Assembly (NCBI GenBank): GCA_964555355.1 | Contig: CAZKRY010000001.1 | Coordinates: 343,177 to 407,176 of the forward strand | Source: an uncultured Klebsiella sp. | Lineage (GTDB): Bacteria; Pseudomonadota; Gammaproteobacteria; Ga0077536 | Direction: 5' to 3' | Length of the DNA: 64,000 nt | In this document: positions 1 to 64,000 of the stretch, one piece after another | Layout: the number at the start of each line of letters is the position of its first letter | Position numbering within the stretch: position 1 is the first letter of the stretch | Position numbers and translations under genes: made by a program | Notes under the pieces: generated by a model | What the model was told of the DNA's origin: nothing | Database searches by the model: none | The model's input: only the letters and a program-made list of their open reading frames with translations

Positions 1-2
1 TT

Positions 3-407
3 CAAGCGGCGTTACAACGCCAGAGCACCAATGCACAAACCGAGGCTCAACTGCGAGCCGATATCGAAGCCTTGAGGGCGCGTGCCACGGTCGCGTCGCG
101 CGATCTGACGGATGCGATTGCGCTCGCCGCGGCCACGAACGAACGTCAGCGTGCGAACGCCGATCGCCTAGAGCGAACGTTAAGCTCCGAGACCGAGCTT
201 AATCATCTTTTGCGGCGCGAACTCGACGACTGGGTGGGCGAACAGGAACGCATTCAGAATTCGACGGCGCAGCGCGCCGATCTCGCGCGGCGGATGGCGC
301 ATACGTCTAGGATCCGGGAGCGCGCCGCGGCGGCGAAGCAGGCGGCCGAGTCAACGACGTTTTCGCTATTGGATGAGATTGCTTCGAAGCTTGGCGAGGA
401 TCTTTAA
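3..407 (+). CDS. 5'-truncated ORF encoding the C-terminal part of a coiled-coil protein (Q/A/R/E-rich); the frame is open to the window edge
   Basis: Frame 3 is open from position 3 with no upstream stop; the sequence is Ala/Arg/Glu/Gln-rich with no recognisable catalytic motif. The first in-frame ATG is at position 72. Confidence 0.35.
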   Translation, partial: QAALQRQSTNAQTEAQLRADIEALRARATVASRDLTDAIALAAATNERQRANADRLERTLSSETELNHLLRRELDDWVGEQERIQNSTAQRADLARRMAHTSRIRERAAAAKQAAESTTFSLLDEIASKLGEDL

Positions 408-414
408 TTTGATT

Positions 415-894
415 TCACGCCGCGCGCTCGTCGCCGTCCAGGTAATAGTGACGAAGCTGTTCGGCGAAATACGAATCCACGATGCGGCGCGCCTTGGGTC
501 GCAAATTCAGAAACTGAAAGCCAAGCACACAGTTCGGCGAGGTGGGATTGGTCGCGATGTAGAGCAAGCGCACGCCAACTGACAGCGTTTCCGGGCCGCC
601 AGCCAGCGGAATCACGGCGGTGGCTTGGAGCAAGGGCAAGTTATCCGCCTCCAATAAACCGGTGTGCGGGTGAATGATTTGGGCGGTCACCAAATTACAT
701 CGCACTTGCAAGCCGTCCGGCGAAATATTGCATAACTTGGCCGCGCAATGTTGGCCGCTCGCGTTGCGAAAGGCGACCGGTACATCGAGCGCGATGCGCG
801 GATAAGCGCGCTGCTCATCCTCCATGCCAAGCGATGGCCAGGATGAAAGTTCCGGTGCACTAGGCGTGTTTTCAAAGTCGCTCGCGTTACTCAT
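415..894 (-). CDS. PilZ-domain (c-di-GMP-binding) protein
   Basis: Both PilZ signature motifs are present: RAYPR (RxxxR), then NISPDG ((D/N)xSxxG) about 25 residues downstream. Size is 159 aa. Confidence 0.6.
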   Translation of the reverse strand: MSNASDFENTPSAPELSSWPSLGMEDEQRAYPRIALDVPVAFRNASGQHCAAKLCNISPDGLQVRCNLVTAQIIHPHTGLLEADNLPLLQATAVIPLAGGPETLSVGVRLLYIATNPTSPNCVLGFQFLNLRPKARRIVDSYFAEQLRHYYLDGDERAA

Positions 895-1119
895 CTGACT
901 GCCCCGTGAATGATGTTTTTATTGGCGTCCTGCCCATTGAGCGCAAAGCTCAGGCATGTACAGATTACAAATCCGAATCGCGCAAGAAGGCGACGAAGTT
1001 CACGTTACGTTATCGAGCCCACGCACGCGACATTCTTTTGCAAAGACCGGTACGCATCTTGTCGTAGGGCATGATCTCGGCGCGGCATGACCATTTGATG
1101 ACCTCGCGCAACACATTGC

Positions 1120-1947
1120 TTATCGACTGGGGGCGACGGATTTCACGGTTTGCGAGAGCGCCGCAAGCCGGGCGCGTGCCTCCTCTAAATCCGCATCGCC
1201 AAACTGCTGCGCAAGGAGTGCCGCGTTTTGGTCTGCCACCGCGAGTCCGCCTTGGGCGGCCATACGATACCAAGCCCATGCTTGGTGCGGATCGGGGGTG
1301 AGTCCCTCGCCACGTTGCAACGCTTCGCCAAGCGCGTTCTGCGCGAGCAGCGAACCCGCGCGAGCGGCTTCTTCCCACAGTTTAGCGGCTCGTCCCAAAT
1401 CGCGCGGCACGCCTAATCCGCGCCGATACAAGATCCCCAAGTTGTAGCCGGCGTCGGGTTCGCCGCCGGCGAATGCCTGTGCCCACCAATGCTCGGCTCG
1501 GGTGAAATCCCGGGGAACACCTTCACCGCGGAAAAACGCCAACCCCAATTGCTGCGCGGATTTTGCGCTGCCGTGGGCGGCGGCCCGTTTGAACCAATGG
1601 CGCGCGCGCTCGAGATCGGGCGTGACGCCCGCGCCGGTTTGATACATCACGCCAAGATTGTGCTCGGCCTTTGCGAATTTCTGCGCCGCCGCTTGTTCAA
1701 ACCACCGGCGCGCGGCCTGGTTGTCGGCAATGACTCCCCAGCCCTGCGCATGCATAACCCCTAAGTAATACTGGGCGATGGCGTCGCCGGCCGCCGCCGG
1801 CGCTTTGAGTTCGGCCAAGGCCTGCCCGTAATCGCCGCTTTTAAACGCCGCGACGCCCGTATCGAGGTCCGCGAAGCTGAACGGCGCCGCGCCTAAGCAA
1901 AGCGCCAGCACCAGTCCTTGAAAGGTGGTATGTCCCTTGTATTGCAT
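1120..1947 (-). CDS. Sel1-repeat (TPR-like) protein with an N-terminal signal peptide
   Basis: Hydrophobic N-terminus (LVLALCLGAAPFSFA). Seven tandem ~36-aa repeats with the Sel1 pattern (AQYxLGxMYxxGxGVxxDxxxAxxWFxKAAxQG). Confidence 0.8.
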   Translation of the reverse strand: MQYKGHTTFQGLVLALCLGAAPFSFADLDTGVAAFKSGDYGQALAELKAPAAAGDAIAQYYLGVMHAQGWGVIADNQAARRWFEQAAAQKFAKAEHNLGVMYQTGAGVTPDLERARHWFKRAAAHGSAKSAQQLGLAFFRGEGVPRDFTRAEHWWAQAFAGGEPDAGYNLGILYRRGLGVPRDLGRAAKLWEEAARAGSLLAQNALGEALQRGEGLTPDPHQAWAWYRMAAQGGLAVADQNAALLAQQFGDADLEEARARLAALSQTVKSVAPSR

Positions 1948-2063
1948 CGGCTAATTCCTACGTTCGCCTACGTTGGTTTACCTTTGAGCCTGCTGAGTGG
2001 CGAGCGGTTCCGGAAACTATTGCATTACAATGCCGCGCTCCATCCCCTAATACGGAACCCAAC

Positions 2064-2921
2064 ATGTCCACTGCGCGTTTTACCGGTACCGATACGTACG
2101 TTGCGACCGACGATCTCATGATGGCGGTGAACGCCGCTATTGTGCTGACCCGTCCGCTGCTAGTGAAAGGGGAGCCGGGAACCGGCAAAACGATGCTCGC
2201 GGAAGAAATCGCCCGCTCACTCGACAGGCCGCTGATCCAATGGCATATCAAGTCGACCACCAAAGCGGCCCGTGGACTATACGAATATGACGCCGTTGCC
2301 CGGTTACGCGACTCGCAGTTGGGCGATGACCGCGTCAAAGACATTCGCAACTACATTCAGAAGGGCAAGCTGTGGGAGGCTTTCGAATCCAACGCGCAGC
2401 CGGTCTTGCTAATTGATGAGATAGACAAAGCCGATATCGAGTTTCCGAACGACTTATTGCAAGAACTCGACCGCATGGAGTTCTACGTTTACGAAACCAA
2501 GGAAACGATCAGGGCCACACACCGGCCGATCATCATCATCACCAGTAACAATGAAAAAGAATTGCCGGATGCGTTTCTGCGTCGGTGTTTCTTTCACTAC
2601 ATTCGATTTCCGGACCAGGAAACGATGGAGCACATCGTGCATGTGCATTATCCGGATATCAAAAAGCGCTTGCTCGCCGAAGCTTTGCAATGCTTTTTTG
2701 AGTTGCGCGATCTGCCCGGTCTGAAGAAAAAACCGTCCACGTCTGAATTGCTGGACTGGATCAAACTCTTGGTCGCCGAAGACATTCCGCCGGAAGCCCT
2801 GCGCGAGAAGGATTCACGCAAAGCGATCCCCAAGTTGTACGGCGCGCTACTCAAGAACGAACAAGATATGCATCTCTTCGAGCGGCTGGTGTTCATGTCG
2901 CGAGGTCGCGGTGCTAACTGA
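2064..2921 (+). CDS. MoxR-family AAA+ ATPase (CoxD/NorQ-like)
   Basis: Walker A GEPGTGKT, Walker B LLIDEIDK, sensor arginines; ~285 aa, the size typical of single-domain MoxR ATPases. It overlaps the downstream VWA gene by 11 nt. Confidence 0.85.
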   Translation: MSTARFTGTDTYVATDDLMMAVNAAIVLTRPLLVKGEPGTGKTMLAEEIARSLDRPLIQWHIKSTTKAARGLYEYDAVARLRDSQLGDDRVKDIRNYIQKGKLWEAFESNAQPVLLIDEIDKADIEFPNDLLQELDRMEFYVYETKETIRATHRPIIIITSNNEKELPDAFLRRCFFHYIRFPDQETMEHIVHVHYPDIKKRLLAEALQCFFELRDLPGLKKKPSTSELLDWIKLLVAEDIPPEALREKDSRKAIPKLYGALLKNEQDMHLFERLVFMSRGRGAN

Positions 2922-4095
2922 GTTTTTTTATCGCCTGCGCAAGGTACAAATACCGGTCTCGCTGACCGAGTATTTGACGTTGATGCAGGCGCTGGAAGCG
3001 CGTATCGCGGGTTTCAGCATCGACGATTTTTACTATTTGGCGCGCGCCACGCTGGTGAAAGACGAGCGCTATTTTGATCGCTTCGATCAAGTCTTTGGCG
3101 ATTACATCCGAGGCCAAACCACGGCGTTTGAACAAATTCTGGGCGAGATCCCGCTCGAATGGCTGCGTAAGCAAAAAGAACTGACGCTGACCGACGAAGA
3201 GAAAAAACTGATCGAAAGTTTGGGCGGCTGGGACAAGTTGATGGAGACGCTGAAGCAGCGTCTGGAAGAACAGAAGAAGGCGCATCACGGCGGTAACAAG
3301 TGGATAGGGACCGGCGGGACCTCGCCATTCGGCGCGCATGGCTATAACCCGGAGGGCGTGCGCATCGGGCAGCCCACCGGGCGCCAAGGGAAAGCGGTCA
3401 AGGTGTGGGATAAACGCGAATACCAGAACCTGGATGACCAGGTCGAACTCGGTACACGCAACATCAAAGTGGCGCTGCGTAAATTGCGCCGCTTCGCGCG
3501 CGAAGGGGCGGAAGAAGAACTCGATTTGGACGATACGATCCGCTCAACCGCGCGCCGCGCCGGCCTCTTGGATATCAAGCTCGTGCCCGAGCGGCGCAAC
3601 ACCACCAAGGTTCTGCTGTTCTTGGATGTGGGCGGCTCGATGGACCCGCACGTCAAAGTTTGCGAGGAGTTGTTCTCCGCAACACGCGCCGAGTTCAAGC
3701 ACCTGGAGCATTTCTACTTCCACAATTTTGTCTACGAGACGGTGTGGCGGGACAATCGCATGCGTAACAACCAGCGGTATCCGACGCAATCCGTGCTGAA
3801 TAAATACAGTGCCGATCACAAGGTAGTCTTTGTCGGCGACGCGACGATGAGCCCGTATGAAATCATGGCGGTGGGCGGCAGTATCGAACACTGGAACGAA
3901 GAAGCCGGCGCGACTTGGATGGGGCGCTTGCTCGCGCTTTACCCTTACGCGGTGTGGTTAAACCCGCAGCCGGAAGATTATTGGAGCTACATCCCGTCCA
4001 TTGGTATCGTTAAACAATTATTGGCCGATCGAATGTTTCCGCTGACGATCGATGGGTTGGAACGCGCGATGAAGGCGCTTAAAAAGGCGCACTGA
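2911..4095 (+). CDS. VWA-domain protein (CoxE-like), partner of the MoxR ATPase
   Basis: C-terminal von Willebrand A domain with a MIDAS motif (LLFLDVGGSMD). The N-terminal region resembles the CoxE family. Translationally coupled to the upstream MoxR gene. Confidence 0.75.
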   Translation: MLTEFFYRLRKVQIPVSLTEYLTLMQALEARIAGFSIDDFYYLARATLVKDERYFDRFDQVFGDYIRGQTTAFEQILGEIPLEWLRKQKELTLTDEEKKLIESLGGWDKLMETLKQRLEEQKKAHHGGNKWIGTGGTSPFGAHGYNPEGVRIGQPTGRQGKAVKVWDKREYQNLDDQVELGTRNIKVALRKLRRFAREGAEEELDLDDTIRSTARRAGLLDIKLVPERRNTTKVLLFLDVGGSMDPHVKVCEELFSATRAEFKHLEHFYFHNFVYETVWRDNRMRNNQRYPTQSVLNKYSADHKVVFVGDATMSPYEIMAVGGSIEHWNEEAGATWMGRLLALYPYAVWLNPQPEDYWSYIPSIGIVKQLLADRMFPLTIDGLERAMKALKKAH

Positions 4096-4100
4096 GTGTT

Positions 4101-5147
4101 TTGAACGCCAGCGGCGATCTCCGATTGAACGTTGGGACCGCTTGTTCTTGTTTGAGAGTGTTACTGCTCATTGTTAGCGCCATGACGCTAACGCGCGTTA
4201 CGTTCGCGATAAGCGCCGACGATCTTGCCGTCATTATCAACGATGACGACGCTTACAGTGTCGACATCGGGACGCATTACGCGGCGGCACGGCAGATCCC
4301 TCAAGCGCATGTCGTGCACGTTCATCTCGGCACCCCCCGCGCTGTTCTCGCCCCGGACGACTTCAAGCGCGCATACACAACAGTGACTGAAACGCTGCCC
4401 AAGACGGTGCAAGGATTCGCGCTCGCGTGGACGCGTCCTTATCGCGTTGGGTGCATGTCGATGACCACCGCTTTCGCGATGGGTTACGCACCGCGGCATT
4501 GTGCGGACGGTTGTAAACCCATTGCGCCAAATCCGTTGTATGACAAAGAGACGCGTGCGCCGTACACGGACTTCCGCGTGCGTCCGGCAATGTTGCTTGC
4601 GGCAGAAACCGCCGCGAACGCGCGCCAACTGATCGCCCGCGGCGTGCGCAGCGACGGGATCAAACCCGCCGGCACTGCGTATTTAGTCGAAACCAACGAT
4701 CGTGCGCGCAGCACACGTACGCCTAAGTATCCGGCAATCGTGCAGCGGTTCGGGAGCGCATTAGACGTGCGGATGGTGCGCGGCGAAGGTATTCGCGAGC
4801 GCTTCGATGTCATGTTTTATTTCACCGGTGCGACTCATGTGCCGTACCTTGAAACGCTTGGGTTTTTGCCGGGCGCGATTGCCGATCATTTAACCTCCGC
4901 CGGGGGCCAGCTTGACGGCGAGGGTCAGATGAGCGCGCTGCGATGGCTGGAAGCAGGTGCGACCGGTAGCTACGGTACCGTTGTCGAGCCGTGCAATTTC
5001 CCGCAAAAGTTCCCCGCCCCCATGCAGGTACTAAAGTTTTATCTGGCCGGCGAAACGCTGCTGGAAGCTTACTGGAAGAGTGTGGTGTGGCCTGGCCAAG
5101 GGGTCTTTATTGGCGAGCCGCTCGCGAGCCCCTATCGTGTCCAGTGA
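4101..5147 (+). CDS. Hypothetical secreted protein (signal peptide), possibly the third member of the MoxR/VWA module
   Basis: N-terminal hydrophobic h-region followed by AISADD. No recognisable catalytic motif. Starts 6 nt after the VWA gene. Confidence 0.45.
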   Translation: MNASGDLRLNVGTACSCLRVLLLIVSAMTLTRVTFAISADDLAVIINDDDAYSVDIGTHYAAARQIPQAHVVHVHLGTPRAVLAPDDFKRAYTTVTETLPKTVQGFALAWTRPYRVGCMSMTTAFAMGYAPRHCADGCKPIAPNPLYDKETRAPYTDFRVRPAMLLAAETAANARQLIARGVRSDGIKPAGTAYLVETNDRARSTRTPKYPAIVQRFGSALDVRMVRGEGIRERFDVMFYFTGATHVPYLETLGFLPGAIADHLTSAGGQLDGEGQMSALRWLEAGATGSYGTVVEPCNFPQKFPAPMQVLKFYLAGETLLEAYWKSVVWPGQGVFIGEPLASPYRVQ

Positions 5148-5263
5148 CGCCGCCCGGCGTCAGGTGCCAGAATTTGTCGCTAGGTAGCGTCAGTTCGCGC
5201 GCACGAGTTTCGAATATTTCCTACCCCGGTCAAGATCCACCGCCTCCACGCCGCTAATTTCTC

Positions 5264-5605
5264 GTGAAACGGGTCACGTTTCCTCACTCAAACGACGAAC
5301 CCGGTCGCACTGACAGCACAGTGAACGTCTATGTTTGCGAAGATGGAACGACGATTGCTGTATCTGTCATGAAACGCAATCCACGGAGACCAATAATGAA
5401 GGCCATTTCGACGATAGACCGGCGCATTGCGCGATTCTCCGGCTATCGGGACATGAACGGTGAGTTTGTGCCATTCACGATGTCCGACGAAGTTTTCAGC
5501 CGCGCGCGGAAACTCGGCGCGCGGGTTCTGTTGCGCCTGGAACTGTCCGAGAGTCGCGAGTTACAAGGTTTGTTTTATACCAACGATCGCAGCCTATCGC
5601 GCTAA
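5264..5605 (+). CDS. Small hypothetical protein (113 aa); start uncertain
   Basis: The ORF is present, but a REP-like hairpin lies immediately downstream. No motif recognised. Confidence 0.25.
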   Translation: MKRVTFPHSNDEPGRTDSTVNVYVCEDGTTIAVSVMKRNPRRPIMKAISTIDRRIARFSGYRDMNGEFVPFTMSDEVFSRARKLGARVLLRLELSESRELQGLFYTNDRSLSR

Positions 5606-5610
5606 CGAAC

Positions 5611-5665
5611 GAAACCTCTCCCACCGGGAGAGGTCGGCGCGTCAGCGCCGGGTGCGGGGCAGCCT
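5611..5665. repeat. REP-like palindromic element (single copy of the family seen at 36.2, 49.8, 52.1 and 55.4 kb)
   Basis: The cctctcccaccgggagagg hairpin followed by a ggcgcgtcagcgcc hairpin. The core is shared with the other copies. Confidence 0.6.
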
Positions 5666-5750
5666 TTCTACAGCCACCCGCACGCTCCGCAAAAACACTG
5701 TCTCTACCGCACCTGGTTAGCTACCATGCTCCGAATTTCGGAGGCTCGGT

Positions 5751-6518
5751 GTGGACAAGGGAAAGCTCGAATCGGCGTTTAAGCGTTTTGCGGATAATCC
5801 CGCCGATCTTCTCGAAGGCGCGCTGCTGGTGTCTGCGCTAGTGCAACCGTTGACCGATCCCGCCTGGTGCCGCCGCACCATTCAAGAGTTAACCGACAAA
5901 TTGAGTTTGCCGACGGTAGAGGCTTTGCTTGAGCTGTTTCACCGTGAAGGATTCGCTGGCGCCGACACGTATTACGAAGCGCGCAACAGCGCGGTCGACT
6001 ATGTACTTAAGGAGCGACGCGGCATTCCCATCACCCTTGCGGTTATTTTGATAGAGGTGGCCCGTAGAGCGGGACTCGCCGCTGCGGGAATTAATTTCCC
6101 GGGGCACTTTTTAGTTTCGATAGCCGAACGTGTGGTCGATCCCTTCACGTTGCAGGCGCTGTCCGAACAAGCATGTAAACAACGTCTCGCGGCCTCGGGC
6201 GTGCGTCCAGAAGTCGCGTGGCGGCGCGCGTCCAATACCGCCATCGTATTGAGAATGCTGAATAATCTGCGGGGTATCGCACTGCAATCCGGTGATTCCG
6301 CGCGGGCGCTCGAGTACACCGATTACCAGCTTCAACTAAACGGTGACCGGCTTGAACTTGCGCTCGTCCGGGCGGAATTGTGGGTCGCGATTGGCGCGCC
6401 ACAAATAGCGGTGCATGAACTTGAAACGGCTAAGACCTTGAATCCTGGTGCGGAACTCACTGAACAAATTGACCAGCGGTTATCTCTGCTAGCGAAGGCA
6501 AGGCCCTCTCTGCACTGA
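5751..6518 (+). CDS. SirB1/YchA-family protein (transglutaminase-like N-domain plus TPR-like C-domain)
   Basis: GTG start. The GIPITLAVILIEVARRAGL...GINFPGHFLV segment is characteristic of the UPF0162/SirB1 family; TPR-like C-terminus. Confidence 0.65.
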   Translation: MDKGKLESAFKRFADNPADLLEGALLVSALVQPLTDPAWCRRTIQELTDKLSLPTVEALLELFHREGFAGADTYYEARNSAVDYVLKERRGIPITLAVILIEVARRAGLAAAGINFPGHFLVSIAERVVDPFTLQALSEQACKQRLAASGVRPEVAWRRASNTAIVLRMLNNLRGIALQSGDSARALEYTDYQLQLNGDRLELALVRAELWVAIGAPQIAVHELETAKTLNPGAELTEQIDQRLSLLAKARPSLH

Positions 6519-6529
6519 GAATTTCCTGT

Positions 6530-6577
6530 TGTTCACGCTATGAACAGCATGATAGGCTGTGTTCATACCTTGAACAC
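6530..6577 (+). promoter_or_regulatory. Two copies of an inverted-repeat operator-like site (TGTTCA-N5-TGAACA) immediately upstream of the winged-helix regulator gene
   Basis: 6530-6546 tgttcaCGCTAtgaaca and 6559-6577 gtgttcaTACCTtgaacac. Both are perfect 6-7 bp palindromic half-sites with a 5-bp spacer, 13 bp apart. Confidence 0.5.
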
Positions 6578-6582
6578 CCTGT

Positions 6583-7233
6583 ATGACCCAGCAACGCGAA
6601 GAATCCCTCACTCTGGAATTGCTCTCAGCGATCGAAGCCAAGAGCGACGTCACTCAGCGCCATATCGCGGACCGCATGGGGGTGGCGCTCGGACTCGCGA
6701 ATTCCTACTTAAAACGCTGTGTGCGAAAGGGGTTGGTGAAAATCACCCAAGCACCGGCTAACCGTTATTTGTATTACTTAACGCCAACCGGGTTCGCCGA
6801 GAAAAGCCGCCTGACAGCGCAGTATTTCAGCTATTCGTTTGATTTTTATCGGCGGGCGAGTGCTTCCACGCGCGAAGCGCTCGCGCTCTGCGCTGAACGG
6901 AACTGGCGGCGATTGCTCTTTATCGGCACCTCTGAACTCGCGGAAATCGCGTTTGTGAGCAGTCATGACTTTAAGTTCGAAATTATTGGGACCTACGCCG
7001 CGGGAAGCGGACTTAAAGCTTTTCTGGGTAGACCGGTGTGGGAAGAAATTCCGCCGCTAGACAAGTTTGACGGTGCGATATTTTGCGCGCTGGATGGCCA
7101 CCAAGCGTGGTTTGAACGTGTTACCCAAGAGATTCCCGTTGAACGATTGGTTTTTCCGGAACTCGTTAAACCGCTCATGCCCGTAACCTCCAATTTTCAC
7201 GCGCCAACGCCGACGTCAGGCGCAAGGAGTTAA
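6583..7233 (+). CDS. Winged-helix-turn-helix transcriptional regulator at the head of the glycan locus
   Basis: N-terminal wHTH (SDVTQRHIADRMGVALGLANSYLKRCVRKGLVKI). The C-terminal ~120 aa are of unknown function. First gene of the + strand block. Confidence 0.5.
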   Translation: MTQQREESLTLELLSAIEAKSDVTQRHIADRMGVALGLANSYLKRCVRKGLVKITQAPANRYLYYLTPTGFAEKSRLTAQYFSYSFDFYRRASASTREALALCAERNWRRLLFIGTSELAEIAFVSSHDFKFEIIGTYAAGSGLKAFLGRPVWEEIPPLDKFDGAIFCALDGHQAWFERVTQEIPVERLVFPELVKPLMPVTSNFHAPTPTSGARS

Positions 7234-7237
7234 CTCG

Positions 7238-8302
7238 ATGGAATATCGCGTGCCTTATCGGATTGAGGACCGACGCATACGGTTTGCCGTCGTCGGCGCC
7301 GGCCGCATTTCCGACCGGCATTTCGATGCACTGAAGGCGCATGCGGAACGCGCCGAACTGGTCGCCATCGCGGACAGCGATCCCCAAGTACTCAAAAAGA
7401 CTTGCGAAACACACGGGGTGGAGGGTTATGACGGATTAGATGCGTTGCTCACAAAAAGCGACGCCGACTGCGTCGCGCTATGCACGCCCTCGGGTCTTCA
7501 CCCGGCACAAGCGATGCAAGTTGCCCGCGCCGGCCGCCACGTCGTTACGGAAAAGCCAATGGCCACGCGCCTGGTCGATGGCAAACGCATGGTACAAACC
7601 TGCGACGAAAACAATGTTCATCTGTTCGTCGTCAAACAGAATCGCCTGAACCCGACGTTGCAGTTGGTCAAAAATGCGGTGCGCAAACGGCGCTTTGGAC
7701 GCATCTACATGGTCAACGTCAATGTGTTCTGGACGCGACCGCAGTCTTATTACGACTCATCCCGTTGGCGCGGAACCTGGGAATTTGACGGCGGCGCATT
7801 CATGAACCAAGCCAGCCACTACATTGATCTGCTCGACTGGCTAATTGGCCCAATCGAGAGCGTGCATGCCTATACCTCAACACTCGAACGCAATATCGAA
7901 GTCGAAGATAGCGGGGTCGCCAATATCAAATGGCGCTCCGGCGCGCTGGGGTCGCTCAATGTCACGATGTTGACCTACCCGCGTAACCTTGAAGGCTCGA
8001 TCACTATCTTGGGTGAAAAGGGCTCGGTGCAAGTAGGCGGTGTTGCCGTCAACGAAATCAAACACTGGGAGTTTGCCGAGCCTGACGCCGACGATGAGAA
8101 AGTTAAAGACGCAAGTTACGGCACGGCGTCCGTATATGGCGTCGGCCATCCGATGTACTACGACAACGTTATTCGCGTGCTACGGGGCGAAGCGAGAGCG
8201 GAAACCGATGGACGGGAAGGGCTACGTTCGCTCGAAACCTTGATCGCCATGTACATCTCCTCACGCGATGGCCGTCGCGTGTCATTGCCGCTCGAATATT
8301 GA
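7238..8302 (+). CDS. wbpB: Gfo/Idh/MocA-family oxidoreductase, WbpB-like UDP-GlcNAcA 3-dehydrogenase
   Basis: N-terminal Rossmann fold ([14 protein letters not shown]) and EKP motif (VVTEKPMA). Gene order with the WbpD-like and WbpE-like genes downstream. AGGAG ribosome-binding site 8 nt upstream. Confidence 0.75.
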
Positions 8303-8312
8303 GGCTCTGACT

Positions 8313-8888
8313 ATGGCCTATACCGTTCACCCAAGCGCAATCGTCGATGACGGCGCGCAGATCGGCGATGGCACCCGGATCTGGCACTGGGTGCATGTGA
8401 GCGCGGGCGCGCGGATCGGCCAAGGTTGCTCGCTTGGCCAGAATGTCTATGTGGGCAATCGCGTCGTCATCGGCAATAACGTCAAGATTCAAAATAACGT
8501 TTCGGTATATGACAACGTAACACTAGAAGACGGCGTCTTTTGCGGTCCGAGCATGGTGTTCACGAATGTTTATAACCCACGCTCGGAAGTCTCACGCAAA
8601 GACGAGTACCGCGATACGTTGGTGAAGCGCGGCGCGACCTTAGGTGCTAATTGCACCATCGTGTGCGGGGCGACAATCGGCGAGTACGCATTTATTGGCG
8701 CGGGCGCGGTTGTCAATCGCGATGTGCCGGCGTTTGCGCTAATCGTCGGCGTCCCAGGCAAACAGATGGGATGGATGAGTAAGTTTGGCGAGCGATTGAA
8801 TTTACCGCTCAGCGGAGACGCTGAGTGTATTTGTCCGCATACGAACGAACGTTATGTACTACGAGCCGGCGTGTGTACCACCGTTTGA
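8313..8888 (+). CDS. wbpD: Left-handed beta-helix (hexapeptide) N-acetyltransferase, WbpD-like
   Basis: Hexapeptide repeats ([27 protein letters not shown]...). The start is taken at the internal ATG 8313 (MAYTVHPS) rather than the ORF-track start 8268, to avoid overlapping wbpB. Confidence 0.75.
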
Positions 8889-8916
8889 AGCGAATAAACG
8901 CGACACCTAGGACACC

Positions 8917-10023
8917 ATGATGGAATTCATTGATCTCAAAACGCAGTACCAACGGCTTAAACCGGAAATCGACCGACATATCCAACAAGTGCTCGACCAC
9001 GGCGCCTACATCATGGGGCCCGAAGTCGCGGCGATAGAAGCCAAACTCGCGGAGTATGTCGGCACCAAACACTGCATTACCGTCGCCAGTGGTACCGATG
9101 CACTGCTAATCGCGATGATGGCGCTGGGGATCAAGGCCGGCGATGAAATCATCACGACCCCATTCACGTTTATCGCAACTGGCGAAATGATTGCGCTACT
9201 CGGCGCCAAACCCGTGTTTGTCGATATCGATCGTGAGACCTATAACCTCGATCCCACGCTCACTGAAGCCGCCATCACCTCGCGCACTCGCGCGATCATG
9301 CCGGTGAGTTTGTATGGCCAGTGCGCCGAATTGGACGAGATTAATGCGATCGGCGCCAAACACGGCATTCCGGTGATTGAAGATGCGGCGCAGAGTTTCG
9401 GCGCCACTTACAAAGGCCGAAAATCATGTGCACTTTCCACCATTGGATGCACGAGCTTTTTCCCGTCCAAGCCGCTGGGTTGCTATGGCGATGGCGGCGC
9501 CTGTTTTACGGACGACGATGCGCTCGCCAAAGCAATGCGCGAGATCCGCGTACACGGCCAGGACCGCCGTTATCATCATCCAATCATCGGTGTGAATGGC
9601 CGGATGGATACGTTGCAGTGCGCGATTCTGCTCGCCAAGTTCCCGACGTTTGCGGAAGAAGTACGGCTGCGTGAAGAAATCGGCGCGCGCTACACAGCGC
9701 TAATCAAGAATGCCGCAAGCGGCGCGCAACCGCCGACACTAAGGTCCTACAACACCTCGGTCTATGCGCAGTACACGGTGGAAGTGGACGCGCGAGACGT
9801 GGTCCAAGAAAAATTGAAAGCGGCCGGGATCCCAACCGCCGTGCATTATCCGGTACCGCTACATTTGCAGCCGGCGTTTGCGTCGCTTGGACTGAAAGAA
9901 GGAGCCTTCCCCAAGAGCGAAGCGGCGGCGAAACGGGTGATGAGTTTGCCGATGCATCCGTTTCTAAATGAATCAACTCAACAACAGGTTATTCAAGCGC
10001 TGATGTCGGCGACTTCACGCTAA
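8917..10023 (+). CDS. wbpE: DegT/DnrJ/EryC1/StrS-family PLP aminotransferase, WbpE-like
   Basis: DegT-family fold with the PLP-lysine region (SFFPSKPLGCYGDGGA). Position after the WbpB/WbpD-like genes. Confidence 0.8.
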   Translation: MMEFIDLKTQYQRLKPEIDRHIQQVLDHGAYIMGPEVAAIEAKLAEYVGTKHCITVASGTDALLIAMMALGIKAGDEIITTPFTFIATGEMIALLGAKPVFVDIDRETYNLDPTLTEAAITSRTRAIMPVSLYGQCAELDEINAIGAKHGIPVIEDAAQSFGATYKGRKSCALSTIGCTSFFPSKPLGCYGDGGACFTDDDALAKAMREIRVHGQDRRYHHPIIGVNGRMDTLQCAILLAKFPTFAEEVRLREEIGARYTALIKNAASGAQPPTLRSYNTSVYAQYTVEVDARDVVQEKLKAAGIPTAVHYPVPLHLQPAFASLGLKEGAFPKSEAAAKRVMSLPMHPFLNESTQQQVIQALMSATSR

Positions 10024-10043
10024 TTCAACTTCCGGAGCACAAC

Positions 10044-11039
10044 ATGGATATTCGCGGTAAGAAACTCGTGGTCATTGGTGGAGCCGGTTTAATCGGCTCA
10101 CACGCCGTTGATTTATTAACTAAGGAAGATGTCGGCGAAATCGTTATCTACGATAACTTCGTCCGCGGCACGACCGAAAATTTAGCGGGCGCGTTACGCG
10201 ATCCGCGGGTCAAGGTGTATGAAGCCGGTGGCGACGTTTGTCAGGCGGATATTCTCGATGCGGCGCTCAAAGGCGCGGATGGCGTATTTCATTTCGCCGC
10301 GTTGTGGCTCCTGCAGTGCCATGAGTTCCCGCGCGCGGCGTTTGACGTCAATGTGCGCGGCACTTTCAACGTGCTTGAGGCATGCGTCGCGAACAAAGTT
10401 CAACGCCTCGTCTACTCGTCATCCGCATCAGTCTACGGCGACGCGGTGGAAGAACCGATGACCGAAGACCACCCGTTTCTAAATAAGAATTTTTACGGCG
10501 CGACGAAAATTTGCGGCGAATCGATGGCGCGCGCCTATCACCATCGCTATGGACTGAACTTTGTCGGCTTACGCTACATGAACGTCTATGGCCCTCGCCA
10601 GGATTATCGGGGCGCGTATATCGCGGTGATCATGAAGATGTTGGACGCAATCGACAAAGGTGAGGGCCCAACGATCTTCGGAGACGGCTCCGAAGCTTTT
10701 GACTTTGTGGCCGTTGAAGACTGCGGCGCGGCGAATGTCTGCGCCATGAAGGCCGAGACGGTCGATCGCTTTTACAATGTCGGCACCGGCCATCGGACCT
10801 CTTTAAAAGAAATTGCCGAGCTACTGCTACGTCTATCTGGCTCGAAAGCTACCATCAATTACGCGCCCCGCAGTCAAGCGACGTTCGTTCGCAACCGGAT
10901 CGGCTGCCCGAAACGGGCAACGGCCGAAATCGGTTTTACCGCGAAAATCGCACTCGAAGAAGGCATGCGTCGAGTCATCGATTGGCGCAAGTCGCACATT
11001 GAGGAAGTGAACTCGCGTCGCGCGAAGGCTGCGAAGTAG
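10044..11039 (+). CDS. NAD-dependent epimerase/dehydratase (extended SDR; UDP-sugar 4-epimerase/decarboxylase-like)
   Basis: GGAGLIGSH glycine-rich NAD motif and catalytic YxxxK (YGATKICGE); ~330 aa. Confidence 0.8.
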   Translation: MDIRGKKLVVIGGAGLIGSHAVDLLTKEDVGEIVIYDNFVRGTTENLAGALRDPRVKVYEAGGDVCQADILDAALKGADGVFHFAALWLLQCHEFPRAAFDVNVRGTFNVLEACVANKVQRLVYSSSASVYGDAVEEPMTEDHPFLNKNFYGATKICGESMARAYHHRYGLNFVGLRYMNVYGPRQDYRGAYIAVIMKMLDAIDKGEGPTIFGDGSEAFDFVAVEDCGAANVCAMKAETVDRFYNVGTGHRTSLKEIAELLLRLSGSKATINYAPRSQATFVRNRIGCPKRATAEIGFTAKIALEEGMRRVIDWRKSHIEEVNSRRAKAAK

Positions 11040-11059
11040 GTCGGCGGCGCAGACACACG

Positions 11060-12934
11060 ATGTGCGGAATTGCTGGGATTCTACACCTGGACGGCGCGCC
11101 CGCTTCGGTGACGTTGCTGCGCAGGATGACGGATTCAATCTCGCATCGTGGACCCGATGGCGAAGGTCATCACGTGGATGGGTCGCTCGCGCTAGGACAT
11201 CGACGCCTGTCAATCATCGACTTATCCGCTGCCGGCCATCAACCGATGGCGACACCCGATGGCCGCTACCTGCTTACCTACAACGGGGAGATCTACAACT
11301 TCCAGGAACTACGCACAGCGCTTGAAGCGCTGGGTCGCCAGTTCCGTTCGCGCACGGATTCCGAGGTGTTGCTAATGGGCTTCGCGGAGTGGGGGCTGCG
11401 CGTCCTGGACCGCCTGAACGGCATGTTTGCCTTTGCGATCTGGGACAAAGAAACCCGCACACTGACGCTTGCTCGTGACCGTTACGGTATCAAGCCGCTG
11501 TATTGGGCAAAGGTTGGCGCAACGGTTCTGTTCGGCTCCGAGATAAAGGCGATCCTTGCCCACGGTGCTATCAGGGCAAAACTCGATGGACCGGGTCTCC
11601 TCGAATACTTCACTTTTCAGAACTTTTTCACCGACCATACGCTATTCGACGGAGTGCGATTGTTGCCAGCCGGCACCTATTTGCAAGTCCGCGCCGACGT
11701 GCGCTGGACGCCATCGCCGGTGCGTTATTGGGACTATGATTTCAATGAACCCCTCGAGCGCATATCCGACGCGGAATACCTCGAAGAACTCGACCGGCTC
11801 TTCAAGCAGGCAGTGAACAGGCAACTAGTCAGTGACGTTGAACTCGGCAGTTACCTGTCCGGCGGTATGGATTCGGGTTCCATCACGGCGATCGCGGCGA
11901 GACAGATCCCTGATCTCAAGTCCTTCACGTGCGGTTTCGACCTACGCTCCGCGTCCGGCCTCGAACTGAACTTCGATGAGCGCCAAGCCGCCGAAGCGAT
12001 GTCCTATGAATTTAAGACCGAACATTATGAGATGGTGCTCAAAGCCGGGGACATGGAGCGTGTAATCCCGCGGCTGGCTTGGCACTTGGAGGAACCGCGC
12101 GTTGGCCAGTGCTACCCAAACTTCTATGCCGCGCAACTGGCAAGCAAGTTCGTCAAGGTAGTGCTATCCGGCGCGGGCGGTGACGAGTTGTTCGGTGGTT
12201 ATCCATGGCGCTACTACCGCGCCGTCGTCAACGACGATTTCGAACATTATATCGACAAGTATTATTCGTACTGGCAGCGCTTAGTCCCGAACAAGACCAT
12301 AAAGCAGCTGTTCGCGCCAATCTGGAGCGACGTCAAGGACGTTTGGACACGTGATATTTTTCGCGATGTCTTCGGTCATCACGCCGCTTCGCTCACGCGG
12401 CCGGAAGATTACGTCAACCACTCGTTGTACTTCGAGGCGAAAACTTTCCTGCACGGATTATTGGTGGTGGAAGACAAGATGAGTATGGCGCATTCGCTCG
12501 AAACGCGCGTGCCTTTCCTCGACAACGACCTCGTGGACTTCGCGACGCGCGTGCCGGTATCGCTGAAACTTGGCAACCTAGGCGAAGTGGTGAGACTCAA
12601 CGAGAACGAGCCTTCGCACAAGACGACCAAGTACTATCAGAAAACCAATGATGGAAAACTTTTATTGCGAAAGATGATGTCGCGGCATATCCCGGCGGAG
12701 ATCGCGGATCGTGAAAAGCAGGGGTTTTCCGCGCCCGATGCGAGTTGGTTCAAGGGAGAAAGCATCGACTACGTGAAACGCATGCTCTACCAGGGGCCGA
12801 CAAGCCTCTACAAATTCCTCGATCGCGGTACCGTTCATGGCTTAGTCGATGAGCACCTCGAAGGTCACGAGAATCGGCGGCTGTTGATCTGGTCGTTGCT
12901 GAATGTCGAGCAGTGGTGCAGGCATTACCTGTGA
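11060..12934 (+). CDS. Asparagine synthase (glutamine-hydrolysing)-family amidotransferase, WbpS/AsnB-like
   Basis: N-terminal MCGIAG (Ntn Cys2), GATase-2 domain, PP-loop SGGMDSGS. Confidence 0.85.
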   Translation: MCGIAGILHLDGAPASVTLLRRMTDSISHRGPDGEGHHVDGSLALGHRRLSIIDLSAAGHQPMATPDGRYLLTYNGEIYNFQELRTALEALGRQFRSRTDSEVLLMGFAEWGLRVLDRLNGMFAFAIWDKETRTLTLARDRYGIKPLYWAKVGATVLFGSEIKAILAHGAIRAKLDGPGLLEYFTFQNFFTDHTLFDGVRLLPAGTYLQVRADVRWTPSPVRYWDYDFNEPLERISDAEYLEELDRLFKQAVNRQLVSDVELGSYLSGGMDSGSITAIAARQIPDLKSFTCGFDLRSASGLELNFDERQAAEAMSYEFKTEHYEMVLKAGDMERVIPRLAWHLEEPRVGQCYPNFYAAQLASKFVKVVLSGAGGDELFGGYPWRYYRAVVNDDFEHYIDKYYSYWQRLVPNKTIKQLFAPIWSDVKDVWTRDIFRDVFGHHAASLTRPEDYVNHSLYFEAKTFLHGLLVVEDKMSMAHSLETRVPFLDNDLVDFATRVPVSLKLGNLGEVVRLNENEPSHKTTKYYQKTNDGKLLLRKMMSRHIPAEIADREKQGFSAPDASWFKGESIDYVKRMLYQGPTSLYKFLDRGTVHGLVDEHLEGHENRRLLIWSLLNVEQWCRHYL

Positions 12935-12958
12935 CCATGCGAAAGAACGGAATTCGAT

Positions 12959-13807
12959 ATGGAGTTTAGCCTCATAAACACACTGGCTCCGTCCTCAATC
13001 GCGCGCGCGTGCCGCGCAGCGTATATGACTTTAAGCGCAAATAGAGGCCTGGTTTTCGAGATGACTCGGCGAGACCTGAAGTCCCAATACGCCGGCCAAA
13101 TTATCGGGAATTGGTGGGTTGTGGCTCACCCTTTGTTTATGATGTCGCTCTACGTATTCGTGTTTGCGTACGTATTCAAAGTTAAACTGGGCGGGACTGT
13201 TGATATGCCGCTCAGTTACACGGCATATATACTCAGCGGTCTAGTTCCATGGTTGAGTTTCAACCAATGCATGGCGCGGGCACCGGTTGTTTTGCCGGGC
13301 CACGCCAATCTCGTTAAGCAGGTCGTGTTTCCTCTTGAAGTGCTACCCGCCACCGCAGTTCTACTCAATCTAATACCACTAGCAGTCGGTTTGGTCGTCC
13401 TTTTGGTACACGTGATATGGACGAACGGCCTCCCTCCAGCAACTTATTTGTTGCTGCCGTTGCTTGTTACGCTACAGATGATCGCAATGCTAGGTGTTTC
13501 ATTTGCGCTTGCGGCACTTGGTCCATTTGCCCGAGATACGAAAGATATTGTTCAGATCTTCGCGTTAGCCGGCAATTACCTGATGCCGATTTTTTACCTT
13601 CCCGAATGGGTACCGAACGCCCTGCGGCCTCTGCTTTACCTGAATCCGTTTAGTTATCTCACCTGGTGTTATCAGGACGCGCTTTATTTTGGCCGTTTCG
13701 AACATCCGATTGCGTGGGTGGCGAACACCGTGGGCAGTTTTCTCGTTCTGGCATGGGGATACTCTATTTTCCGTAGACTTCGACCGTTCTTTGGAAGCGC
13801 ATTATGA
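12959..13807 (+). CDS. wzm: ABC-2-type polysaccharide exporter permease (Wzm-like)
   Basis: Six predicted transmembrane segments. The RRDLKSQYAGQIIGNWWVVAHPLFMMSLYVFVF motif is typical of Wzm/KpsM permeases. The start could instead be the internal ATG about 66 nt downstream. Confidence 0.75.
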   Translation: MEFSLINTLAPSSIARACRAAYMTLSANRGLVFEMTRRDLKSQYAGQIIGNWWVVAHPLFMMSLYVFVFAYVFKVKLGGTVDMPLSYTAYILSGLVPWLSFNQCMARAPVVLPGHANLVKQVVFPLEVLPATAVLLNLIPLAVGLVVLLVHVIWTNGLPPATYLLLPLLVTLQMIAMLGVSFALAALGPFARDTKDIVQIFALAGNYLMPIFYLPEWVPNALRPLLYLNPFSYLTWCYQDALYFGRFEHPIAWVANTVGSFLVLAWGYSIFRRLRPFFGSAL

Positions 13808-15081
13808 GTTCCAACGAACTTGCAATTTCAGTTTCGAATTTGTGTAAGGCATATAACGTCTATAATTCTCCGCGCGATTTTATTGTCGAGACGATTACAT
13901 CAAAACCGCGCCACATTAAGCAGCTTGCACTTCGAGACGTATCTTTTGAGATCCGACGCGGAGAAATTGTAGGGATAATCGGATCGAACGGTGCCGGTAA
14001 GAGTACGCTGCTCAAAATCCTCGCGGGCACGTTAGACCGCACGAGCGGACAAGTCGCCGTTTACGGCAAGATTTCCGCAATTCTTGAGCTGGGCACTGGA
14101 TTTCATCCTGATTTCACCGGGCGCGAGAACATCATTATCGGCGGAATGTGTTTGGGCATGACCCGAGAGGAAGCTATTCGAAAAGCGCCTTCGATCATTG
14201 AATTCAGTGAGCTAGAGTCGGTAATCGATCAACCGTTTAAAACTTACTCTAGCGGTATGCAGGCGAGGCTGACATTTTCTACGGCGATCAGCATCGACCC
14301 AGACATTCTGATAATCGATGAAGCCCTCGCAGCAGGTGACGCATATTTCGTTAGAAAATCTTTGGCGCGACTACGAGAGATATGCCGCTCGGGCGTGACC
14401 GTGTTGTTGGTGACACATTCAACCGACATAATCGCGACGTTGTGTCAACGCGCTATCTGGCTCGGAGATGGCACGATTCGCATGGAGGGCCCCGCAAAAT
14501 CCGTTGCCAATGCTTATGAGTTAGATGTGGAACGACGAATTACTGCGGGATACAAAGACGCACAAGCAAGAACCTTCGCAAGTAAGGTAAGCGCTGACGG
14601 CGAAGCTTATAGCTTTCTACGCGCTGGGATCGATATCGTCCAATGCCGGGTAGAAGATTCAAATGGCCAGGAGCGAGAGTCATTCGCGCAAGGGGAGCCT
14701 CTACGCATAGTCATTCGGTGGCGCGGACAATTTGACGGAACGTTACATCCAGTTATCGGTATACGATCAACTAGTGGAGTTGTAAGTGGTTTCGTTGGCT
14801 GCGAGCATGGTGTCTATCTGCGGACGCCCAGCGGAGAGGGTCTTATTGCACTGGATATAATCGATCCACTTTATGGTCTCGGCGAGTACTCGATCTCGCT
14901 TTCACTAGTCCGCTCGGACCCCGTTCAAGCCTTAGAAGAGGAAGTGTGTTTCATTCGGAATGCAGCCAAATTCTACGTAAGGCGGCGATTTCCCCGAAGC
15001 TATTGCTATGCGTACGAACCCCGTGTTCGCTGGCGAGATAGCGACGGATGCGAAATCTCTTCACTCGAAATTGAGGCATGA
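13804..15081 (+). CDS. wzt: ABC transporter ATP-binding protein (Wzt-like) with a C-terminal glycan-binding extension
   Basis: Walker [13 protein letters not shown] signature YSSGMQARL, Walker B ILIIDEA. An additional ~170-aa C-terminal domain, as in O-antigen Wzt. ATGA overlap with wzm. Confidence 0.85.
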
Positions 15082-15084
15082 CTC

Positions 15085-16707
15085 ATGAATAAATTTCCCG
15101 AAAATATCCATCTGCGCGCGAGGTCAAACGAGTCGAGCTTAGCGTCAGGATTTTTGCGTGGCATGAGATGGTTTTCGAGCGCGTTCGCGAAAAAACCGAG
15201 AGCCGCGCGACTAATCGGATATCTTGTGGTCAGTAAACAGATTGATCAGTCGTACGAAGAGAAGCGGATCAAAAGAATTATTCACGAGTTACGCGCCAGT
15301 GGAACTACTCAATTTGCGGCGAGTGAACTTACTGGAAATGCGCAAATAGATTCACTGTTCAATGAAGTAATCCCGCTGCAGAAACTACCGACCGAATACG
15401 CAAATGATTTTGTCGTAATGTGTCCTACGAGTCAGTACCACGTCACGAACCTACATCTCAAAACAATGATTAGTGCTGCGCGCCTTAGCGGTAAAACATC
15501 TTGCTACCAGATCGTCGGCAGTGAATTTATAGGAAATATGGGATTGCACTTCTGCATAGCCGTTTTGGCGCCGCAATCCGCTAGCATTAATCCCGCCCGC
15601 TTGGGATATCTAAATTTTTGGAACGAGCAGACGCCATTCGACGATGAAACAACTGTAAATTGGCTGGAGATTTCCGACGCTGAGCTACGCGAAGCCTATC
15701 GAAGCTATGCAGAAATTGGTCGCCCTAAGACGGTTACCGTCGAACTCAATAGCACTTGTAACTTCAAATGCAGTTACTGCCCTTTCCACGGCGACGACAC
15801 AGAGAATCCCCTCTATGTCGGCCCGAAGTTAGGACGCGAAATGTGCCTTGAAGACTTCGCCAAACAGGTTCGGTCTGTCGCTGAATGGAAAGATGAATTC
15901 GATCCGCAGGTCGCAACTATTGCCCCGTTCTGGCGTGGCGAGTTTTTTATGGCGGGAAAATGGCAGGAAGCCCTCGCGGTGATAAAAGAGAACGGCCTAC
16001 GCTCATATGTATGCACAAATGGCTCGGTGCTGCGAAGGGATATCGTCGACACATTAATGAAGACTGGCCTGCTAGATCATTTAACCATTAGCCTTGACGC
16101 GACAGATGATGAACAGAACTGGGCTACACGTCGGAACGCAAAATTTGATCGTATTCAATCCATTATTGAATATGCGTTAAGTGAACGGGCTCGCTTGGCA
16201 CGGCCGATGACGATCGCGCTTAACTTCACGATCGTCACCGAAAACAAGGAAGCTATCGAAGCCTACGTGGAGCAGTGGGGATCAAAAGTAGATTACATTT
16301 TGATGGGACCGCGCCACAAAATGAATCCACAATCACTACATGGTGAATATGAGCAGGACTTGGTTCCATGGGAACAAGCGCCGATACCGATGCGGCGAGT
16401 TCCATGCGTTTATCTGGTTAATACCATATCTGTGAATTGTGACCAGGAGATGCATCTGTGCGCCCCGTGCGGTTCGCAACGAATCGAAGTTGCTAACGTC
16501 TCAAAGCGTGGGATAGCCGTTGAACGAAGTGAGTCGGTAAAAGTGAAAGAAACCATTAAATCCTTTGAAGATGGGTCTTTCGAAAATAATGATTACTGTC
16601 GGAATTGCAGCATGTGGCGATTCCACTTCCAGAGTAGAGAAGAGCGCATGGGCTACGCCTTTACGATGAACCCGCAGGCATGGACTATCACTCGTAAGCA
16701 GCTGTGA
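15085..16707 (+). CDS. Radical SAM protein with a ~220-aa N-terminal domain of unknown function and a Cys-rich (SPASM-like) C-terminus
   Basis: CNFKCSYC matches the CxxxCxxC radical-SAM cluster motif. The C-terminal cysteines (CVYL..C..C..CG; CRNC) suggest auxiliary clusters. Local GC is lower than in the flanks. Confidence 0.7.
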   Translation: MNKFPENIHLRARSNESSLASGFLRGMRWFSSAFAKKPRAARLIGYLVVSKQIDQSYEEKRIKRIIHELRASGTTQFAASELTGNAQIDSLFNEVIPLQKLPTEYANDFVVMCPTSQYHVTNLHLKTMISAARLSGKTSCYQIVGSEFIGNMGLHFCIAVLAPQSASINPARLGYLNFWNEQTPFDDETTVNWLEISDAELREAYRSYAEIGRPKTVTVELNSTCNFKCSYCPFHGDDTENPLYVGPKLGREMCLEDFAKQVRSVAEWKDEFDPQVATIAPFWRGEFFMAGKWQEALAVIKENGLRSYVCTNGSVLRRDIVDTLMKTGLLDHLTISLDATDDEQNWATRRNAKFDRIQSIIEYALSERARLARPMTIALNFTIVTENKEAIEAYVEQWGSKVDYILMGPRHKMNPQSLHGEYEQDLVPWEQAPIPMRRVPCVYLVNTISVNCDQEMHLCAPCGSQRIEVANVSKRGIAVERSESVKVKETIKSFEDGSFENNDYCRNCSMWRFHFQSREERMGYAFTMNPQAWTITRKQL

Positions 16708-17546
16708 TGCTGTCTGCGCGAGGGAATTCTGATATGACAGCGAAAAATGAATGGAAAGCGTCCCTTCATTCTTTCTTCGATCAGAGAGGTGGGGAGTTAT
16801 TGTCACATCCTACCTTGCAGGAGTTATGTTACGTGAGCGGTCGCGATCCGCGATTGTGGTCCGATCCCGTAATGTATGGCGATCTGATAAGAAGCATCGT
16901 TGACAGTCTGAGTGTCAGCAAATCGGCTTCGATTCTGGAAGTCGGCTGCGCGGCCGGATTTATCGCCAACGGCGTCGCCCCACTAGTTAAAAACTATATT
17001 GGTATCGACCTCGCGCGGAATGCTCTCGTTGCCGCAGGGAGGCTCGGTCTCCCCAATGCGGTGTTTAAGCATTCAGACGGAAGCTCCGTTCCACTTCAGA
17101 GTAGTTCCGTGGATGCGGCATTTTGTTACGACGTGGTAACCAACTTTCCCTCGTTCGACGACGTCGAGCCTCTAATTGCCGAAATGCTTAGAGTAGTTCG
17201 ACCTGGTGGTAAGGTCATGATTGGTTCCGTGCCGGATGCAGCTTGCCGGGATGAATACGAGCAGCGGATACAAGAGGTGGCAAAAGAACTCGATGCTAAA
17301 TTTGGTCCATCAGTACCACAAGTCAATGGTGTCAAGACGAATTCTCTCCTAAAGGGCGTGATTCGCCATTTATTTCGAAGACCGAGTGCACCGCCGCCGG
17401 CCATCTTTTGCTACTACTTTAGTCGAGCAGACTTTAGGGCGGTTGCGCAGCGTTTCGGGGTACGGTTGGTGTTTGGTGAAATCCACGAGATGAATCCGTA
17501 TCGAGGGCACCGCTTTAACGCAATTTTCCAACGTGTGGGGTCATGA
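16704..17546 (+). CDS. Class I SAM-dependent methyltransferase
   Basis: Motif I ILEVGCAAG, motif post-II VRPGGKVMIG. The GTG/ATG start overlaps the radical-SAM stop (GTGATG). Confidence 0.75.
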   Translation: MMLSARGNSDMTAKNEWKASLHSFFDQRGGELLSHPTLQELCYVSGRDPRLWSDPVMYGDLIRSIVDSLSVSKSASILEVGCAAGFIANGVAPLVKNYIGIDLARNALVAAGRLGLPNAVFKHSDGSSVPLQSSSVDAAFCYDVVTNFPSFDDVEPLIAEMLRVVRPGGKVMIGSVPDAACRDEYEQRIQEVAKELDAKFGPSVPQVNGVKTNSLLKGVIRHLFRRPSAPPPAIFCYYFSRADFRAVAQRFGVRLVFGEIHEMNPYRGHRFNAIFQRVGS

Positions 17547-18667
17547 GGCCGATAGCCCATGCATTAATTGATGCGGTCGATTGGGAAAAGACTTGCGGAC
17601 TTGCATCCGAAGCATGGCTTTTCCATCGATATGATTGGGTTGGAATAGAGGCGGACAATTGGGCGGAGTCAAATGCGTCATTCGCTCTCTTTGACAACCG
17701 AGGGATGATAGGAATTGCCCCGCTTTATGGCGTTGTTAGCGGCGACGAGCGCCTAGTACATTCCGGTATTCATCGCCATGCGGGCTTGGCACTAATCGAT
17801 GGCTTGTCCCTCGGAGACCAGCGCGCCGCGCGCGATGCATACATCAAGAGAGTTTTACGGGTGGCGCGCGACTTCGGCGCACACCGGATCCAATTGAATG
17901 CGCATAACCTGAGTCCGGCCATGCGCGAATTTCCCCGTGAAGAGATCCCGTTCTTCGTGCAGAACTATGGCTTTCATTCTGGCCTTGCCTTCGGTCCAAC
18001 CGGGATCCAGGCCGCACCCGGCATGTCCACGTGCAATGCCGATCAAATCGTCGATCTAGCGCCCTCCGAAGATCAGTTGTTCGCAAATCTTGACGAGGCC
18101 TGCCGCCGGGCGGTCCGCAAGGCGCAAAAAAGCGGGTTGAGCGCGCGTGAGGCCACGCAGGAAAGCGACGTTCGGGCGTACTACGCGCTGGCAGAACTAT
18201 CGGCACGTCGCACTGGCGAGACTTTGCCGCCATACGACTATTACGCACGCATCTGGAGAACGTTCCACGCCCGCGGTCATTGCCGTATTCTTTTCGCACA
18301 AATAGGCGGAGAGCGTCTCGCGGCATTGATGCTGTTCGCGGATCGCGGCGCGATGAACTTCGCGGCGGGTGTCACGGCGCCGGAAGCGCTGCCGCTGCGC
18401 GCCAATGATTTCTTGCACTGGGAGGCCATCCGCCTCGCAAAACGCGAACGCCTTTCGCACTACCGCCTCGGTCCGATTTTCCCGGAGGTACCGTCGTCCT
18501 GGCCGATTGCCATGGTGTCGCGTTTCAAGGGCAAATTCGGTGGCCGCTCGGTGCCGATCGTTCAAGGCAGTTTTTTTCTCGACCCCGCGCGCTATCTGCA
18601 GCAGGGCATCGCGCAGTTGACCGCGCTGTGTTCGCAACCGCGCGACGAAGTCGTGCAGGATGACTGA
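17543..18667 (+). CDS. FemAB/BioF2-like GNAT-fold acyl(aminoacyl)transferase-family protein
   Basis: ~370 aa with two GNAT-like halves, of a size and pattern resembling Fem/PF13480-type proteins. ATGA overlap with the upstream methyltransferase gene. Confidence 0.45.
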   Translation: MRPIAHALIDAVDWEKTCGLASEAWLFHRYDWVGIEADNWAESNASFALFDNRGMIGIAPLYGVVSGDERLVHSGIHRHAGLALIDGLSLGDQRAARDAYIKRVLRVARDFGAHRIQLNAHNLSPAMREFPREEIPFFVQNYGFHSGLAFGPTGIQAAPGMSTCNADQIVDLAPSEDQLFANLDEACRRAVRKAQKSGLSAREATQESDVRAYYALAELSARRTGETLPPYDYYARIWRTFHARGHCRILFAQIGGERLAALMLFADRGAMNFAAGVTAPEALPLRANDFLHWEAIRLAKRERLSHYRLGPIFPEVPSSWPIAMVSRFKGKFGGRSVPIVQGSFFLDPARYLQQGIAQLTALCSQPRDEVVQDD

Positions 18668-18696
18668 CAGTTAGCACAACTGAGACGATTCGAAGT

Positions 18697-20094
18697 ATGA
18701 ATTCCACCGACCACGACGCGGCGTTGGAACTGCTGAAGCATCTCGCGCGCGTATTCGGTCTCGCCCCAAGCGTGTTCGATTTGCAGCGCGCATGCGTCAT
18801 CCGCGGAAATCTTGCCGCGACGGGCGAAATTTCCCCACGCTGCGAACTCATCGTTCTGCTGGCACCCGATGCCGCGGCCTGTGCACAGCTCGATCTGGTC
18901 GCTTCAGTGCACCCACCGATATCGGATTTGTTTGCGGTCAACGAACGACCCTCGTTGCGCATGTCGTCGCTGCACGGTTATCAAACTTTTGTTGACGATA
19001 AGGGACACTGTCGGCCAGTGGTGCGGGATGCCGCGGGTCGCAACGCATGGATCGAAGTTGAGCAGGGCGGCCGTCGCTGGCTCGTGGTTGGCACAGCGCT
19101 TGTGGCTGACCTCGAACGCTTTCGTCAGGGTGACCCTGCGCGAGCCAACGATCGTTCGCAGAGTGCGAAATGGGATTTTGCGTTCGAGCGCCCGAACTAT
19201 CTGTTCGAGGCCCAGTTGCAGGGGCTCGATGCGCGCGTGCGCCACGCGGACTACTGGTGCGAAACGCTCGTCGGCGCGATTGCCGGCGCCATCCCGACAG
19301 CGCGAAGGCCGATCCTGCCGGGCGATGCACCGGGCGCGCTCGTGATCACCGGCGACGACGATCAGGCTTACCTCGAAAAATATGCGGCACAGCAGGAGGC
19401 GCTTGCAGGACTGCCAATTACCTATCTGATGCATCCGCTGACGCGACATGACCGCCAGAGCGCCAGGCGCATGTTTGGATGTCGACGAGTGGAACTCGGC
19501 ATCCATCCGGACGCGCTCGAGACGCCTTCGGCGTATGGCTCTCGGCTCGATGAACAAGTCCGTTGGTTCGAGTCTCGTTTTGGCTTTAGAGCCACGAGCG
19601 TGCGCAATCACGGCTTTCTCAACGATGGGTATTGGGGACATCTACCCGCTTGGCAGACCGCAGGAATCCATATCAGCTCAAATATTCCGGGCTTGGACGG
19701 TAATTTGTTGAACGCATCAATGTTGCCAGGGCGCGTACTGTTCGATGGCGTCTTGTCATCGCACTGGTCCGTTCTGACGACATTTGGCGACGGCATGGTG
19801 TTCGCGCTTGGCTTATCGGACATGGCGGCGTCGGCGCGCGTCGGCGACAGCGCCGCCGCGATCGTCGCGTCCCGCGTGCCGGGCGTCATCGTCGTAAATC
19901 TCCATCCGCAGAACATTGACAGCACTCGACGGATTCACGATGTCCTGCGCGAGATTGCACAAATGGGCTTTGTAGCGTGGACGCTCGCCGATTGCTGGCG
20001 CTGGTTCAATGAACTTGATCGGCGCGAAACGCCGCGGCCGTTCCTACACCGAGCGGCAGTGACTGCGCGCAGTCTGTTGCGAGTAAGATCGTGA
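18697..20094 (+). CDS. Hypothetical protein; the C-terminal half resembles the polysaccharide deacetylase/CE4-like fold
   Basis: ITGDDD, HPD, RNHG and NLHP motifs are spaced as in NodB-type deacetylases. The N-terminal 200 aa are of unknown function. Confidence 0.35.
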   Translation: MNSTDHDAALELLKHLARVFGLAPSVFDLQRACVIRGNLAATGEISPRCELIVLLAPDAAACAQLDLVASVHPPISDLFAVNERPSLRMSSLHGYQTFVDDKGHCRPVVRDAAGRNAWIEVEQGGRRWLVVGTALVADLERFRQGDPARANDRSQSAKWDFAFERPNYLFEAQLQGLDARVRHADYWCETLVGAIAGAIPTARRPILPGDAPGALVITGDDDQAYLEKYAAQQEALAGLPITYLMHPLTRHDRQSARRMFGCRRVELGIHPDALETPSAYGSRLDEQVRWFESRFGFRATSVRNHGFLNDGYWGHLPAWQTAGIHISSNIPGLDGNLLNASMLPGRVLFDGVLSSHWSVLTTFGDGMVFALGLSDMAASARVGDSAAAIVASRVPGVIVVNLHPQNIDSTRRIHDVLREIAQMGFVAWTLADCWRWFNELDRRETPRPFLHRAAVTARSLLRVRS

Positions 20095-21683
20095 CTTTTG
20101 TTAAGACTGCCACTTTGTCCTGGTCCGCGAACCTGCAAACTGGCTGGCGTAACTATCAATGGCGCAGGCTGAACGGATTGCGCGAAGCGCAACGGTTGGA
20201 GGTGTTGTGGCGCGGTGCTCCACCGGTTGAGCGCTTCGACTCCTGGGACCCGGCTCCATGGCGTCACCCGTGGCTCACTCCGGATAATCTACGCGCAATG
20301 CGCGACTACAGCGAAACGTGCCTCACACGTTGGCAACACGAAGCCGACACGCCTCATGTCGGGCAATCGGAACGCTACGCGTTCATCGGCAACCTCGCGA
20401 ATAACATGTACATGCGTGCGCGTCCGCTGCGCCGGCTTGGCCTCGACATCGACGTCTATTTGCACCCTCAGGATCACTATGTGATGAGCCAACCGGGCTG
20501 GGAGGAATTGCACGGACTGATCGAAAGTTCCGAGACAGATATGCGGCGGTTGCGTGAGCAGGGGGTAACCCTGCCAACGGTGCCTGGAGTCTATCAGTCG
20601 CCAGAGTCCGCACCGATTTCCGCGCAAGAGGCATATCTACGCTACCCGCATTTGTCGGCGCGCGATGTCCTGCGTTGGCTGCCATACCTGAACGGACACG
20701 ACTGGCTGCATGAACTCGCGGGCTACGACGCATTGCTGTGCGCACAGTCAACCTTCGTCGGATTGTTGTCCGGCCAACCGTATGTGGCCGCGCACGTCGG
20801 CGGCGATATCTGGTATGAATGTTCGCGCGGCGACTTACTCGGCAGGCTGCAACTCGAAGCCTATCGTCGCGCTGCGGTAATGCTCGCGTCGAACCCGTGG
20901 AGCTTCGCTCACGCGCGACGCTACGGCTTGTGTAACGCCATCTATGTCCCGCTGGTACTCGACGAAGAGTTCTATGCGCCAGGTCCGAGCCCGTTTCGCC
21001 AGACCTGGATGAACTCGAGCGGTGGCGACTTTTTTGTGTTCAGCGCGGTTCGTCAGAACGATGCGATTAAGGGAACGCTCACCGGACTCGAGGGCTTCGC
21101 GCGTTTCGCAGCGAACCGGCCGGGCGCCAGGCTGGTCATCGTCGAATGGGGCCAGCAGTCCGACCTCAATCTAGAACGGTTCGCAGCACTCGGTATCAGC
21201 GACAAAGTTATCCGTGTGCCGATTGCCGGAAAGCGGCGCGTTGTCGACTACCTGCGTTCGGCCGACTGCTCAATCGACCAGTTTACGCTCGGCTATTACG
21301 GCGCTAGCGCCCTCGAGGCCATGGGTTGCGGCCTGCCTGTCATCATGCGTATCGAACACGCGCAGTACGCCGCATTATGTCGCGCCGGTGCACCGCCGGT
21401 GGTCGAGGCGGCGACAGCCGGAGAAGTTGCCTCGGCGCTTGAACGGTTAAGAGCGAACGTCGATCTTCGTCGCGCCACAGCGAGTGCGCAGCGAGATTGG
21501 TTTGTGGCCGCCCATGGGGCCAAGGCCTGGTATCCGGCGCTCGTGGCGATGTTGCGTGTGACAGCGACTGGGCGTCGGGAGCGCTTCGCGCATTCACCGC
21601 TGCGGATGCGTCTTTCGACGGTAGAACGCGACTATCACACGCAGGGTCTGGCCCGCGCCCCGAAATTTCCAAACTATCAATGA
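20091..21683 (+). CDS. GT-B fold glycosyltransferase (GT4-like), paralog 1 of 3
   Basis: N-terminal IGNLANNMY motif shared with the other two paralogs. C-terminal donor-binding domain (EAMGCGLPVIM). GTGA overlap with the upstream gene. Confidence 0.55.
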   Translation: MTFVKTATLSWSANLQTGWRNYQWRRLNGLREAQRLEVLWRGAPPVERFDSWDPAPWRHPWLTPDNLRAMRDYSETCLTRWQHEADTPHVGQSERYAFIGNLANNMYMRARPLRRLGLDIDVYLHPQDHYVMSQPGWEELHGLIESSETDMRRLREQGVTLPTVPGVYQSPESAPISAQEAYLRYPHLSARDVLRWLPYLNGHDWLHELAGYDALLCAQSTFVGLLSGQPYVAAHVGGDIWYECSRGDLLGRLQLEAYRRAAVMLASNPWSFAHARRYGLCNAIYVPLVLDEEFYAPGPSPFRQTWMNSSGGDFFVFSAVRQNDAIKGTLTGLEGFARFAANRPGARLVIVEWGQQSDLNLERFAALGISDKVIRVPIAGKRRVVDYLRSADCSIDQFTLGYYGASALEAMGCGLPVIMRIEHAQYAALCRAGAPPVVEAATAGEVASALERLRANVDLRRATASAQRDWFVAAHGAKAWYPALVAMLRVTATGRRERFAHSPLRMRLSTVERDYHTQGLARAPKFPNYQ

Positions 21684-22744
21684 GCAGCGAGCTGACTGTC
21701 CGTTACTACCTAGCAGGCGAGCTGCCGATGGCCGAATACGAAGGCTGGCTCGCGAACCGCCGCAACGCGCTGATCTACGCCGCGCCGATGTTCCATCGCT
21801 TCCTCGGTGCGGCGGTTGGTGGTGAGTGTCATTATTTGATCGCGCGGCGCGGAGATTCGCTATGCGGTGCGCTAGCATTTTTTAGACGCGATGTGCTGGG
21901 CATCGGCTGTGTCGTCAACAGTCTACCCTGGTACGGCACACACGGTGCTTGCATTGGTGTCGACGCAGACGATGTCGCTACCCGAGTTTCTCTTATCGGT
22001 ACTTTCCGCGATTACACGCGTGAGGCGCGACCACTGTCATCGACGCTAATCCTCACGCCCGAAGAATCGCTGCACGCTGACGAGTACACAGCGGGCCAAG
22101 CGCACGTCGTTACCGATGGTCGTATTGGACAGTGGACGCGTCTGCCGCAAAGCGGCAGTGCACCTGATCTTGCGGCGACATTGCTGCAGAAAACTCGTAA
22201 CCTCGTCAACAAGTCACTACGCCAAGGCTTTCGCGAAGAAATTGGGGATGAATCAGACGCAGCGTGGGAATTTCTCGGTAACGTGCATGCGGAGAATCTA
22301 CGGGCGATAGGCGGCAAGGCAAAACCATGGGCGCATTTCGAAGCCTTACGTGCTGAGATCCCGCTACCACATCGCCGCTTAACGATCGCCTGGCTCGGCG
22401 ATGAACCCGTTGCCGCACTCCTGCTTCTCGCGTTTAACGAGACAGTGGAATACGTAACTCCGGTGATCCGGGCCGAGTATCGTTCGCAGCAACCGCTGTC
22501 GTTTTTGATCTGGCAAGGCATGCTCTGGGCTATGCAGCAAGGTTTTCGCTGGTGGAACTGGGGCGGTACCTGGAGCACCCAGACGAACCTACTACATTTC
22601 AAGGCGGGTTGGGGCGCGCTCGAACGGCCGTACACTTATGTCATCAGCGCATCGCCGGACGCGCTCACGCAGTTTCGTACGGGGTTCGACGAACTCGCAC
22701 AGGCTTTTCCTTACTACTACCTTTATCCGCACGGTAGTCTTTGA
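21680..22744 (+). CDS. FemAB/BioF2-like GNAT-fold acyltransferase-family protein (second copy)
   Basis: The start is reset to ATG 21680, whose ATGA overlaps the upstream stop; the ORF-track start 21497 would overlap the upstream gene by 190 nt. Similar length and architecture to 17543..18667. Confidence 0.45.
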   Translation: MSSELTVRYYLAGELPMAEYEGWLANRRNALIYAAPMFHRFLGAAVGGECHYLIARRGDSLCGALAFFRRDVLGIGCVVNSLPWYGTHGACIGVDADDVATRVSLIGTFRDYTREARPLSSTLILTPEESLHADEYTAGQAHVVTDGRIGQWTRLPQSGSAPDLAATLLQKTRNLVNKSLRQGFREEIGDESDAAWEFLGNVHAENLRAIGGKAKPWAHFEALRAEIPLPHRRLTIAWLGDEPVAALLLLAFNETVEYVTPVIRAEYRSQQPLSFLIWQGMLWAMQQGFRWWNWGGTWSTQTNLLHFKAGWGALERPYTYVISASPDALTQFRTGFDELAQAFPYYYLYPHGSL

Positions 22745-23799
22745 TGAGCACGATCCCCCACAGTCGCCCAACGCTCGAGCATCACGACATTGAACGTATT
22801 ACTGCGCAATTCGCCTCAGGCATGGTTGCCGAAGGCGAACTGACGGCGGCAGTCGAAGCCCGGTTGGCTCAGCGCTGGCGCATGGTCGCCGCCACCGCGA
22901 CAGGGTCCGGCACGCAAGCGCTTGTTCTCGCGCTCGCCGCGCTCGGTGTCGACAGTAGCGCCGAGGTGATATGCCCGGACTATGTATGCCCGGAGGTGCT
23001 CGCGGCGATCGAGGCGCGTGGAGCCACGCCCGTGCTAGTCGACATTGGCGAAGACTATTTCCCTTCGCGGGACAGCCTCGTGGGTGCGATAACCTCCCGT
23101 ACTGGCGCCATCGTGCTGCCATTTTTGTTTGGGCTCTATAAGCCACTAGACGGTTTGCGGGATCTAGGGGTGCCGTTGATCGCCGATTGCGCGCAGTTTT
23201 TCCCCGCGCAAAATTCCGCGGTCGACGTGGCTGCGGACCTCATCGTGCTTTCCTTCGAGGGCACCAAGTTGTTGACGAGCGGAGAAGGTGGAGCCGTGCT
23301 CGCGGAGAGTGCATCACTTGGCGCGCGAGTCGCCAAGTACAAACGTCTAGACGATGGACCCTACAAGCGAAACCTTTATCCCTTCTCCGATCTGCAGGCA
23401 GCTCTCCTCGACGCGCAGCTCGATCGAATTGACGAATTTCTTGACCGGCGCCATCGGCTCGCGGAGCATTACAAAACTGGGCTACAACTGGCGCCGCATA
23501 TCTCCTGTCCCGGCTGGCTAGCGCCGTACTCCTGCTTCTTTCGGTATCCGTTGCGCATTGAGAACGCGCCCGACGAGTTGGTCGCGCGCCTGATCGAGTT
23601 CTGTGGCGCGCGCGATGTCGCTGTGCGCAGACCTGTAGACACACTGCTGCACAGACTGCGTCCGCAAGCCATGGACTTCCCTGGCGCCGAACGGGCATGG
23701 CGCGAGACGCTGTCGATACCGATTTACCCTGGGCTTGCCGCAACCGAGCAGACCCGGGTCATCGACGTCGTCAACGAAGCATTGGCCGCCTGCGGCTAG
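22744..23799 (+). CDS. DegT/DnrJ/EryC1/StrS-family aminotransferase (short form)
   Basis: PLP-lysine region SFEGTKLLTSGEGG. ATG 22744 overlaps the upstream stop (tgATGa). Confidence 0.7.
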   Translation: MSTIPHSRPTLEHHDIERITAQFASGMVAEGELTAAVEARLAQRWRMVAATATGSGTQALVLALAALGVDSSAEVICPDYVCPEVLAAIEARGATPVLVDIGEDYFPSRDSLVGAITSRTGAIVLPFLFGLYKPLDGLRDLGVPLIADCAQFFPAQNSAVDVAADLIVLSFEGTKLLTSGEGGAVLAESASLGARVAKYKRLDDGPYKRNLYPFSDLQAALLDAQLDRIDEFLDRRHRLAEHYKTGLQLAPHISCPGWLAPYSCFFRYPLRIENAPDELVARLIEFCGARDVAVRRPVDTLLHRLRPQAMDFPGAERAWRETLSIPIYPGLAATEQTRVIDVVNEALAACG

Positions 23800-23808
23800 G
23801 AGGACCTA

Positions 23809-24807
23809 TTGGACGAACCAATACGAGTCGAACAGCTGCGAAAGGATTCTCGTCTGGAGCACCGTCTCGCGGAGGTGAACGCGCTGCTGGCTCCCGTCGA
23901 GGAAAAGTTGCAACACGAGATTGCTGCGGTCGAGCCTCCGTTGGTATTCGTCGTCGGTATGGCGCGGTCAGGCACGACGCTCGCCGGTCAGCTCTTGGCG
24001 AGCGCTGGGTTTGGTTATGTTAGTAATTTCGTGGCCCGCTTCTGGCGTGCACCCGCACTCGGCGCGACTTTGCAACGCACGGTGTTGAAGGTTGGAGACG
24101 CACTGAGCAGTAGCTTCCAGTCACACCATGGGGTGACGGATGGTTGGTTCGAACCGCACGAGTTCGGGTATTTCTGGGACCGCTGGTTCGATCTGGGGCA
24201 GGCCACGCACAAGCTTGATGTCGAACTGCGTTCGCGTGTCGATCGGGAGGGCCTCCATCGCGCGGTGAGTGCGCTACAGCAGGTGGAAGGGCGTCCCTTT
24301 ACCTTTAAGAACAATACGTGGTGCAGCCTACAGGCAAGTTGGTTGGCAAACCTTTTCCCGCGTTCGATCTTCGTGGTGTGTCGTCGTCCGGCGTGCTGGA
24401 TCGCGCAGTCGCTGTGCCTCGCGCGCGAGGAACGTTATGGCAGCCGCGATAGCTGGTGGTCGATCCGCCCGAGTACCTACGCGTCGTTCGTCGGGTTGCC
24501 GTGGTGGGAGCAGATCGCCGCACAGGTCATCGATTTCGACATTGAGATGGATGCCGAACTGACGCAGATCCCGTCCAGTAGGCTCATCGAAATCGAGTAT
24601 GGCGATTTATGTGCCAACCCTCGCGGGCTTATTGCACGGACCGCCTCGCAACTCCTGGGCATGGGGATACAATTCACCCCGGTGTCCGAACGAATTCCCG
24701 AACGACTCGCGTCGCGTGATACCCAGCGGCTCGTCGATGCAGACTGGCGGCGACTTAACGACGCAATTGAACAGCGGGCACAGTCCCGTCAGCGCAAGGT
24801 GACTTGA
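23809..24807 (+). CDS. Sulfotransferase-family protein (PAPS-dependent)
   Basis: 5'-PSB P-loop-like motif VVGMARSGTT near residue 45, and a downstream RxxxxS-type region; ~330 aa. Confidence 0.6.
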   Translation: MDEPIRVEQLRKDSRLEHRLAEVNALLAPVEEKLQHEIAAVEPPLVFVVGMARSGTTLAGQLLASAGFGYVSNFVARFWRAPALGATLQRTVLKVGDALSSSFQSHHGVTDGWFEPHEFGYFWDRWFDLGQATHKLDVELRSRVDREGLHRAVSALQQVEGRPFTFKNNTWCSLQASWLANLFPRSIFVVCRRPACWIAQSLCLAREERYGSRDSWWSIRPSTYASFVGLPWWEQIAAQVIDFDIEMDAELTQIPSSRLIEIEYGDLCANPRGLIARTASQLLGMGIQFTPVSERIPERLASRDTQRLVDADWRRLNDAIEQRAQSRQRKVT

Positions 24808-25955
24808 TCATGCAGATAACTTTTCCCTCCTTCGACGAGGCCGAAATTTCGGCGCTGCGCGAATGCCTCGGCAGCGGCTGGGTGACCCAGGGTCCGATGG
24901 TGGCGCGCTTCGAAAAGCTCATCGCCGAATTTCATCAGGTTCAACATGCGCTCGCCACCACCTCCTGTACCGCCGCCTTGCATCTTGCGACCGCCGCGCT
25001 GCAACTGAGCCGCGGCGACGAGGTGCTGGTTCCGGCTTTCACGTGGGTGACCTCCGCGCATTGTGCAGAGTACATGGGCGCACGGGCTTGTTTCGTGGAC
25101 GTCGATCCGAACACGTTCAACTTAGACCCAGTCGCGCTCGAGGCCGCAATCACGCCCCGATCGCGCGCGATTGTCGCGGTGCATTTGTTCGGGCTGGCGG
25201 CGCCGATGGACGAGATCATGGCCATTGCGAAGCGCCACGGACTCGCCGTGATCGAGGACGCGGCCTGTGCGATCGGAACGCGCTACCAAGGCAAGCCCAT
25301 TGGCGGCATCGGGGACTTCGGATGTTTCTCGTTTCATCCGCGCAAGGTGGTGACGACAGGCGAAGGCGGCATGGTGACGACCAACAACGCGGAGTACGCC
25401 CGACGCGTCCAAAGTCTGCGTAACCATGGCGCAACCGGTCTGCCGCCGGTAACTGAAGCAGAGCCACATGGCCCATGGACCATGGCGCGATTTGAGATGC
25501 TCGGGTTCAACCTCCGACTGTCGGATATCCAAGCCGCCGTTGGTGTCGCCCAAATGGCGAAGCTCGAAACCCTATTAGCCGAACGTAAGGCCGCGGCGGT
25601 CCATTACTCATCCATGCTCGAAAATATCGATGAGTTGGCTGTCCCCGACACACTCGCGCTCGACGGGCATACCTACCAGTCTTACGTCGTTCGCGTGTTG
25701 AAGGGCGGTCGTGTGCGCCGCAATCGATTGATGGCCGCACTCGACGCAGCGGGGATCCAGACACGTCCCGGCACGCATGCCGTGCACCGTCTTGATTATT
25801 ATGCCCGCAAGTACGAGTTAGCTCCGGAGGCATATCCGAACGCCGCACTATGCGAGGACACCACTATCACGCTGCCAATCTTCCCCGGCATGCAGGAGAG
25901 GGATCGAGAATCTGTCGTGGCTTGCATAAGAGACGGCTTGGTTAAATCGAATTGA
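24804..25955 (+). CDS. DegT/DnrJ/EryC1/StrS-family PLP aminotransferase
   Basis: Typical DegT fold with PLP lysine (FSFHPRKVVTTGEGG). The TTG 24804 start overlaps the upstream stop; an alternative ATG is at 24810. Confidence 0.8.
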   Translation: MIMQITFPSFDEAEISALRECLGSGWVTQGPMVARFEKLIAEFHQVQHALATTSCTAALHLATAALQLSRGDEVLVPAFTWVTSAHCAEYMGARACFVDVDPNTFNLDPVALEAAITPRSRAIVAVHLFGLAAPMDEIMAIAKRHGLAVIEDAACAIGTRYQGKPIGGIGDFGCFSFHPRKVVTTGEGGMVTTNNAEYARRVQSLRNHGATGLPPVTEAEPHGPWTMARFEMLGFNLRLSDIQAAVGVAQMAKLETLLAERKAAAVHYSSMLENIDELAVPDTLALDGHTYQSYVVRVLKGGRVRRNRLMAALDAAGIQTRPGTHAVHRLDYYARKYELAPEAYPNAALCEDTTITLPIFPGMQERDRESVVACIRDGLVKSN

Positions 25956-25965
25956 GTCAGTTCGG

Positions 25966-27636
25966 ATGACTGAAGACGCCGCCGTCGAGACGCCGTACGC
26001 CTTCCATTGGGTCCAGGACTTCATTGGCCGACACGGTCGTAAGCCCCGCATTCTACACATCGGCAACATCGCGAATAACGCGTTCATCAACTGCAAGTTG
26101 TTGAACGCCGCCGGACTGGACTGCGATCTCATCTGTTACGACTACTACCATCTCATGGGCTGTCCGGAGTGGGAGGAAGCGGACATCGACGTAGTGCCGG
26201 AAGACCAGGCGTTTCCGGATTGGACCAAAATTGACCTACGGGGCTATCAACGCCCGCGCTGGTTCGTTCAAGGTCCGTTGAGTCTATGCATCGACTATTT
26301 GTTGGCGCGCCGACAGGGGCGTCGGGTTGCCGAGATTTGCCGCTGGCGAGAACTTGCGCGCTTCAATCACACACAGACTGCAGCCATGGAGCCAATCGAT
26401 CGTGCACTGGCACTATCGGAATGGTCACTCGGAGCTCCTGGCCAATTTTGGCGCGGGACGATATCGCTTTGTGTACGGGTGGCGCAGCGCGCCCGCCGGA
26501 TGGCATGCTTAGTTGCGAGGCATCTGCGCCGCCTATCGAGAGACGCCTTGTTGGCGTCACCATTGAGATCGCTGAAGCGATGGATCGTCGCGGTCGAAGC
26601 AAGCGTGTTTCGAGCCAGTCGTGCATTTCGCGTCAAGGCTCAACTCCACCGTTCGCTGGACGTAGAAAGCATCTGCACGCGTTTCGGGGGCTACTTTCCG
26701 AACCGCGCGGACCAATTACAGCCAGCGGAACTCGACCCCTATTTACAAACGATCCCGCGCTGGAGCGCGCTTTTTGATCACTACGATCTGATCCAAGCTT
26801 ATGCAACCGACCCCTTACTTCCCGCGCTCACCGGGCATCGCGCGGTTGCTTTCGAGCACGGCACGTTGCGCACCTTTTTGTGGGGCGACACGTCACTGCA
26901 TCGACTTACGTCGCTTGGATACCGGCACGCCGCGCATGTCTTTGTGACCAACGGCGATTGCCTCGAACACGCAGTGCGCCTCGGTGTGCCGAGCTATAGC
27001 GCGATGTTGCATCCGGTTGATGTTGATCAGCATCGTACAGCTGGGCTAGAACTGTCGGCGACGATTCGCGAAGAGTACGCGGCGGACTGTCTTTTGCTCT
27101 GTCCGCTCCGGCACGATTGGGCCATCAAGGGCACGGACATCCATCTCCGCGCTCTGCCGTTGATCAAGGCCCGATACAATGGGCGATTAGTTGTGCTCCT
27201 GACGGAATGGGGTGCGGACCTCGCCGCGAGCAAAGCGCTCGTGCGCGAACTCGGCTGCGAGCAGAACGTACGTTGGATCGCGCCGCTAGGGCGCATCCGG
27301 CTAATCGCGCATACGCGCGCCGCCGACGTCGTTCTCGACCAAATCGCGCTACCGCACTTCGGGGCGACGGCGCCGCAGTCACTGGCGGTCGGCACGCCGG
27401 TCGTCAGCAGCTACGATCCACGCAGTACGGAGTGGATAGTCGATGAGCCGGCGCCCATTTTGCCGGCCTTCAATCCAGAGGAAGTCGCGGAGGCCGTGCT
27501 GACCGCCATGGATCCTGCTTGGCGTATCGAACACGCTCGGCGCGCACGGCAGTGGATTGATCATCATCATCATCACCGGCGGGTGGTCGCAGACCATCTC
27601 AAAATCTATGAACGGCTCATTAAGGCCACGGAGTAA
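25966..27636 (+). CDS. GT-B fold glycosyltransferase (GT4-like), paralog 2 of 3
   Basis: N-terminal RILHIGNIANNAF...CDLICYDYYHLMGCPEWEE motif. C-terminal GT-B domain (TEWGADL...VGTPVVS). His-rich C-terminal tail HHHHHRR. Confidence 0.55.
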   Translation: MTEDAAVETPYAFHWVQDFIGRHGRKPRILHIGNIANNAFINCKLLNAAGLDCDLICYDYYHLMGCPEWEEADIDVVPEDQAFPDWTKIDLRGYQRPRWFVQGPLSLCIDYLLARRQGRRVAEICRWRELARFNHTQTAAMEPIDRALALSEWSLGAPGQFWRGTISLCVRVAQRARRMACLVARHLRRLSRDALLASPLRSLKRWIVAVEASVFRASRAFRVKAQLHRSLDVESICTRFGGYFPNRADQLQPAELDPYLQTIPRWSALFDHYDLIQAYATDPLLPALTGHRAVAFEHGTLRTFLWGDTSLHRLTSLGYRHAAHVFVTNGDCLEHAVRLGVPSYSAMLHPVDVDQHRTAGLELSATIREEYAADCLLLCPLRHDWAIKGTDIHLRALPLIKARYNGRLVVLLTEWGADLAASKALVRELGCEQNVRWIAPLGRIRLIAHTRAADVVLDQIALPHFGATAPQSLAVGTPVVSSYDPRSTEWIVDEPAPILPAFNPEEVAEAVLTAMDPAWRIEHARRARQWIDHHHHHRRVVADHLKIYERLIKATE

Positions 27637-27641
27637 TTGGC

Positions 27642-28433
27642 ATGTCCATTACCGACGACGCACAACTGCTTAAAGAGCGTTACGAGAGTATCGCGCTCAG
27701 CTTAGACGACAAGACCACCGCATCCGACTATCTGCTGCGGGAACTCGAAATCGATCTCGGCGCCCAATACATGCACCCCGATCAGCAGGTTCTCGATGTC
27801 GGCTGTGGCTTGGGTTACGCGCTCCGTCAGTACGCGCAGCGCTGCAAGGTATCCGGCGTCGGTCTCGATTACGCCGAGAACATGGTCAAGTCGGCGCACC
27901 AGCGGGTTGTGGACACGATGCCCGACGCGCCGATCGAATTTGTGCATGGTTCGGTCGCGGACATGCCGCTTGATAGCGGGCGCTTTGATGTCGTCACCAG
28001 TCATCGCTGCCTGATGGCATTGCTCGATTGGGACCTCCAACGCGCAGCGTTGCGAGATATACATCGCGTCCTAAAGCCGGGCGGCATCCTCGTACTCATG
28101 GAAGGGACGCTCGACGGCCTTGAACGCCTTAACTTCTATCGCCGGCTGTTTGGTCTAGCGGAAATCGAAGCGGACGGACGTGATCGCCTACTGACGCGCA
28201 AGTTCCGCGAGAAAGCGTTGCTGGATGAAGTCGGGACTGGGTTTGAACTGCTACGCACCCAACGCTTCGGGATGTACTACTTCCTGACGCGCATTGTGCA
28301 ACCGCTGTTCGTCGCGCCGGACGCCCCGCGTTACGACCACAAGCTCAATGAAATCGCGCATCGTATCGCCAAAGCCATCCCCGATCTTGACGGCATCGGT
28401 CACCTGGTCGGCTTTGTGCTGCGGAAGCGGTAG
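27642..28433 (+). CDS. Class I SAM-dependent methyltransferase
   Basis: Motif I VLDVGCGLGY, motif II LKPGGILVLME. Confidence 0.75.
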   Translation: MSITDDAQLLKERYESIALSLDDKTTASDYLLRELEIDLGAQYMHPDQQVLDVGCGLGYALRQYAQRCKVSGVGLDYAENMVKSAHQRVVDTMPDAPIEFVHGSVADMPLDSGRFDVVTSHRCLMALLDWDLQRAALRDIHRVLKPGGILVLMEGTLDGLERLNFYRRLFGLAEIEADGRDRLLTRKFREKALLDEVGTGFELLRTQRFGMYYFLTRIVQPLFVAPDAPRYDHKLNEIAHRIAKAIPDLDGIGHLVGFVLRKR

Positions 28434-28440
28434 TCCGCGC

Positions 28441-29151
28441 ATGATCTGCCTGAGCTTAGATACGGATCACATGAGCGAGGCGCGCATGCGTGACTTTCTC
28501 GCTGAATTCACGTTGCCGGGCCAAGCCACATTTTTCTGCACCGGAGCGTACGACTCCCTGGCCGCTACGGATCACGAGTTGTGTCCGCATCCGTATCTTG
28601 GGCCGAGCAACGATTGGAACGAGGAGCTTGCGTCGATGCGACGAATGTTTCCGGCCGCCCGCGGCTGGCGCTCGCATTCCTGTGTATTCAGCCACACGCT
28701 CGCGGAGCAGGTTGCCAGCCTTGGTTATGCCTACGCAAGCACCCAGGATGATCTCGGCTGCGCGAACCTGCGTCCGCATCGGCACGCGTGGGGTCTGTGG
28801 CAAATGCCCATCTATTACATGGACAACCTCGACTTCTCCCATTCACGATTCTGGCGAGACTCATCACACCGCCCGTTCGACCAGACGGTTATCGACACCG
28901 CCCTGCGTGGCGATGCCCTGTATATCTTCGATTTCCATCCGATCCATTTAATGCTGAATAGCCATTCCGCGGAGTCGTATTTCGTGCGGCGAGATGCGTT
29001 CAAAGGCGGTGCGGACATTGCGAGCCTGCGCTGTCCGGAGCCTGGGGTGCGGGATTTTTTCTTGAATCTGATCGATGCGATGGCGCGGGCGGGAATGCGG
29101 AGTTACGCGCTGCGCGAAGCGCTTGACGTCCATATTGCGCGCGGCTGCTGA
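28441..29151 (+). CDS. Putative polysaccharide deacetylase (CE4)-like protein
   Basis: The start is set at ATG 28441; the ORF-track start 28294 overlaps the upstream gene. SLDTDH, CPHPY and FHPIHL motifs are spaced like CE4 motifs 1, 2 and 5. Confidence 0.35.
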   Translation: MICLSLDTDHMSEARMRDFLAEFTLPGQATFFCTGAYDSLAATDHELCPHPYLGPSNDWNEELASMRRMFPAARGWRSHSCVFSHTLAEQVASLGYAYASTQDDLGCANLRPHRHAWGLWQMPIYYMDNLDFSHSRFWRDSSHRPFDQTVIDTALRGDALYIFDFHPIHLMLNSHSAESYFVRRDAFKGGADIASLRCPEPGVRDFFLNLIDAMARAGMRSYALREALDVHIARGC

Positions 29152-29175
29152 ACGAATGAGCAAGGACAGCATGGA

Positions 29176-30978
29176 ATGAACGCGACGGTTGGCGTTGAGA
29201 CGGGAATCGTGGTCAAGACAGACGATACGCCGTTCGATCCCGAGGCTTGGGTAAGCGCCTTTTCGGCACGCCATGGTCGTCGTCCGCGCGTGCTGCATAT
29301 CGGCAACATCGCCGCAAACGCCTACAACAACGCGAAAATGATGAACACGCTCGGCTTCGAGTGCGAAGTGTTGTGCGCAGACTACTATCACATGATGGGT
29401 TGTCCCGAGTGGGAGGACGCGGACTTTGAGGGCGATATCGGTGATCACTTCGCGCCCACTTGGTTTAAAGTCAATCTCCGCGGTTACGAGCGGCCTCGAT
29501 GGTTCGCTCAAGGGCCGCTTGAATTGTGCCTACGTTATTTGGGCGCCCGCGCAGCGGGGCGCCAACGTGAAGCGGATTATCTCTGGCGCGCGCTCGGAGT
29601 TTTTAATCGTACGCGCGCGCCGGGGCCGCTCGAATCCTTGCAGAGCACGCTTTATCAGAGTCGTCAATTAGCACGCCGTATAGCCGCTGTCCTAGATTCT
29701 CCGGTGCGCCGTGCACGGGTCATCGCGCGGCTAGAAGAAATCGGGACGCGTTGGCGCCATCAGTGGCGAAGACGCCACGCGCTGGCAGCATCGATGGGCG
29801 CCGTGCGCAATCTGAGTCGCGCCATCGCCGGAAACGCTTTGCTGCTCATCGCAGCAGTGCTTCGCGCCTGTTTTACCTACTTGCCTGGAGGGCGGAACGC
29901 GCGAGAAGTATCGACTGCCGGCGAGAATGCGAGTGCGCAGCTTGCGGCGATGCTTTGCGATGACTTCAAACGACGTTTTCCTTCTCGAACCGATACCCTT
30001 GTTGTCACTGATGTGGCCGCGTACGCCTCGAATATGCCTTCATGGCAGGAAGTCTTTGCCTCGTATGACTTAGTCCAAGGATATGCGACCGATCCGATTT
30101 TTCCGATGTTGACCGGTCATCCCTACTGCGCTTTCGAACATGGAACTTTGCGCGAATTACCGTTTCGCAACGACGCGCTTGGCAGAATGACCGCGTTAGC
30201 CTATGCGCGCGCACAGCAAGTATTTGTCACTAACTCCGATTGCATCGATAACGCCCACCTTCTCGCCGGTTCGCGCGCGATACCTTTACCACACCCGTTC
30301 GACGAAGATCGCGCTGTTCGCGTGATTGGAGCGGACGCGCTTCGCACAAGCCTAAAGGCCGAACTTAATGTCGACATCCTCGCTTTTTTCCCGACTCGTC
30401 ACGATTGGGTAGTGGGCACGGGTTTCGCCGACAAAGCGAACGATCGTTTTTTCCAAGCCCTGGCGCGACTTCATCGCGACGGCTTCCGTGTTGGGGTTGT
30501 TTGCTGCGAATGGGGACGCAACGTCGTCGAAAGCAAGGCGTTGATTCGCGACCTAGGGCTTGAGAATTGCGTGAAGTGGGTTGCGCCGATGGGCGTCGTG
30601 CGTTACGAGCGCCACGTGCTCGCGTGTGATTTTGTCGTTGATCAATTCTTGCTCGGCGCGTTCGGCGGCGTCACTTTTCGTGCGCTGGCCGCCGGTCGAC
30701 CGGTGCTGACCTGGCTACGTTCGGACGAAGTCGCACGAAGCTTTGGCACGTGTCCGCCAATAATCAACTGTCAGTCGACAGAGGATATCGTTCAAGCATT
30801 GGGCCGAGCATTAAGTGTCGCCGGAGAATTACAACGCATCGGCGCTGACGCGCGGCGCTGGGTTGAGCGATACCACAGCGGGCGCGCTACGGTTACCACG
30901 CAATTACGCGCATACGCACGAATAATTGAGGAGTCACGATCATCGGAAAACTTGTCGCCGAAGAGGATGTTGAGGTGA
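29176..30978 (+). CDS. GT-B fold glycosyltransferase (GT4-like), paralog 3 of 3
   Basis: The RVLHIGNIAANAYNNAK...CEVLCADYYHMMGCPEWED N-terminal motif is near-identical to that of paralog 2. C-terminal GT-B domain. Confidence 0.55.
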   Translation: MNATVGVETGIVVKTDDTPFDPEAWVSAFSARHGRRPRVLHIGNIAANAYNNAKMMNTLGFECEVLCADYYHMMGCPEWEDADFEGDIGDHFAPTWFKVNLRGYERPRWFAQGPLELCLRYLGARAAGRQREADYLWRALGVFNRTRAPGPLESLQSTLYQSRQLARRIAAVLDSPVRRARVIARLEEIGTRWRHQWRRRHALAASMGAVRNLSRAIAGNALLLIAAVLRACFTYLPGGRNAREVSTAGENASAQLAAMLCDDFKRRFPSRTDTLVVTDVAAYASNMPSWQEVFASYDLVQGYATDPIFPMLTGHPYCAFEHGTLRELPFRNDALGRMTALAYARAQQVFVTNSDCIDNAHLLAGSRAIPLPHPFDEDRAVRVIGADALRTSLKAELNVDILAFFPTRHDWVVGTGFADKANDRFFQALARLHRDGFRVGVVCCEWGRNVVESKALIRDLGLENCVKWVAPMGVVRYERHVLACDFVVDQFLLGAFGGVTFRALAAGRPVLTWLRSDEVARSFGTCPPIINCQSTEDIVQALGRALSVAGELQRIGADARRWVERYHSGRATVTTQLRAYARIIEESRSSENLSPKRMLR

Positions 30979-31859
30979 AGCGAGTAATGGTCGTTGGCGC
31001 CCAGGGATATCTTGGGCGGGCCTTTTGTCGAGTAGCGAGCGCCCGAGGACTACAAGTGTTCGCGGCCAGTTCTCGTGATGGAACAGGTCTCAATCCAACG
31101 ACCGGACTGGTGAGTGACGGCTTTGCGATACCGCCAAATACCGACACGGTTCTTTATCTCGCGCAATCGCCTTACTACCGCCATGTGCCGCAATATGCGG
31201 CGCATCTTATGACGGTCAATAGCGTTAGCGCCGTTGAGGTGGCGCGTCTCGCGACCGAAGCGGGCGTACGCCGCTTCATCTACGCCTCCACCGGCAGTGT
31301 TTACGAACCCAAATTTACGCCGCTCGCCGAAACAGCGCCGCTGTTGGAGACCGCATGGTATCCGTTGTCGAAAATTCTCGCCGAGAAGGCGCTCGCGTTG
31401 TTCAGACCCGCGCTCGATGTTTGTGCCGTACGCATTTTTGGAATTTACGGCCCCATGCAACAAGACAAGCTCGTGCCGAATCTTGTCAATCGATTGCGCG
31501 AAAATCAACCGGTGATTCTTCAGGCAAACCCCACAAATCCCGCTGATCGCGGCGGGCTGCGAATCTCGCTGTGCCATATCGACGACGCGTGCCAGGTGCT
31601 ACTGCAACTAATCGCGATCGCCGGACAATTACCGCACATTCTCAACCTTGGCGGCGATGAGGCAGTCGATCTGCGCACGCTGGCGACGCTGCTTTCGCGT
31701 CGACTTGGGGTCGCGGCAACCTTTACCGAAACCGATATCGAGCGGCATGGTGATCTCGTATGCGATGGAAGCTTGCTTGCATCGTTAGTAAAACCTGAAT
31801 TCAGGCCCATTGCAGAAGGCTTGCAGTATGTAGTCGATCCGCGCGAGGGTCGAGATTGA
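30975..31859 (+). CDS. NAD-dependent epimerase/dehydratase-family protein (SDR)
   Basis: VVGAQGYLG Rossmann motif and YxxxK (YPLSKILAE). GTGA overlap with the upstream gene; an alternative ATG is at 30987. Confidence 0.7.
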   Translation: MKRVMVVGAQGYLGRAFCRVASARGLQVFAASSRDGTGLNPTTGLVSDGFAIPPNTDTVLYLAQSPYYRHVPQYAAHLMTVNSVSAVEVARLATEAGVRRFIYASTGSVYEPKFTPLAETAPLLETAWYPLSKILAEKALALFRPALDVCAVRIFGIYGPMQQDKLVPNLVNRLRENQPVILQANPTNPADRGGLRISLCHIDDACQVLLQLIAIAGQLPHILNLGGDEAVDLRTLATLLSRRLGVAATFTETDIERHGDLVCDGSLLASLVKPEFRPIAEGLQYVVDPREGRD

Positions 31860-33037
31860 GTGCGCCGTGTAAGCGCCGCTTCGGCCTTGTGCTCGTCGGC
31901 GTTGGCGATTTAACGGGAGGAGGCGGCGCGGAACGTTACTTCGCGGACTTGTTTCTCACGCACCGTGCGCGAGCGGCTCATGCCAACGAAGAACTTTGGC
32001 TAATCACGGACGCCACAACCATTACCAGGCTCGAGGCGATTGGCCGTTGTGTGAAAGGTGAACGAGTAATCCAAGTCCCAGAGCGGCGCTTCGTCGCCGC
32101 GTTTGGCGAGACGCGCCGTTTGCGGCAAATCTCGACCAGCGGAGGCTTCGATCTTTTGCATCTAACGCAAGCGTTGCCACGCCATCTTCTCTGGCTATGG
32201 ACGCTGCCTCGTCTTAGATCTCGAATCACGATGAATCTCAATGATGACGAGATTGCGCTGCGCTTGGAATCCAGACCGTTACCGCGCGGGCGCGATTTGG
32301 AATGGCGAACCTATCGAGCGTATTTCCAATCGACAGCAATCGACGGATACATGGTTTGGTATCGTCGCTTAGCTGAAGTCTTGCCCCGCTTTCTCGCGAA
32401 GCGAACGTCTACCGTACGCGCCGCCCAGTACTGTTTCGTGGATGTGGAAAAATTCAAGCCTGCGGCCTTAAAACAAAAACAAATTGTGTTTGCCGGGCGA
32501 TTTGTGTCGGTTAAGCGGCCGGAGCTATTTGTCGCGGCCGTGGCAATCGCGCGCGCACGTATTCCCGAGTGCTTGGCAACTTGGAAATTTTCGATGTTTG
32601 GCAAAGGGCCGCTCGAGCGCGCGCTTCGCGAACAATGCCACGCGGCCGGATTGGACGATATTCTGACCATTGGCTATGCAGCCGACATGGGCTCGGTGCT
32701 TTCGACGAGCAATTGTTTCGTCTCTACGCAGGATCACGAGAACTTCACTTCTCTCGCGATGCTGGAGGCAATGGCTTGCGGTAACGCGATTATCGCAAGA
32801 GACGTCGGACAGACCGTGGATTTTGTGCGCCCGGGTAGAAATGGGTTGTTGGTAGATTCTGACAAGCCGGAAGCGCTTGCGGATGCGTTAGTTGAATACG
32901 TTTCGCATCCCGAATCTCACGCCGTGTATGCGAAGGAAAGCCGTCGAATTACCGAAGAAGAACATTGCGCCGAAAATGCGCTCTCGGAGTTTTTGGAATT
33001 TTGGACGACAGTCTCTTCTAGCCACGCGTATGGATGA
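31856..33037 (+). CDS. Glycosyltransferase family 4 (GT-B)
   Basis: The GGAERYFADL N-terminal motif and C-terminal EAMACGNAIIA are typical of GT4/GT1. Apparent TTG start overlapping the upstream stop. Confidence 0.75.
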   Translation: MSAPCKRRFGLVLVGVGDLTGGGGAERYFADLFLTHRARAAHANEELWLITDATTITRLEAIGRCVKGERVIQVPERRFVAAFGETRRLRQISTSGGFDLLHLTQALPRHLLWLWTLPRLRSRITMNLNDDEIALRLESRPLPRGRDLEWRTYRAYFQSTAIDGYMVWYRRLAEVLPRFLAKRTSTVRAAQYCFVDVEKFKPAALKQKQIVFAGRFVSVKRPELFVAAVAIARARIPECLATWKFSMFGKGPLERALREQCHAAGLDDILTIGYAADMGSVLSTSNCFVSTQDHENFTSLAMLEAMACGNAIIARDVGQTVDFVRPGRNGLLVDSDKPEALADALVEYVSHPESHAVYAKESRRITEEEHCAENALSEFLEFWTTVSSSHAYG

Positions 33038-34199
33038 AAAACCACTAGCGCGGCGGATCCGTATTACGCATCTGATTCCGAGTCTTGAAATTGGCGGCGC
33101 CGAACAGTCGCTAGTCAAGCTGGTTACGGGCCTCGACCCGCAAGTATTCGAACAGCGCGTTATCTCGATGATCGGGGGCGGCGCGCTGGCGAGTAAGCTG
33201 GAGGCAGTTGGGATCCCGCTCGAGTCACTCGGCATGCGACGCGGACAACCGTCACCGCGTGCGTACTGGCGGCTTCGTCGGTCTCTTCGTGGCGCTCCTC
33301 CGGACGTGCTCCAGACGTGGCTATACCACGCGGACTTGCTTGGGACGATTGCCGTCGGGCGCGCGACCCGGCCCAGTCTCGTGTGGAACGTACGGTGTTC
33401 AAACATGGATCTGACGCAATATCGATCACTAACGAGATTGGTGTTGTTTATTTTGTCTCGATGGGCTTTTCGGCCTTTAGCGGTTTTGGTTAATAGTGAA
33501 GCGGGTCGGCGTTACCATGCCGCGCTTGGTTATGCTCCACGACGTTGGGAGGTCATCCCTAACGGGTTTGATACCGAGCGATTCCGTCCCGACTCGGTGG
33601 CGCGAGACGCCATTCGTCGAGAGCTAGCTATTCCGCCGCAAGCACCCATCGTCGGCTTGGTTGCCCGTCATGATCCCGCGAAGGATCACCGCACATTTTT
33701 AGAGGCCGCCCGGCTGGTTCACACGGCTTGTCCCTTAACACGGTTTATTCTAATAGGCAGCGGCATCCCTGCGTTGCGAGAAGCGGTGTCCGCGCAGGGG
33801 CTTGCCTCGCATGTGCATTTGCTTGATGCACGCAGCGATATCGAACGAGTCATGGCAGCGTTTGACGTAGGTTGTCTTGCTTCCGCATGGGGCGAGGGGT
33901 TTCCGAACGTGCTCGGTGAAATGATGGCCTGTGGCGTACCTTGCGTAACAACTCGCGTGGGTGATGCGGCAACGATTATCGGCACGACAGGAGAAGTCGT
34001 TTCGCCCGGCGACGCCACCGCGCTCGCCACCGCGTTGATCGGGCTTTGTTCAGTAACTCCGGCGGCGCGCGCGCGGTTAGGCGCGGCGGCGCGCGCGCGA
34101 ATTCAGGCGGATTATTCGCTGGCAGTCGTCTTGGCGCGCTACGCGGATTTTTATCATTCGTTGGCGGATGTCGCGGCCCTCGCGCAAGTCAATTCTTAG
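33030..34199 (+). CDS. Glycosyltransferase family 4 (GT-B)
   Basis: The start is set at ATG 33030, overlapping the upstream gene by 8 nt (ATGGATGA). IRITHLIPSLEIGGAEQ N-terminal motif, C-terminal GEMMACGVPCV. Confidence 0.8.
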   Translation: MDEKPLARRIRITHLIPSLEIGGAEQSLVKLVTGLDPQVFEQRVISMIGGGALASKLEAVGIPLESLGMRRGQPSPRAYWRLRRSLRGAPPDVLQTWLYHADLLGTIAVGRATRPSLVWNVRCSNMDLTQYRSLTRLVLFILSRWAFRPLAVLVNSEAGRRYHAALGYAPRRWEVIPNGFDTERFRPDSVARDAIRRELAIPPQAPIVGLVARHDPAKDHRTFLEAARLVHTACPLTRFILIGSGIPALREAVSAQGLASHVHLLDARSDIERVMAAFDVGCLASAWGEGFPNVLGEMMACGVPCVTTRVGDAATIIGTTGEVVSPGDATALATALIGLCSVTPAARARLGAAARARIQADYSLAVVLARYADFYHSLADVAALAQVNS

Positions 34200-34238
34200 A
34201 AATCACGAAGCTATCGATAAGCATTGGAATAAAACATT

Positions 34239-36194
34239 ATGTGTGGAATTGTCGGCGCGCTTATCGGTAACGCGTTCGATCGATCGAACTTACGTTCGGC
34301 GGTGGACGCAATGAACACGCGTCTCCATCACCGCGGCCCCGACGCCGGCGACGTGTGGGTTGACGCCTCCGCTGGCCTTGCGCTCGGCCACCGACGCTTG
34401 TCGATTCTCGATCTCTCGCCCGCAGGCGCGCAGCCGATGCACTCCAAGTGTGGTCGCTATGTCATCGTCTTTAACGGCGAGATCTATAACTTCGCGTCTT
34501 TGCGCGACGAGCTTGCCGCGCGCGGAGAAATCTTTGTCGGGCATTCGGATACGGAAGTCTTGCTCGCGGGTTTTGTCGCTTGGGGTATCGAACAGACACT
34601 AAAACGCGCCAACGGCATGTTTGCGATTGCACTCTGGGACAAACGCGAACGTGAATTAACGCTGGCGCGCGACAGATTAGGCGAAAAGCCGCTGTATTAC
34701 GGAATGCATCAGGGATCGTTGTTGTTCGCCTCGGAACTCAAAGCACTGCATGCCTGGCCGGATTTCAGACCAGAGATCGATCGCGATGCGCTTACGCTCT
34801 TTCTCCGACATAACTACATTCCAGAGCCGTTTTGTGTTTATCGGGGCTTACGCAAACTGCCGCCTGCGCATTTCTTGACCGTTGGTGTCGATTCGCTCCG
34901 AGAGTTACCCGCGCCCCGACCGTATTGGTCGTTGCAAGATGCGATCACGCGTGGGCGGCAAACACCCTTCTCCGGCACACGCGAAGAAGGCGTGGAGTTA
35001 TTGGATACAACACTGCGCGAATCGGTGCGGCTGCGCATGGTGGCCGATGTCCCGCTCGGCGCGTTTCTCTCGGGCGGGATCGATTCCTCCACCGTGGTCG
35101 CCCTGATGCAGGCACAGAGCACACGCCCAATCCGCACGTTTTCGATTGGCTTTACCGTGCCTGAGTATGACGAAGCGCCCTATGCGCGCGCGGTCGCCAA
35201 ACACTTGGGCACGGACCACACGGAGCTTTACGTCAATCCGGATGAGACGCGCGCCGTCATCCCGCGCCTCCCGGCGATGTATGACGAACCCTTTGCGGAC
35301 TCATCGCAAATTCCAACCTTCTTGGTGTCCTCGCTCGCCCGCCAACACGTCACGGTCGCAATGTCAGGTGACGCCGGAGACGAACTTTTTGCTGGCTACA
35401 CACGTTATTCCGTGGCACTCGACCTTTGGCGCCGGCAACAACGTTTGCCATTGGTTGCCCGGCGTGCGCTGGCGCGCGTGTTGACCGGCATCGCTCCGCG
35501 GCAGTGGGATAGTTTGTTCAAGGTACTTGGCCCAGTACTGCCGGCGCGTCTACGTCAACCGATGCCCGGTGACAAATTGCATAAGCTCGCAGGCTTGCTC
35601 GCAATCAATGAATCGCTCGCGATGTATCGCGATTTGATTTCCCTATGGAAAGAGCCGGAGCGAGTGGTACTCGGAGGCCGCGAACCACCGAGTGTCATGT
35701 CGATTGCAGCTAACTTGCCTAACGAACTCGAGTTTGTCGAACGCATGATGGCGCTGGATACCTTGCACTATCTGCCGGGCGACATTTTGACCAAAGTCGA
35801 TCGCGCGAGCATGGCAGTAAGTCTGGAAGCGCGCGTGCCGTTACTCGATACGGAAGTCGTCGAACTCGCTTGGCGCTTACCGCAGTCATTTAAGGTGCAT
35901 CAAGGCGTGGGCAAATGGGTGCTGCGCGAGGTGCTCGCGCGCTACGTGCCGCGTAAGCTTTTTGAACGGCCCAAAATGGGTTTCGGGATCCCGATTGACG
36001 CCTGGCTGCGCGGCCCTTTACGCGAATGGGCGGAAGATCTGTTGAACGAATCGCGCTTAGCGCAAGCCGGTTTTTTCGACGCTAAGGCAGTACGGCAGGT
36101 ATGGCAGGCTCATCTATCCGGCGGCCAGAATCTGCAATATTTGTTGTGGACGATTTTGACTTTCGAGGCGTGGCGGGCCGCTTATCGGAGCTAA
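34239..36194 (+). CDS. Asparagine synthase (glutamine-hydrolysing)-family amidotransferase, second paralog
   Basis: MCGIVG N-terminus and PP-loop SGGIDSST. Paralogous to 11060..12934. Confidence 0.85.
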   Translation: MCGIVGALIGNAFDRSNLRSAVDAMNTRLHHRGPDAGDVWVDASAGLALGHRRLSILDLSPAGAQPMHSKCGRYVIVFNGEIYNFASLRDELAARGEIFVGHSDTEVLLAGFVAWGIEQTLKRANGMFAIALWDKRERELTLARDRLGEKPLYYGMHQGSLLFASELKALHAWPDFRPEIDRDALTLFLRHNYIPEPFCVYRGLRKLPPAHFLTVGVDSLRELPAPRPYWSLQDAITRGRQTPFSGTREEGVELLDTTLRESVRLRMVADVPLGAFLSGGIDSSTVVALMQAQSTRPIRTFSIGFTVPEYDEAPYARAVAKHLGTDHTELYVNPDETRAVIPRLPAMYDEPFADSSQIPTFLVSSLARQHVTVAMSGDAGDELFAGYTRYSVALDLWRRQQRLPLVARRALARVLTGIAPRQWDSLFKVLGPVLPARLRQPMPGDKLHKLAGLLAINESLAMYRDLISLWKEPERVVLGGREPPSVMSIAANLPNELEFVERMMALDTLHYLPGDILTKVDRASMAVSLEARVPLLDTEVVELAWRLPQSFKVHQGVGKWVLREVLARYVPRKLFERPKMGFGIPIDAWLRGPLREWAEDLLNESRLAQAGFFDAKAVRQVWQAHLSGGQNLQYLLWTILTFEAWRAAYRS

Positions 36195-36204
36195 GCAAGT
36201 AAAC

Positions 36205-36681
36205 CCTTCCGCGTGCGGGAGAGGGTAGGGTGAGGGTCTTCATACAACGCCACTCGACACGCTGCCCCTCACCCGGCGCTACGCGCCGGCCTCTCCCGGT
36301 GGGGAGAGGCGATTGGAATGACGCTCCTGCTGCGCGTGAGTAGCAAAAACCCTCTCCCGCATGCGGGAGGGCAGGGTGAGGGTCTTCATACAACGCCACT
36401 CGACACGCTGCCCCTCACCCGGCGCTACGCGCCGGCCTCTCCCGGTGGGGAGAGGCGATTGGAATGACGCTCCTGCTGCGCGTGAGTAGCAAAAACCCTC
36501 TCCCGCATGCGGGAGGGCAGGGTGAGGGTCTTCATACAACGCCACTCGACACGCTGCCCCTCACCCGGCGCTATGCGCCGGCCTCTCCCGGAGGGAGAGG
36601 CGATTCGATGACACTCCTGCTGCGCGGAAGTGGCAAAATAAAACCCTCTCCCGCATGCGGGAGAGGGCAGGGTGAGGGTCT
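36205..36681. repeat. Tandem array (about 3.3 copies) of a 146-bp composite REP/BIME-like palindromic element
   Basis: The catacaacgc landmark recurs at 36241, 36387 and 36533, a period of 146 bp. Each unit contains the hairpins ccctctcccgc..gcgggaggg, ccctcaccc..gggtgaggg and cctctcccggtggggagagg. The array fills the gap between two convergent genes. Confidence 0.85.
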
Positions 36682-36690
36682 TAAGGCCAC

Positions 36691-37506
36691 TCAACTCCGC
36701 AAATGCACTTCCCGCTGCGGCAGGATCTGAATACCACCGGCCACCAGCGCCGAATACACCGTAGCGTTTACCGCATGACGCGTTTCGAAATAGCGTGCAC
36801 TCGGTGCCCAATAACGAAACGCAAGTGCGATTGACGTTTCGCCAAATCCCTCTATCCCGATTTGCGGCGCGGGCTCCACGGCCACTTCCGTCACACTGCG
36901 CAGTGCCTCTGCAATCAACGCGACCGCGCGTCTCGGATCGGCTTGATACGCAACCCCAATCCGGCCTTCGACAATACGGTTCGCGAAAGAATTGCGATGG
37001 ATTTCACCCGCGATTTGTTTGTTCGGAATAACGATGATTTCGCCGTCTTCGGCCTTGAGTTTGGTGGTCGCGAGCGTGATGTCGGTCACCACGCCGGCGC
37101 AACCTTGCACTTCGATCGTGTCGCCGACTTTGAACGTGCGCGACAAAATCAATGATAACCCCGCGCCGTAGTTGGAAACCGGCCCTTGCAATGCCATGCC
37201 GGCGCCGAGCGCCACGCCACCCAGCGCCGCGAGCAACGGCGCGATACTGATCCCAAGCTTGGCGAGTGCGACGATCAAAAACATTACCATCACGATCAGG
37301 CGCACCGTGCTCGCGATGAATTGGCGGAGCGTGATATCGACATCGCGCCGTTCCTGCAAGCGCAATACCGCATTGCCGACACTGCGCGCCACAAACAAGC
37401 CCACGCCGAAAATGATCAAAGCGCCAATCACTTGGAACGAATAGCGGACAAAAAAATCGATCACGTTTTGCGTGACGCGTGCCAAGGTGTCGATTTCTAG
37501 CGGCAT
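36691..37506 (-). CDS. Small-conductance mechanosensitive channel (MscS family)
   Basis: Three N-terminal transmembrane helices, then the conserved pore/beta-domain region (LGGVALGAGMALQGPVSNYGAGLSL...VGD). Confidence 0.8.
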   Translation of the reverse strand: MPLEIDTLARVTQNVIDFFVRYSFQVIGALIIFGVGLFVARSVGNAVLRLQERRDVDITLRQFIASTVRLIVMVMFLIVALAKLGISIAPLLAALGGVALGAGMALQGPVSNYGAGLSLILSRTFKVGDTIEVQGCAGVVTDITLATTKLKAEDGEIIVIPNKQIAGEIHRNSFANRIVEGRIGVAYQADPRRAVALIAEALRSVTEVAVEPAPQIGIEGFGETSIALAFRYWAPSARYFETRHAVNATVYSALVAGGIQILPQREVHLRS

Positions 37507-37528
37507 ACGCGGCTCCTACGGTCGCGGG

Positions 37529-38389
37529 CTAAGGCCTAAAGTCTTGTTTGCTGGTGCCGCGGTACAAGGTTTGTGCTTGTGCGCCGGTGACCTCGCGATG
37601 ATGTGCCACTGCTTCCGGCGCAAAGTCGTAAGCCGGCGCGCGTTCCGGTGAAAAATGTTTGAAATCATCCACCCCGCGCACCAACACCGCCGAGTCCTGC
37701 GCGCCAGCGACTTGCCGCACATGGGTCGGAATGTAACGAATCGCGAAACCAATCCGCCGATCGTCACTCCGATTGGGTTCGGAGCCATGTACCAATAACA
37801 CGTGATGCAGCGACATTTCGCCAGGCGCCAGTATGAGATCGACCGCGGATGCTTCTTCTACGTCCACCATGACTTCCTGTCCACGCGTTAACAGGTTATT
37901 GGTGTCGAAAGTATCCCGATGAGCGACTTGCGTCTGATGGGAACCCGGAACGACCCGCATGGCGCCGGATTCTTTGGTACTCGGGGACAGCGCGATCCAA
38001 GCCGTCGCGACCAGTGGCTCGCTCAAACCCCAATAGGTTGCATCCTGATGCCAAGACACGAACGATGGATCGTGCGCTTCTTTCACGAAGAACGAACTGG
38101 ACCAACACAAAAGATTAGAGCCGAGCAGGTCTTCGATCGGATCGAGAATTCGTGGGTGGAAGATTAACTCCCATAGCCACGGAAAGAGCAGATGCGCCTT
38201 ATGCCGTTGATGGCCGGATAAAACCTGTCCGGCGGCACGCTCATGCGCCTCGAGCTTGGCGCGCAAGGTTGCTGCTTCCTGGGCAGAGAGCACCGGCACG
38301 GGATGAAAGTACCCGGCCGCTTGATATTGCGCGATGCCCGCGCTCGATAAGGCGCGCGGCGTGGTGGTGGCGAGTCGAGAAGCGGTCAT
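37529..38389 (-). CDS. Phytanoyl-CoA dioxygenase (PhyH)-family Fe(II)/2-oxoglutarate oxygenase
   Basis: The WHQDATYW motif and downstream His of the HxD..H facial triad, characteristic of the PhyH family. Confidence 0.75.
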   Translation of the reverse strand: MTASRLATTTPRALSSAGIAQYQAAGYFHPVPVLSAQEAATLRAKLEAHERAAGQVLSGHQRHKAHLLFPWLWELIFHPRILDPIEDLLGSNLLCWSSSFFVKEAHDPSFVSWHQDATYWGLSEPLVATAWIALSPSTKESGAMRVVPGSHQTQVAHRDTFDTNNLLTRGQEVMVDVEEASAVDLILAPGEMSLHHVLLVHGSEPNRSDDRRIGFAIRYIPTHVRQVAGAQDSAVLVRGVDDFKHFSPERAPAYDFAPEAVAHHREVTGAQAQTLYRGTSKQDFRP

Positions 38390-38494
38390 TAGTCAGTTTC
38401 CTCCGACAAACGCGGCCGCCTTATTGTTGGGCAACCGTTGCCGATTGGAAAGCGACACGTTTTTGCGGATGATGGCGTTATTCAGTAGGAGCCC

Positions 38495-39073
38495 ATGCCC
38501 ATGAGCCGACCCCATAATTTTGCCCACGTCGTTTACCGCACACGTAATTTCGAGCGCATGTTGGATTGGTATCTGCGGGTATTCGAGGCCAAAGTTCAGT
38601 TCCAATCGCCGGTTTTGGCGTTTCTCACTTATGACGAAGAGCACCATCGCTTCGCGTTGGTCAACCTGGCGTTACTCGCACCCGACGCACCGCCGCTCAA
38701 TCCCCCGGCAAGTGCGACCGTCGAACACGTTGCTTATGGATTTAAGACGCTGCACGACCTGATGACGCATTACACCCGCTTGAAGGAACAAGGCATCAAG
38801 CCGTACTGGGCGATTCATCACGGGATCACCATTTCACTGTATTACGGCGATCCGGATGGCAATCAGATGGAGTTTCAAACGGATTGTTTCGGCTCCAATG
38901 ACGAAGCCAATGCCTTCATGTACGGTCCGGATTTCGCGAAAAACCCAATCGGTGTCGAATATGATCCCGATGCCATGGCGGCGGCGGTGCTGGGCGGCGC
39001 GCCCGCGAGCCAATTCGCGCGGCGACCGGATGGCCCAATGTCGCCGATCCGCAGCGCCGCCAAGCAACTGTGA
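38495..39073 (+). CDS. VOC-family (glyoxalase/bleomycin-resistance/extradiol dioxygenase-fold) protein
   Basis: Two βαβββ modules (HVVYRTRNFERMLDWY...; HVAYGFKTLHDLM...). Confidence 0.6.
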   Translation: MPMSRPHNFAHVVYRTRNFERMLDWYLRVFEAKVQFQSPVLAFLTYDEEHHRFALVNLALLAPDAPPLNPPASATVEHVAYGFKTLHDLMTHYTRLKEQGIKPYWAIHHGITISLYYGDPDGNQMEFQTDCFGSNDEANAFMYGPDFAKNPIGVEYDPDAMAAAVLGGAPASQFARRPDGPMSPIRSAAKQL

Positions 39074-39285
39074 GGCAGCCGTGAGGCGTGCGAAAAACTG
39101 CTGCGGGAGAACGCGCGAGCAGGTATAAAGACTGGATGGTTGCGCGGTGCTTTTGCATATCGGTTCGGAATAGCCTATTTAGGCCCGCGGGCTTGATCTG
39201 ACGTCCCCTTGGTGATTGCGCTGCGCGCCGCTGCGTGCAGGCAGCCGTGCGAGCGGGACACAAAACATAAAACGGGAGGTAACCC

Positions 39286-40149
39286 TTGTTGACTTACAAT
39301 TGCCCCACCAGCGTTGACGAAGCCGTCGCTTTGTTGAGTGCGGGACCCACACGCCGCGTACTCGCCGGTGGCACCGATTTGCTGGTGCAATTACGCGCAC
39401 ATCGTGTGCAGGCCGACGGTATCGTCGATATCAAACGGATTCCAGAACTCAAACGCATTACGGCCGAACCAGGCGGATTTCGTGTCGGTGCGGCGGTATC
39501 GGGTGCCGAACTCGGCGAGCACCCGGCATTAAGCAAGATGTGGCCTGGGGTGGTTGAAGCCGCGAACCTCATCGGTTCGACCCAGATCCAAGGCCGCGCC
39601 AGCCTCGGCGGCAATTTATGCAATGCCTCGCCTGCCGCGGATAGCGTGCCGGCGCTGATTGCGGCGGGCGTGCGTTGCACGATAGCCGGTCCCAAAGGTC
39701 GCCGCGAGGCGCCGGTCGAAACGATTTGCACGAGTCCAGGCAAAACCAGTCTCGCCACCGGTGAATTCATCGTTGACTTCATCCTCCCGGCGCAAGCGGC
39801 ACACGGTGGGGATGCCTATCTACGGTTCATCCCGCGCACCGAGATGGATATCGCGGTCGTCGGTGCTGGTGTCTGCCTCGCGCTCGATGCAAAAGGTGTG
39901 GTGCAACAGGCCCGCGTTGCACTAGGCGCCGTCGCGCCACGCGCGTTGCTGGTGGAAGCCGCCGGTCGTGCGCTTATCGGCACGAAATTGGAACCTGCCG
40001 CAATGAGTGCGCTGGCGGCCGCCGCCAGCGCCGCGTGTGCGCCGATTAACGACAAACGCGGCACCATCGAATTTAGAACCCAAGTGGCAGGAGTCCTCGC
40101 CCGGCGCGCGGCTCAAATTGCCTATGACCGCGCAAGGAGAACCGCATGA
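39286..40149 (+). CDS. Molybdo-flavoprotein FAD-binding (medium) subunit, CoxM/XdhB-like
   Basis: FAD-binding domain of the molybdopterin dehydrogenases (LAGGTDLLVQ, ASLGGNLCNASP). TTG start with a GGGAGG ribosome-binding site. Confidence 0.8.
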   Translation: MLTYNCPTSVDEAVALLSAGPTRRVLAGGTDLLVQLRAHRVQADGIVDIKRIPELKRITAEPGGFRVGAAVSGAELGEHPALSKMWPGVVEAANLIGSTQIQGRASLGGNLCNASPAADSVPALIAAGVRCTIAGPKGRREAPVETICTSPGKTSLATGEFIVDFILPAQAAHGGDAYLRFIPRTEMDIAVVGAGVCLALDAKGVVQQARVALGAVAPRALLVEAAGRALIGTKLEPAAMSALAAAASAACAPINDKRGTIEFRTQVAGVLARRAAQIAYDRARRTA

Positions 40150-40622
40150 GCAAACATCACGTTGCCGCGAAAGTGAATGGCGACCCTGTCGAATTTTTGT
40201 GTGAAACCGAACAAACGCTGCTGGATGTTCTGCGCGATGAACTGGGGCTTACGGGTTCAAAAGAAGGCTGTGGCTCGGGCGATTGTGGCGCCTGCAGCGT
40301 GCGCGTCGACGGTCGTTTGGTGTGCGCTTGTTTGGTGCTTGGCGCCGAAGTCAACGGCTGCAAGATAGACACCATCGAAGGTGTCGCGCAGGGCGCGGAA
40401 CTTCACCCCTTACAGCAGGTCTTTCTTGAAGAGGCAGCGTTGCAATGTGGGATCTGCACGCCGGGGATTATCGTCGCGGCCAAGGCGCTGCTCGAGAAGA
40501 ACCCTGACCCATCCGAAACCGAGATCCGCTTTTGGCTTGCCGGTAACCTGTGCCGTTGCACGGGGTACGACAAAATCGTGCGGGCAGTACAGAAAGCAGC
40601 AACCGTCATGAGGAGCGCATAA
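40146..40622 (+). CDS. [2Fe-2S]-binding (small) subunit, CoxS-like
   Basis: Two Cys clusters ([11 protein letters not shown]; CGICTPG...CRCTGY). Overlaps the medium-subunit gene stop. Confidence 0.85.
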
Positions 40623-40624
40623 AC

Positions 40625-42889
40625 ATGGGCAACGAAAAGCAATTCAAGTGGGTAGGCACCCGCCCGGTACGCCCGGATGGCGTCGACAAAGTCACCGGTC
40701 AAGCGACCTATGGCGCGGACTACAATCTGCCAGGCATGTTGACCGGCCGCGTGTTACGCAGTCCGCACCCGCATGCGCGCATCAAAGCGATCGATACGTC
40801 CAAGGCCGAAGCGCTGGCCGGCGTACGCGCGGTGGTGACCGCCGCCGATTTCCCGGAACTGCCGTCGGAACTTTCCACCGGTGGTGAAGTGCCGATCAAC
40901 TTTCGTTATGTCTCGGAAAACGCGATCGCGCGCCGTAAGGTGCTCTACGAAGGTCACGCCGTCGCCGCCGTCGCCGCCTCGACCCCTGCGATTGCCGAGC
41001 AGGCGTTGGGGCTCATCAAGGTGGACTACGAAATCCTGCCGCATGTCATCAACGTGCAAGACGCGATGAAAGCGAATGCACCGGTACTGCACGACGACCT
41101 CATGACAGCCAATGTCGATCCCAAACCGACCAAGGCGTCCAACGTCGCGGCGCGCGTTGAATTTGCGCTCGGCGATATCGACAAGGGTTTCGCGGAAGCC
41201 GAGGTCATCGTTGAACGCGAATACACCACCGAAGCCGTGCACCAAGGTTATATCGAACCGCATGCCTGCGTGGCGAGCGTCGCGGCCGATGGCATGGCAA
41301 CGGTGTGGTGCTCCAGCCAAGGGCAGTTCATGGTGCGTGAATTCTGCGCTAAATTGCTGAAGCTCGAGGGCGCCGCGTTGCGCGTCATTCCGGCCGAAAT
41401 CGGCGGCGGTTTCGGCGGCAAGACCACTGTGTATCTCGAACCGCTGGCGCTCGCGCTGTCGCGTAAATCCGGCCGGCCGGTCAAGATGGTCATGAACCGC
41501 GAAGAAGTTTTCCGCGCCTCGGGCCCCACCTCGGGTTCGCATCTGCGCTGCAAAATTGGCGCGAAGCGCGATGGCACGCTCGTCGCCGGGCATCTTGAAC
41601 TCGCTTATCAAGCCGGCGCGTTTCCGGGCTCGCCGTTCGGTCCTGGCTGCATGACGGGGTTCGCGCCGTACGATATGCCGAATGCCAAGGCCACTGGCTT
41701 TGATGTGGTGTCCAATCGCCCGAAATGCGCGGCCTATCGTGCACCGGGCGCGCCGATGGCCTCTTTCGCGGTGGAATCCACGCTCGATCAACTCGCCTTA
41801 CAGCTCGGTATCGATCCGCTTGAACTGCGTCTAAAGAACGCCGCCAAAGAAGGCACGCGTGCGATCTATGGCCCCAAGTTCCCGGTCATCGGCTATGTCG
41901 AAACGCTGCAAGCCGCGAAAGCGCATCCGCACTACAGCGCGCCGTTGAAACCCAACCAAGGCCGCGGCGTTGCCTCTGGCTTCTGGTTCAACATCGGCGG
42001 CCCGTCGAGTGCGGCCGTGCATGTGAACGAAGACGGCACGGTGGAAGTCGTGACCGGCAATCCGGATATCGGGGGCTCACGCGCCTCGATGGCCATCATG
42101 GCGGCGGAGGTGCTGGGCATTGATTACGCCAAGGTCAAACCCATCATCGGGGATACCGCCCAAGTCGGCTATAGCTTCTTGACCGGCGGCAGCCGGGTGA
42201 CCTTCGCCACCGGTAAAGCAGTGTGCGATGCGGCGTCGGACGTGGTCGAACAACTACGCGCCCGCGCGGCCAAGCTCTGGAAGTGCGAGCCGGACGAAGT
42301 GGTGTGGAAAGAGGGTGCTGCCCATCCGCGCGATGGCCAAACGGATACCCGCACGGTCCTGACGTTGAAAGACTTAGCGGCAAGCTCGAATAAAACCGGT
42401 GGTCCGATTTCCGGCAAGTCGACGCAGAACGTCGGCGGCGCGGGGGCGGGCTTCGGCACACACATCTGTGATGTGGAAGTCGATCCGGAGACTGGTCGGG
42501 TATCGGTCATTCGGTATACGGCGGTACAAGACGTCGGGCGGGCAATTCATCCGAGTTATGTCGAAGGCCAGATCCAAGGCGGCGCGGTACAAGGGATTGG
42601 CTGGGCATTGAATGAGGAATACGTCTACGACGACAAGGGTCACTTGCAGAATGCCGGGTTCCTGGATTACCGAATGCCGGTGGCCTCCGATCTCCCGATG
42701 ATCGACACGGTGATGGTGGAAGTGCCGAACCCGAATCATCCGTATGGGGTGCGGGGCGTGGGTGAAGTGCCGATCGTGCCGCCGTTGGCGGCGGTGGCGA
42801 ATGCGGTGTCGCGTGCCACCGGCGTGCGCATGGCGGACCTTCCCATCTCGCCGCCGCGTTTGTTGGCGGCGCTCAACAAGAAGGGCTAG
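40625..42889 (+). CDS. Molybdopterin-binding (large) subunit of a xanthine-dehydrogenase/CO-dehydrogenase-family hydroxylase, CoxL-like
   Basis: The start is set at ATG 40625 (MGNEKQF), 2 nt after the small-subunit stop. Aldehyde-oxidase/xanthine-dehydrogenase a/b hammerhead and MoCo-binding domains. Confidence 0.85.
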
Positions 42890-42902
42890 TCGCTCAGCCA
42901 GG

Positions 42903-43151
42903 ATGGCGACCGTCGTTCTACAGCCAGGCTTTGCGCGCCGCTATACCGGCGGCGCGCAAACCATCGACGTTAACGCCCGTAGTTATCAAACGCTCATCGA
43001 GGAACTCGATGAGCGTTTTCCAGGTTTCGCCGATGCAGTCGCCGTGCGCACCGCGGTCGCGATTGATGGCGAAATTTTCCAAGATCCCTTGCTTGAACCG
43101 ATCGCACCCCATAGCGAAGTGTTTTTCCTGCCGGCACTCGAAGGCGGCTAA
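42903..43151 (+). CDS. MoaD/ThiS-like ubiquitin-fold sulfur-carrier-type protein ending in Gly-Gly
   Basis: 82 aa from the internal ATG 42903. The C-terminus is ...FFLPALEGG followed by stop, the diagnostic C-terminal GG. Sits directly downstream of the Mo-large-subunit gene. Confidence 0.5.
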   Translation: MATVVLQPGFARRYTGGAQTIDVNARSYQTLIEELDERFPGFADAVAVRTAVAIDGEIFQDPLLEPIAPHSEVFFLPALEGG

Positions 43152-43295
43152 CCGCCGTTTCCCCGTCTGCCGACCTGTGTCGCGGTTCACAGCGCGGCGC
43201 TGAGCGACACCGCGATTTGCGAATTCGCGCAACAGTTCAAACCTCGTTCGCCGCTACAGTCTTGACCCATCAAGAAGTCACTGCTGCTAAGGCTA

Positions 43296-45722
43296 ATGCT
43301 GCATCACGTTTTTGAGAACACCGACTATCTAGCTTTCGCGCTATGCGCGCTCGGCACTTTTGCCGCCCTGCATGTTTGGTTAGTCCGGCGCGGCGCGGCC
43401 GGCTTACCGCTCAAGCTCGTTGTATTGGTGCTGGGGTTGCTCATCATCGGGGGCGCGGCGGTCGATCATACCGGCCACCGCGCGGCGGACAAATTACAGC
43501 GCGCAATTACCGGCATGGCGCCCACCTACGCGCTCGAAATCGAACGGCTTGGGCATGCGCACGTAACGCTCGCCACTCCGGCAGACGATCCCGCCTACCG
43601 CGCGATCATCGACGCGCAACTTCGTTGGTTAGCGGTGAACCCCAACGTCAACGATATCTACACATTTCGGGTGGTGGACGACCAAACGGTCGCACTGATT
43701 GTCGACTCGGAAACTGACTACAACCGGGATGGCCGTTTCAATGGCGAGCGTGAGGTGCGCACCGCCATCGGCGAAACATTGGAGGTAAGCAGCCCCCTAA
43801 TCCGCGCGGCTCTGAGCGGACGCGGTGGGCTCGATCCCGAGACGTACACCGATCGTTGGGGCACCTGGGTTAGCGCTTATTGGCCGCTCCGAAATTCTGT
43901 CGGTGCGGTGGAAGCGGTGCTGGGCGTCGATTTCCAAGCGACCAATTGGCTTATGGAAATCCGAAATGCACGGCTTGCGGGCATGGCGTCGGTCGCGATC
44001 GTGCTCCTCATTTTGTTTGCCGCGGCAGCATTGGCTTCGATGCAACGTATGGAAATTAAGTCCCGCGAACGAATTGCGGATGCGTTACGTGCGGCACGCG
44101 ATGCGGCGGAGAGCGCGAGCGCGCTTAAGAGTCAATTCTTAGCGTGCATGAGCCATGAAATTCGCACACCGATGAACGGTGTCATGGGTGTTACCGAGTT
44201 ACTGCTGGAAACCAAATTGGATACAAAACAACGCGAGTTTAGTAATTTGATTTATCGCTCCGCCGCGACACTGTTGAGCGTTATCAACGACGTTCTTGAT
44301 TACTCTAAAATCGAGGCAGACAAACTATCGCTGGAAAACTCCGAATTCGACCCACGCGAGACGATTGAAGACATCGGCGAACTCTTGTCGACTCAAGCAC
44401 ATCACAAAGGTCTGCGGCTCAATTTGGATATTTCACCCGATTTACCAACGAGCCTAATCGGCGACGCCGGCCGCCTGCGGCAAGTTTTAATCAACCTGGT
44501 CGGCAACGCCGTCAAATTTACCGAGCGAGGAGAGGTCGATGTGATCTGCGCATGGCGCGCAGTCGCGCACACTGTCACGCTACGCTGCGAAGTACGCGAC
44601 ACCGGCGCCGGCATCGAAACGGCGGCGCTAGAGACCTTGTTCGAACCGTTTGTGCAGGCGGATAGCTCAATTACGCGCCGTTACGGCGGGACGGGACTCG
44701 GGCTTACCATTTCCAAACGGTTAGTCGAATTGATGGGCGGTCAGATCGTTTGCGAGTCGGCGCCCGGGCAGGGCACCAAGTTCATCATCGAAGTACCGTT
44801 CGAGCGCGGCATTACCACGCCTACCGGCCTTGAACCCCGTGCGGGGGCTAGAGACTTACGTGGCGTACGGGTGTTGGTGGTCGACGATAACGATACCAAT
44901 CGCGAGATTCTCGAACATCTAATGGCCGCCTGGGGCATGCGCGCGACCAGTGCGAGTTCGGCGCAAGATGCGCTCACGCTAATCGCAGCCGCCAATGCGC
45001 TTGGTGAACCGTATCAACTCGCCGTACTCGATCGTGATATGCCGGGCCGCGACGGCCTCCAACTCACGACCAGCATCCGCGCTGATCCGGCGAACATCGG
45101 CATGAAGCTTTTAATGTTAAGTTCAGCGAGCGATCTCGGAGATACAGCGCAGTGGCGTGCGGTGGGTATCAATGTCTATCTAACGAAACCCGTGCGGCAT
45201 GCCGCGCTCTTTCGCGCGCTGTGCAATTTGCTCCGTGTGGCGACTGAAGATCAGTCGTTGCTCAAGACCTGGTCAACGGCGCAACCGATTGCAAAAACCG
45301 AACTTTTCGCCGGCGAACTTCTGCTCGCCGAAGACAACGCCGTGAATCAAATTATCGCGGTCGAAATGCTAACCGCGCTTGGCTTCACGGTGACCGCGGT
45401 GGAAGACGGTCAGGCGGCGCTCGAGGCAATCGTCGCCGCGCCGTTACGCTTCCAAGCAGTACTGATGGATTGCGAAATGCCGCGACTGGACGGCCGCTCG
45501 GCGACTGCAAAAATTCGCGCCTTTGAATTCTCCACCGGCCACCCCCGGCTGCCGATTATCGCGCTCACCGCGCATGCCGCGGATAGCGATCGCGGTGCTT
45601 GCCTCGGGGCCGGGATGGATGACTATCTCTCCAAACCCTTCACCCAAGCGCAGCTGGCCGAGACCTTGGCGCGTTGGTGCGCGGAGACCCCGAGTACTAC
45701 GACCAAAGCGGTCGCTGCTTAA
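43296..45722 (+). CDS. Hybrid sensor histidine kinase with a periplasmic sensor domain and two C-terminal receiver domains
   Basis: Two transmembrane segments flank a ~200-aa periplasmic region. HisKA H-box [12 protein letters not shown], HATPase_c N/G-boxes, then two REC domains ([10 protein letters not shown]...; [10 protein letters not shown]... with conserved Asp). Confidence 0.85.
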
Positions 45723-45734
45723 GCGCGAATTGTG

Positions 45735-45762
45735 CGACCTGGCGCGCGGAGGCGCTTTTTTT
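45735..45762 (+). terminator. Putative intrinsic terminator for the histidine-kinase gene
   Basis: A GC-rich dyad (gcgcGGAGgcgc and the flanking gcgcg/cgcgc) is followed by a T7 run at 45756-45762, 13 nt after the kinase stop. The stem is short, so this is tentative. Confidence 0.4.
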
Positions 45763-45770
45763 AGAGCTCG

Positions 45771-47660
45771 TTAACGCAACGCCGGCCGCGCGATCCCGAG
45801 CTTTCTGATCCGGTAGCGCAGCGTGCTGGGATGCATATTGAGCAGTGCCGCCGCGCCGGTCGGGCCTTCGATGATCCAGTGTGCTTTTTCAAGCATCGCG
45901 CGAATATGCGCGCGTTCTACGTCTTCTAGACTGTCCGAGCTTACCAGCGTCTCGACTGGCGACGGAAGCGTAGGGTTATCGTGGAGACCGGGCAACATGT
46001 CGGCATCGACCGTCAACGTTATCCCGTCACTTAAGATAAGCGCGCGTTCGATAACATTCTCAAGCTCCCGAACATTGCCCGGCCATTGATACGCGCGTAG
46101 TCGTTGTAAGGACGCGGGATCAACCGACTGCACGCGCAAGCCAAGCTTTGGTCCAAGTTTTTCTAGCAGGTGCTGAACAAGCGCCGGGATGTCTTCGCGC
46201 CGCTCGCGCAACGGCGGCAATTGCACCGGAAACACGTTCAACCGGTAATAGAGATCCTCGCGGAAAGTTCGGTCTTGCACCGCCTGCTGCAAATCACGAT
46301 TGGTCGCGGCGATGACTCGGATATCGACCTTAAGCGGCCGTTCGCCACCCACGCGTTCAAACTCGCGCTCTTGCAACACGCGTAACAGTTTCGCCTGCAT
46401 ATCGAGCGGCAGTTCGCCAATTTCATCCAAGAAGAGCGTACCGCCGTCCGCCAATTCAAAGCGACCTTGGCGGCGCGCAATCGCACCGGTAAATGCGCCT
46501 TTCTCGTGACCAAAGAGCTCGCTTTCGAGCAAATGCGTGGGCAGCGCCGCACAGTTCACTTTGATCAGCGGCTTGTCGCGTCGCGGGCTCGCCGAATGTA
46601 TGGCGCGCGCGATGAGTTCTTTACCGGTGCCGGTTTCGCCCCATACCAGCACCGTCGCGTCGGTGGCAGCGACTCTCTCGATCCCTTTCAACAACCTAGT
46701 TAGCGCGGAACTACTGCCCACGATCTCGTCAAAGTTGTGGACGGCTTTAATTTCATCTTGCAGATATCGATTTTGGGCCTGCAAGCGGGCTTGCTCTTGC
46801 TCCATCAACACACGCGAAGTGATATCTAGAAACATCGTGCGTGTGAATTGGCCGCTCGGATCAGGTCGTGACCACCACTCGATCCACAATGGCTTGCCGG
46901 TATCTTTACGACTCAGCTCAAGCACGACGCCGCTGGTATCGACTCCGCGGCCAATCGATTCGAACGCCATCTGCAGGCGCTGCTGCGCTTCGGGAGTGTT
47001 CGGCGCCAATGATTTGCCGCGCATGCCGGCGACTTCGTCGGGGCGTATGCCAAGCACCTTTAGCGCCGTGCGGTTGGCGCGGATGAAACGCGAATCGAGA
47101 TCTTCGTGCACGTACGCGATCGGCGCTTCTTCAAAGAGATCGTCCAAGCGGGCCTCGCTTAAGCGCAGCGCCTCCTCCATGCGCAAACGTTCGAATTCGC
47201 TGGATGCGCGCGCGGCGAATATCTGGAACAAATAAAGCAACGAGTCACTATCCGGCATCGGCCGGTCGTCGAACACCGCCATATGGCCGATGACTTCGCC
47301 GGTCGCGGCGCGCAGCGGCACCCCAAGGTAACTCTCAACTCCAGGCTCGTTGGGAAAGCGCTGCGACACGCCGGAGGGGTAATGACAGAACTGGCCGCCG
47401 ACTACTTCCTCGCATGGCGTGCCGACCAATGGCCATTCAACATCGTCGAGAAAGTGATCACGCTCCCAAAAGACCACCGCGCGCACGCGCGTTCGGTCTT
47501 CGGCAAAGCGGGCGACGAAGGCATTGCGCACGCCGGTCGCAATGGCCAGGTTTCTTACTAGTTCGTGGAAAAAGGCGTCACCGGTAACGCCCGCGGTGCC
47601 TTCGAAAATCGCGCGCAGCGTTTCGAGTTCGAGCGCGGAATGGGCGGGAATGTCAGCCAT
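45771..47660 (-). CDS. Sigma-54-dependent transcriptional activator (bacterial enhancer-binding protein) with N-terminal GAF and PAS sensor domains and a C-terminal Fis-type HTH
   Basis: AAA+ sigma-54 interaction domain ([14 protein letters not shown] loop, [15 protein letters not shown]) and a C-terminal HTH ([18 protein letters not shown]). Confidence 0.85.
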
Positions 47661-47672
47661 CTGCGTGCCGGC

Positions 47673-48899
47673 TCAATGCCGGATCAACCGCACCGGAAGA
47701 TGTTTTAGCCCACCGACGAAGCTGGATTGCACGCGCTCCACCGAGCCGGTGATTTCAACGCCTGCATAACGTTCCATCAACTCTTCCATCGCGATGCGGA
47801 TTTCGACTTTGGCGAGCGGTCCGCCCAAACAAAAATGCGGTCCTGCCCCAAAACCCAAATGGAGGTTGGGGTGGCGCGTGATGTCGAACTTGTACGGCTC
47901 TTCGAACACTTCCTCATCGCGATTGGCAGACGGGAACCACAGCAGGAGACGATCACCGGTTTTGATACGGTGGCCGCGGAGTTCGGTATCGCGCGTCGCG
48001 ACGCGCATCAACGAAATCACCGGATCCGACCAGCGCACGAACTCTTCAACCCCAAGTCGTAAGCGCTTCGGATCTTCCCGCAACAACGCCATTTGCGCGG
48101 GATTCTGCAGTAACGCAAGCACCCCACCGGAAAACGCGTTGCGGGTGGTCTCGAACCCCGCAAGCATCAACTGCACGCCGTTGTGCGCGACTTGCGAGTG
48201 CGGTAGCGGCTGATCGAACACCATCGCATTGGCAAGCATCGTTAGTGGATCCGAAAACGGACAGCCTCGGCGCGCATTCGCCTGCTGCAAACTGTAGTCG
48301 AATAATTGTTGGAAACCGCAGCTCACGGTTTCGGCCGCCGAGCGACCCTGCCGGTATTCGGGATCGGTGCCGCCGATCGCCATCTTGCCCCAGCCTAGTA
48401 GTTGGTCCCAGTGTGCAGGCGGAAGTTGCAAAATTTCGCAGATCACCGCCATCGGAATTTTAACCGCCAGATCGCTCACCAAATCGATCTCGCCGTGCGC
48501 GGGTAAGCCGTCAAAGATCTTGCCGATTAATTCCTTGGTCCGAGCTTCGCCATCCGCCAATGCCTTTGGCATGAATGGCGCCGACATGACCTTACGGACT
48601 TCAGTGTGGCGTGGTGGATCAATGGTCAGCACATTCTCACCGACACCCATCGCATCACCCGCGATGGCGGCCATCTCATCATCGATAACGGGCATGACGC
48701 CTTCGCGTTCGGAGGAAAATAGTTCGGGTTCGTTCAAGATGTGTTTTAGGTCGGCGTGCTTGAACACCGACCAGTAACCGCGACCATCGGGACTCGTCGT
48801 CCAATGCACCGGATTGTCGCGCCGCATGCGGTCGAAGAGCCGATAGTACTCATCGGTGGCGAAGAACGTGGGATCGTTTAACTGATCATCAACGCGCAT
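47673..48899 (-). CDS. Cytochrome P450
   Basis: Heme-binding loop FGAGPHFCLG, ExxR (ETTR), I-helix AGFETT. The start is set at the internal ATG (MRVDDQL), 14 nt downstream of the SDR stop. Confidence 0.85.
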   Translation of the reverse strand: MRVDDQLNDPTFFATDEYYRLFDRMRRDNPVHWTTSPDGRGYWSVFKHADLKHILNEPELFSSEREGVMPVIDDEMAAIAGDAMGVGENVLTIDPPRHTEVRKVMSAPFMPKALADGEARTKELIGKIFDGLPAHGEIDLVSDLAVKIPMAVICEILQLPPAHWDQLLGWGKMAIGGTDPEYRQGRSAAETVSCGFQQLFDYSLQQANARRGCPFSDPLTMLANAMVFDQPLPHSQVAHNGVQLMLAGFETTRNAFSGGVLALLQNPAQMALLREDPKRLRLGVEEFVRWSDPVISLMRVATRDTELRGHRIKTGDRLLLWFPSANRDEEVFEEPYKFDITRHPNLHLGFGAGPHFCLGGPLAKVEIRIAMEELMERYAGVEITGSVERVQSSFVGGLKHLPVRLIRH

Positions 48900-48915
48900 G
48901 CATGTTTCTCCTGCG

Positions 48916-49665
48916 TTAACGCCCGCCGGCGACTTCGATGAAGGTGCCGATCGTGTACGACGCCGCTTCAGACAGCAACCACATAATTGCTTCCGCGACT
49001 TCATCCGCCGTTCCACCGCGTTGCATTGGTACGTTCACCTTGAGTCGATCGACGCGTTCCGGATCGCCATAACTTGCGTGAATGTCCGTGTAAATGAGTC
49101 CGGGCCGGACGGCGTTGACGCGGATGCCTTCGGTGGCAACTTCTTTGGCGAGCCCCACGGTGAAAGTATCCAGCGCACCCTTGGAGGCCGCATAGTCCAC
49201 ATACTCACCCGGCGAGCCCAGCCGCGCGGCGGCGGACGACACATTGACGATCGCGCCACCGCGCCCGCCGTAGCGCGTCGACATTCGCTTAACGGCTTCG
49301 CGCGCGCAGAGAAAGCTGCCGATGACATTGGTGGCAAACACTTCGCTCAAGCGAGCGTAATCCATGGCGTCGACCCTAGCTTGCGTGGCGGCGATGCCCG
49401 CATTGTTGACGAGCGCGTCGAGGCGACCGAAGTCACGATCGATCGAATCGAATAATTGCAATACCTCGGCTTCCTGGCTCACATCAACCCGATACGCGCG
49501 GATGGCTGCAATCGTTGTGTCGATGGATTCGCAGAGTGTGTCGGCAGACTGCTTTGCGGTGCGATACGTAAACGCCACGGCATAACCGCGCGCGACCGCC
49601 ATGCGAACGGTGGCGGCGCCGATCCCCCGGCTACCGCCCGTCACCAACAAAACCGGTCGTGTCAT
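48916..49665 (-). CDS. SDR-family oxidoreductase (classical short-chain dehydrogenase)
   Basis: TGGSRGIG cofactor motif, NNAG, catalytic YxxxK (YAASKGAL). Confidence 0.85.
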   Translation of the reverse strand: MTRPVLLVTGGSRGIGAATVRMAVARGYAVAFTYRTAKQSADTLCESIDTTIAAIRAYRVDVSQEAEVLQLFDSIDRDFGRLDALVNNAGIAATQARVDAMDYARLSEVFATNVIGSFLCAREAVKRMSTRYGGRGGAIVNVSSAAARLGSPGEYVDYAASKGALDTFTVGLAKEVATEGIRVNAVRPGLIYTDIHASYGDPERVDRLKVNVPMQRGGTADEVAEAIMWLLSEAASYTIGTFIEVAGGR

Positions 49666-49775
49666 GTGACTCGACCGCTTCTAGAAATTGCAGTCAGCGC
49701 GGAGTAATGAGGATCAACAACGCGTAATGCGCGGAGGTTTCGTCGATGACGGCGGGTATAGGCAGTTGAAACGCC

Positions 49776-49868
49776 GCCCCTCACCCGGCGCTGCGCACCG
49801 GCCTCTCCCGGTGGGAGAGGCGAATAAGTGAACCCTCTCCCGCTGGCGGGAGAGGGTAGGGTGAGGGT
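49776..49868. repeat. REP-like composite palindromic element
   Basis: ccctcacccggcgctgcgcaccggcctctcccggtgggagagg followed by ccctctcccgctggcgggagagggtagggtgaggg. Same family as the 36.2-kb array. Confidence 0.8.
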
Positions 49869-49893
49869 GGAAGACCATCCCTTCACGCCAACC

Positions 49894-50565
49894 TCAGCCC
49901 ACATGCTTCCCAAAGAACGCCAGCGTGCGCTCTTTGGCGAGCTTCGCGCTATTCGCGTCATAGCTACCGCGCTCGTCGCAGTTAAAACCGTGATCGGCCG
50001 GGTAGATAAAAATTTCAACGTTCGGCTGCGCTTTGTGAATCGTCTCGACGTCGGTCATCGGAATATGCATGTCGCGCTCGCCGAAATGCATGATGACCGG
50101 GCATTTGGCGGAGCGAGTCGCTTCCTTCGCGATGCCGCCGCCGTAGTACGCCGAAGCCGCCGTGACGCCTTTCAACTCGCAAGCCGAAAGCCAGGTCATC
50201 AATCCACCGAAACAATAACCGACGACTCCAACCTTGCCGTATTTGGCGGCGGCTTCGATCGCCGCTTGCAGATCGAGCAGACAGTGTTCGCGCTTCAAAT
50301 CTTGAAAAGCAAGCTTAATGCCTTTTTGAAATTCGGTCTGATCGGTGTAGCCAAGTTCCACATTGCGTTCGACACGATCGAAGATCTGCGGCGCGATAGC
50401 GGCATACCCATCTTTCGCATACCCATCCGCGACATTGCGGATATGGCGGTTCACACCGAATATCTCCTGGATGACCACCACCGCGCCTTTAGCGGTGCCG
50501 GTGGGCAGTGCTTCATAGGCACCGAACGAAAAACCATCTGAGGCGGTGAGTTGGCGTGAGGGCAT
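49894..50565 (-). CDS. Dienelactone hydrolase-family protein (carboxymethylenebutenolidase-like)
   Basis: α/β-hydrolase with nucleophile motif GYCFGG (DLH family uses Cys) and a C-terminal His. Confidence 0.7.
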   Translation of the reverse strand: MPSRQLTASDGFSFGAYEALPTGTAKGAVVVIQEIFGVNRHIRNVADGYAKDGYAAIAPQIFDRVERNVELGYTDQTEFQKGIKLAFQDLKREHCLLDLQAAIEAAAKYGKVGVVGYCFGGLMTWLSACELKGVTAASAYYGGGIAKEATRSAKCPVIMHFGERDMHIPMTDVETIHKAQPNVEIFIYPADHGFNCDERGSYDANSAKLAKERTLAFFGKHVG

Positions 50566-50856
50566 TGGGATCTCCTTATAAAGCGTGGGGTGTTCGATTT
50601 TGGTCTTGGTGCGCTGGGAATTGTGCGGCGTTAGTAATGCCGATGGCCCGACACTTTAGCCGGTTTCGCCTCCTACTCAACTATGCGCAGTGGTCTTGCC
50701 GGTGCGTGGAGCGATGCCACTTGGGTTGCAACCTCCGTGTTTGGGGCTTGCGGTTACGCAGCAGCCTGGGCGACGATGCGGGACAAAATAAGCGCCTTCA
50801 TTTAAGAATGCGCCTACGCAATTTCAGCACCCTTTCGCCACTTCCTGGAGGCCGCC

Positions 50857-52038
50857 ATGGAACCATTACGTGGGATCCGCGTCATTGATGTCACGACTAA
50901 CGCATCCGGTCCGATGGCCGCCGGGATGTTGGCCGATCAAGGGGCTGACGTCATCCGCATTGAAACCCTGGGTAGCGGCGATCCTTCACGGCATGTCGGT
51001 GGCACCCGTGGCGGCGTCTCGTCGTATACGGCCTATCTTAATCGCAATAAGCGCTCCATCGCGGCTGACTTAAAAAACGCGGCCTTAAAACCGTTGCTCT
51101 ACAAGCTTATCCAAACTGCCGATGTGTTTATCCAAAACTCGCGACCGGGTGCGTTGGAGCGTGCGGGCTACGGCTTCGCCGATTTGCACAAAATCAACCC
51201 GAAGCTTATCTATGTGTCGATTTCCGGATTCGGTGCCACCGGTCCCGCCGCGGGGCAGCGGGTGTACGACCCGGTGATTCAATGTGTAGCGGGTTTTGCA
51301 ACCGCGCAAGGCGCGGGCGGCGAACCGGCACTGGTCAAGACCATCGCAAGCGACAAGGTGGCGGCGCTTACTGCCGCGCAGGCCGTCTCGAGCGCGTTGC
51401 TTGCGCGCGAACGCGGGCTTATTGGTGGTCATCACGTTGAACTCTCGATGCTTGATGCGAGCCTCGCCTTCCTGTGGCCGGATATTTATTGGAACCATGG
51501 GTTTGTCGGCGAGGAAGGCGTTACCCGTAAACCGCTGATTGCGGATTTCTATCGGTTGCTGAAAACCGCGAACGGTTTCATCACGACGATTATTGTTGGC
51601 GATGGCGAGTTCGCCGGCGCGTGTCGCGCGTTCGGCACCGAACACATGCTGAGCGATCCGCGCTTTAAAACGCTTACCGATCGTTTCGGCAATTACGCCG
51701 ATATGCATGCCGCCTTCCAAGCGAAAGCGGCAACCATGCAAGCGGATGATTTGATCGCGCGCTTGATGCGCGAAGATGTACCTTGCGCCAAGGTCAACGC
51801 GCTTGATGATGTATTCACCGATCCGCGCGTCACGCATCGCCAAAGCATTGTTGAATACGACGACCCGCGCGCTGGCCGCATGCGCGCGGCACGTGCACCC
51901 GCTATTTTCGACGGCGAACCCTGCCCGATCCGCCGGCCTTCGCCAGCGCTCGGCGAACACACGGCGGAAGTGCTGCAGTCGGTAGGTTGTAGCACGGAAG
52001 AGTTGGCCTCACTGCGTAAATCGGGTGCGATTAATTGA
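50857..52038 (+). CDS. Family III CoA-transferase (CaiB/BaiF family)
   Basis: N-terminal LRGIRVIDVTTNASGPMAAGMLADQGADVIRIE signature. The catalytic Asp region is conserved. Confidence 0.85.
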   Translation: MEPLRGIRVIDVTTNASGPMAAGMLADQGADVIRIETLGSGDPSRHVGGTRGGVSSYTAYLNRNKRSIAADLKNAALKPLLYKLIQTADVFIQNSRPGALERAGYGFADLHKINPKLIYVSISGFGATGPAAGQRVYDPVIQCVAGFATAQGAGGEPALVKTIASDKVAALTAAQAVSSALLARERGLIGGHHVELSMLDASLAFLWPDIYWNHGFVGEEGVTRKPLIADFYRLLKTANGFITTIIVGDGEFAGACRAFGTEHMLSDPRFKTLTDRFGNYADMHAAFQAKAATMQADDLIARLMREDVPCAKVNALDDVFTDPRVTHRQSIVEYDDPRAGRMRAARAPAIFDGEPCPIRRPSPALGEHTAEVLQSVGCSTEELASLRKSGAIN

Positions 52039-52052
52039 CAAGATCGTTTACT

Positions 52053-52209
52053 CCCTCTCCCGCGACGCGAGAGGGCAGGGGTGAGGGTCTTCGTGCGGAG
52101 CCGGTCGAAGCGCTGCCCCTCACCCGGCGCTGCGCGCCGGCCTCTCCCGGTGGGAGAGGTTTTTTCCCTTCTCCCTCTCCCACTTCGCAGGAGAGGGGAG
52201 GGGGTGAGG
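52053..52209. repeat. REP-like composite palindromic element (two adjacent modules)
   Basis: ccctctcccgcgacgcgagagggcaggggtgaggg ... ccctcacccggcgctgcgcgccggcctctcccggtgggagagg ... ccctctcccacttcgcaggagaggggagggggtgagg. Confidence 0.8.
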
Positions 52210-52252
52210 ACCAAGCTTTTTGGAAAGTAGAAATAGATTTAAAGGAGACCCC

Positions 52253-53341
52253 ATGCATCTCGGATATTTCATGATGCCGTTGCATCATGCGGACAGCGAT
52301 TACCATCAAACGTTGAGCGACGACGTCGAAGCCATCGTGCTGGCCGACGAACTAGGTTTCACGGAAGCGTGGGTTGGCGAACACTATTCAGCAACGGTCG
52401 AGCAGATCACCTCGCCCCTACTCTTTCACGCCAATCTCATCGCGCGCACCAAGCGTATTAAATTTGCAACCGGCGTAATCTGTCTACCGCAGTATCATCC
52501 GGCCGTCATTGCCGGGCAGGCCGCGATGTTCGATCACTTGAGCAATGGGCGCTTCATCATGGGCATTGGCCCCGGCGGCTTGCCGTCGGATTTCGCGTTG
52601 TTTGGCGTCATGAACAAAGATCGCCAAAAAATGGCCGAAGAATCCATCGATCAAATTCTGACCATGTGGTCGACTTCGCCGCCGTACAACCTCCGAGGCG
52701 AGCATTGGACCATCGACATGACCGCGTGGACGCATCATGACATCAAGATGGGTTACATCCCGAAGCCGTTGCAACAACCGCATCCGCCGATCGCGGTCTC
52801 GGCCGTCAGCCCGAACTCCGGCTCGTTGAAATACGCAGGCAGCAAAGGCTTTATTCCGGTATCCGCAAACTTCATCGCCGAATGGAACTTAAAGACCCAT
52901 TGGCCGACATACGCCGCCGGCGCGCAAGCTGCCGGTCACACACCGAAGAGCGCCGACTGGCATGTGGCGCGCAGCATTTTTGTCGCGGACACGGATGCAG
53001 AAGCCGCCGAGTTCGTTGCCCAACCCGGCGCGGCTTACGGCTATTACTACGAATATCTGTTCAAGATTTTCGATCGCACTAACTTTCGCGGACCTTTCGT
53101 GCCGAATCAGGGTGACGATCCGATGAGCTTGACGCCGACGGCGCTCCGCGAAGCTTGTGTTATTCACGGCAGTCCGGAGACAGTCGCGCGTCAGATTTTA
53201 GGATTGCGTGAGCGTATCGGTGATTTCGGCACCTTGCTTTACGCCGCGCACGATTGGGTCGATAAGCCGGCGATGAAACGTTCGATGCAATTGATGGCGC
53301 AGGAAGTCATGCCGCGCGTCAATCGCGCGTTAGCCGCTTAA
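52253..53341 (+). CDS. LLM-class (luciferase-like) flavin-dependent monooxygenase/oxidoreductase
   Basis: The start is set at ATG 52253 with an AAAGGAGA ribosome-binding site 5 nt upstream. TIM-barrel LLM signature regions (FTEAWVGEHY; ICLPQYHP). Confidence 0.7.
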   Translation: MHLGYFMMPLHHADSDYHQTLSDDVEAIVLADELGFTEAWVGEHYSATVEQITSPLLFHANLIARTKRIKFATGVICLPQYHPAVIAGQAAMFDHLSNGRFIMGIGPGGLPSDFALFGVMNKDRQKMAEESIDQILTMWSTSPPYNLRGEHWTIDMTAWTHHDIKMGYIPKPLQQPHPPIAVSAVSPNSGSLKYAGSKGFIPVSANFIAEWNLKTHWPTYAAGAQAAGHTPKSADWHVARSIFVADTDAEAAEFVAQPGAAYGYYYEYLFKIFDRTNFRGPFVPNQGDDPMSLTPTALREACVIHGSPETVARQILGLRERIGDFGTLLYAAHDWVDKPAMKRSMQLMAQEVMPRVNRALAA

Positions 53342-53356
53342 GACCAGTCTTAAACG

Positions 53357-54388
53357 ATGCGCGCCAAACGACTCGGTCTCATGCTGTGGCCCGTGCCGGG
53401 CCTCGAGGCCGGGTTCGACCGCGGCGTGTGGGCCGAACAGGCCGGATACGACGACCTATGGTTGGCCGATGCGGAAGGACTGCAAGATCCGATTGCTTTG
53501 GCTGCGGCGCTAGGCGTAGCGACCAATAAGGTGCGCCTCTGTACGGGGGTGGTGCCGGTGTTCAACCGGCCGCCGCCGGTACTCGCGACCGGCGTGGTTG
53601 CTGCTGCCGAGCGCGCTCCGGGGCGTTTCGTCCTTGGCTTGGGCGCTTCCACGGGCAACATGGTCGATCGCTGGTACGGGCTCAAGTACGACAAACCACT
53701 GACCCGCGTGCGTGAAACGGTAGCGCTTCTGCGTCAGATCTTGGGCGGTGAGAAAACCAATTTTGAAGGCATTACGCTGCGCAGCCAGGGCTTCAAGTTA
53801 CCCGCGCTGCCGAGCGAGCCGGTACCCATCATGCTCGGCGCCATCGGGCAGAAAATGCTGCAGTTGGCAGGTGAGATCGCCGATGGCGTGGTGTTGAACG
53901 ATTTCACGCCCCCAGACCGGATGGGTTACGCGCTCGAGCAGTTAGATATCGGCGCAAAGCGTGTGGGCCGACGCGTGGAAGACTTGGAAATCGTCAAACG
54001 GCGCGCGCTCAAAATTGCCGAGACGCCCGTTGAACAAGCGCAGGCGCATACGTACTTTCGCCAACACTTGGCGTTCTATGGATCGGCTGCGGCGTATCAA
54101 GAAATCATGCTGCAATTGGGTTACCGCGAAGCAGTGCGATCGTTACGCGAAGGTTACGCGACGCGCGATCGCGCGCGCATCGCGTCCGCCATTCCGGATG
54201 AGATGGTGCCGAGAATTTTTACTTCCGGCACCGCCGCGCATTGCCAACAGTCCGTGCGCGCCGATTTCGCGGCGGGTGTCGACACTATCGTGATTAGCCC
54301 TCAGGCGAGTGAGGCGGCAGCATTCGCACACACAGCGGAGATTTTTAGTGCTGCGTGCGAACTCAAGAGTGCCTCCGCACATTCATAA
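53357..54388 (+). CDS. LLM-class flavin/F420-dependent oxidoreductase
   Basis: Luciferase-like fold (GYDDLWLADAEGLQDP...; VLGLGAS). 15 nt after the upstream LLM gene. Confidence 0.65.
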   Translation: MRAKRLGLMLWPVPGLEAGFDRGVWAEQAGYDDLWLADAEGLQDPIALAAALGVATNKVRLCTGVVPVFNRPPPVLATGVVAAAERAPGRFVLGLGASTGNMVDRWYGLKYDKPLTRVRETVALLRQILGGEKTNFEGITLRSQGFKLPALPSEPVPIMLGAIGQKMLQLAGEIADGVVLNDFTPPDRMGYALEQLDIGAKRVGRRVEDLEIVKRRALKIAETPVEQAQAHTYFRQHLAFYGSAAAYQEIMLQLGYREAVRSLREGYATRDRARIASAIPDEMVPRIFTSGTAAHCQQSVRADFAAGVDTIVISPQASEAAAFAHTAEIFSAACELKSASAHS

Positions 54389-55350
54389 CGAGGATCATTG
54401 GTTTGGGCGCAAGACTTTCGATTGATCTAAACGACTGCCGCAAATTCGCCGTCGGCGTCAAACGCCCGGAAGATGTGGTAGTCAGCCGCGACGGCACGGT
54501 GTGGATTTCGGATCAGGCAAGTGCCTGCGCGCGGGTGAGCCCGGATGGTACCTTCACCCGCATTGGCCGCGCGGGCGGGGCGCCAAACGGAATAAATCTC
54601 GATCTCGAGGATCGTGTGTTGATTGCGAATTTCGGCGGACCGGAAGATGGGCACGGTCCGTTGCAACGGCTCGATCCGAGAACCGGCACGGTGACTACGT
54701 TGTGTGATTCGATCAACGGTCGCCCGCTATTCGGCGCGAACTACCCGCTGGTGGATGGCCGAGGCCGCGTGTGGTGCTCGCATTCCACGTTCGGCCCGTT
54801 GGATGCCGCATGGGCCGGCCAGCACGACGGATCGATTTTCCGCGTTGACGGAGGTGCGGTTACCGTCCTTGCGGACGGCATTGAATTTGCAAACGGCATC
54901 GCTTTCGATGCCGAAGATAAATATCTCTACGTCTGCCAAACCACGGCATGCAATGTCGTTCGCTTTCCAATCAACGCCGATGGCACGCTAGGCCGCGCGG
55001 AGCGCTATGGGCCAAAGCTCGGCTTCACGAATGACGAAGTGCAACACCTACGTCCGCTCACACTCGAACAGCGCAGCCAGCTTGGACCTACCGACGGCTG
55101 CGGTTTTGACGCCGAGGGGAATTTGTGGGTGACCTTGGTGCTTGCCAACAAGGTTGTCGCCATCACGCCCAGTGGAGAGGTAGTTACGGTGCTCTCCGAT
55201 CCGACGGGTAAACTGATGCGCAATCCCACCAATGTCACGTGGGGTGGGCGCGACATGCGGGATTTGTATATCGGCAGCGTAACTACCGATTACGTCGTGC
55301 ATGCGCGCAGCCCAATTCCGGGCATGCGGATGTGGCATCAACGGCATTGA
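54355..55350 (+). CDS. SMP-30/gluconolactonase/LRE-family six-bladed beta-propeller protein (lactonase-like)
   Basis: DAEGNLWVT (DxEGxLW) and NG/DG propeller motifs. The ORF-track start overlaps the upstream gene by 34 nt, so the true start is probably slightly downstream. Confidence 0.6.
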   Translation: MRTQECLRTFITRIIGLGARLSIDLNDCRKFAVGVKRPEDVVVSRDGTVWISDQASACARVSPDGTFTRIGRAGGAPNGINLDLEDRVLIANFGGPEDGHGPLQRLDPRTGTVTTLCDSINGRPLFGANYPLVDGRGRVWCSHSTFGPLDAAWAGQHDGSIFRVDGGAVTVLADGIEFANGIAFDAEDKYLYVCQTTACNVVRFPINADGTLGRAERYGPKLGFTNDEVQHLRPLTLEQRSQLGPTDGCGFDAEGNLWVTLVLANKVVAITPSGEVVTVLSDPTGKLMRNPTNVTWGGRDMRDLYIGSVTTDYVVHARSPIPGMRMWHQRH

Positions 55351-55373
55351 GTGCCATGAACGTAGCGAGGTTG

Positions 55374-55502
55374 CCCCTCACCCGGCGCGCTGCGCCGGCC
55401 TCTCCCGGTGGGAGAGGCGAATTCACTCAGTTTTCCCGTGAAGTGGAAGATATAAAAGCGCTCTCCCTCTCCCGCGAAGTGGGAGAGGGTAGGGGTGAGG
55501 GT
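55374..55502. repeat. REP-like composite palindromic element
   Basis: ccctcacccggcgcgctgcgccggcctctcccggtgggagagg ... ctctccctctcccgcgaagtgggagagggtaggggtgaggg. Confidence 0.8.
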
Positions 55503-55540
55503 CTTCTCTCAATGCATCGTTCCTTCAAAAGAGTTTCATC

Positions 55541-56482
55541 ATGAGCCATGACCGCCAATTCACCCCGCGCGACGATCACTTTCATTTCGACGAAATGGGC
55601 GACGATTGGTGGGCGACGGAAACGTCATGGTTTTCTTTTCATCATCCGGAACGCAAACTCGGCGGCTGGTTCTACACCATGGCGCGGCCGAACATCGGCA
55701 CCATCGCCGGGGGCGCATGGGTATGGGACGACCGCGCTTATCTGCCGTGGGAAGTACTGTATTCAGCCAATTACTCCGCGCAGGAATTACTGCCCAACAC
55801 CGATCTTGCGGACTGCAAACTACCGAACGGCGTTTCGATCAAGGTGCTCGAACCGTGCACACGCTATGCGCTCGGTTACGACGATGGTGATCGGTTTAAA
55901 GCCGATCTCATTTTCCACGCAGTCATGCCGCCCGAACCATTGACGGCGGTGGGCTCGACATTTGGCAGCGCGCATCACTTCGATCAATTCGGACGTGTGA
56001 CCGGCAACCTCGTCTTACATGGTGAGGTCATCGCGCTAGACTGCATTGGCATGCGCGATCGAACCTGGGGACGGCGACCGGAAGACCGGCCGCGCCAAGC
56101 GGCGTATGTCACCGGCGCGGCCAACGCCGACACCGGGTTTCTCGCGGTTACGCAGGGCAAAGTGCCGCGAGACGAAGTGGCCTATGGATTTCTGCGGCGC
56201 GACGGCCGCAACGTACCGCTCGCGAGCGGCGAGCGGCAGGTTGAACGCGATCCCAAAGAAGGTTGGATCACACGCATCACTTTGCTTGCGCGCGACACGC
56301 AAGGCCGCGAATTGCGCGCGGAAGGCGTGCCGGTCAGCCGCATTATTTTGAACCGGCACACCTTCATCGATATCAATAGTTTGATTCGCTGGGAGCACGA
56401 TGGCCTAGTTGCATGGGGCGAAGATCAGGACATGTGGCCGGTGCATCGTTGGGCGCGCCGCCAGCGCGAGGCACGCGGCTAG
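55541..56482 (+). CDS. Hypothetical protein (313 aa) encoded immediately upstream of an acyl-CoA ligase
   Basis: No recognisable motif. The N-terminus is His/Trp/Asp-rich. The stop lies 2 nt before the ligase start. Confidence 0.4.
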   Translation: MSHDRQFTPRDDHFHFDEMGDDWWATETSWFSFHHPERKLGGWFYTMARPNIGTIAGGAWVWDDRAYLPWEVLYSANYSAQELLPNTDLADCKLPNGVSIKVLEPCTRYALGYDDGDRFKADLIFHAVMPPEPLTAVGSTFGSAHHFDQFGRVTGNLVLHGEVIALDCIGMRDRTWGRRPEDRPRQAAYVTGAANADTGFLAVTQGKVPRDEVAYGFLRRDGRNVPLASGERQVERDPKEGWITRITLLARDTQGRELRAEGVPVSRIILNRHTFIDINSLIRWEHDGLVAWGEDQDMWPVHRWARRQREARG

Positions 56483-56484
56483 CA

Positions 56485-58146
56485 ATGGACTTCCAACCGA
56501 TTTTGCCGGCGAGTCGGGTCGCCGATCTCTCCGCGCGCGGGCTATGGCCGAATCGGCTGGTCATCGATTATCTCGATGAGGCCGCGGTCCGCGCGCCGGA
56601 CGCAGTCGCAATTACCGATCGGAATTCGATGACGGGGCAGGTAACCCGCCTCACTTATCGTGAGTTGCGCGCGTACTCGATCCGGATCGCCTGCGCGTTG
56701 AGCGAACTTGGTGTGCGGCGTGGCGATGTGGTCGCCGTGCAATTACCCAATTGGTGGCATTACTCGGCGCTTTATGCGGCCTGCGTGCGGCTTGGCGCGG
56801 TCATCAATCCGTTGATGCCGATTTTTCGCGAGCGCGAGTTGGAATTCATGTTGGGCTTGAGCGAAGCACGGGTGCTCATCGTGCCGCGCGCGTTTCGTGG
56901 ATTCGCTTACGCACCGATGGCGCGCGCACTACAGGAGAAATTGCCGAACCTGCAGCAGATCTTAGTGATCGGCGGTGACGATTCGGCGACTAGTTTCGAA
57001 GCGCGCGTCTTGGCCGATGCGTGGGAGTCCCGCATCGACGCGACTGCACTTTTCAGCGCGCGCCGGCCGTCGCCCAATGATGTCACCGAGATCATGTATA
57101 CCTCCGGCACCACTGGTGAACCCAAAGGTGTGATGCACACGGCGAATACCTTGCTGTGCAAGACGCTATTGGCGACGGAGTTATTCAATTTCACCAGCGA
57201 GGATTCCATTTACATGGGATCGCCCTGCGCGCATCAAACCGGATTTCTGTACGGCTGTGTGATGGCGATGGTTCGCGGCACCAAGTGCGTATTGCAAGAT
57301 ATTTGGGAGCCGGTGCAAGCAGCGCGTTTGATCGAAGCCGAGCGCTGCACGGTGACCTTGGGCTCGACGCCGTTCCTGCGCGACTTAGTGCACACCCCCG
57401 ACGTGCGCGAACACAATGTCACGAGCCTGCGGTTATTTCTCTGTTCCGGCGCGCCGATCCCACGTGTACTGGTGCAGGACGCGCGCGAGGTTCACCCCAA
57501 TCTCTACGTCATGAGTGCCTGGGGCATGACCGAGATGGGCATCACCACCGCCACTTACCCGGGTGATCCGCTCGACAAGATTATTGAGACCGATGGCCGC
57601 GCACTGCCGCATCAAGCCGTGCGCGTAATCGACGATGCCGGCACCCCGGCGCCAATTGGCACCGAAGGTCGTCTACAAGCGCGCTGCGCGACGACGTTCG
57701 TCGGTTATCTTAAACGCCCGGAGTGGTACGGCGTGGATGAGGACGGCTGGATTGAAACCGGCGATAACGCACGCATGGATGCGGATGGTTATATCCGGAT
57801 CACCGGGCGCTCCAAGGACATCATCATCCGCGGCGGTGAGAATATTCCAATCGTGGAAGTGGAAGAATTGTTGTATCGCCATCCGGCGATTCAAGACGCT
57901 GCCATTGTCGCGATGCCAGATCCTCGACTCGGCGAGCGCGGTTGCGCGTTCGTCACGTTGCGCGAAGGGCATACGCTGGATTTCGTTGGCATGCGGGACT
58001 ATCTCGGCGAAGCCAAACTCATCAAACAGTATTGGCCAGAACGTCTGGAAATCATCGCCGAGTTTCCGCGCACTCCGAGCGGCAAGATCCAGAAATTTAA
58101 GTTGCGCGAGTTGGCGCGTGCACTCAAGCCCATAGTGGTGCAATGA
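56485..58146 (+). CDS. AMP-dependent synthetase/ligase (acyl-CoA synthetase family)
   Basis: The start is set at ATG 56485 (MDFQPIL). AMP-binding motif YTSGTTGEPKGV, Motif II and C-terminal lysine (PRTPSGKIQK). Confidence 0.85.
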   Translation: MDFQPILPASRVADLSARGLWPNRLVIDYLDEAAVRAPDAVAITDRNSMTGQVTRLTYRELRAYSIRIACALSELGVRRGDVVAVQLPNWWHYSALYAACVRLGAVINPLMPIFRERELEFMLGLSEARVLIVPRAFRGFAYAPMARALQEKLPNLQQILVIGGDDSATSFEARVLADAWESRIDATALFSARRPSPNDVTEIMYTSGTTGEPKGVMHTANTLLCKTLLATELFNFTSEDSIYMGSPCAHQTGFLYGCVMAMVRGTKCVLQDIWEPVQAARLIEAERCTVTLGSTPFLRDLVHTPDVREHNVTSLRLFLCSGAPIPRVLVQDAREVHPNLYVMSAWGMTEMGITTATYPGDPLDKIIETDGRALPHQAVRVIDDAGTPAPIGTEGRLQARCATTFVGYLKRPEWYGVDEDGWIETGDNARMDADGYIRITGRSKDIIIRGGENIPIVEVEELLYRHPAIQDAAIVAMPDPRLGERGCAFVTLREGHTLDFVGMRDYLGEAKLIKQYWPERLEIIAEFPRTPSGKIQKFKLRELARALKPIVVQ

Positions 58147-58297
58147 CGAATTTTCGGATGGTTGGGGTTCACGTTGTTCACCCCAACCGACAAAACGAAT
58201 GTGCCGTGCAATTAAACATAGAGAGTAGGTTGGGGTGAGCGCAGCGAACCCCAACACCATCGACCAATCGAAACAAAAAAAGTCTTGAGTATTACGC

Positions 58298-58711
58298 ATG
58301 AATGAAAGCGAATTACTGGCCCGCGTCGCGGCCACGCTGAAAAGCGAAGTCGGTCCCGCGGTAACCGAAGTGCAACCTAAATCGCAAGCCTTCATGGCTG
58401 CGGTGGTGTTACAGAAACTAAGCCAGCAACTTGCCGTGCAGCGGCAGCATCACGCGGCGGCCGCGGCGGATCTCGCAAGCTTACTGAGTGATCTTTCCCA
58501 CCTACTTGCCGCCGCCGAAACGCCGGCTGCGGTGGCGGACGCAATGGCCACCCTGGCACGCGAAAAAGATACGGCATCGTTGTGTGCATTCATTACGACG
58601 TTGTATGCCGAACGACAGCCGCTCGGCGAGCAGAGATTTACCGAATTGCTCGGCCGCGTGCGCGTCACCTTGCGCCGGGATATCGATCGGCGCATGGAGT
58701 ATGCGGCATGA
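58298..58711 (+). CDS. Small hypothetical protein (Ala-rich, 137 aa)
   Basis: The ORF ends in an ATGA overlap with the downstream kinase-like gene. No motif recognised. Confidence 0.3.
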   Translation: MNESELLARVAATLKSEVGPAVTEVQPKSQAFMAAVVLQKLSQQLAVQRQHHAAAAADLASLLSDLSHLLAAAETPAAVADAMATLAREKDTASLCAFITTLYAERQPLGEQRFTELLGRVRVTLRRDIDRRMEYAA

Positions 58712-59754
58712 GCGTCAAAGCCGACGATACCGCTGCGCTGCAAATACGCATCGTCGATTACCTTTCAACCAAACTTCCGGCGGCGCGCAATTTCACGCTG
58801 CATAACGTGCAGCGGATCGGCGTTGGTTGGTCACATGAAACCTGGTTATTTGATCTGCGTTACGAACAAGACGGTAAGGCCGCTGAAATGGGCCTGTGTC
58901 TACGGCGCGATCCTGGCAATGCGCTATTGCGGCAGATGTCCGATCTCGCCGAACAGTTTCGGGTGTTGAAATGCCTGGAGCAGACACCGTTGCCAACCCC
59001 CAAAGCCTATTGGTTTGAGCCGGACTCAACCTTGCTCGACGGGCCCTTTCTCGTCATGGAGAAGGTGCCTGGCACCTGCCCTAATCCGTGGGGCAAAGAA
59101 GGCTTGGCGTATTACCGTGCAGCGGCGGAGCGCGGGGTGTTACCGAAGAGTTTCACCACTACGCTCGCGACATTACACACACTCGATTGGCGCGTCGCCG
59201 GTTTGGATTTCTTAGGGGTACCGGCGACGGGAGAAGATTTCGCGCGCCGCGAGATCGCCAAATGGCGCGAACTCATTGCGCAGTCGGAACAACCGCCGGA
59301 ACCGATTCTGACCGATCTCATTTGTTGGCTGGAAGCGAATATCCCAGCCACGTCTCGCTTAACTTTGGTGCACGGCGCCTACCGCACCGGCAATTTGTTA
59401 ATTCATGAAGACCGTGTGTCCGCCGTACTCGATTGGGAACTCCAAGTCATCGGCGATCCAATGTACGACGTCGCCTACGTGTTATCCGATCTAAACCGCG
59501 AAGGCACGCCGCTGTTGTCCAACCTTGTCGATCGCGACGCCTTCTTCCGCGACTACGAAGCCGCCACCGGCTTTGTCATCGACGAGCAAGCCTGCCGTTA
59601 TTACAACGCGCTGTACGCCATGCGTTCAGTGGCGTTTTGGATGAGCGCCTCGGGCCTCTATGCCAGCGGCAAAAGCAATGACATTCGGCTTGCGCGCACG
59701 GCATGGTCGGTGCCGGTGGTGCTGGAGCGCGCGGCGCGGGATTTGAGGTATTGA
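58708..59754 (+). CDS. Phosphotransferase-family protein (APH/ChoK-like kinase fold)
   Basis: The start is set at ATG 58708. Brenner motif HGAYRTGN (HGDxxxxN variant) and DWE (DFG-like DWEL); ~350 aa. Confidence 0.65.
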   Translation: MSVKADDTAALQIRIVDYLSTKLPAARNFTLHNVQRIGVGWSHETWLFDLRYEQDGKAAEMGLCLRRDPGNALLRQMSDLAEQFRVLKCLEQTPLPTPKAYWFEPDSTLLDGPFLVMEKVPGTCPNPWGKEGLAYYRAAAERGVLPKSFTTTLATLHTLDWRVAGLDFLGVPATGEDFARREIAKWRELIAQSEQPPEPILTDLICWLEANIPATSRLTLVHGAYRTGNLLIHEDRVSAVLDWELQVIGDPMYDVAYVLSDLNREGTPLLSNLVDRDAFFRDYEAATGFVIDEQACRYYNALYAMRSVAFWMSASGLYASGKSNDIRLARTAWSVPVVLERAARDLRY

Positions 59755-59863
59755 CGGCGGTCGGAGCGCAGCCCGGCCTTTGGTTTAGCCCATTCGTTTT
59801 AGCGCGTCCCCTGACGATGGAGTTATAGTCTATTCTCCGGACTCCGATTTTTTCCTAACTGCC

Positions 59864-62800
59864 ATGCGCTGTCCTGACTGCCACTCCGAAACCGATGGAA
59901 GCGCGGCATTCTGCGGGCAGTGCGGCGCCTTACTGGCACAACCCAAACAAGAATCCAGGCGCCGCAGTTATACCCCTCAGTACTTGCTGGATAAGGTGTT
60001 TGCCGCAAAACCTGCGGTCGAAGGCGAGCGCAAGCAAGTGACCGTGCTGTTCTGCGACATCGTTGAATCCACATCCATGGCGGCGCGGCTTGGCCCGGAA
60101 GCCATGCATGCGCTGCTCAATCGCTTTTTTGACGCCGCGCTGGAAGAAGTGCACGCGTGCGAAGGCATCGTCAACCAATTCCTAGGGGACGGTTTCATGG
60201 CCATCTTCGGTGCGCCGGTTGCGCATGAGGATCACGCGCGACGGGCAGCGACGGCTGCATTAAATATCCGGCGTAGATGTTTTGCGCCCAGCCTAAGCCT
60301 GGCGGAGGCGCTCGTTCCGATGCGGTTCGGCATGAATACGGGTCCGGTGGTCATTGGCCGAATCGGCGACGATTTGCGTATGGACTACACGGCCATCGGC
60401 GATACCGTAAATCTTGCCGCGCGGATGCAGCAGAGTGCCGCCTCTGGAGAAGTTGCGCTCACCGCGGAGACGCACCAAATCATCGAACCCTACTTCGAGT
60501 GCGATAGCCTCGGCACGCGGCAGGTGAAAGGTCGTTCGCATGGCGTGCCGGTGTATCGACTGAAGCAACCTCGTCAGGGATCGCCCGGGGCAATCACGGC
60601 GCACGCGCAACTAAAAGCCATGCCGATGATCGGGCGCCTCGCGGAGTTAACGCTAATTGAAGCGCAAATCACGGCACTAGGTCGCGGCAAAGGTTCCATC
60701 GTGGTGGTAAGCGGTGAAGCCGGTATCGGCAAATCGCGTTTACTCACGGAGGCACGCACACGCTTTGGCGCCAATCTCCATTGGCTAGAAGGCGCGGCGT
60801 TGTCATTTGGCAGTGCGGTTGCTTACGCGCCGTTTGCGACCGCACTGCGCCCCCTTTTTGGGCTAGACGACTTGCTCGACAGCGAGACCGCATGGCGGCG
60901 CTTGGAGGACCGGTTGCGTGGCCTATTAGGGCCAATGGCGAACGAGTTGTTGCCGTTCGCCGGCATGTTAATGCGCCTTGAGATGCCGAAAGCGGCTTTT
61001 GCACTAGTCGCCAAGCTAGACCCGCTCGACGTACGCGGACAGGTGTTCACCGTTGCGCGGCGTTTGTTAATCGCAACCTCCCGACAGCTGCCGGTTTTTC
61101 TTCACTTAGAAGATTGGCACTGGGCCGACCAAGCGTCCAGCGCGTTGCTTTTCCATTTATTGTCGCTGGCGGAAGCATATCCGGTGACAATCTGTGTCAA
61201 CGGTCGATTCGAGCGCGAGCAATTCGCGCAATTGCAGGTTGCGATGGCACAGCATCCCAACCTCGTCCCAATATCGATACAGCTCGAGCCGCTTACGGCG
61301 TCCGATAGCAATTCATTGCTGTCCGCACTCGGCGAGCGCATCAAAATTGGCAATGCGTCCCGGCAAGAAATCCTAGCGAAGGCGGAAGGGAATCCACTTT
61401 TTCTGGAAGAGGTCATCTATTCGCTGCAAGGATTGCGGACCGCGAGCACGGTGGCGGCGGGGAGTACGCTGGCTTTCTACGACAACGCAGTGATCGCGTT
61501 ACCAAGCACGATTGACGCCATCATTAGTGCACGAATCGATCGTCTACAAAACGATGCCAAGCACATTTTGCGGTTGGCGGCGGTCGTTGGGCGTAGCTTC
61601 TATCGGCGGGTCTTGCAACTAATCAAGGATGCCGACATCGATCTTGATGCAAAGCTGGCGCAGCTTGAGGATTTCGATTTTATTCGGCACCGCGTTCCCG
61701 GCGCGGTCGATGAATATTTGTTCAAACACGCGTTGGTACGGGAAGCGAGTTACCAAAGTATTCTGGAGGACCGCCGTAAGCAGTTGCATCTGCGCGTGGC
61801 AGAGGCGCTCGAGGAATTGTTCGCCGATCGACTACAGGAATATGCCGGACTCCTTGCCTACCATTACGCGCGTGCGAACGTGCAAACCAAGGCGCGGCAG
61901 TACGTGCTGGAGGCGGGCGATCAGGCCGCGCGTATGTCATGCGATGTAGAAGCGTTGGAGCTGTACACACAAGCAGCGCAAAGCTACGCCTCAATCTTCG
62001 GCGAGCGGCATATTTCCAGAGAGCGCGCCGCGTTAGAGCAAAAAATCGGGGATGCATTGTTTCGGCTAGGCGAACATGAACGCGCGACAGAACATTTACA
62101 ACGCGCGCTTATGTTGCTCGGCATTGACTATCCGCGATCCCCTGCCTTGGTAGTGGCAAGAACCGTTGGCTATTTGTTGTTGCATCTACTGAGAAGAAGC
62201 ATGCCTTTTGCACCGACGCCAGGTGACACGTTAACAGGTGACGACGAGGTTCGGCTGAGTGCGTTTGTGTCGTTGGGCTGGATTCATTTTCAAAGCGATC
62301 AGACGCAGTTTTTTTACAATTTGGTAGCGGCATTGCATTGGGCCGAGAAAGGACACTTTTGGCCAGCGATGATTCAGAGCTGGATGGGCTTAGGTCTTGT
62401 GCTTGATGTCATCGGTTTTTCCCGATTGGCCGGGGGGTATCATCGGCGCGCGAATGAACTCGCCGCGCAAATAGACGACGCATCAGCGCGTGGCACGGCA
62501 GTGCACGGCGAGGGGTATCATCAATACCTGCGTGGCGAACTTGCTGCGGCGCGGGTGCAATTCTCGCGCGCCTGTTCACTATTCAAGTCTTCCGGCAAGT
62601 TGCGTGAGCAGTCGATCTCGCTCGCGAGCCAAAGCTTAATCGAGCAGCTCGAAGGCAAGTTTAGTGCCGCCACGGCGACCGCCGTGCGATTGGGTGAGCT
62701 AGCGCAAGACAGCGGTGACAATGTCGTGCGTTTATACCATTGCGAGCGTCAAGCTTCGTGCTGGATGTTCGACGGTAAGCTTGCGGAAGCGGAAACGTAT

Positions 62801-63502
62801 CTTCGTAATGCCGTGGAAGGATTGCGCCTAATTCCGGATTTTCAGATCGAGTGCTGGGCGCTCGGGTGGCAGGCGCGGTGTTATCTGTGGCAAGGCGAGC
62901 TGACCTTAGCGCGCGCCGCGCTAGCGAGAGGTAGTCAACTGGCAGCGTCGTCTCTCATTAGCCCGGAGAATCGTTCCGAGATACTTATCAGCGCTGGTTG
63001 GATCGCATTGGAAGAAGCGGAAGTCGCCTCAGGGGAAGGCAACGCGCTTAAGCGACGGCAGTTGAGTGGCGCCATCTCTGCGCTCGAACGCCTCGGCCGT
63101 CTTTTCAAATGTGTAATTCCCGTTGCTCGCTGCCTAAAGGCCAATGCTCATTGGCTCGCCGGCAAACATCGGGACGCACACAAGTTTTGGGATGAAGCTG
63201 CAAGCTGTGCAACTGAGCAAGGCGCGCAATTCTACGCGGCTGTTGTGGATGAGGAACGTGGCCGATTTACCGGCAACCCGACTTTGTTGCATCGTGCGTT
63301 AGAGCAATATTGTGCTTTTGGGAGCAGTTTCTGCGCCGCACGCACCCATCGGCGATTGGGAGACCATTATCGGAACACCCAACCACAAGACGCGGCGACC
63401 CACTACCGGCGTGCGCTTAAGCTACATCGCGAGATGAGTGCCGAGTATGAATTGCGGCGGGTGCGAGAGAGTCTTTCCAGCCTAGACGATGCTGAACAAT
63501 AA
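59864..63502 (+). CDS. Multidomain signalling protein: Zn-ribbon, class III adenylyl/guanylyl cyclase (CHD), AAA/STAND NTPase and TPR-like helical repeats
   Basis: CPDCHSETDGSAAFCGQCG zinc ribbon. CHD domain (VTVLFCDIVESTS...FLGDGFMAIFGAP...IGDTVNLAARM). P-loop GEAGIGKSRL. A long helical repeat-rich C-terminus. Confidence 0.8.
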   Translation: MRCPDCHSETDGSAAFCGQCGALLAQPKQESRRRSYTPQYLLDKVFAAKPAVEGERKQVTVLFCDIVESTSMAARLGPEAMHALLNRFFDAALEEVHACEGIVNQFLGDGFMAIFGAPVAHEDHARRAATAALNIRRRCFAPSLSLAEALVPMRFGMNTGPVVIGRIGDDLRMDYTAIGDTVNLAARMQQSAASGEVALTAETHQIIEPYFECDSLGTRQVKGRSHGVPVYRLKQPRQGSPGAITAHAQLKAMPMIGRLAELTLIEAQITALGRGKGSIVVVSGEAGIGKSRLLTEARTRFGANLHWLEGAALSFGSAVAYAPFATALRPLFGLDDLLDSETAWRRLEDRLRGLLGPMANELLPFAGMLMRLEMPKAAFALVAKLDPLDVRGQVFTVARRLLIATSRQLPVFLHLEDWHWADQASSALLFHLLSLAEAYPVTICVNGRFEREQFAQLQVAMAQHPNLVPISIQLEPLTASDSNSLLSALGERIKIGNASRQEILAKAEGNPLFLEEVIYSLQGLRTASTVAAGSTLAFYDNAVIALPSTIDAIISARIDRLQNDAKHILRLAAVVGRSFYRRVLQLIKDADIDLDAKLAQLEDFDFIRHRVPGAVDEYLFKHALVREASYQSILEDRRKQLHLRVAEALEELFADRLQEYAGLLAYHYARANVQTKARQYVLEAGDQAARMSCDVEALELYTQAAQSYASIFGERHISRERAALEQKIGDALFRLGEHERATEHLQRALMLLGIDYPRSPALVVARTVGYLLLHLLRRSMPFAPTPGDTLTGDDEVRLSAFVSLGWIHFQSDQTQFFYNLVAALHWAEKGHFWPAMIQSWMGLGLVLDVIGFSRLAGGYHRRANELAAQIDDASARGTAVHGEGYHQYLRGELAAARVQFSRACSLFKSSGKLREQSISLASQSLIEQLEGKFSAATATAVRLGELAQDSGDNVVRLYHCERQASCWMFDGKLAEAETYLRNAVEGLRLIPDFQIECWALGWQARCYLWQGELTLARAALARGSQLAASSLISPENRSEILISAGWIALEEAEVASGEGNALKRRQLSGAISALERLGRLFKCVIPVARCLKANAHWLAGKHRDAHKFWDEAASCATEQGAQFYAAVVDEERGRFTGNPTLLHRALEQYCAFGSSFCAARTHRRLGDHYRNTQPQDAATHYRRALKLHREMSAEYELRRVRESLSSLDDAEQ

Positions 63503-63529
63503 CCCACGAATAATGAAGGAACGGTCGCA

Positions 63530-64000
63530 TGGCTTATGAAATCAAACGTTTCCCCTATGCCGGCACGATCGACGCCGACGGCCATGTATTGGAACCACCG
63601 GATCTATGGGAGCGCTATCTAGAATCCCGTTATCGCGAACGTGCGTTACGTATTCGGGTTGATGATGAGGGCTTTGAATATCTCGAAATAGATGGCCGCC
63701 CTTCCGCGCGCTCGAACAAGGGCTCGCTTGGTTTGCTCGGCACGATGGGCGCGGACGACATGCGCCCGCGTCCGGAGCGTCGTTATGCGGACAACATTCC
63801 GTTCGGCGCCGGCGATCCGCGTGAGCGTCTTTCGCTTCTCGACCAAGAGAACCTTGAAGCCGCGTTGCTCTATCCCACCTTAGGCCTCTTGTGGGAGTAC
63901 GAGCTCACCGATCCCGAGCTGAGCCTCGCCTATGTGCGAGCGTACAACCGTTGGATTGCGGATTTTTGTCGCGACAGCGGCGGGCGCTTGGTGCCGATTG
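63530..64000 (+). CDS. 3'-truncated amidohydrolase-2 (ACMSD-like metal-dependent hydrolase)-family protein
   Basis: ATG 63530 with a GAAGGAA ribosome-binding site. N-terminal DADGHVLEP matches the amidohydrolase_2 family metal-binding start. The frame is open to the window end. Confidence 0.5.

Follow-up and report, generated by a model that had tools for sequence, protein, structure and literature searches.

A tandem array of inverted BoxC/PIT/TM_ECO module pairs in a gammaproteobacterial intergenic gap, and cross-genome covariation indicating a triplex fold on single-stranded DNA

Introduction

The BoxC, PIT or TM_ECO motif was reportedly described by Bachellier et al. in the 1990s and by Hoyne and Maher in 2000. 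BoxC/PIT elements were recognized about 30 years ago and, to our knowledge, no function has been assigned to them; any natural role of DNA triplexes in cells is still debated. In Escherichia coli the element is an intergenic "intrastrand triplex motif" that includes heterotypic inverted pairs of type A and type B (PMC4666352). The isolated E. coli strand forms a stable intrastrand triplex by CD and NMR (Holder et al. 2015, PMC4666352), and neither assays of double-stranded DNA nor DMS footprinting in living E. coli cells detected the triplex (Holder et al., PMC4666352). Palindromic repeats of the form CCCTCTCCC-XX(X)-GGGAGAGGG have been described in Enterobacter sp. 638 (PMC2869309).

Here we analyze a tandem array that belongs to this family, located in a 64-kb stretch of DNA (the window) from a gammaproteobacterium with 58% G+C, and compare its modules with copies in other genomes.

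Structure of the array and identity of its modules

The array fills the 496-bp gap that separates the convergent genes for asparagine synthase and MscS. Tandem Repeats Finder (TRF) detected a period of 146 bp at 36201-36682, with 3.3 copies as assembled (the array being a 482-bp tandem repeat in an assembly), 93% matches, 3% indels and a score of 809. A repeat search of the window placed the starts of the unit copies at 36201, 36347 and 36493, again with a spacing of 146. The original prediction of a 146-bp periodic array of about 3.3 copies in this gap is upheld by both searches. The three hairpins that it assigned to each unit are also real: folding of the gap gave z scores against shuffles of -12.7 (plus strand) and -9.9 (minus strand) and, among single modules folded with DNA parameters, module B1 formed a hairpin of 8 bp and a mini-hairpin of 7 bp, leaving its tail free. 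The array consists of seven modules in alternating A+ / B- order, with the following features.

34239..36194, plus strand: asparagine synthase (glutamine-hydrolysing) gene (Pfam Asn_synthase, 6e-122; GATase_7)
36201..36682, unstranded: tandem array, (A+ / 29-nt L1 / B- / ~40-nt L2) x3, then a final A+ (TRF, repeat search, unit alignment)
36204..36236, plus strand: module A1, triplex motif of the short-loop kind, 5' arm degenerate (CCCTTCCGC)
36237..36265, plus strand: linker L1, 29 nt between two tails, with 12 C and 4 G on the plus strand
36266..36311, minus strand: module B1, CCTCTCCC-CACC-GGGAGAGG, mini-hairpin CCGGCGC-GTA-GCGCCGG, tail GGGTGAGGG; covariance-model match of 66.7 bits
36350..36382, plus strand: module A2, 3' arm lacking 2 nt (GGGAGGG), equal to A3 in sequence
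36383-36411 and 36529-36557: further copies of L1, with a related copy at 52088-52116 (repeat search, unit alignment)
36412..36457, minus strand: module B2, same sequence as B1 (unit alignment, covariance model)
36496..36528, plus strand: module A3, 2-nt deletion as in A2
36558..36602, minus strand: module B3, mini-hairpin loop ATA and hairpin loop TCC; covariance-model match of 63.2 bits
36644..36678, plus strand: module A4, CCCTCTCCC-GCATGC-GGGAGAGGG-CA-GGGTGAGGG, the sole intact A module of the array
36691..37506, minus strand: MscS-type mechanosensitive channel gene (Pfam MS_channel_2nd, MS_channel_3rd, MS_channel_1st_1; homologues)

Each unit joins, in inverted orientation, two variants of the published BoxC/PIT/TM_ECO motif (CCCTCTCCC-loop-GGGAGAGGG-loop-GGGTGAGGG). 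One strand of each module holds three blocks: an arm rich in C, the sequence GGGAGAGG(G) that pairs with this arm by Watson-Crick rules, and a G-rich tail, GGGTGAGGG, that mirrors the pairing partner. The second loop is 2 to 3 nt in module A and a self-contained, self-pairing mini-hairpin in module B. All three blocks, with a second loop of 2 to 3 nt, are found in A4 and in the A modules at 49.8 and 55.5 kb, and the B modules likewise have three BoxC-type blocks, with a long second loop. In the consensus modules, blocks 2 and 3 are fully compatible with antiparallel triads (G*G-C, A*A-T, T*A-T).

Module A is the canonical BoxC/PIT/TM_ECO form: it fits CCCTCNCCC N3-6 GGGNGAGGG N3 GGGNGAGGG, some copies having a 2-nt second loop. 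The modules agree with the pattern given in PMC4666352 and with its 23 E. coli sequences, and the 9-mers of the E. coli triplex sequence recur in the window modules. As in the described elements, the copies are intergenic and form inverted pairs of two types, with a tail-to-tail spacer of 29 nt here and 28 to 29 nt in E. coli K-12. Unlike those elements, however, module B has a 13- to 20-nt self-pairing mini-hairpin as its second loop, whereas ITxF searched loops of 1 to 6 nt, and no description of a mini-hairpin-bearing module B was found in the literature searched. The amplification of the pair to seven modules and the gammaproteobacterial host with its 58% G+C also differ from the described cases. 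The Enterobacter sp. 638 repeats share the hairpin, but neither the third block nor composite-unit arrays are described there (PMC2869309).

Copies elsewhere in the window

The window contains 15 modules at five intergenic sites. The four sites outside the array are as follows.

5613..5658, plus strand: solitary B module, tail with one mismatch (GGGTGCGGG)
49778..49867, unstranded: B- / A+ head-to-head pair, 26 nt past the stop of a dienelactone hydrolase gene (minus strand)
52053..52210, unstranded: A+ B- A+ cluster, third module degenerate, L1-type linker
55375..55501, unstranded: B- / A+ pair, with co-directional genes on both sides

All four lie 7 to 53 nt past a stop codon. Motif matches and gene positions confirm the claim that the same family occurs at 5.6, 49.8, 52.1 and 55.4 kb, always between genes. 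In shuffled sequence neither composite motif was matched, and the 9-mer GGGTGAGGG occurred 0.17 times on average, versus 13 observed. The A+ B- A+ cluster at 52053..52210 is likely the precursor state of an array.

Distribution and genomic context

An exact scan for module B matched at least 120 loci, and the matches listed include Alpha-, Beta- and Gammaproteobacteria, Planctomycetota, Acidobacteriota, Methylomirabilota, Myxococcota, Elusimicrobiota and Omnitrophica. The repeats are not confined to the window, and the data widen the family from enterobacteria to many phyla, a spread far beyond the 262 proteobacterial genomes reported for the described motif. Only one of about 150 module clusters in 120 loci of other genomes (L115) had more than two modules, which bears out the earlier remark that a long multimer is uncommon. 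Tail-to-tail clusters (n = 58) had a modal gap of 25 to 30 nt, and 0 of 54 tail-to-tail pairs elsewhere had the same second loop on both sides.

Gaps with elements comprised 71 co-directional, 30 convergent and 6 divergent cases, versus a baseline of 280, 82 and 82 (chi-square of ∼15, P of ∼5e-4, both resting on crude gene calls); divergent gaps are depleted of the element and convergent gaps are enriched in it. BLAST searches with one unit found no match in GenBank phages and, among plasmids, matched only megaplasmids of Azospirillum, Xanthomonas and Pararhizobium. The abundance of the element in IMG/VR is therefore not counted as evidence of carriage by phages. At the ygfF-gcvP locus of E. 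coli, the pair is co-present or co-absent with ygfF, and the locus differs by a larger indel.

The original prediction called the palindromic units REP/BIME-like. The description of a palindrome-rich extragenic family in alternating orientation stands, but the family is BoxC/PIT/TM_ECO rather than REP/BIME. REPs are lineage-specific and co-evolve with their own RAYT, and the E. coli RAYT goes with REP, not BoxC. A true REP/BIME system, in which a RAYT (Y1 HUH transposase) mobilizes REP palindromes and the array corresponds to a BIME-2 cluster, would account for the alternating modules with two linker types, for the dominance of inverted doublets (the main unit, as in REPINs), for the location after gene 3' ends and the scarcity in divergent gaps, and for local tandem multimers, which are known for BIME-2. 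It is nevertheless quite unlikely. The sequence is different: no GTAG/CGTC tag stands at a hairpin foot in the array, where GTAG occurs only in loops or linkers (36225, 36340 and 36486; minus strand, 36282 and 36428), and the IHF consensus WATCAANNNNTTR of the L-motif was not found in the array. A phmmer search with E. coli RayT against 12,356 ORFs of the window and ∼245 loci gave no match, a weak negative. Further, the mirror-repeat third block is integral to the module, and distant phyla share the same core.

Mini-hairpin of module B

A Watson-Crick stem of ≥5 bp is present in 72% of 141 second loops versus 4% in shuffles, and these loops contain 81 distinct stem arms. Half of the loops (70/141) are C-GNA-G triloops, and six are GNRA. 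In pair counts from the 150 best covariance-model matches, 98.8% of mini-hairpin cells are paired (85.1% when shuffled) and 245 cells are changed on both sides (68 when shuffled). The covariation score was 0.307 versus 0.089 for shuffled data (0/500 shuffles), with slid controls at ≤0.041. The mini-hairpin therefore co-varies, mostly as a DNA-type C-GNA-G triloop.

According to the review by Hirao and Kimoto (PMC13037366), the stability of GCGNAGC mini-hairpins is extraordinary in DNA and far lower in RNA, and the motif occurs at G4-type phage single-strand initiation sites, RSF1010 ssiA and N4 virion RNA polymerase promoters. The module B insert resembles them in usually having C-GNA-G on a G+C stem but differs in being placed between two triplex strands.

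Covariation of hairpin and tail

Covariation searches specified hairpin variants and left the tail free. A change in the main hairpin was accompanied by a change in the third block at the mirror position, following the purine-motif code, in five variant classes and hundreds of contigs, most of them IMG/VR contigs of unknown host. Tails with their own mirror-coded base outnumbered those with the consensus base by 72 to 3 (b1A), 82 to 16 (b4G), 32 to 2 (b5A), 64 to 3 (b6G) and 45 to 3 (b7A); each class may represent one lineage by descent, in which case independent covariation events would be fewer than copies. Direct-register controls gave 3 for b1A and 1 for b7A. In a permutation test, 472 triads were compatible, versus 422 ± 3.9. 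Three other hairpin variants (b2A, b3A and b8A) are real hairpins but mostly tailless and were set aside as unrelated and uninformative. Simple Watson-Crick pairing between two tails was rejected as the conserved feature, since the tails are incompletely complementary where a consensus module is paired with a b7A module.

The covariation of hairpin, mini-hairpin and tail across genomes indicates a fold on single-stranded DNA, a hairpin to which the tail adds the third strand of an antiparallel purine-motif triplex, and constitutes comparative evidence for selection on this fold. The negative results of Holder et al. with double-stranded DNA and with in vivo footprinting in E. coli (PMC4666352) count against this reading. 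The mirror-symmetric purine tract and the G*G-C, A*A-T, T*A-T code are shared with H-DNA and mirror-repeat tracts. In contrast to H-DNA, however, all three strands lie on one DNA strand, so the fold would need single-stranded DNA rather than supercoil-driven extrusion, and the sequence is a dispersed repeat family.

Two readings of the conserved feature at the double-stranded or G-rich level were weighed. The array could be a set of double-stranded binding sites in which the 9-mers, as direct and inverted repeats, are recognized by a regulator or nucleoid protein; blocks 2 and 3 of module A are indeed near-direct repeats 11 to 12 bp apart, about one helical turn. This is very unlikely. In module B the spacing varies (∼13 to 24 nt), the insert invariably pairs with itself, a property that matters only on an extruded strand, and it is the mirror and not the direct register that co-varies (72 versus 3 and 45 versus 1). 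A double-stranded binding site as the conserved feature was rejected. A G-quadruplex (GGG AGA GGG YA GGG TGA GGG) is suggested by the four G3 tracts and short loops of module A, but about half of the B modules have a T after GGGAGAGG that is paired to an A preceding the 5' arm (A-T, 71; C-G, 59), so their second tract is merely GG, and the C-rich arm and the covariation of the arms would be left without a role. The T-bearing B modules and the C-rich arm covariation thus disfavor the G-quadruplex, which we regard as extremely unlikely and reject as the conserved feature.

Since the tail tracks the mirror position and the DNA-type mini-hairpin always closes on itself, in vivo selection on the triplex fold can be treated as a testable hypothesis. 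We tentatively propose, as a possibility short of a probable explanation, that selection keeps the three-block module for triplex folding on transiently single-stranded DNA, that the fold is read by a widely distributed activity (for example, a structure-specific transposase, nuclease, primase or replication-restart factor), and that the heterotypic tail-to-tail pair is the form propagated. If true, the mirror-register covariation would be, as far as we have found, the first comparative-genomic evidence of a natural DNA triplex functioning in cells, and arrays like that at 36201-36682 would arise as side effects when replication stalls, or recombination occurs, at the fold. In the array itself, three A modules out of four are degenerate, so strong selection for the fold is not acting there. 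Taken alone, the array is an ordinary case of amplification within a repeat family already described; the cross-genome comparison that it prompted is more valuable.

Transcript-level roles

Such repeats were originally predicted to act as terminators or mRNA-stabilizing structures. One module, read on the minus strand, fits the first of these roles.

36633..36668, minus strand: mscS intrinsic-terminator-like site, the A4 hairpin (36643-36668; 11 pairs, 8 of them G-C) followed by TTTATTTT, 23 nt past the mscS stop

This last module with its T-run looks like the mscS terminator, and weaker terminator-like sites are present at 36515 and 36369. As a general claim, the prediction is upheld only in part: the T-run is not the element's own, a stem-loop with a U-run is not a general module property, and PIT elements showed no terminator or promoter activity in E. 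coli (PMC4666352).

A selected function at the RNA level, with the modules acting as terminators or attenuators, or as stem-loops that protect 3' ends, and the array as a reinforced bidirectional stop between the convergent genes, is unlikely, although several observations are in its favor. Transcripts of both strands would be strongly structured, the A4 hairpin and TTTATTTT lie directly past mscS, TTTTTT follows the B- module at 52141-52159, the element is enriched in convergent gaps, and termination was presumed in the Enterobacter sp. 638 genome paper (PMC2869309). Against these, most copies lack T-runs, PIT was inactive in E. coli, and the mirror register in which the tail co-varies makes no sense in Watson-Crick terms. 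Purine-motif triplexes do not form in RNA (PMC4666352). The triloops are GNA loops of the DNA type, not GNRA or UNCG. No Rfam family (Rfam 15) matched the window or 18 carrier loci at the gathering score, the region giving only chance-level matches at an E value of ≤10.

Origin of the array

Between the A tail and the end of L2, units 1 and 2 do not differ, A2 and A3 have a 2-nt deletion in common, and unit 3 has ∼9 differences. Identity between the units is a mosaic, and this pattern points to repeated unequal recombination. The array is probably a local amplification of the tail-to-tail inverted pair of two BoxC/PIT/TM_ECO variants. It probably started from an A-B-A cluster like that at 52.05 kb and expanded more than once where the A modules, as direct repeats, permit unequal recombination or replication slippage. 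The elements would be tolerated, self-propagating, REPIN-like extragenic DNA that settles past gene 3' ends and avoids promoter-only gaps; no trans-acting enzyme was found in our searches, and self-propagation is thus something that we infer. As a secondary local effect, the intact last module and its T-run probably end mscS transcription, and the structured block may insulate the converging genes.

Exact-protein look-ups for the flanking genes found no identical record, and the nearest named relatives are gammaproteobacterial MAGs (MscS identity of 71%). At the orthologous locus, one relative (L121) has a 100-N gap and the contig of another (L122) stops, and the element is not present in two others (L123 and L124). 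A metagenome scan for the lineage-specific A-L1-B junction found one unrelated contig only.

Spurious ORFs

The repeats were predicted to seed phantom ORFs, and this was borne out by overlapping frames that run through them.

36082..36811, minus strand: overlapping spurious ORFs through the repeats (36082-36399, 36279-36545 and 36425-36811; ORF list)
51693-52214, 52031-52309 and 55239-55544: other phantom ORFs

That these are genuine repeat-containing proteins is hardly conceivable. ORFs of 88 to 128 amino acids are present on both strands, but they overlap one another as well as the 3' end of mscS, they owe their periodicity to the DNA repeat, frame-shifting indels distinguish the repeat copies, and a Pfam scan of ORFs 36082-36399 and 36425-36811 gave no match. 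Coding ORFs were rejected as the conserved feature. The array is a warning to gene callers, through its spurious ORFs, and to assemblers, as contigs of relatives break here. The peptide PLPTGRGRRVAPGEGQ is encoded in both ORF 36082-36399 and ORF 36279-36545.

The tandem array and its modules

A single strong tandem array was detected in the window by Tandem Repeats Finder (36201-36682; period, 146; 3.3 copies; 93% matches; score, 809), with copies starting at 36201, 36347, and 36493 in the repeat search. It occupies the whole gap between the converging asparagine synthase and MscS open reading frames (ORFs), as the original prediction of a 146-bp array filling a convergent gap had it, and the structure proposed for the gap was borne out by RNA folding, with z values of −12.7 and −9.9 on the two strands relative to shuffled sequence. 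The module sites and the genes flanking the array are as follows.

34239-36194, + strand, asparagine synthase ORF (Pfam Asn_synthase, 6e-122)
36201-36682, tandem array
36691-37506, − strand, MscS channel ORF
5613-5658, solitary B+
49778-49867, B− A+
52053-52210, A+ B− A+, with a 29-nt linker like that of the array
55375-55501, B− A+

Each 146-bp unit consists of two related modules in opposite orientations. Module A reads CCCTCTCCC-GCATGC-GGGAGAGGG-CA-GGGTGAGGG on the + strand, the third, G-rich block being termed the tail, and module B (CCTCTCCC-CACC-GGGAGAGG-[CCGGCGC-GTA-GCGCCGG]-GTGAGGGG, − strand) shares these three blocks, its second loop being a self-pairing mini-hairpin. The array runs A+, 29-nt linker, B−, and linker of ~40 nt three times and then ends in a final A+, giving seven modules (A1 to A4 and B1 to B3). 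It is real and noncoding. The ORFs with the quoted peptide, previously considered phantoms, are present but overlap one another, indels between repeat copies shift their frame, and two of them gave no match in a Pfam scan.

Further intergenic copies had been proposed at 5.6, 49.8, 52.1, and 55.4 kb; modules were found at all four, and all five sites in the window (5/5) are intergenic. The element starts 7 to 26 nt past a stop codon at four of the five, and at the 55.4-kb site the defined module begins 24 nt past the stop codon. A 9-mer had 13 matches in the window compared with a mean of 0.17 in shuffles, in which the two composite motifs never occurred (0).

Identity of the module

A full-text literature search with GGGTGAGGG pointed to Holder et al. 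(2015; PMC4666352): the module is their TM_ECO “intrastrand triplex motif,” originally named BoxC and later the PIT element (PMC4666352). TM_ECO is intergenic without exception, with 23 copies in Escherichia coli K-12 and 3610 across 262 proteobacterial genomes; five K-12 sites are inverted pairs, each combining types A and B, and the loci vary between strains to an unusual degree (PMC4666352). In vitro, the strand on its own folds into a stable triplex, but this was seen neither in duplex DNA nor by in vivo footprinting, and neither promoter nor terminator activity was found (PMC4666352). The one K-12 pair inspected is tail-to-tail, like the pair in the array unit, and its spacer of 28 to 29 nt resembles the 29-nt linker of the array. 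In an Enterobacter genome, 100 copies of the same hairpin were noted, which often stand two or three together at gene 3′ ends (PMC2869309).

A BoxC pair lies between ygfF and gcvP in K-12 (NC_000913.3, 3045989-3046092). The pair occurs alongside ygfF in 3026 of 5426 complete E. coli genomes; O157:H7 and others, in which bglA adjoins gcvP, lack both, and the edge of this indel between K-12 and O157:H7 is ~30 nt from the pair.

The array had been assigned to the REP/BIME family. Its description as an extragenic palindromic repeat with modules of alternating orientation stands, and in architecture the array resembles REP/BIME or REPIN elements, but on the features tested it does not belong to the family: the GTAG tag at the hairpin foot is absent from the array modules examined, the IHF consensus is absent from the array, and an E. 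coli RayT query found no RAYT in the window or ~245 fetched loci (a weak negative). Rfam gave no family match for the window and 18 carrier loci. The array is best classed as a heterotypic pair of BoxC/TM triplex-motif modules that has been amplified locally; module B with its mini-hairpin, the array length, and the very broad spread over phyla are all variations of an element type already known. Taken alone, the array is of modest interest, and the part worth attention is the mirror-register covariation described below.

Three-way covariation of hairpin and tail

In the model alignment, hairpins with a compensated change of C-G to T-A (arm CTTCTCCC, block 2 GGGAGAAG) carried the tail GGATGAGGG, not GGGTGAGGG, in 6/6 cases. 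In these tails the altered base stands at the mirror position of the altered purine (k in block 2, 10−k in the tail). This mirror register is that of an antiparallel purine-motif triplex, with A*A-T as the new triad. A wider fuzzy search, with a perfect hairpin as the sole requirement, gave the further mirror-rule classes AGGAGAGG with GGGTGAGGT, AGGGGAGG with GGGTGGGGT, GGGGGAGG with GGGTGGGGG, GGGAGGGG with GGGGTGGG, and GGGAGAGA with AAGTGAGGG. Across 64 variant modules, the fit of the own tail was better than that of the consensus tail in 43, equal in 16, and worse in 5, and compatible triads numbered 472, compared with 422 ± 3.9 after permutation.

To remove the bias of specifying the tail, IMG/VR was scanned for seven single-pair hairpin variants with the tail unspecified; the eighth, b7A, was taken from previously fetched loci.

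Tails ≤36 nt after variant hairpins, among the matches listed (b7A, fetched loci); for b4G, b5A, and b6G, direct and mirror registers are hard to tell apart because their patterns nearly coincide
Variant; own mirror-coded tail; consensus tail; direct-register control
b1A; 72; 3; 3
b4G; 82; 16; 12
b5A; 32; 2; 31
b6G; 64; 3; 32
b7A; 45; 3; 1

Off-diagonal tail background among the matches listed was 0 to 2%, except for cross-talk between b4G and b6G, because the register is ambiguous in G runs. The b2A, b3A, and b8A hairpins mostly lack any tail among the matches listed and are apparently unrelated. Own-code tails came from 29 to 61 distinct contigs per class, with highly diverse loops (among the matches listed); each class may be one lineage by descent, the counts ignoring kinship and coming mostly from contigs without an assigned host.

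To our knowledge, duplication yields only direct or inverted repeats. Since it cannot give mirror repeats and the mirror relation is renewed in several classes, these classes would imply selection on the contact between block 2 and the tail, following Hoogsteen-type rules. Holder et al. (PMC4666352) do not mention covariation or compensation, and the literature search found no other paper on covariation in triplex motifs. The mirror-register covariation makes the in vivo relevance of these triplexes a testable question.

Where block 2, in the purine strand, carries a C through a C-G inversion, T occupies the mirror position of the tail, as in − strand modules of the IMG/VR locus L195 (offsets 711 and 5681) and in L020, a module B locus of another genome (2875 and 2898). 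The triad T*C-G is known as a compromise.

Covariation of the mini-hairpin

Module B almost always has a hairpin as its second loop, with highly varied sequence: perfect stems of at least 5 bp, with 81 distinct arms, were present in 72% of 141 second loops among the matches listed, compared with 4% of shuffles. Of the 141, half are C-GNA-G triloops, and GNRA accounts for only 6. The pair adjoining the conserved 8-bp hairpin covaries (A-T, 71; C-G, 59; G-C, 5; among the matches listed). A covariance model was built, and in the alignment of its best 150 matches, which leans towards structure because it is fitted to the model, 98.8% of cells were standard pairs (shuffled, 85.1%), both sides had changed in 245 cells (shuffled, 68), and the covariation score was 0.307 (shuffled, 0.089; reached in 0/500 shuffles), compared with ≤0.041 when the partner was slid 1 to 3 columns. 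GCGNAGC-type mini-hairpins, which occur in N4 promoters and single-strand initiation sites, have exceptional stability in DNA but far less in RNA (PMC13037366). A self-closing insert of variable length argues for a structure on one extruded strand, and this variability opposes a double-stranded binding site for module B.

Distribution and origin of the array

An exact scan for module B in one genome per species (three blocks fixed, second loop of 14 to 20 nt free) gave at least 120 loci. Among the matches listed, these were mostly in Alphaproteobacteria, and also in Beta- and Gammaproteobacteria, Planctomycetota, Acidobacteriota, Methylomirabilota, Myxococcota, Elusimicrobiota, and Omnitrophica; they held 246 modules in ~150 clusters, including the following.

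Tail-to-tail pairs, 58 clusters
Head-to-head pairs, 21 clusters
Single modules, 30 clusters
Hairpins tailed on both sides, 11 clusters

Within this set, the gap of tail-to-tail pairs has a mode of 25 to 30 nt, and the second loop was identical in both halves in 0/54 such pairs, which are thus heterotypic, as in E. coli and the window. Element-bearing gaps (71 codirectional, 30 convergent, and 6 divergent, among the matches listed) differed from baseline gaps (280, 82, and 82, respectively; chi-square, ~15), with orientations from a crude gene caller, and we infer that the elements avoid promoter-only gaps.

Double-tailed modules, with a mini-hairpin and tail on each side of a central hairpin (CCCTCACCC ... 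GGGTGAGGG), number 11 to 13 among the matches listed for the 120 loci (e.g., L018 2022-2098, L049 1017-1091, and L058 3251-3331). In Bradyrhizobium-like loci (L004, L019, L045, L056, L073, and others), a conserved palindrome, TTACGGNCTATCGATAGACCGTAA, lies just 3′ of the tail and occupies the pair spacer; it looks like an extra, lineage-specific module.

IMG/VR gave at least 120 matches per scan, for the motif and for each hairpin variant scanned. BLAST of one array unit found no match in 50,697 GenBank phage records and, among plasmids, matched megaplasmids only; the “viral” contigs of IMG/VR may partly include host DNA or prophage flanks.

The only cluster of more than two modules among the matches listed was in a Rhodanobacteraceae MAG (DAISJF010000014.1, L115 2874-3185), where B+, 44 nt, and A− occur twice with a period of ~172 bp and a degenerate final A module; Tandem Repeats Finder at score 50 did not report this duplication. 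The rarity suggested for composite multimers therefore holds: the seven-module array is unusual, but the type of object is already known.

Identity between the array units is a mosaic. Units 1 and 2 do not differ between the A tail and the long linker, the latter included; A2 and A3 match each other completely, with a common 2-nt deletion in the 3′ arm; and about nine differences are private to unit 3. To explain the mosaic, duplication or conversion must have occurred at least twice, with breakpoints that differed. An A+ B− A+ cluster like that at 52.05 kb may have supplied direct repeats for unequal recombination or slippage. The 5′ arm of A1 is damaged and A4 is the sole intact A module; with three A modules decayed, the array is not under strong selection for the fold.

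Two metagenome contigs with MscS proteins 77% identical to that of the window break at the equivalent place, L121 in a 100-N scaffold gap in the MscS/AsnB convergent gap (5468-5567) and L122 by ending 8 nt past MscS (5344-5352), which suggests repeats there too.

Termination signals and neighboring sequence

The terminator function attributed to the array was supported on one side. On the − strand, the A4 hairpin lies 23 nt past the mscS stop with TTTATTTT behind it, a standard intrinsic-terminator signature; the T-run is part of the linker, outside the element. No such signal follows asnB on the + strand, and, as noted, TM_ECO had no terminator activity (PMC4666352). The 29-nt linkers are C rich and G poor (12 C and 4 G), which would be compatible with Rho loading.

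At 52141-52165, TTTTTT after the B− module forms a terminator-like hairpin and U-run on the + strand, 3′ of a coenzyme A (CoA)-transferase gene (50857-52038) whose next gene is codirectional. ORF 11060-12934 shares a 33-nt stretch of 88% identity (repeat family D9) with the asparagine synthase ORF and is its probable paralogue. Directly upstream of that asparagine synthase is a group 1 glycosyltransferase gene (32892-34199), the 3′ end of which contains a G+C-rich 24-nt tandem repeat (34060-34109; 2 copies; 88% match; consensus CGGCGGCGCGCGCGCGATTAGGCG; Tandem Repeats Finder).

Follow-up and report, generated by a model that had tools for sequence, protein, structure and literature searches.

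An operon in the 64-kb window (the whole stretch of 64,000 nucleotides that was analysed) that is predicted to encode a three-subunit molybdenum hydroxylase ends with a gene for a small ThiS/MoaD-like protein, and the four genes are best explained as one self-contained module consisting of a CoxMSL-type hydroxylase and its small Gly-Gly protein. The small protein is probably an uncharacterised, enzyme-specific helper that deals with cofactor sulfur. In the literature searched, no MoaD-like gene was described for an operon of the xanthine oxidase family.

The hydroxylase operon

The four open reading frames, encoding coxM-, coxS- and coxL-like subunits and an 82-aa protein, were confirmed on one strand (Table 1). 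As an initial sequence-only reading had proposed, the three subunit genes are tightly coupled: coxM and coxS overlap by 4 nt (ATGA), and coxS and coxL are separated by 2 nt. The small protein, which the same reading described as fused to the operon, is instead encoded by a separate gene. The coxM-like gene begins with TTG, 6 nt downstream of a Shine-Dalgarno sequence (GGGAGG, 39274-39279). The biologically sensible start of the coxL-like gene is the ATG at 40625 (MGNEKQF...); the longest open reading frame, from GTG 40550, was rejected as an over-extension. Orthologues of the coxM-like gene occupy the equivalent position in most related loci, and those of the coxS-like gene are 65-88% identical. 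An RNA element ahead of the operon, such as a Moco riboswitch, found no support, as Rfam gave no match in the 64-kb window; a promoter and terminator scan returned counts equal to the shuffle expectation.

Table 1. Genes of the hydroxylase module, with positions counted from the first nucleotide of the window.
Feature	Position	Strand	Details
coxM-like FAD-binding medium subunit	39286-40149	+	287 aa; Pfam FAD_binding_5 E=5.5e-43, CO_deh_flav_C E=1.9e-20
coxS-like small subunit, two [2Fe-2S] domains	40146-40622	+	158 aa; Pfam Fer2_2 E=3e-31, Fer2 E=3e-8
coxL-like molybdopterin-binding large subunit	40625-42889	+	754 aa; Pfam Ald_Xan_dh_C, MoCoBD_1, MoCoBD_2
ThiS/MoaD-like beta-grasp protein, Gly-Gly end	42903-43151	+	82 aa; Pfam ThiS; 13 nt past coxL stop

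[quoted passage not shown] The large subunit matched PF01315, PF02738 and PF20256 with E values of 2.5e-27 to 1.7e-68, and the heterotrimeric layout is evident from separate 2x[2Fe-2S] (Fer2 plus Fer2_2) and FAD (FAD_binding_5 plus CO_deh_flav_C) subunits. The active-site Gln (HQGYIEP), the GGGFGGK segment, the YRAPG loop and the catalytic Glu are conserved in the coxL genes that adjoin the small gene, and the loop aligned with AFRGYGAPQ of Desulfovibrio gigas AOR and AYRAPGR of Kdh. The conserved Glu, Gln and YRAPG loop suggest that the enzyme would need a terminal sulfido ligand. The closest solved structure to the large subunit was the alpha subunit of 4-hydroxybenzoyl-CoA reductase (1rm6_A, E=1e-102), and the operon shares the three-subunit architecture of that enzyme (HcrABC, PDB 1rm6); we know of no MoaD-like gene in hcr operons.

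Three characterised enzymes were considered and rejected. Form I Mo-Cu CO dehydrogenase, which the initial reading had kept as an option pending inspection of the active-site loop, does not fit: the loop reads AAYRAPGAP, with Ala replacing the Cu-binding Cys of VAYRCSFR, TIGR02416 gave 304 bits where the cutoff is 991, and coxD/E/F are absent from the operon and related loci. For xanthine dehydrogenase, the scores for the XdhA/XdhB equivalogs were 460 against 780 (NF043082) and 227 against 850 (TIGR02965), and the residue directly after GGGFGGK is Thr, where xanthine dehydrogenase has the substrate-binding Glu (bovine Glu802). The 4-hydroxybenzoyl-CoA reductase models likewise fell short for the alpha (482 against 995 bits), beta (114 against 405) and gamma (171 against 258) subunits. 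The FAD subunit HcrB bears a [4Fe-4S] insertion; the 287-aa CoxM matched the HcrB beta model in two separate stretches only and therefore probably does without it. The coxM-like protein was below the cutoff of all NCBIfam equivalogs. No substrate could be inferred from neighbouring genes, which differ in nearly every lineage: VOC/PhyH genes in the window and, elsewhere, genes for a TPP enzyme, a GMC oxidoreductase, a racemase-family protein, SnoaL and others. The neighbours in Sinorhizobium meliloti are annotated as an aminothiazoline-carboxylate hydrolase, a racemase-family protein and an M20 hydrolase.

The small protein and its linkage to coxL

Profile matches, the predicted fold and the Gly-Gly end together support membership of the small protein in the ThiS/MoaD superfamily, in agreement with what the initial reading had drawn from its LEGG-stop terminus. 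The protein matched Pfam ThiS (PF02597) at 24.0 bits (cutoff 22.5, E=5.9e-5), and most of its homologues carry a precomputed PF02597 match. The closest curated model was TIGR01682 (moaD), with weak matches in 20/25 family members (best E 1.6e-6) and 15.7 bits for the window's protein against a cutoff of 66.15. An AF2 model predicts the beta-grasp fold that the initial reading had anticipated (pLDDT 85.9), together with a disordered C-terminal tail. The top Foldseek matches to this model were CysO (3dwg_C and 4n6e_B; TM 0.85), followed by MoaD and SAMP1, and the Foldseek probability was 1.0 for CysO, MoaD, SAMP1 and Urm1. The protein ends in ...PALEGG-stop, leaving a free Gly-Gly. The last Gly is invariant among the homologues; of the members from 80 loci retrieved via the small protein, 73 stop exactly at GG and 4 terminate in Ala-Gly. 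In a few database members a non-conserved tail extends past the GG. The family comprises 159 close homologues and, at E<=1e-10, 477 representative clusters. An exact-sequence database look-up of the window's protein gave no match.

The association with coxL recurs across hundreds of genomes of Proteobacteria, two laboratory model species among them. The 3' end of coxL lies on the same strand 2-175 nt upstream of the small gene in 70 of the 80 loci, at a distance of 100 nt or less in 61 of these, and the small gene was found directly downstream in 6/6 CoxL orthologues that had been chosen regardless of its presence. Agreement between the two samples places the arrangement far beyond chance, and the conservation on which the initial reading had staked its proposal is thereby borne out. 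The linkage persists at 32-36% small-protein identity in Ruegeria, Sinorhizobium and Mesorhizobium, and the module resides on megaplasmids in Ruegeria pomeroyi DSS-3, where the small gene is SPO_RS21930, and S. meliloti 1021, where the megaplasmid is pSymA. At five loci (L009, L011, L021, L023 and L084) the coxL and small genes are kept together with no coxM or coxS in the neighbourhood. A counter-case is provided by one Pseudomonadales lineage (L052, L054, L057, L070 and L078), where coxL is either 2.5-4 kb away from the small gene or missing from the 10 kb around it. No natural fusion of CoxL and the small protein was present among the best 150 of the 477 representative clusters. Three candidate fusions were discarded: P0325 (407 aa) joins the small gene to a short-chain dehydrogenase gene that lies upstream of it, probably through an error of gene calling, and the long open reading frames at L043 and L076 are frame artefacts.

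Accessory genes were sought by a Pfam scan of the window's predicted ORFs, by clustering 1269 ORFs from the 80 loci and by a Pfam scan of 182 flanking ORFs. The window's predicted ORFs include no XdhC/CoxF, E1, rhodanese, MoaE or cysteine desulfurase. The 80 loci and 182 flanking ORFs likewise yielded no linked E1, rhodanese, desulfurase, XdhC, MoaE or JAMM gene, and no other gene recurred beside the module in more than five loci. The cognate E1 or desulfurase for which the initial reading had suggested a search was linked to the module neither in the window nor in more than 90 related loci. MoaE, MoeB and MoaA did not recur among the 182 flanking ORFs; at one locus (L036) a moaA gene lies 2 kb upstream of the module. 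The initial claim that the small gene stands in place of canonical accessory genes thus holds for XdhC/CoxF within the operon and the 64-kb window. It does not extend to MoxR-like AAA and VWA_CoxE-like genes, the sole such pair in the window, which are located at 2064-4095, 35 kb from the operon. XdhC homologues may be present elsewhere in these genomes.

Possible roles of the small protein

To our knowledge no thiocarboxylate donor has been described for a terminal Mo=S. Sulfuration of the xanthine-oxidase-family cofactor is normally handled by XdhC: the sulfur is passed from the persulfide of a cysteine desulfurase to the cofactor while XdhC binds it (PMC2997495). XdhC, PaoD and CoxF resemble the small gene in being enzyme-specific and in being co-transcribed directly after the Mo-subunit gene, and they act in both cofactor sulfuration and insertion (PMC2997495). 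They differ from it in that XdhC is a cofactor-binding protein of ~30-35 kDa, unrelated in fold and size to a 9-kDa beta-grasp protein, and a thiocarboxylate route would be new relative to the persulfide used by XdhC.

The reading that we rank first, though tentatively, makes the small protein a sulfur carrier peculiar to this clade, which would mature the molybdenum centre of CoxL, most likely through the terminal sulfido ligand. The initial reading had likewise suggested sulfur delivery to a sulfurated Mo cofactor, perhaps in place of XdhC. In favour are the sulfur-carrier fold and Gly-Gly end, the specific link to the Mo-subunit gene, which persists where coxM and coxS are missing, the distance from the general MoaD, the active-site residues that call for a sulfido, and a module devoid of any XdhC-type gene. 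The lack of a known thiocarboxylate donor, the members with Ala-Gly ends or tails, the Pseudomonadales lineage and the possible XdhC homologues elsewhere speak against it. The small protein would be made together with CoxL, from genes that are closely spaced on the same strand. A housekeeping E1 of the MoeB/ThiF/MoeZ type would activate its flexible Gly-Gly tail in trans, by adenylation and thiocarboxylation, with a cysteine desulfurase as the sulfur source. Activation in trans is suggested by three features: the fold, a terminal Gly that never varies and the lack of a linked E1. As neither the window nor the other loci, more than 90 in number, link an E1, a rhodanese or a desulfurase to the module, we infer the sulfur loading entirely. 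The thiocarboxylate would then pass its sulfur on to the molybdenum cofactor that CoxL is to receive. Its likeliest target would be the terminal, cyanolysable Mo=S ligand, which would arise as the oxygen of Mo=O is exchanged for sulfur, a step for which there is no precedent. The matured enzyme would be an ordinary Mo/2x[2Fe-2S]/FAD hydroxylase. An unlikely, more specific form of this proposal has the carrier docking on the Mo subunit, with its thiocarboxylate as the direct sulfido donor in a route independent of XdhC and NifS.

The small protein could alternatively be an enzyme-linked MoaD isoform, an extra small subunit of molybdopterin synthase that teams up with the cell's general MoaE and MoeB to supply dithiolene sulfurs, ensuring enough molybdopterin when the hydroxylase is expressed; we regard this as rather unlikely. 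The C-terminal motif SEVFFLPxxEGG resembles what we take to be the equivalent segment of E. coli MoaD, DEVAFFPPVTGG, a likeness that makes a role in molybdopterin synthase possible. TIGR01682 as the closest curated model, the MoaD structures among the top Foldseek matches and the moaA gene upstream at L036 point the same way, but the moaD score is far below its cutoff, and the linkage concerns a single CoxL clade, not Mo enzymes generally. In R. pomeroyi, mutation of the chromosomal moaE and moaD genes (SPO3633/SPO3634) gives fitness phenotypes even though a copy is present on the megaplasmid (PMC10041152), which argues against an isoform, although the megaplasmid copy may have been unexpressed at the time.

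The isoform also has a precedent in MoaD genes that are strictly adjacent to genes for tungsten aldehyde:ferredoxin oxidoreductase (here AOR), in clusters that often include MoeB (PMC1779556; Iyer, Burroughs and Aravind, 2006), and in aorD/aorE of Aromatoleum aromaticum, which are putative W-cofactor maturation factors (PMC6365974). Like the small gene, the AOR-linked gene encodes a stand-alone beta-grasp protein with a GG end, adjoins the gene for the pterin-binding subunit of one oxidoreductase, and lies away from the general cofactor operon in an apparently mobile cluster. The purified enzyme does not contain its product as a subunit, and the product is presumed to act in cofactor maturation, a role that is itself unproven. 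MoeB, MoaE or MoaA is frequently present in AOR clusters as well, whereas none of these recurs beside the CoxL module in the loci examined (for MoaE and MoeB, more than 90), a difference that weighs against an isoform. The small gene is not itself AOR-linked: its partner was a xanthine-oxidase-family large subunit in every locus examined for this. The CoxL linkage is a variation on the known tungsten-AOR/MoaD theme.

That the small protein carries no sulfur and instead serves CoxL as a non-catalytic fourth subunit or assembly chaperone, for example by holding the apo-subunit open for cofactor insertion or by plugging the substrate funnel, seems to us unlikely. Strict linkage to coxL while coxM and coxS may lie elsewhere, the lack of linked sulfur-activation genes, and the members with an Ala-Gly end or a tail past the GG are consistent with such a function, and beta-grasp proteins can be plain subunits, such as TmoB of toluene monooxygenase (PMC1779556). 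However, an invariant Gly and a stop directly after GG in 73/80 members are typical of C-terminal activation chemistry and would be needless in a scaffold; the predicted disordered tail is as in sulfur carriers, and fusion to CoxL was not seen among the best 150 of the 477 clusters.

A sulfur carrier or ubiquitin-like modifier coupled to the substrate or product rather than the cofactor is improbable. Such a protein might make or salvage a thio-metabolite, as do the partners of CysO, QbsE and BexX, or be conjugated to CoxL. The best structural matches, CysO of cysteine biosynthesis and the CysO for 2-thiosugar formation, and the S. meliloti neighbours are compatible with this possibility, but no CysM-like, JAMM peptidase, adenylating ligase or E2/E3-like partner recurs in any neighbourhood, and the surrounding genes are different ones in almost every lineage. 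CysO (Mycobacterium tuberculosis Rv1335; PDB 3dwg, 4n6e) shares an N-terminal R-x-x-T-G-G and the GG end with the small protein, and CysO and related actinobacterial carriers depend on a shared MoeZ-type E1 for their activation in trans. The two proteins are 20-22% identical, and the genomic partner of the small gene is a molybdoenzyme. A CysO-type carrier for cysteine biosynthesis was rejected, as no CysM, Mec+ JAMM, MoeZ or BexX-type partner occurs among the flanking genes and the likeness is structural only.

A housekeeping MoaD that lies downstream of coxL by chance, as its superfamily and GG end might suggest, is already largely refuted and very improbable: the chromosome of R. pomeroyi DSS-3 carries a moaD of its own (SPO3634) beside moaE, the module is on accessory megaplasmids in cultured strains, the small gene was never adjacent to moaE in the neighbourhoods examined, and it scores far under the moaD cutoff.

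Xanthine-oxidase-family hydroxylases are central to the bacterial breakdown of N-heterocycles and aldehydes, and correct cofactor sulfuration is the usual bottleneck in their expression in foreign hosts. Delivery of sulfur to the Mo centre by the small protein would constitute a maturation route not previously seen; should the protein be a spare MoaD or a subunit, the fourth gene would still be worth including when the enzyme is expressed. The occurrence of the module in R. pomeroyi DSS-3 and S. meliloti 1021 makes the role of the small gene accessible to direct genetics. Members of the clade are plentiful among Proteobacteria from fresh water, the sea and soil, and among the matches listed for the large subunit more than 8000 database proteins, not all necessarily of the clade, had E<=1e-50.

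The operon and its products

The hydroxylase operon comprises four ORFs on one strand (table). Pfam domains are FAD_binding_5 and CO_deh_flav_C in the coxM-like product, Fer2 and Fer2_2 in the coxS-like product, and Ald_Xan_dh_C, MoCoBD_1 and MoCoBD_2 in the coxL-like product; the small protein matches ThiS/MoaD (PF02597) at 24.0 bits against a cutoff of 22.5. The ORF positions and Pfam matches bear out the sequence-only reading of tightly coupled CoxM/CoxS/CoxL genes followed by an ORF ending in Gly-Gly. The small protein is not fused to the operon, as that reading had it, but is encoded by a separate gene past the coxL stop.

Coordinates of features in the window
Feature	Position	Strand	Details
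MoxR-like AAA ATPase	2064-2921		
VWA_CoxE-like protein	2911-4095		
MoxR-like gene, VWA_CoxE-like gene and unassigned 348-aa ORF, in that order	2064-5147		
Glycan-biosynthesis cluster	7238-36194		large; one strand
Asparagine-synthase-like amidotransferase	11060-12934		in glycan cluster
Asparagine-synthase-like amidotransferase	34239-36194		in glycan cluster
Tandem array	36201-36682		146-nt unit, 3.3 copies, 93% matches
Hydroxylase operon	39286-43151	+	four ORFs
coxM-like	39286-40149	+	TTG start; Shine-Dalgarno GGGAGG 6 nt upstream
coxS-like	40146-40622	+	4-nt overlap with coxM
coxL-like	40625-42889	+	sensible start is ATG at 40625, 2 nt past coxS stop
Small ORF, 82 aa	42903-43151	+	begins 13 nt past coxL stop; C-terminus ...PALEGG-stop
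GAF-PAS sigma-54 activator	45771-47660		adjoined by catabolic-looking cluster
Catabolic-looking cluster	45771-58146		

The hydroxylase scored far below all NCBIfam equivalog cutoffs: 482 bits versus 995 for 4-hydroxybenzoyl-CoA reductase alpha, 460 versus 780 for XdhA, and 304 versus 991 for aerobic CO dehydrogenase. The solved structure nearest to the large subunit is 4-hydroxybenzoyl-CoA reductase alpha (1rm6_A, E=1e-102), followed by 6-hydroxypseudooxynicotine dehydrogenase and then CO dehydrogenases. The CoxL active-site loop, which the sequence-only reading had proposed comparing with VAYRCSFR of form I CO dehydrogenase, is AAYRAPGAP and aligns with AFRGYGAPQ of the D. gigas aldehyde oxidoreductase and AYRAPGR of Kdh; it has no Cys, and a form I CO dehydrogenase was rejected. 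Thr follows GGGFGGK, at the position of the substrate-binding Glu of xanthine dehydrogenases, and the Gln (HQGYIEP) and catalytic Glu are present and kept throughout the clade. By these scores and by its loop, Thr, Gln and Glu residues, the enzyme looks like an ordinary molybdenum hydroxylase and belongs to an uncharacterised clade.

AlphaFold2 modelled the small protein as a confident beta-grasp with a disordered tail (pLDDT 85.9), the fold that had been expected from the sequence. Foldseek against the PDB placed CysO first (3dwg_C, 4n6e_B; TM 0.85), then MoaD of several species, SAMP1 and Urm1, and CysO-type carriers also came first in a profile search of PDB sequences. The nearest curated sequence model is moaD TIGR01682, and at 15.7 bits versus a cutoff of 66.15 canonical MoaD identity was rejected. 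We place the small protein in the ThiS/MoaD sulfur-carrier superfamily as a divergent member. Its close relatives in the database number 159 (44-100% identity), and the family comprises 477 representative clusters (E<=1e-10); nearly all are stand-alone proteins of 80-85 aa. In the family alignment the terminal Gly is invariant, the motif AVAIDGEIFQDP recurs and the C-terminus reads SEVFFLPxxEGG; among the 80 best loci, 73 small proteins end in GG and four in AG.

Some database members (P0253, P0272, P0278, P0280, P0293, P0311, P0312, P0313, P0315) extend 15-40 residues beyond Gly-Gly, with tails that even near relatives do not share. Loss of a stop codon or a sequencing error may account for them, or they may be precursor tails that have to be cleaved off by proteolysis. 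At locus L094 (5783-6013), tblastn detected the MoaD-like gene on the forward strand where the public gene call has a 62-aa antisense ORF instead; metagenome gene catalogues therefore probably miss members of this family.

Linkage of the small gene to coxL

When one genome per species was scanned for the small gene, relatives numbered at least 573; the comparison covers the best 80 loci. The 3' end of coxL lies within 175 nt upstream on the same strand in 70 of the 80 and within 100 nt in 61, with a median spacer of about 20 nt; it lies at 2.5-4 kb in five loci, and another five have no coxL within 10 kb. Reverse sampling of six CoxL orthologues, picked regardless of the small gene, found it directly downstream in all six, one of them a locus where the public gene call had missed it. 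The most distant of the 159 close relatives (44-46% identity) likewise sit after coxL. Conservation of the small ORF downstream of coxL, on which the sequence-only reading had depended, was thus found from both directions. Several alphaproteobacterial loci retain coxL and the small gene with coxM and coxS not nearby; the linkage is specific to the molybdenum subunit.

In many alphaproteobacterial loci the operon includes an additional coxL paralogue and runs coxM-coxS-coxL2-coxL1-small gene (L043, L045, L046, L053, L056, L059, L060, L062, L067, L068, L073, L076, L077, L079; about 5.2-7.6 kb in each of the 14), and in L036 an extra coxL (10645-12762) is positioned after the small gene. Loci with two coxL genes have a single small gene for both large subunits. 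An 80-aa variant (MARVVFPDHL...) of one Pseudomonadales/Azotimanducaceae lineage is detached from coxL, being 2.5-4 kb off or having no coxL within 10 kb (L052, L054, L057, L061, L070, L071, L072, L078, L080). A PfkB-family kinase gene directly follows this variant in six loci and lies about 3 kb away in L057; PhoX and a HAD hydrolase are frequent neighbours.

When all ORFs from the 80 loci were clustered, nothing recurred other than CoxL, CoxM, CoxS and the small protein, and every Pfam family among 182 flanking ORFs occurred in at most five loci. No ThiF-type E1 (activating enzyme), rhodanese, XdhC, MoaE, JAMM peptidase or cysteine desulfurase was found by Pfam in the 64-kb window or among the recurrent flanking families of these 182 ORFs. 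No XdhC-type accessory gene was found in the window, in line with the sequence-only reading, and the search that it suggested for a nearby E1 or cysteine desulfurase came back empty. No Moco riboswitch was found in the 64-kb window. CO dehydrogenase clusters encode proteins of the MoxR-like AAA and VWA_CoxE-like types, CoxD and CoxE; the window's pair of such genes lies 35 kb from the operon, is absent as a companion in related loci, and was treated as unrelated to the module.

Plasmid searches by tblastn placed a copy of the module on the megaplasmid of Ruegeria pomeroyi DSS-3 (NC_006569.1 459056-462912, SPO_RS21915-21930; CoxL 58% and small protein 32% identical to the window proteins). Sinorhizobium meliloti carries it on pSymA, in strains 1021 (around 1.15 Mb), 2011 and Rm41 among others, and it also occurs on plasmids of Mesorhizobium, Shinella, Rhizobium and Marivivens. 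RefSeq labels the small protein 'MoaD/ThiS family protein'. The R. pomeroyi chromosome carries a moaE/moaD pair (SPO3633/SPO3634) whose transposon mutants have fitness phenotypes (PMC10041152; PMC4809877); the megaplasmid gene is therefore an additional paralogue that does not make moaD dispensable under those conditions. On a Mesorhizobium sp. AR07 plasmid (L088, 709-8207), the module directly follows genes annotated as tusA-family sulfurtransferase, glp (MoeA-like), fdhD (formate dehydrogenase cofactor sulfurtransferase) and mobA. No other locus seen has such cofactor and sulfur-transfer genes near the module, and here they are probably part of an adjacent formate dehydrogenase cluster.

Possible roles of the small protein

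The fold class and Gly-Gly end, a housekeeping MoaD that is a distinct protein, the lack of linked activation or chaperone genes, and a synteny with the molybdenum subunit that is tight, bidirectional and clade-specific are established. The coxL-small gene association is robust and widespread, and two model bacteria make it amenable to testing; the mechanism is inferred. The small protein would be thiocarboxylated in trans by a housekeeping E1, as for CysO-type carriers, and would then give its sulfur to the CoxL cofactor. Delivery of the terminal sulfido ligand is ranked first, as a tentative reading, because the small gene is tied to a single CoxL clade and not to molybdenum enzymes at large, the active-site residues imply an enzyme that requires Mo=S, and XdhC, which usually serves as chaperone for sulfuration and insertion (PMC2997495), is absent from the module. 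A further reason is that MoaE and MoeB were never beside the module in the loci examined, in contrast to tungsten aldehyde:ferredoxin oxidoreductase (AOR)/MoaD clusters (Iyer et al., PMC1779556). Three points weaken the sulfido reading: the gene is detached from coxL in one Pseudomonadales lineage, XdhC may be encoded elsewhere in the genome, and we know of no precedent for sulfur transfer from a thiocarboxylate to Mo.

The small protein's MoaD-like C-terminus and the AOR precedent (PMC6365974) are consistent with a spare MoaD serving molybdopterin synthase, a possible but less probable role. A non-catalytic subunit or assembly factor is somewhat less likely still, as the Gly is invariant and exactly at the terminus. 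Service as a carrier for substrate-linked thio-chemistry or conjugation appears improbable, and identity with the housekeeping MoaD is essentially excluded.

In how it would work, the module most resembles AOR-linked MoaD genes or XdhC-type accessory genes, but it belongs to neither group. The literature searched held no account of a MoaD-like gene in an operon of the xanthine-oxidase family; here a putative enzyme-linked ThiS/MoaD carrier accompanies a molybdenum hydroxylase, and public annotation already names the protein by family.

Other features of the window

The catabolic-looking cluster, which is not kept beside the module in other loci, encodes a P450, a short-chain dehydrogenase, a dienelactone hydrolase, a family III CoA-transferase, two luciferase-like monooxygenases, an SMP-30/gluconolactonase-like protein, a DUF7064/7065 protein and an AMP-dependent ligase. 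The glycan cluster includes three DegT-type aminotransferases, an ABC-2 exporter pair, a radical SAM protein, methyltransferases, a sulfotransferase, FemAB/GNAT-like proteins and several GT4 glycosyltransferases. GC content is about 0.50-0.52 at 12-18 kb versus about 0.59 elsewhere. The tandem array is intergenic, between an asparagine-synthase-like gene and an mscS-like gene; its unit contains GC-rich palindromic segments, and the repeated 'ORFs' there are translations of the repeat.
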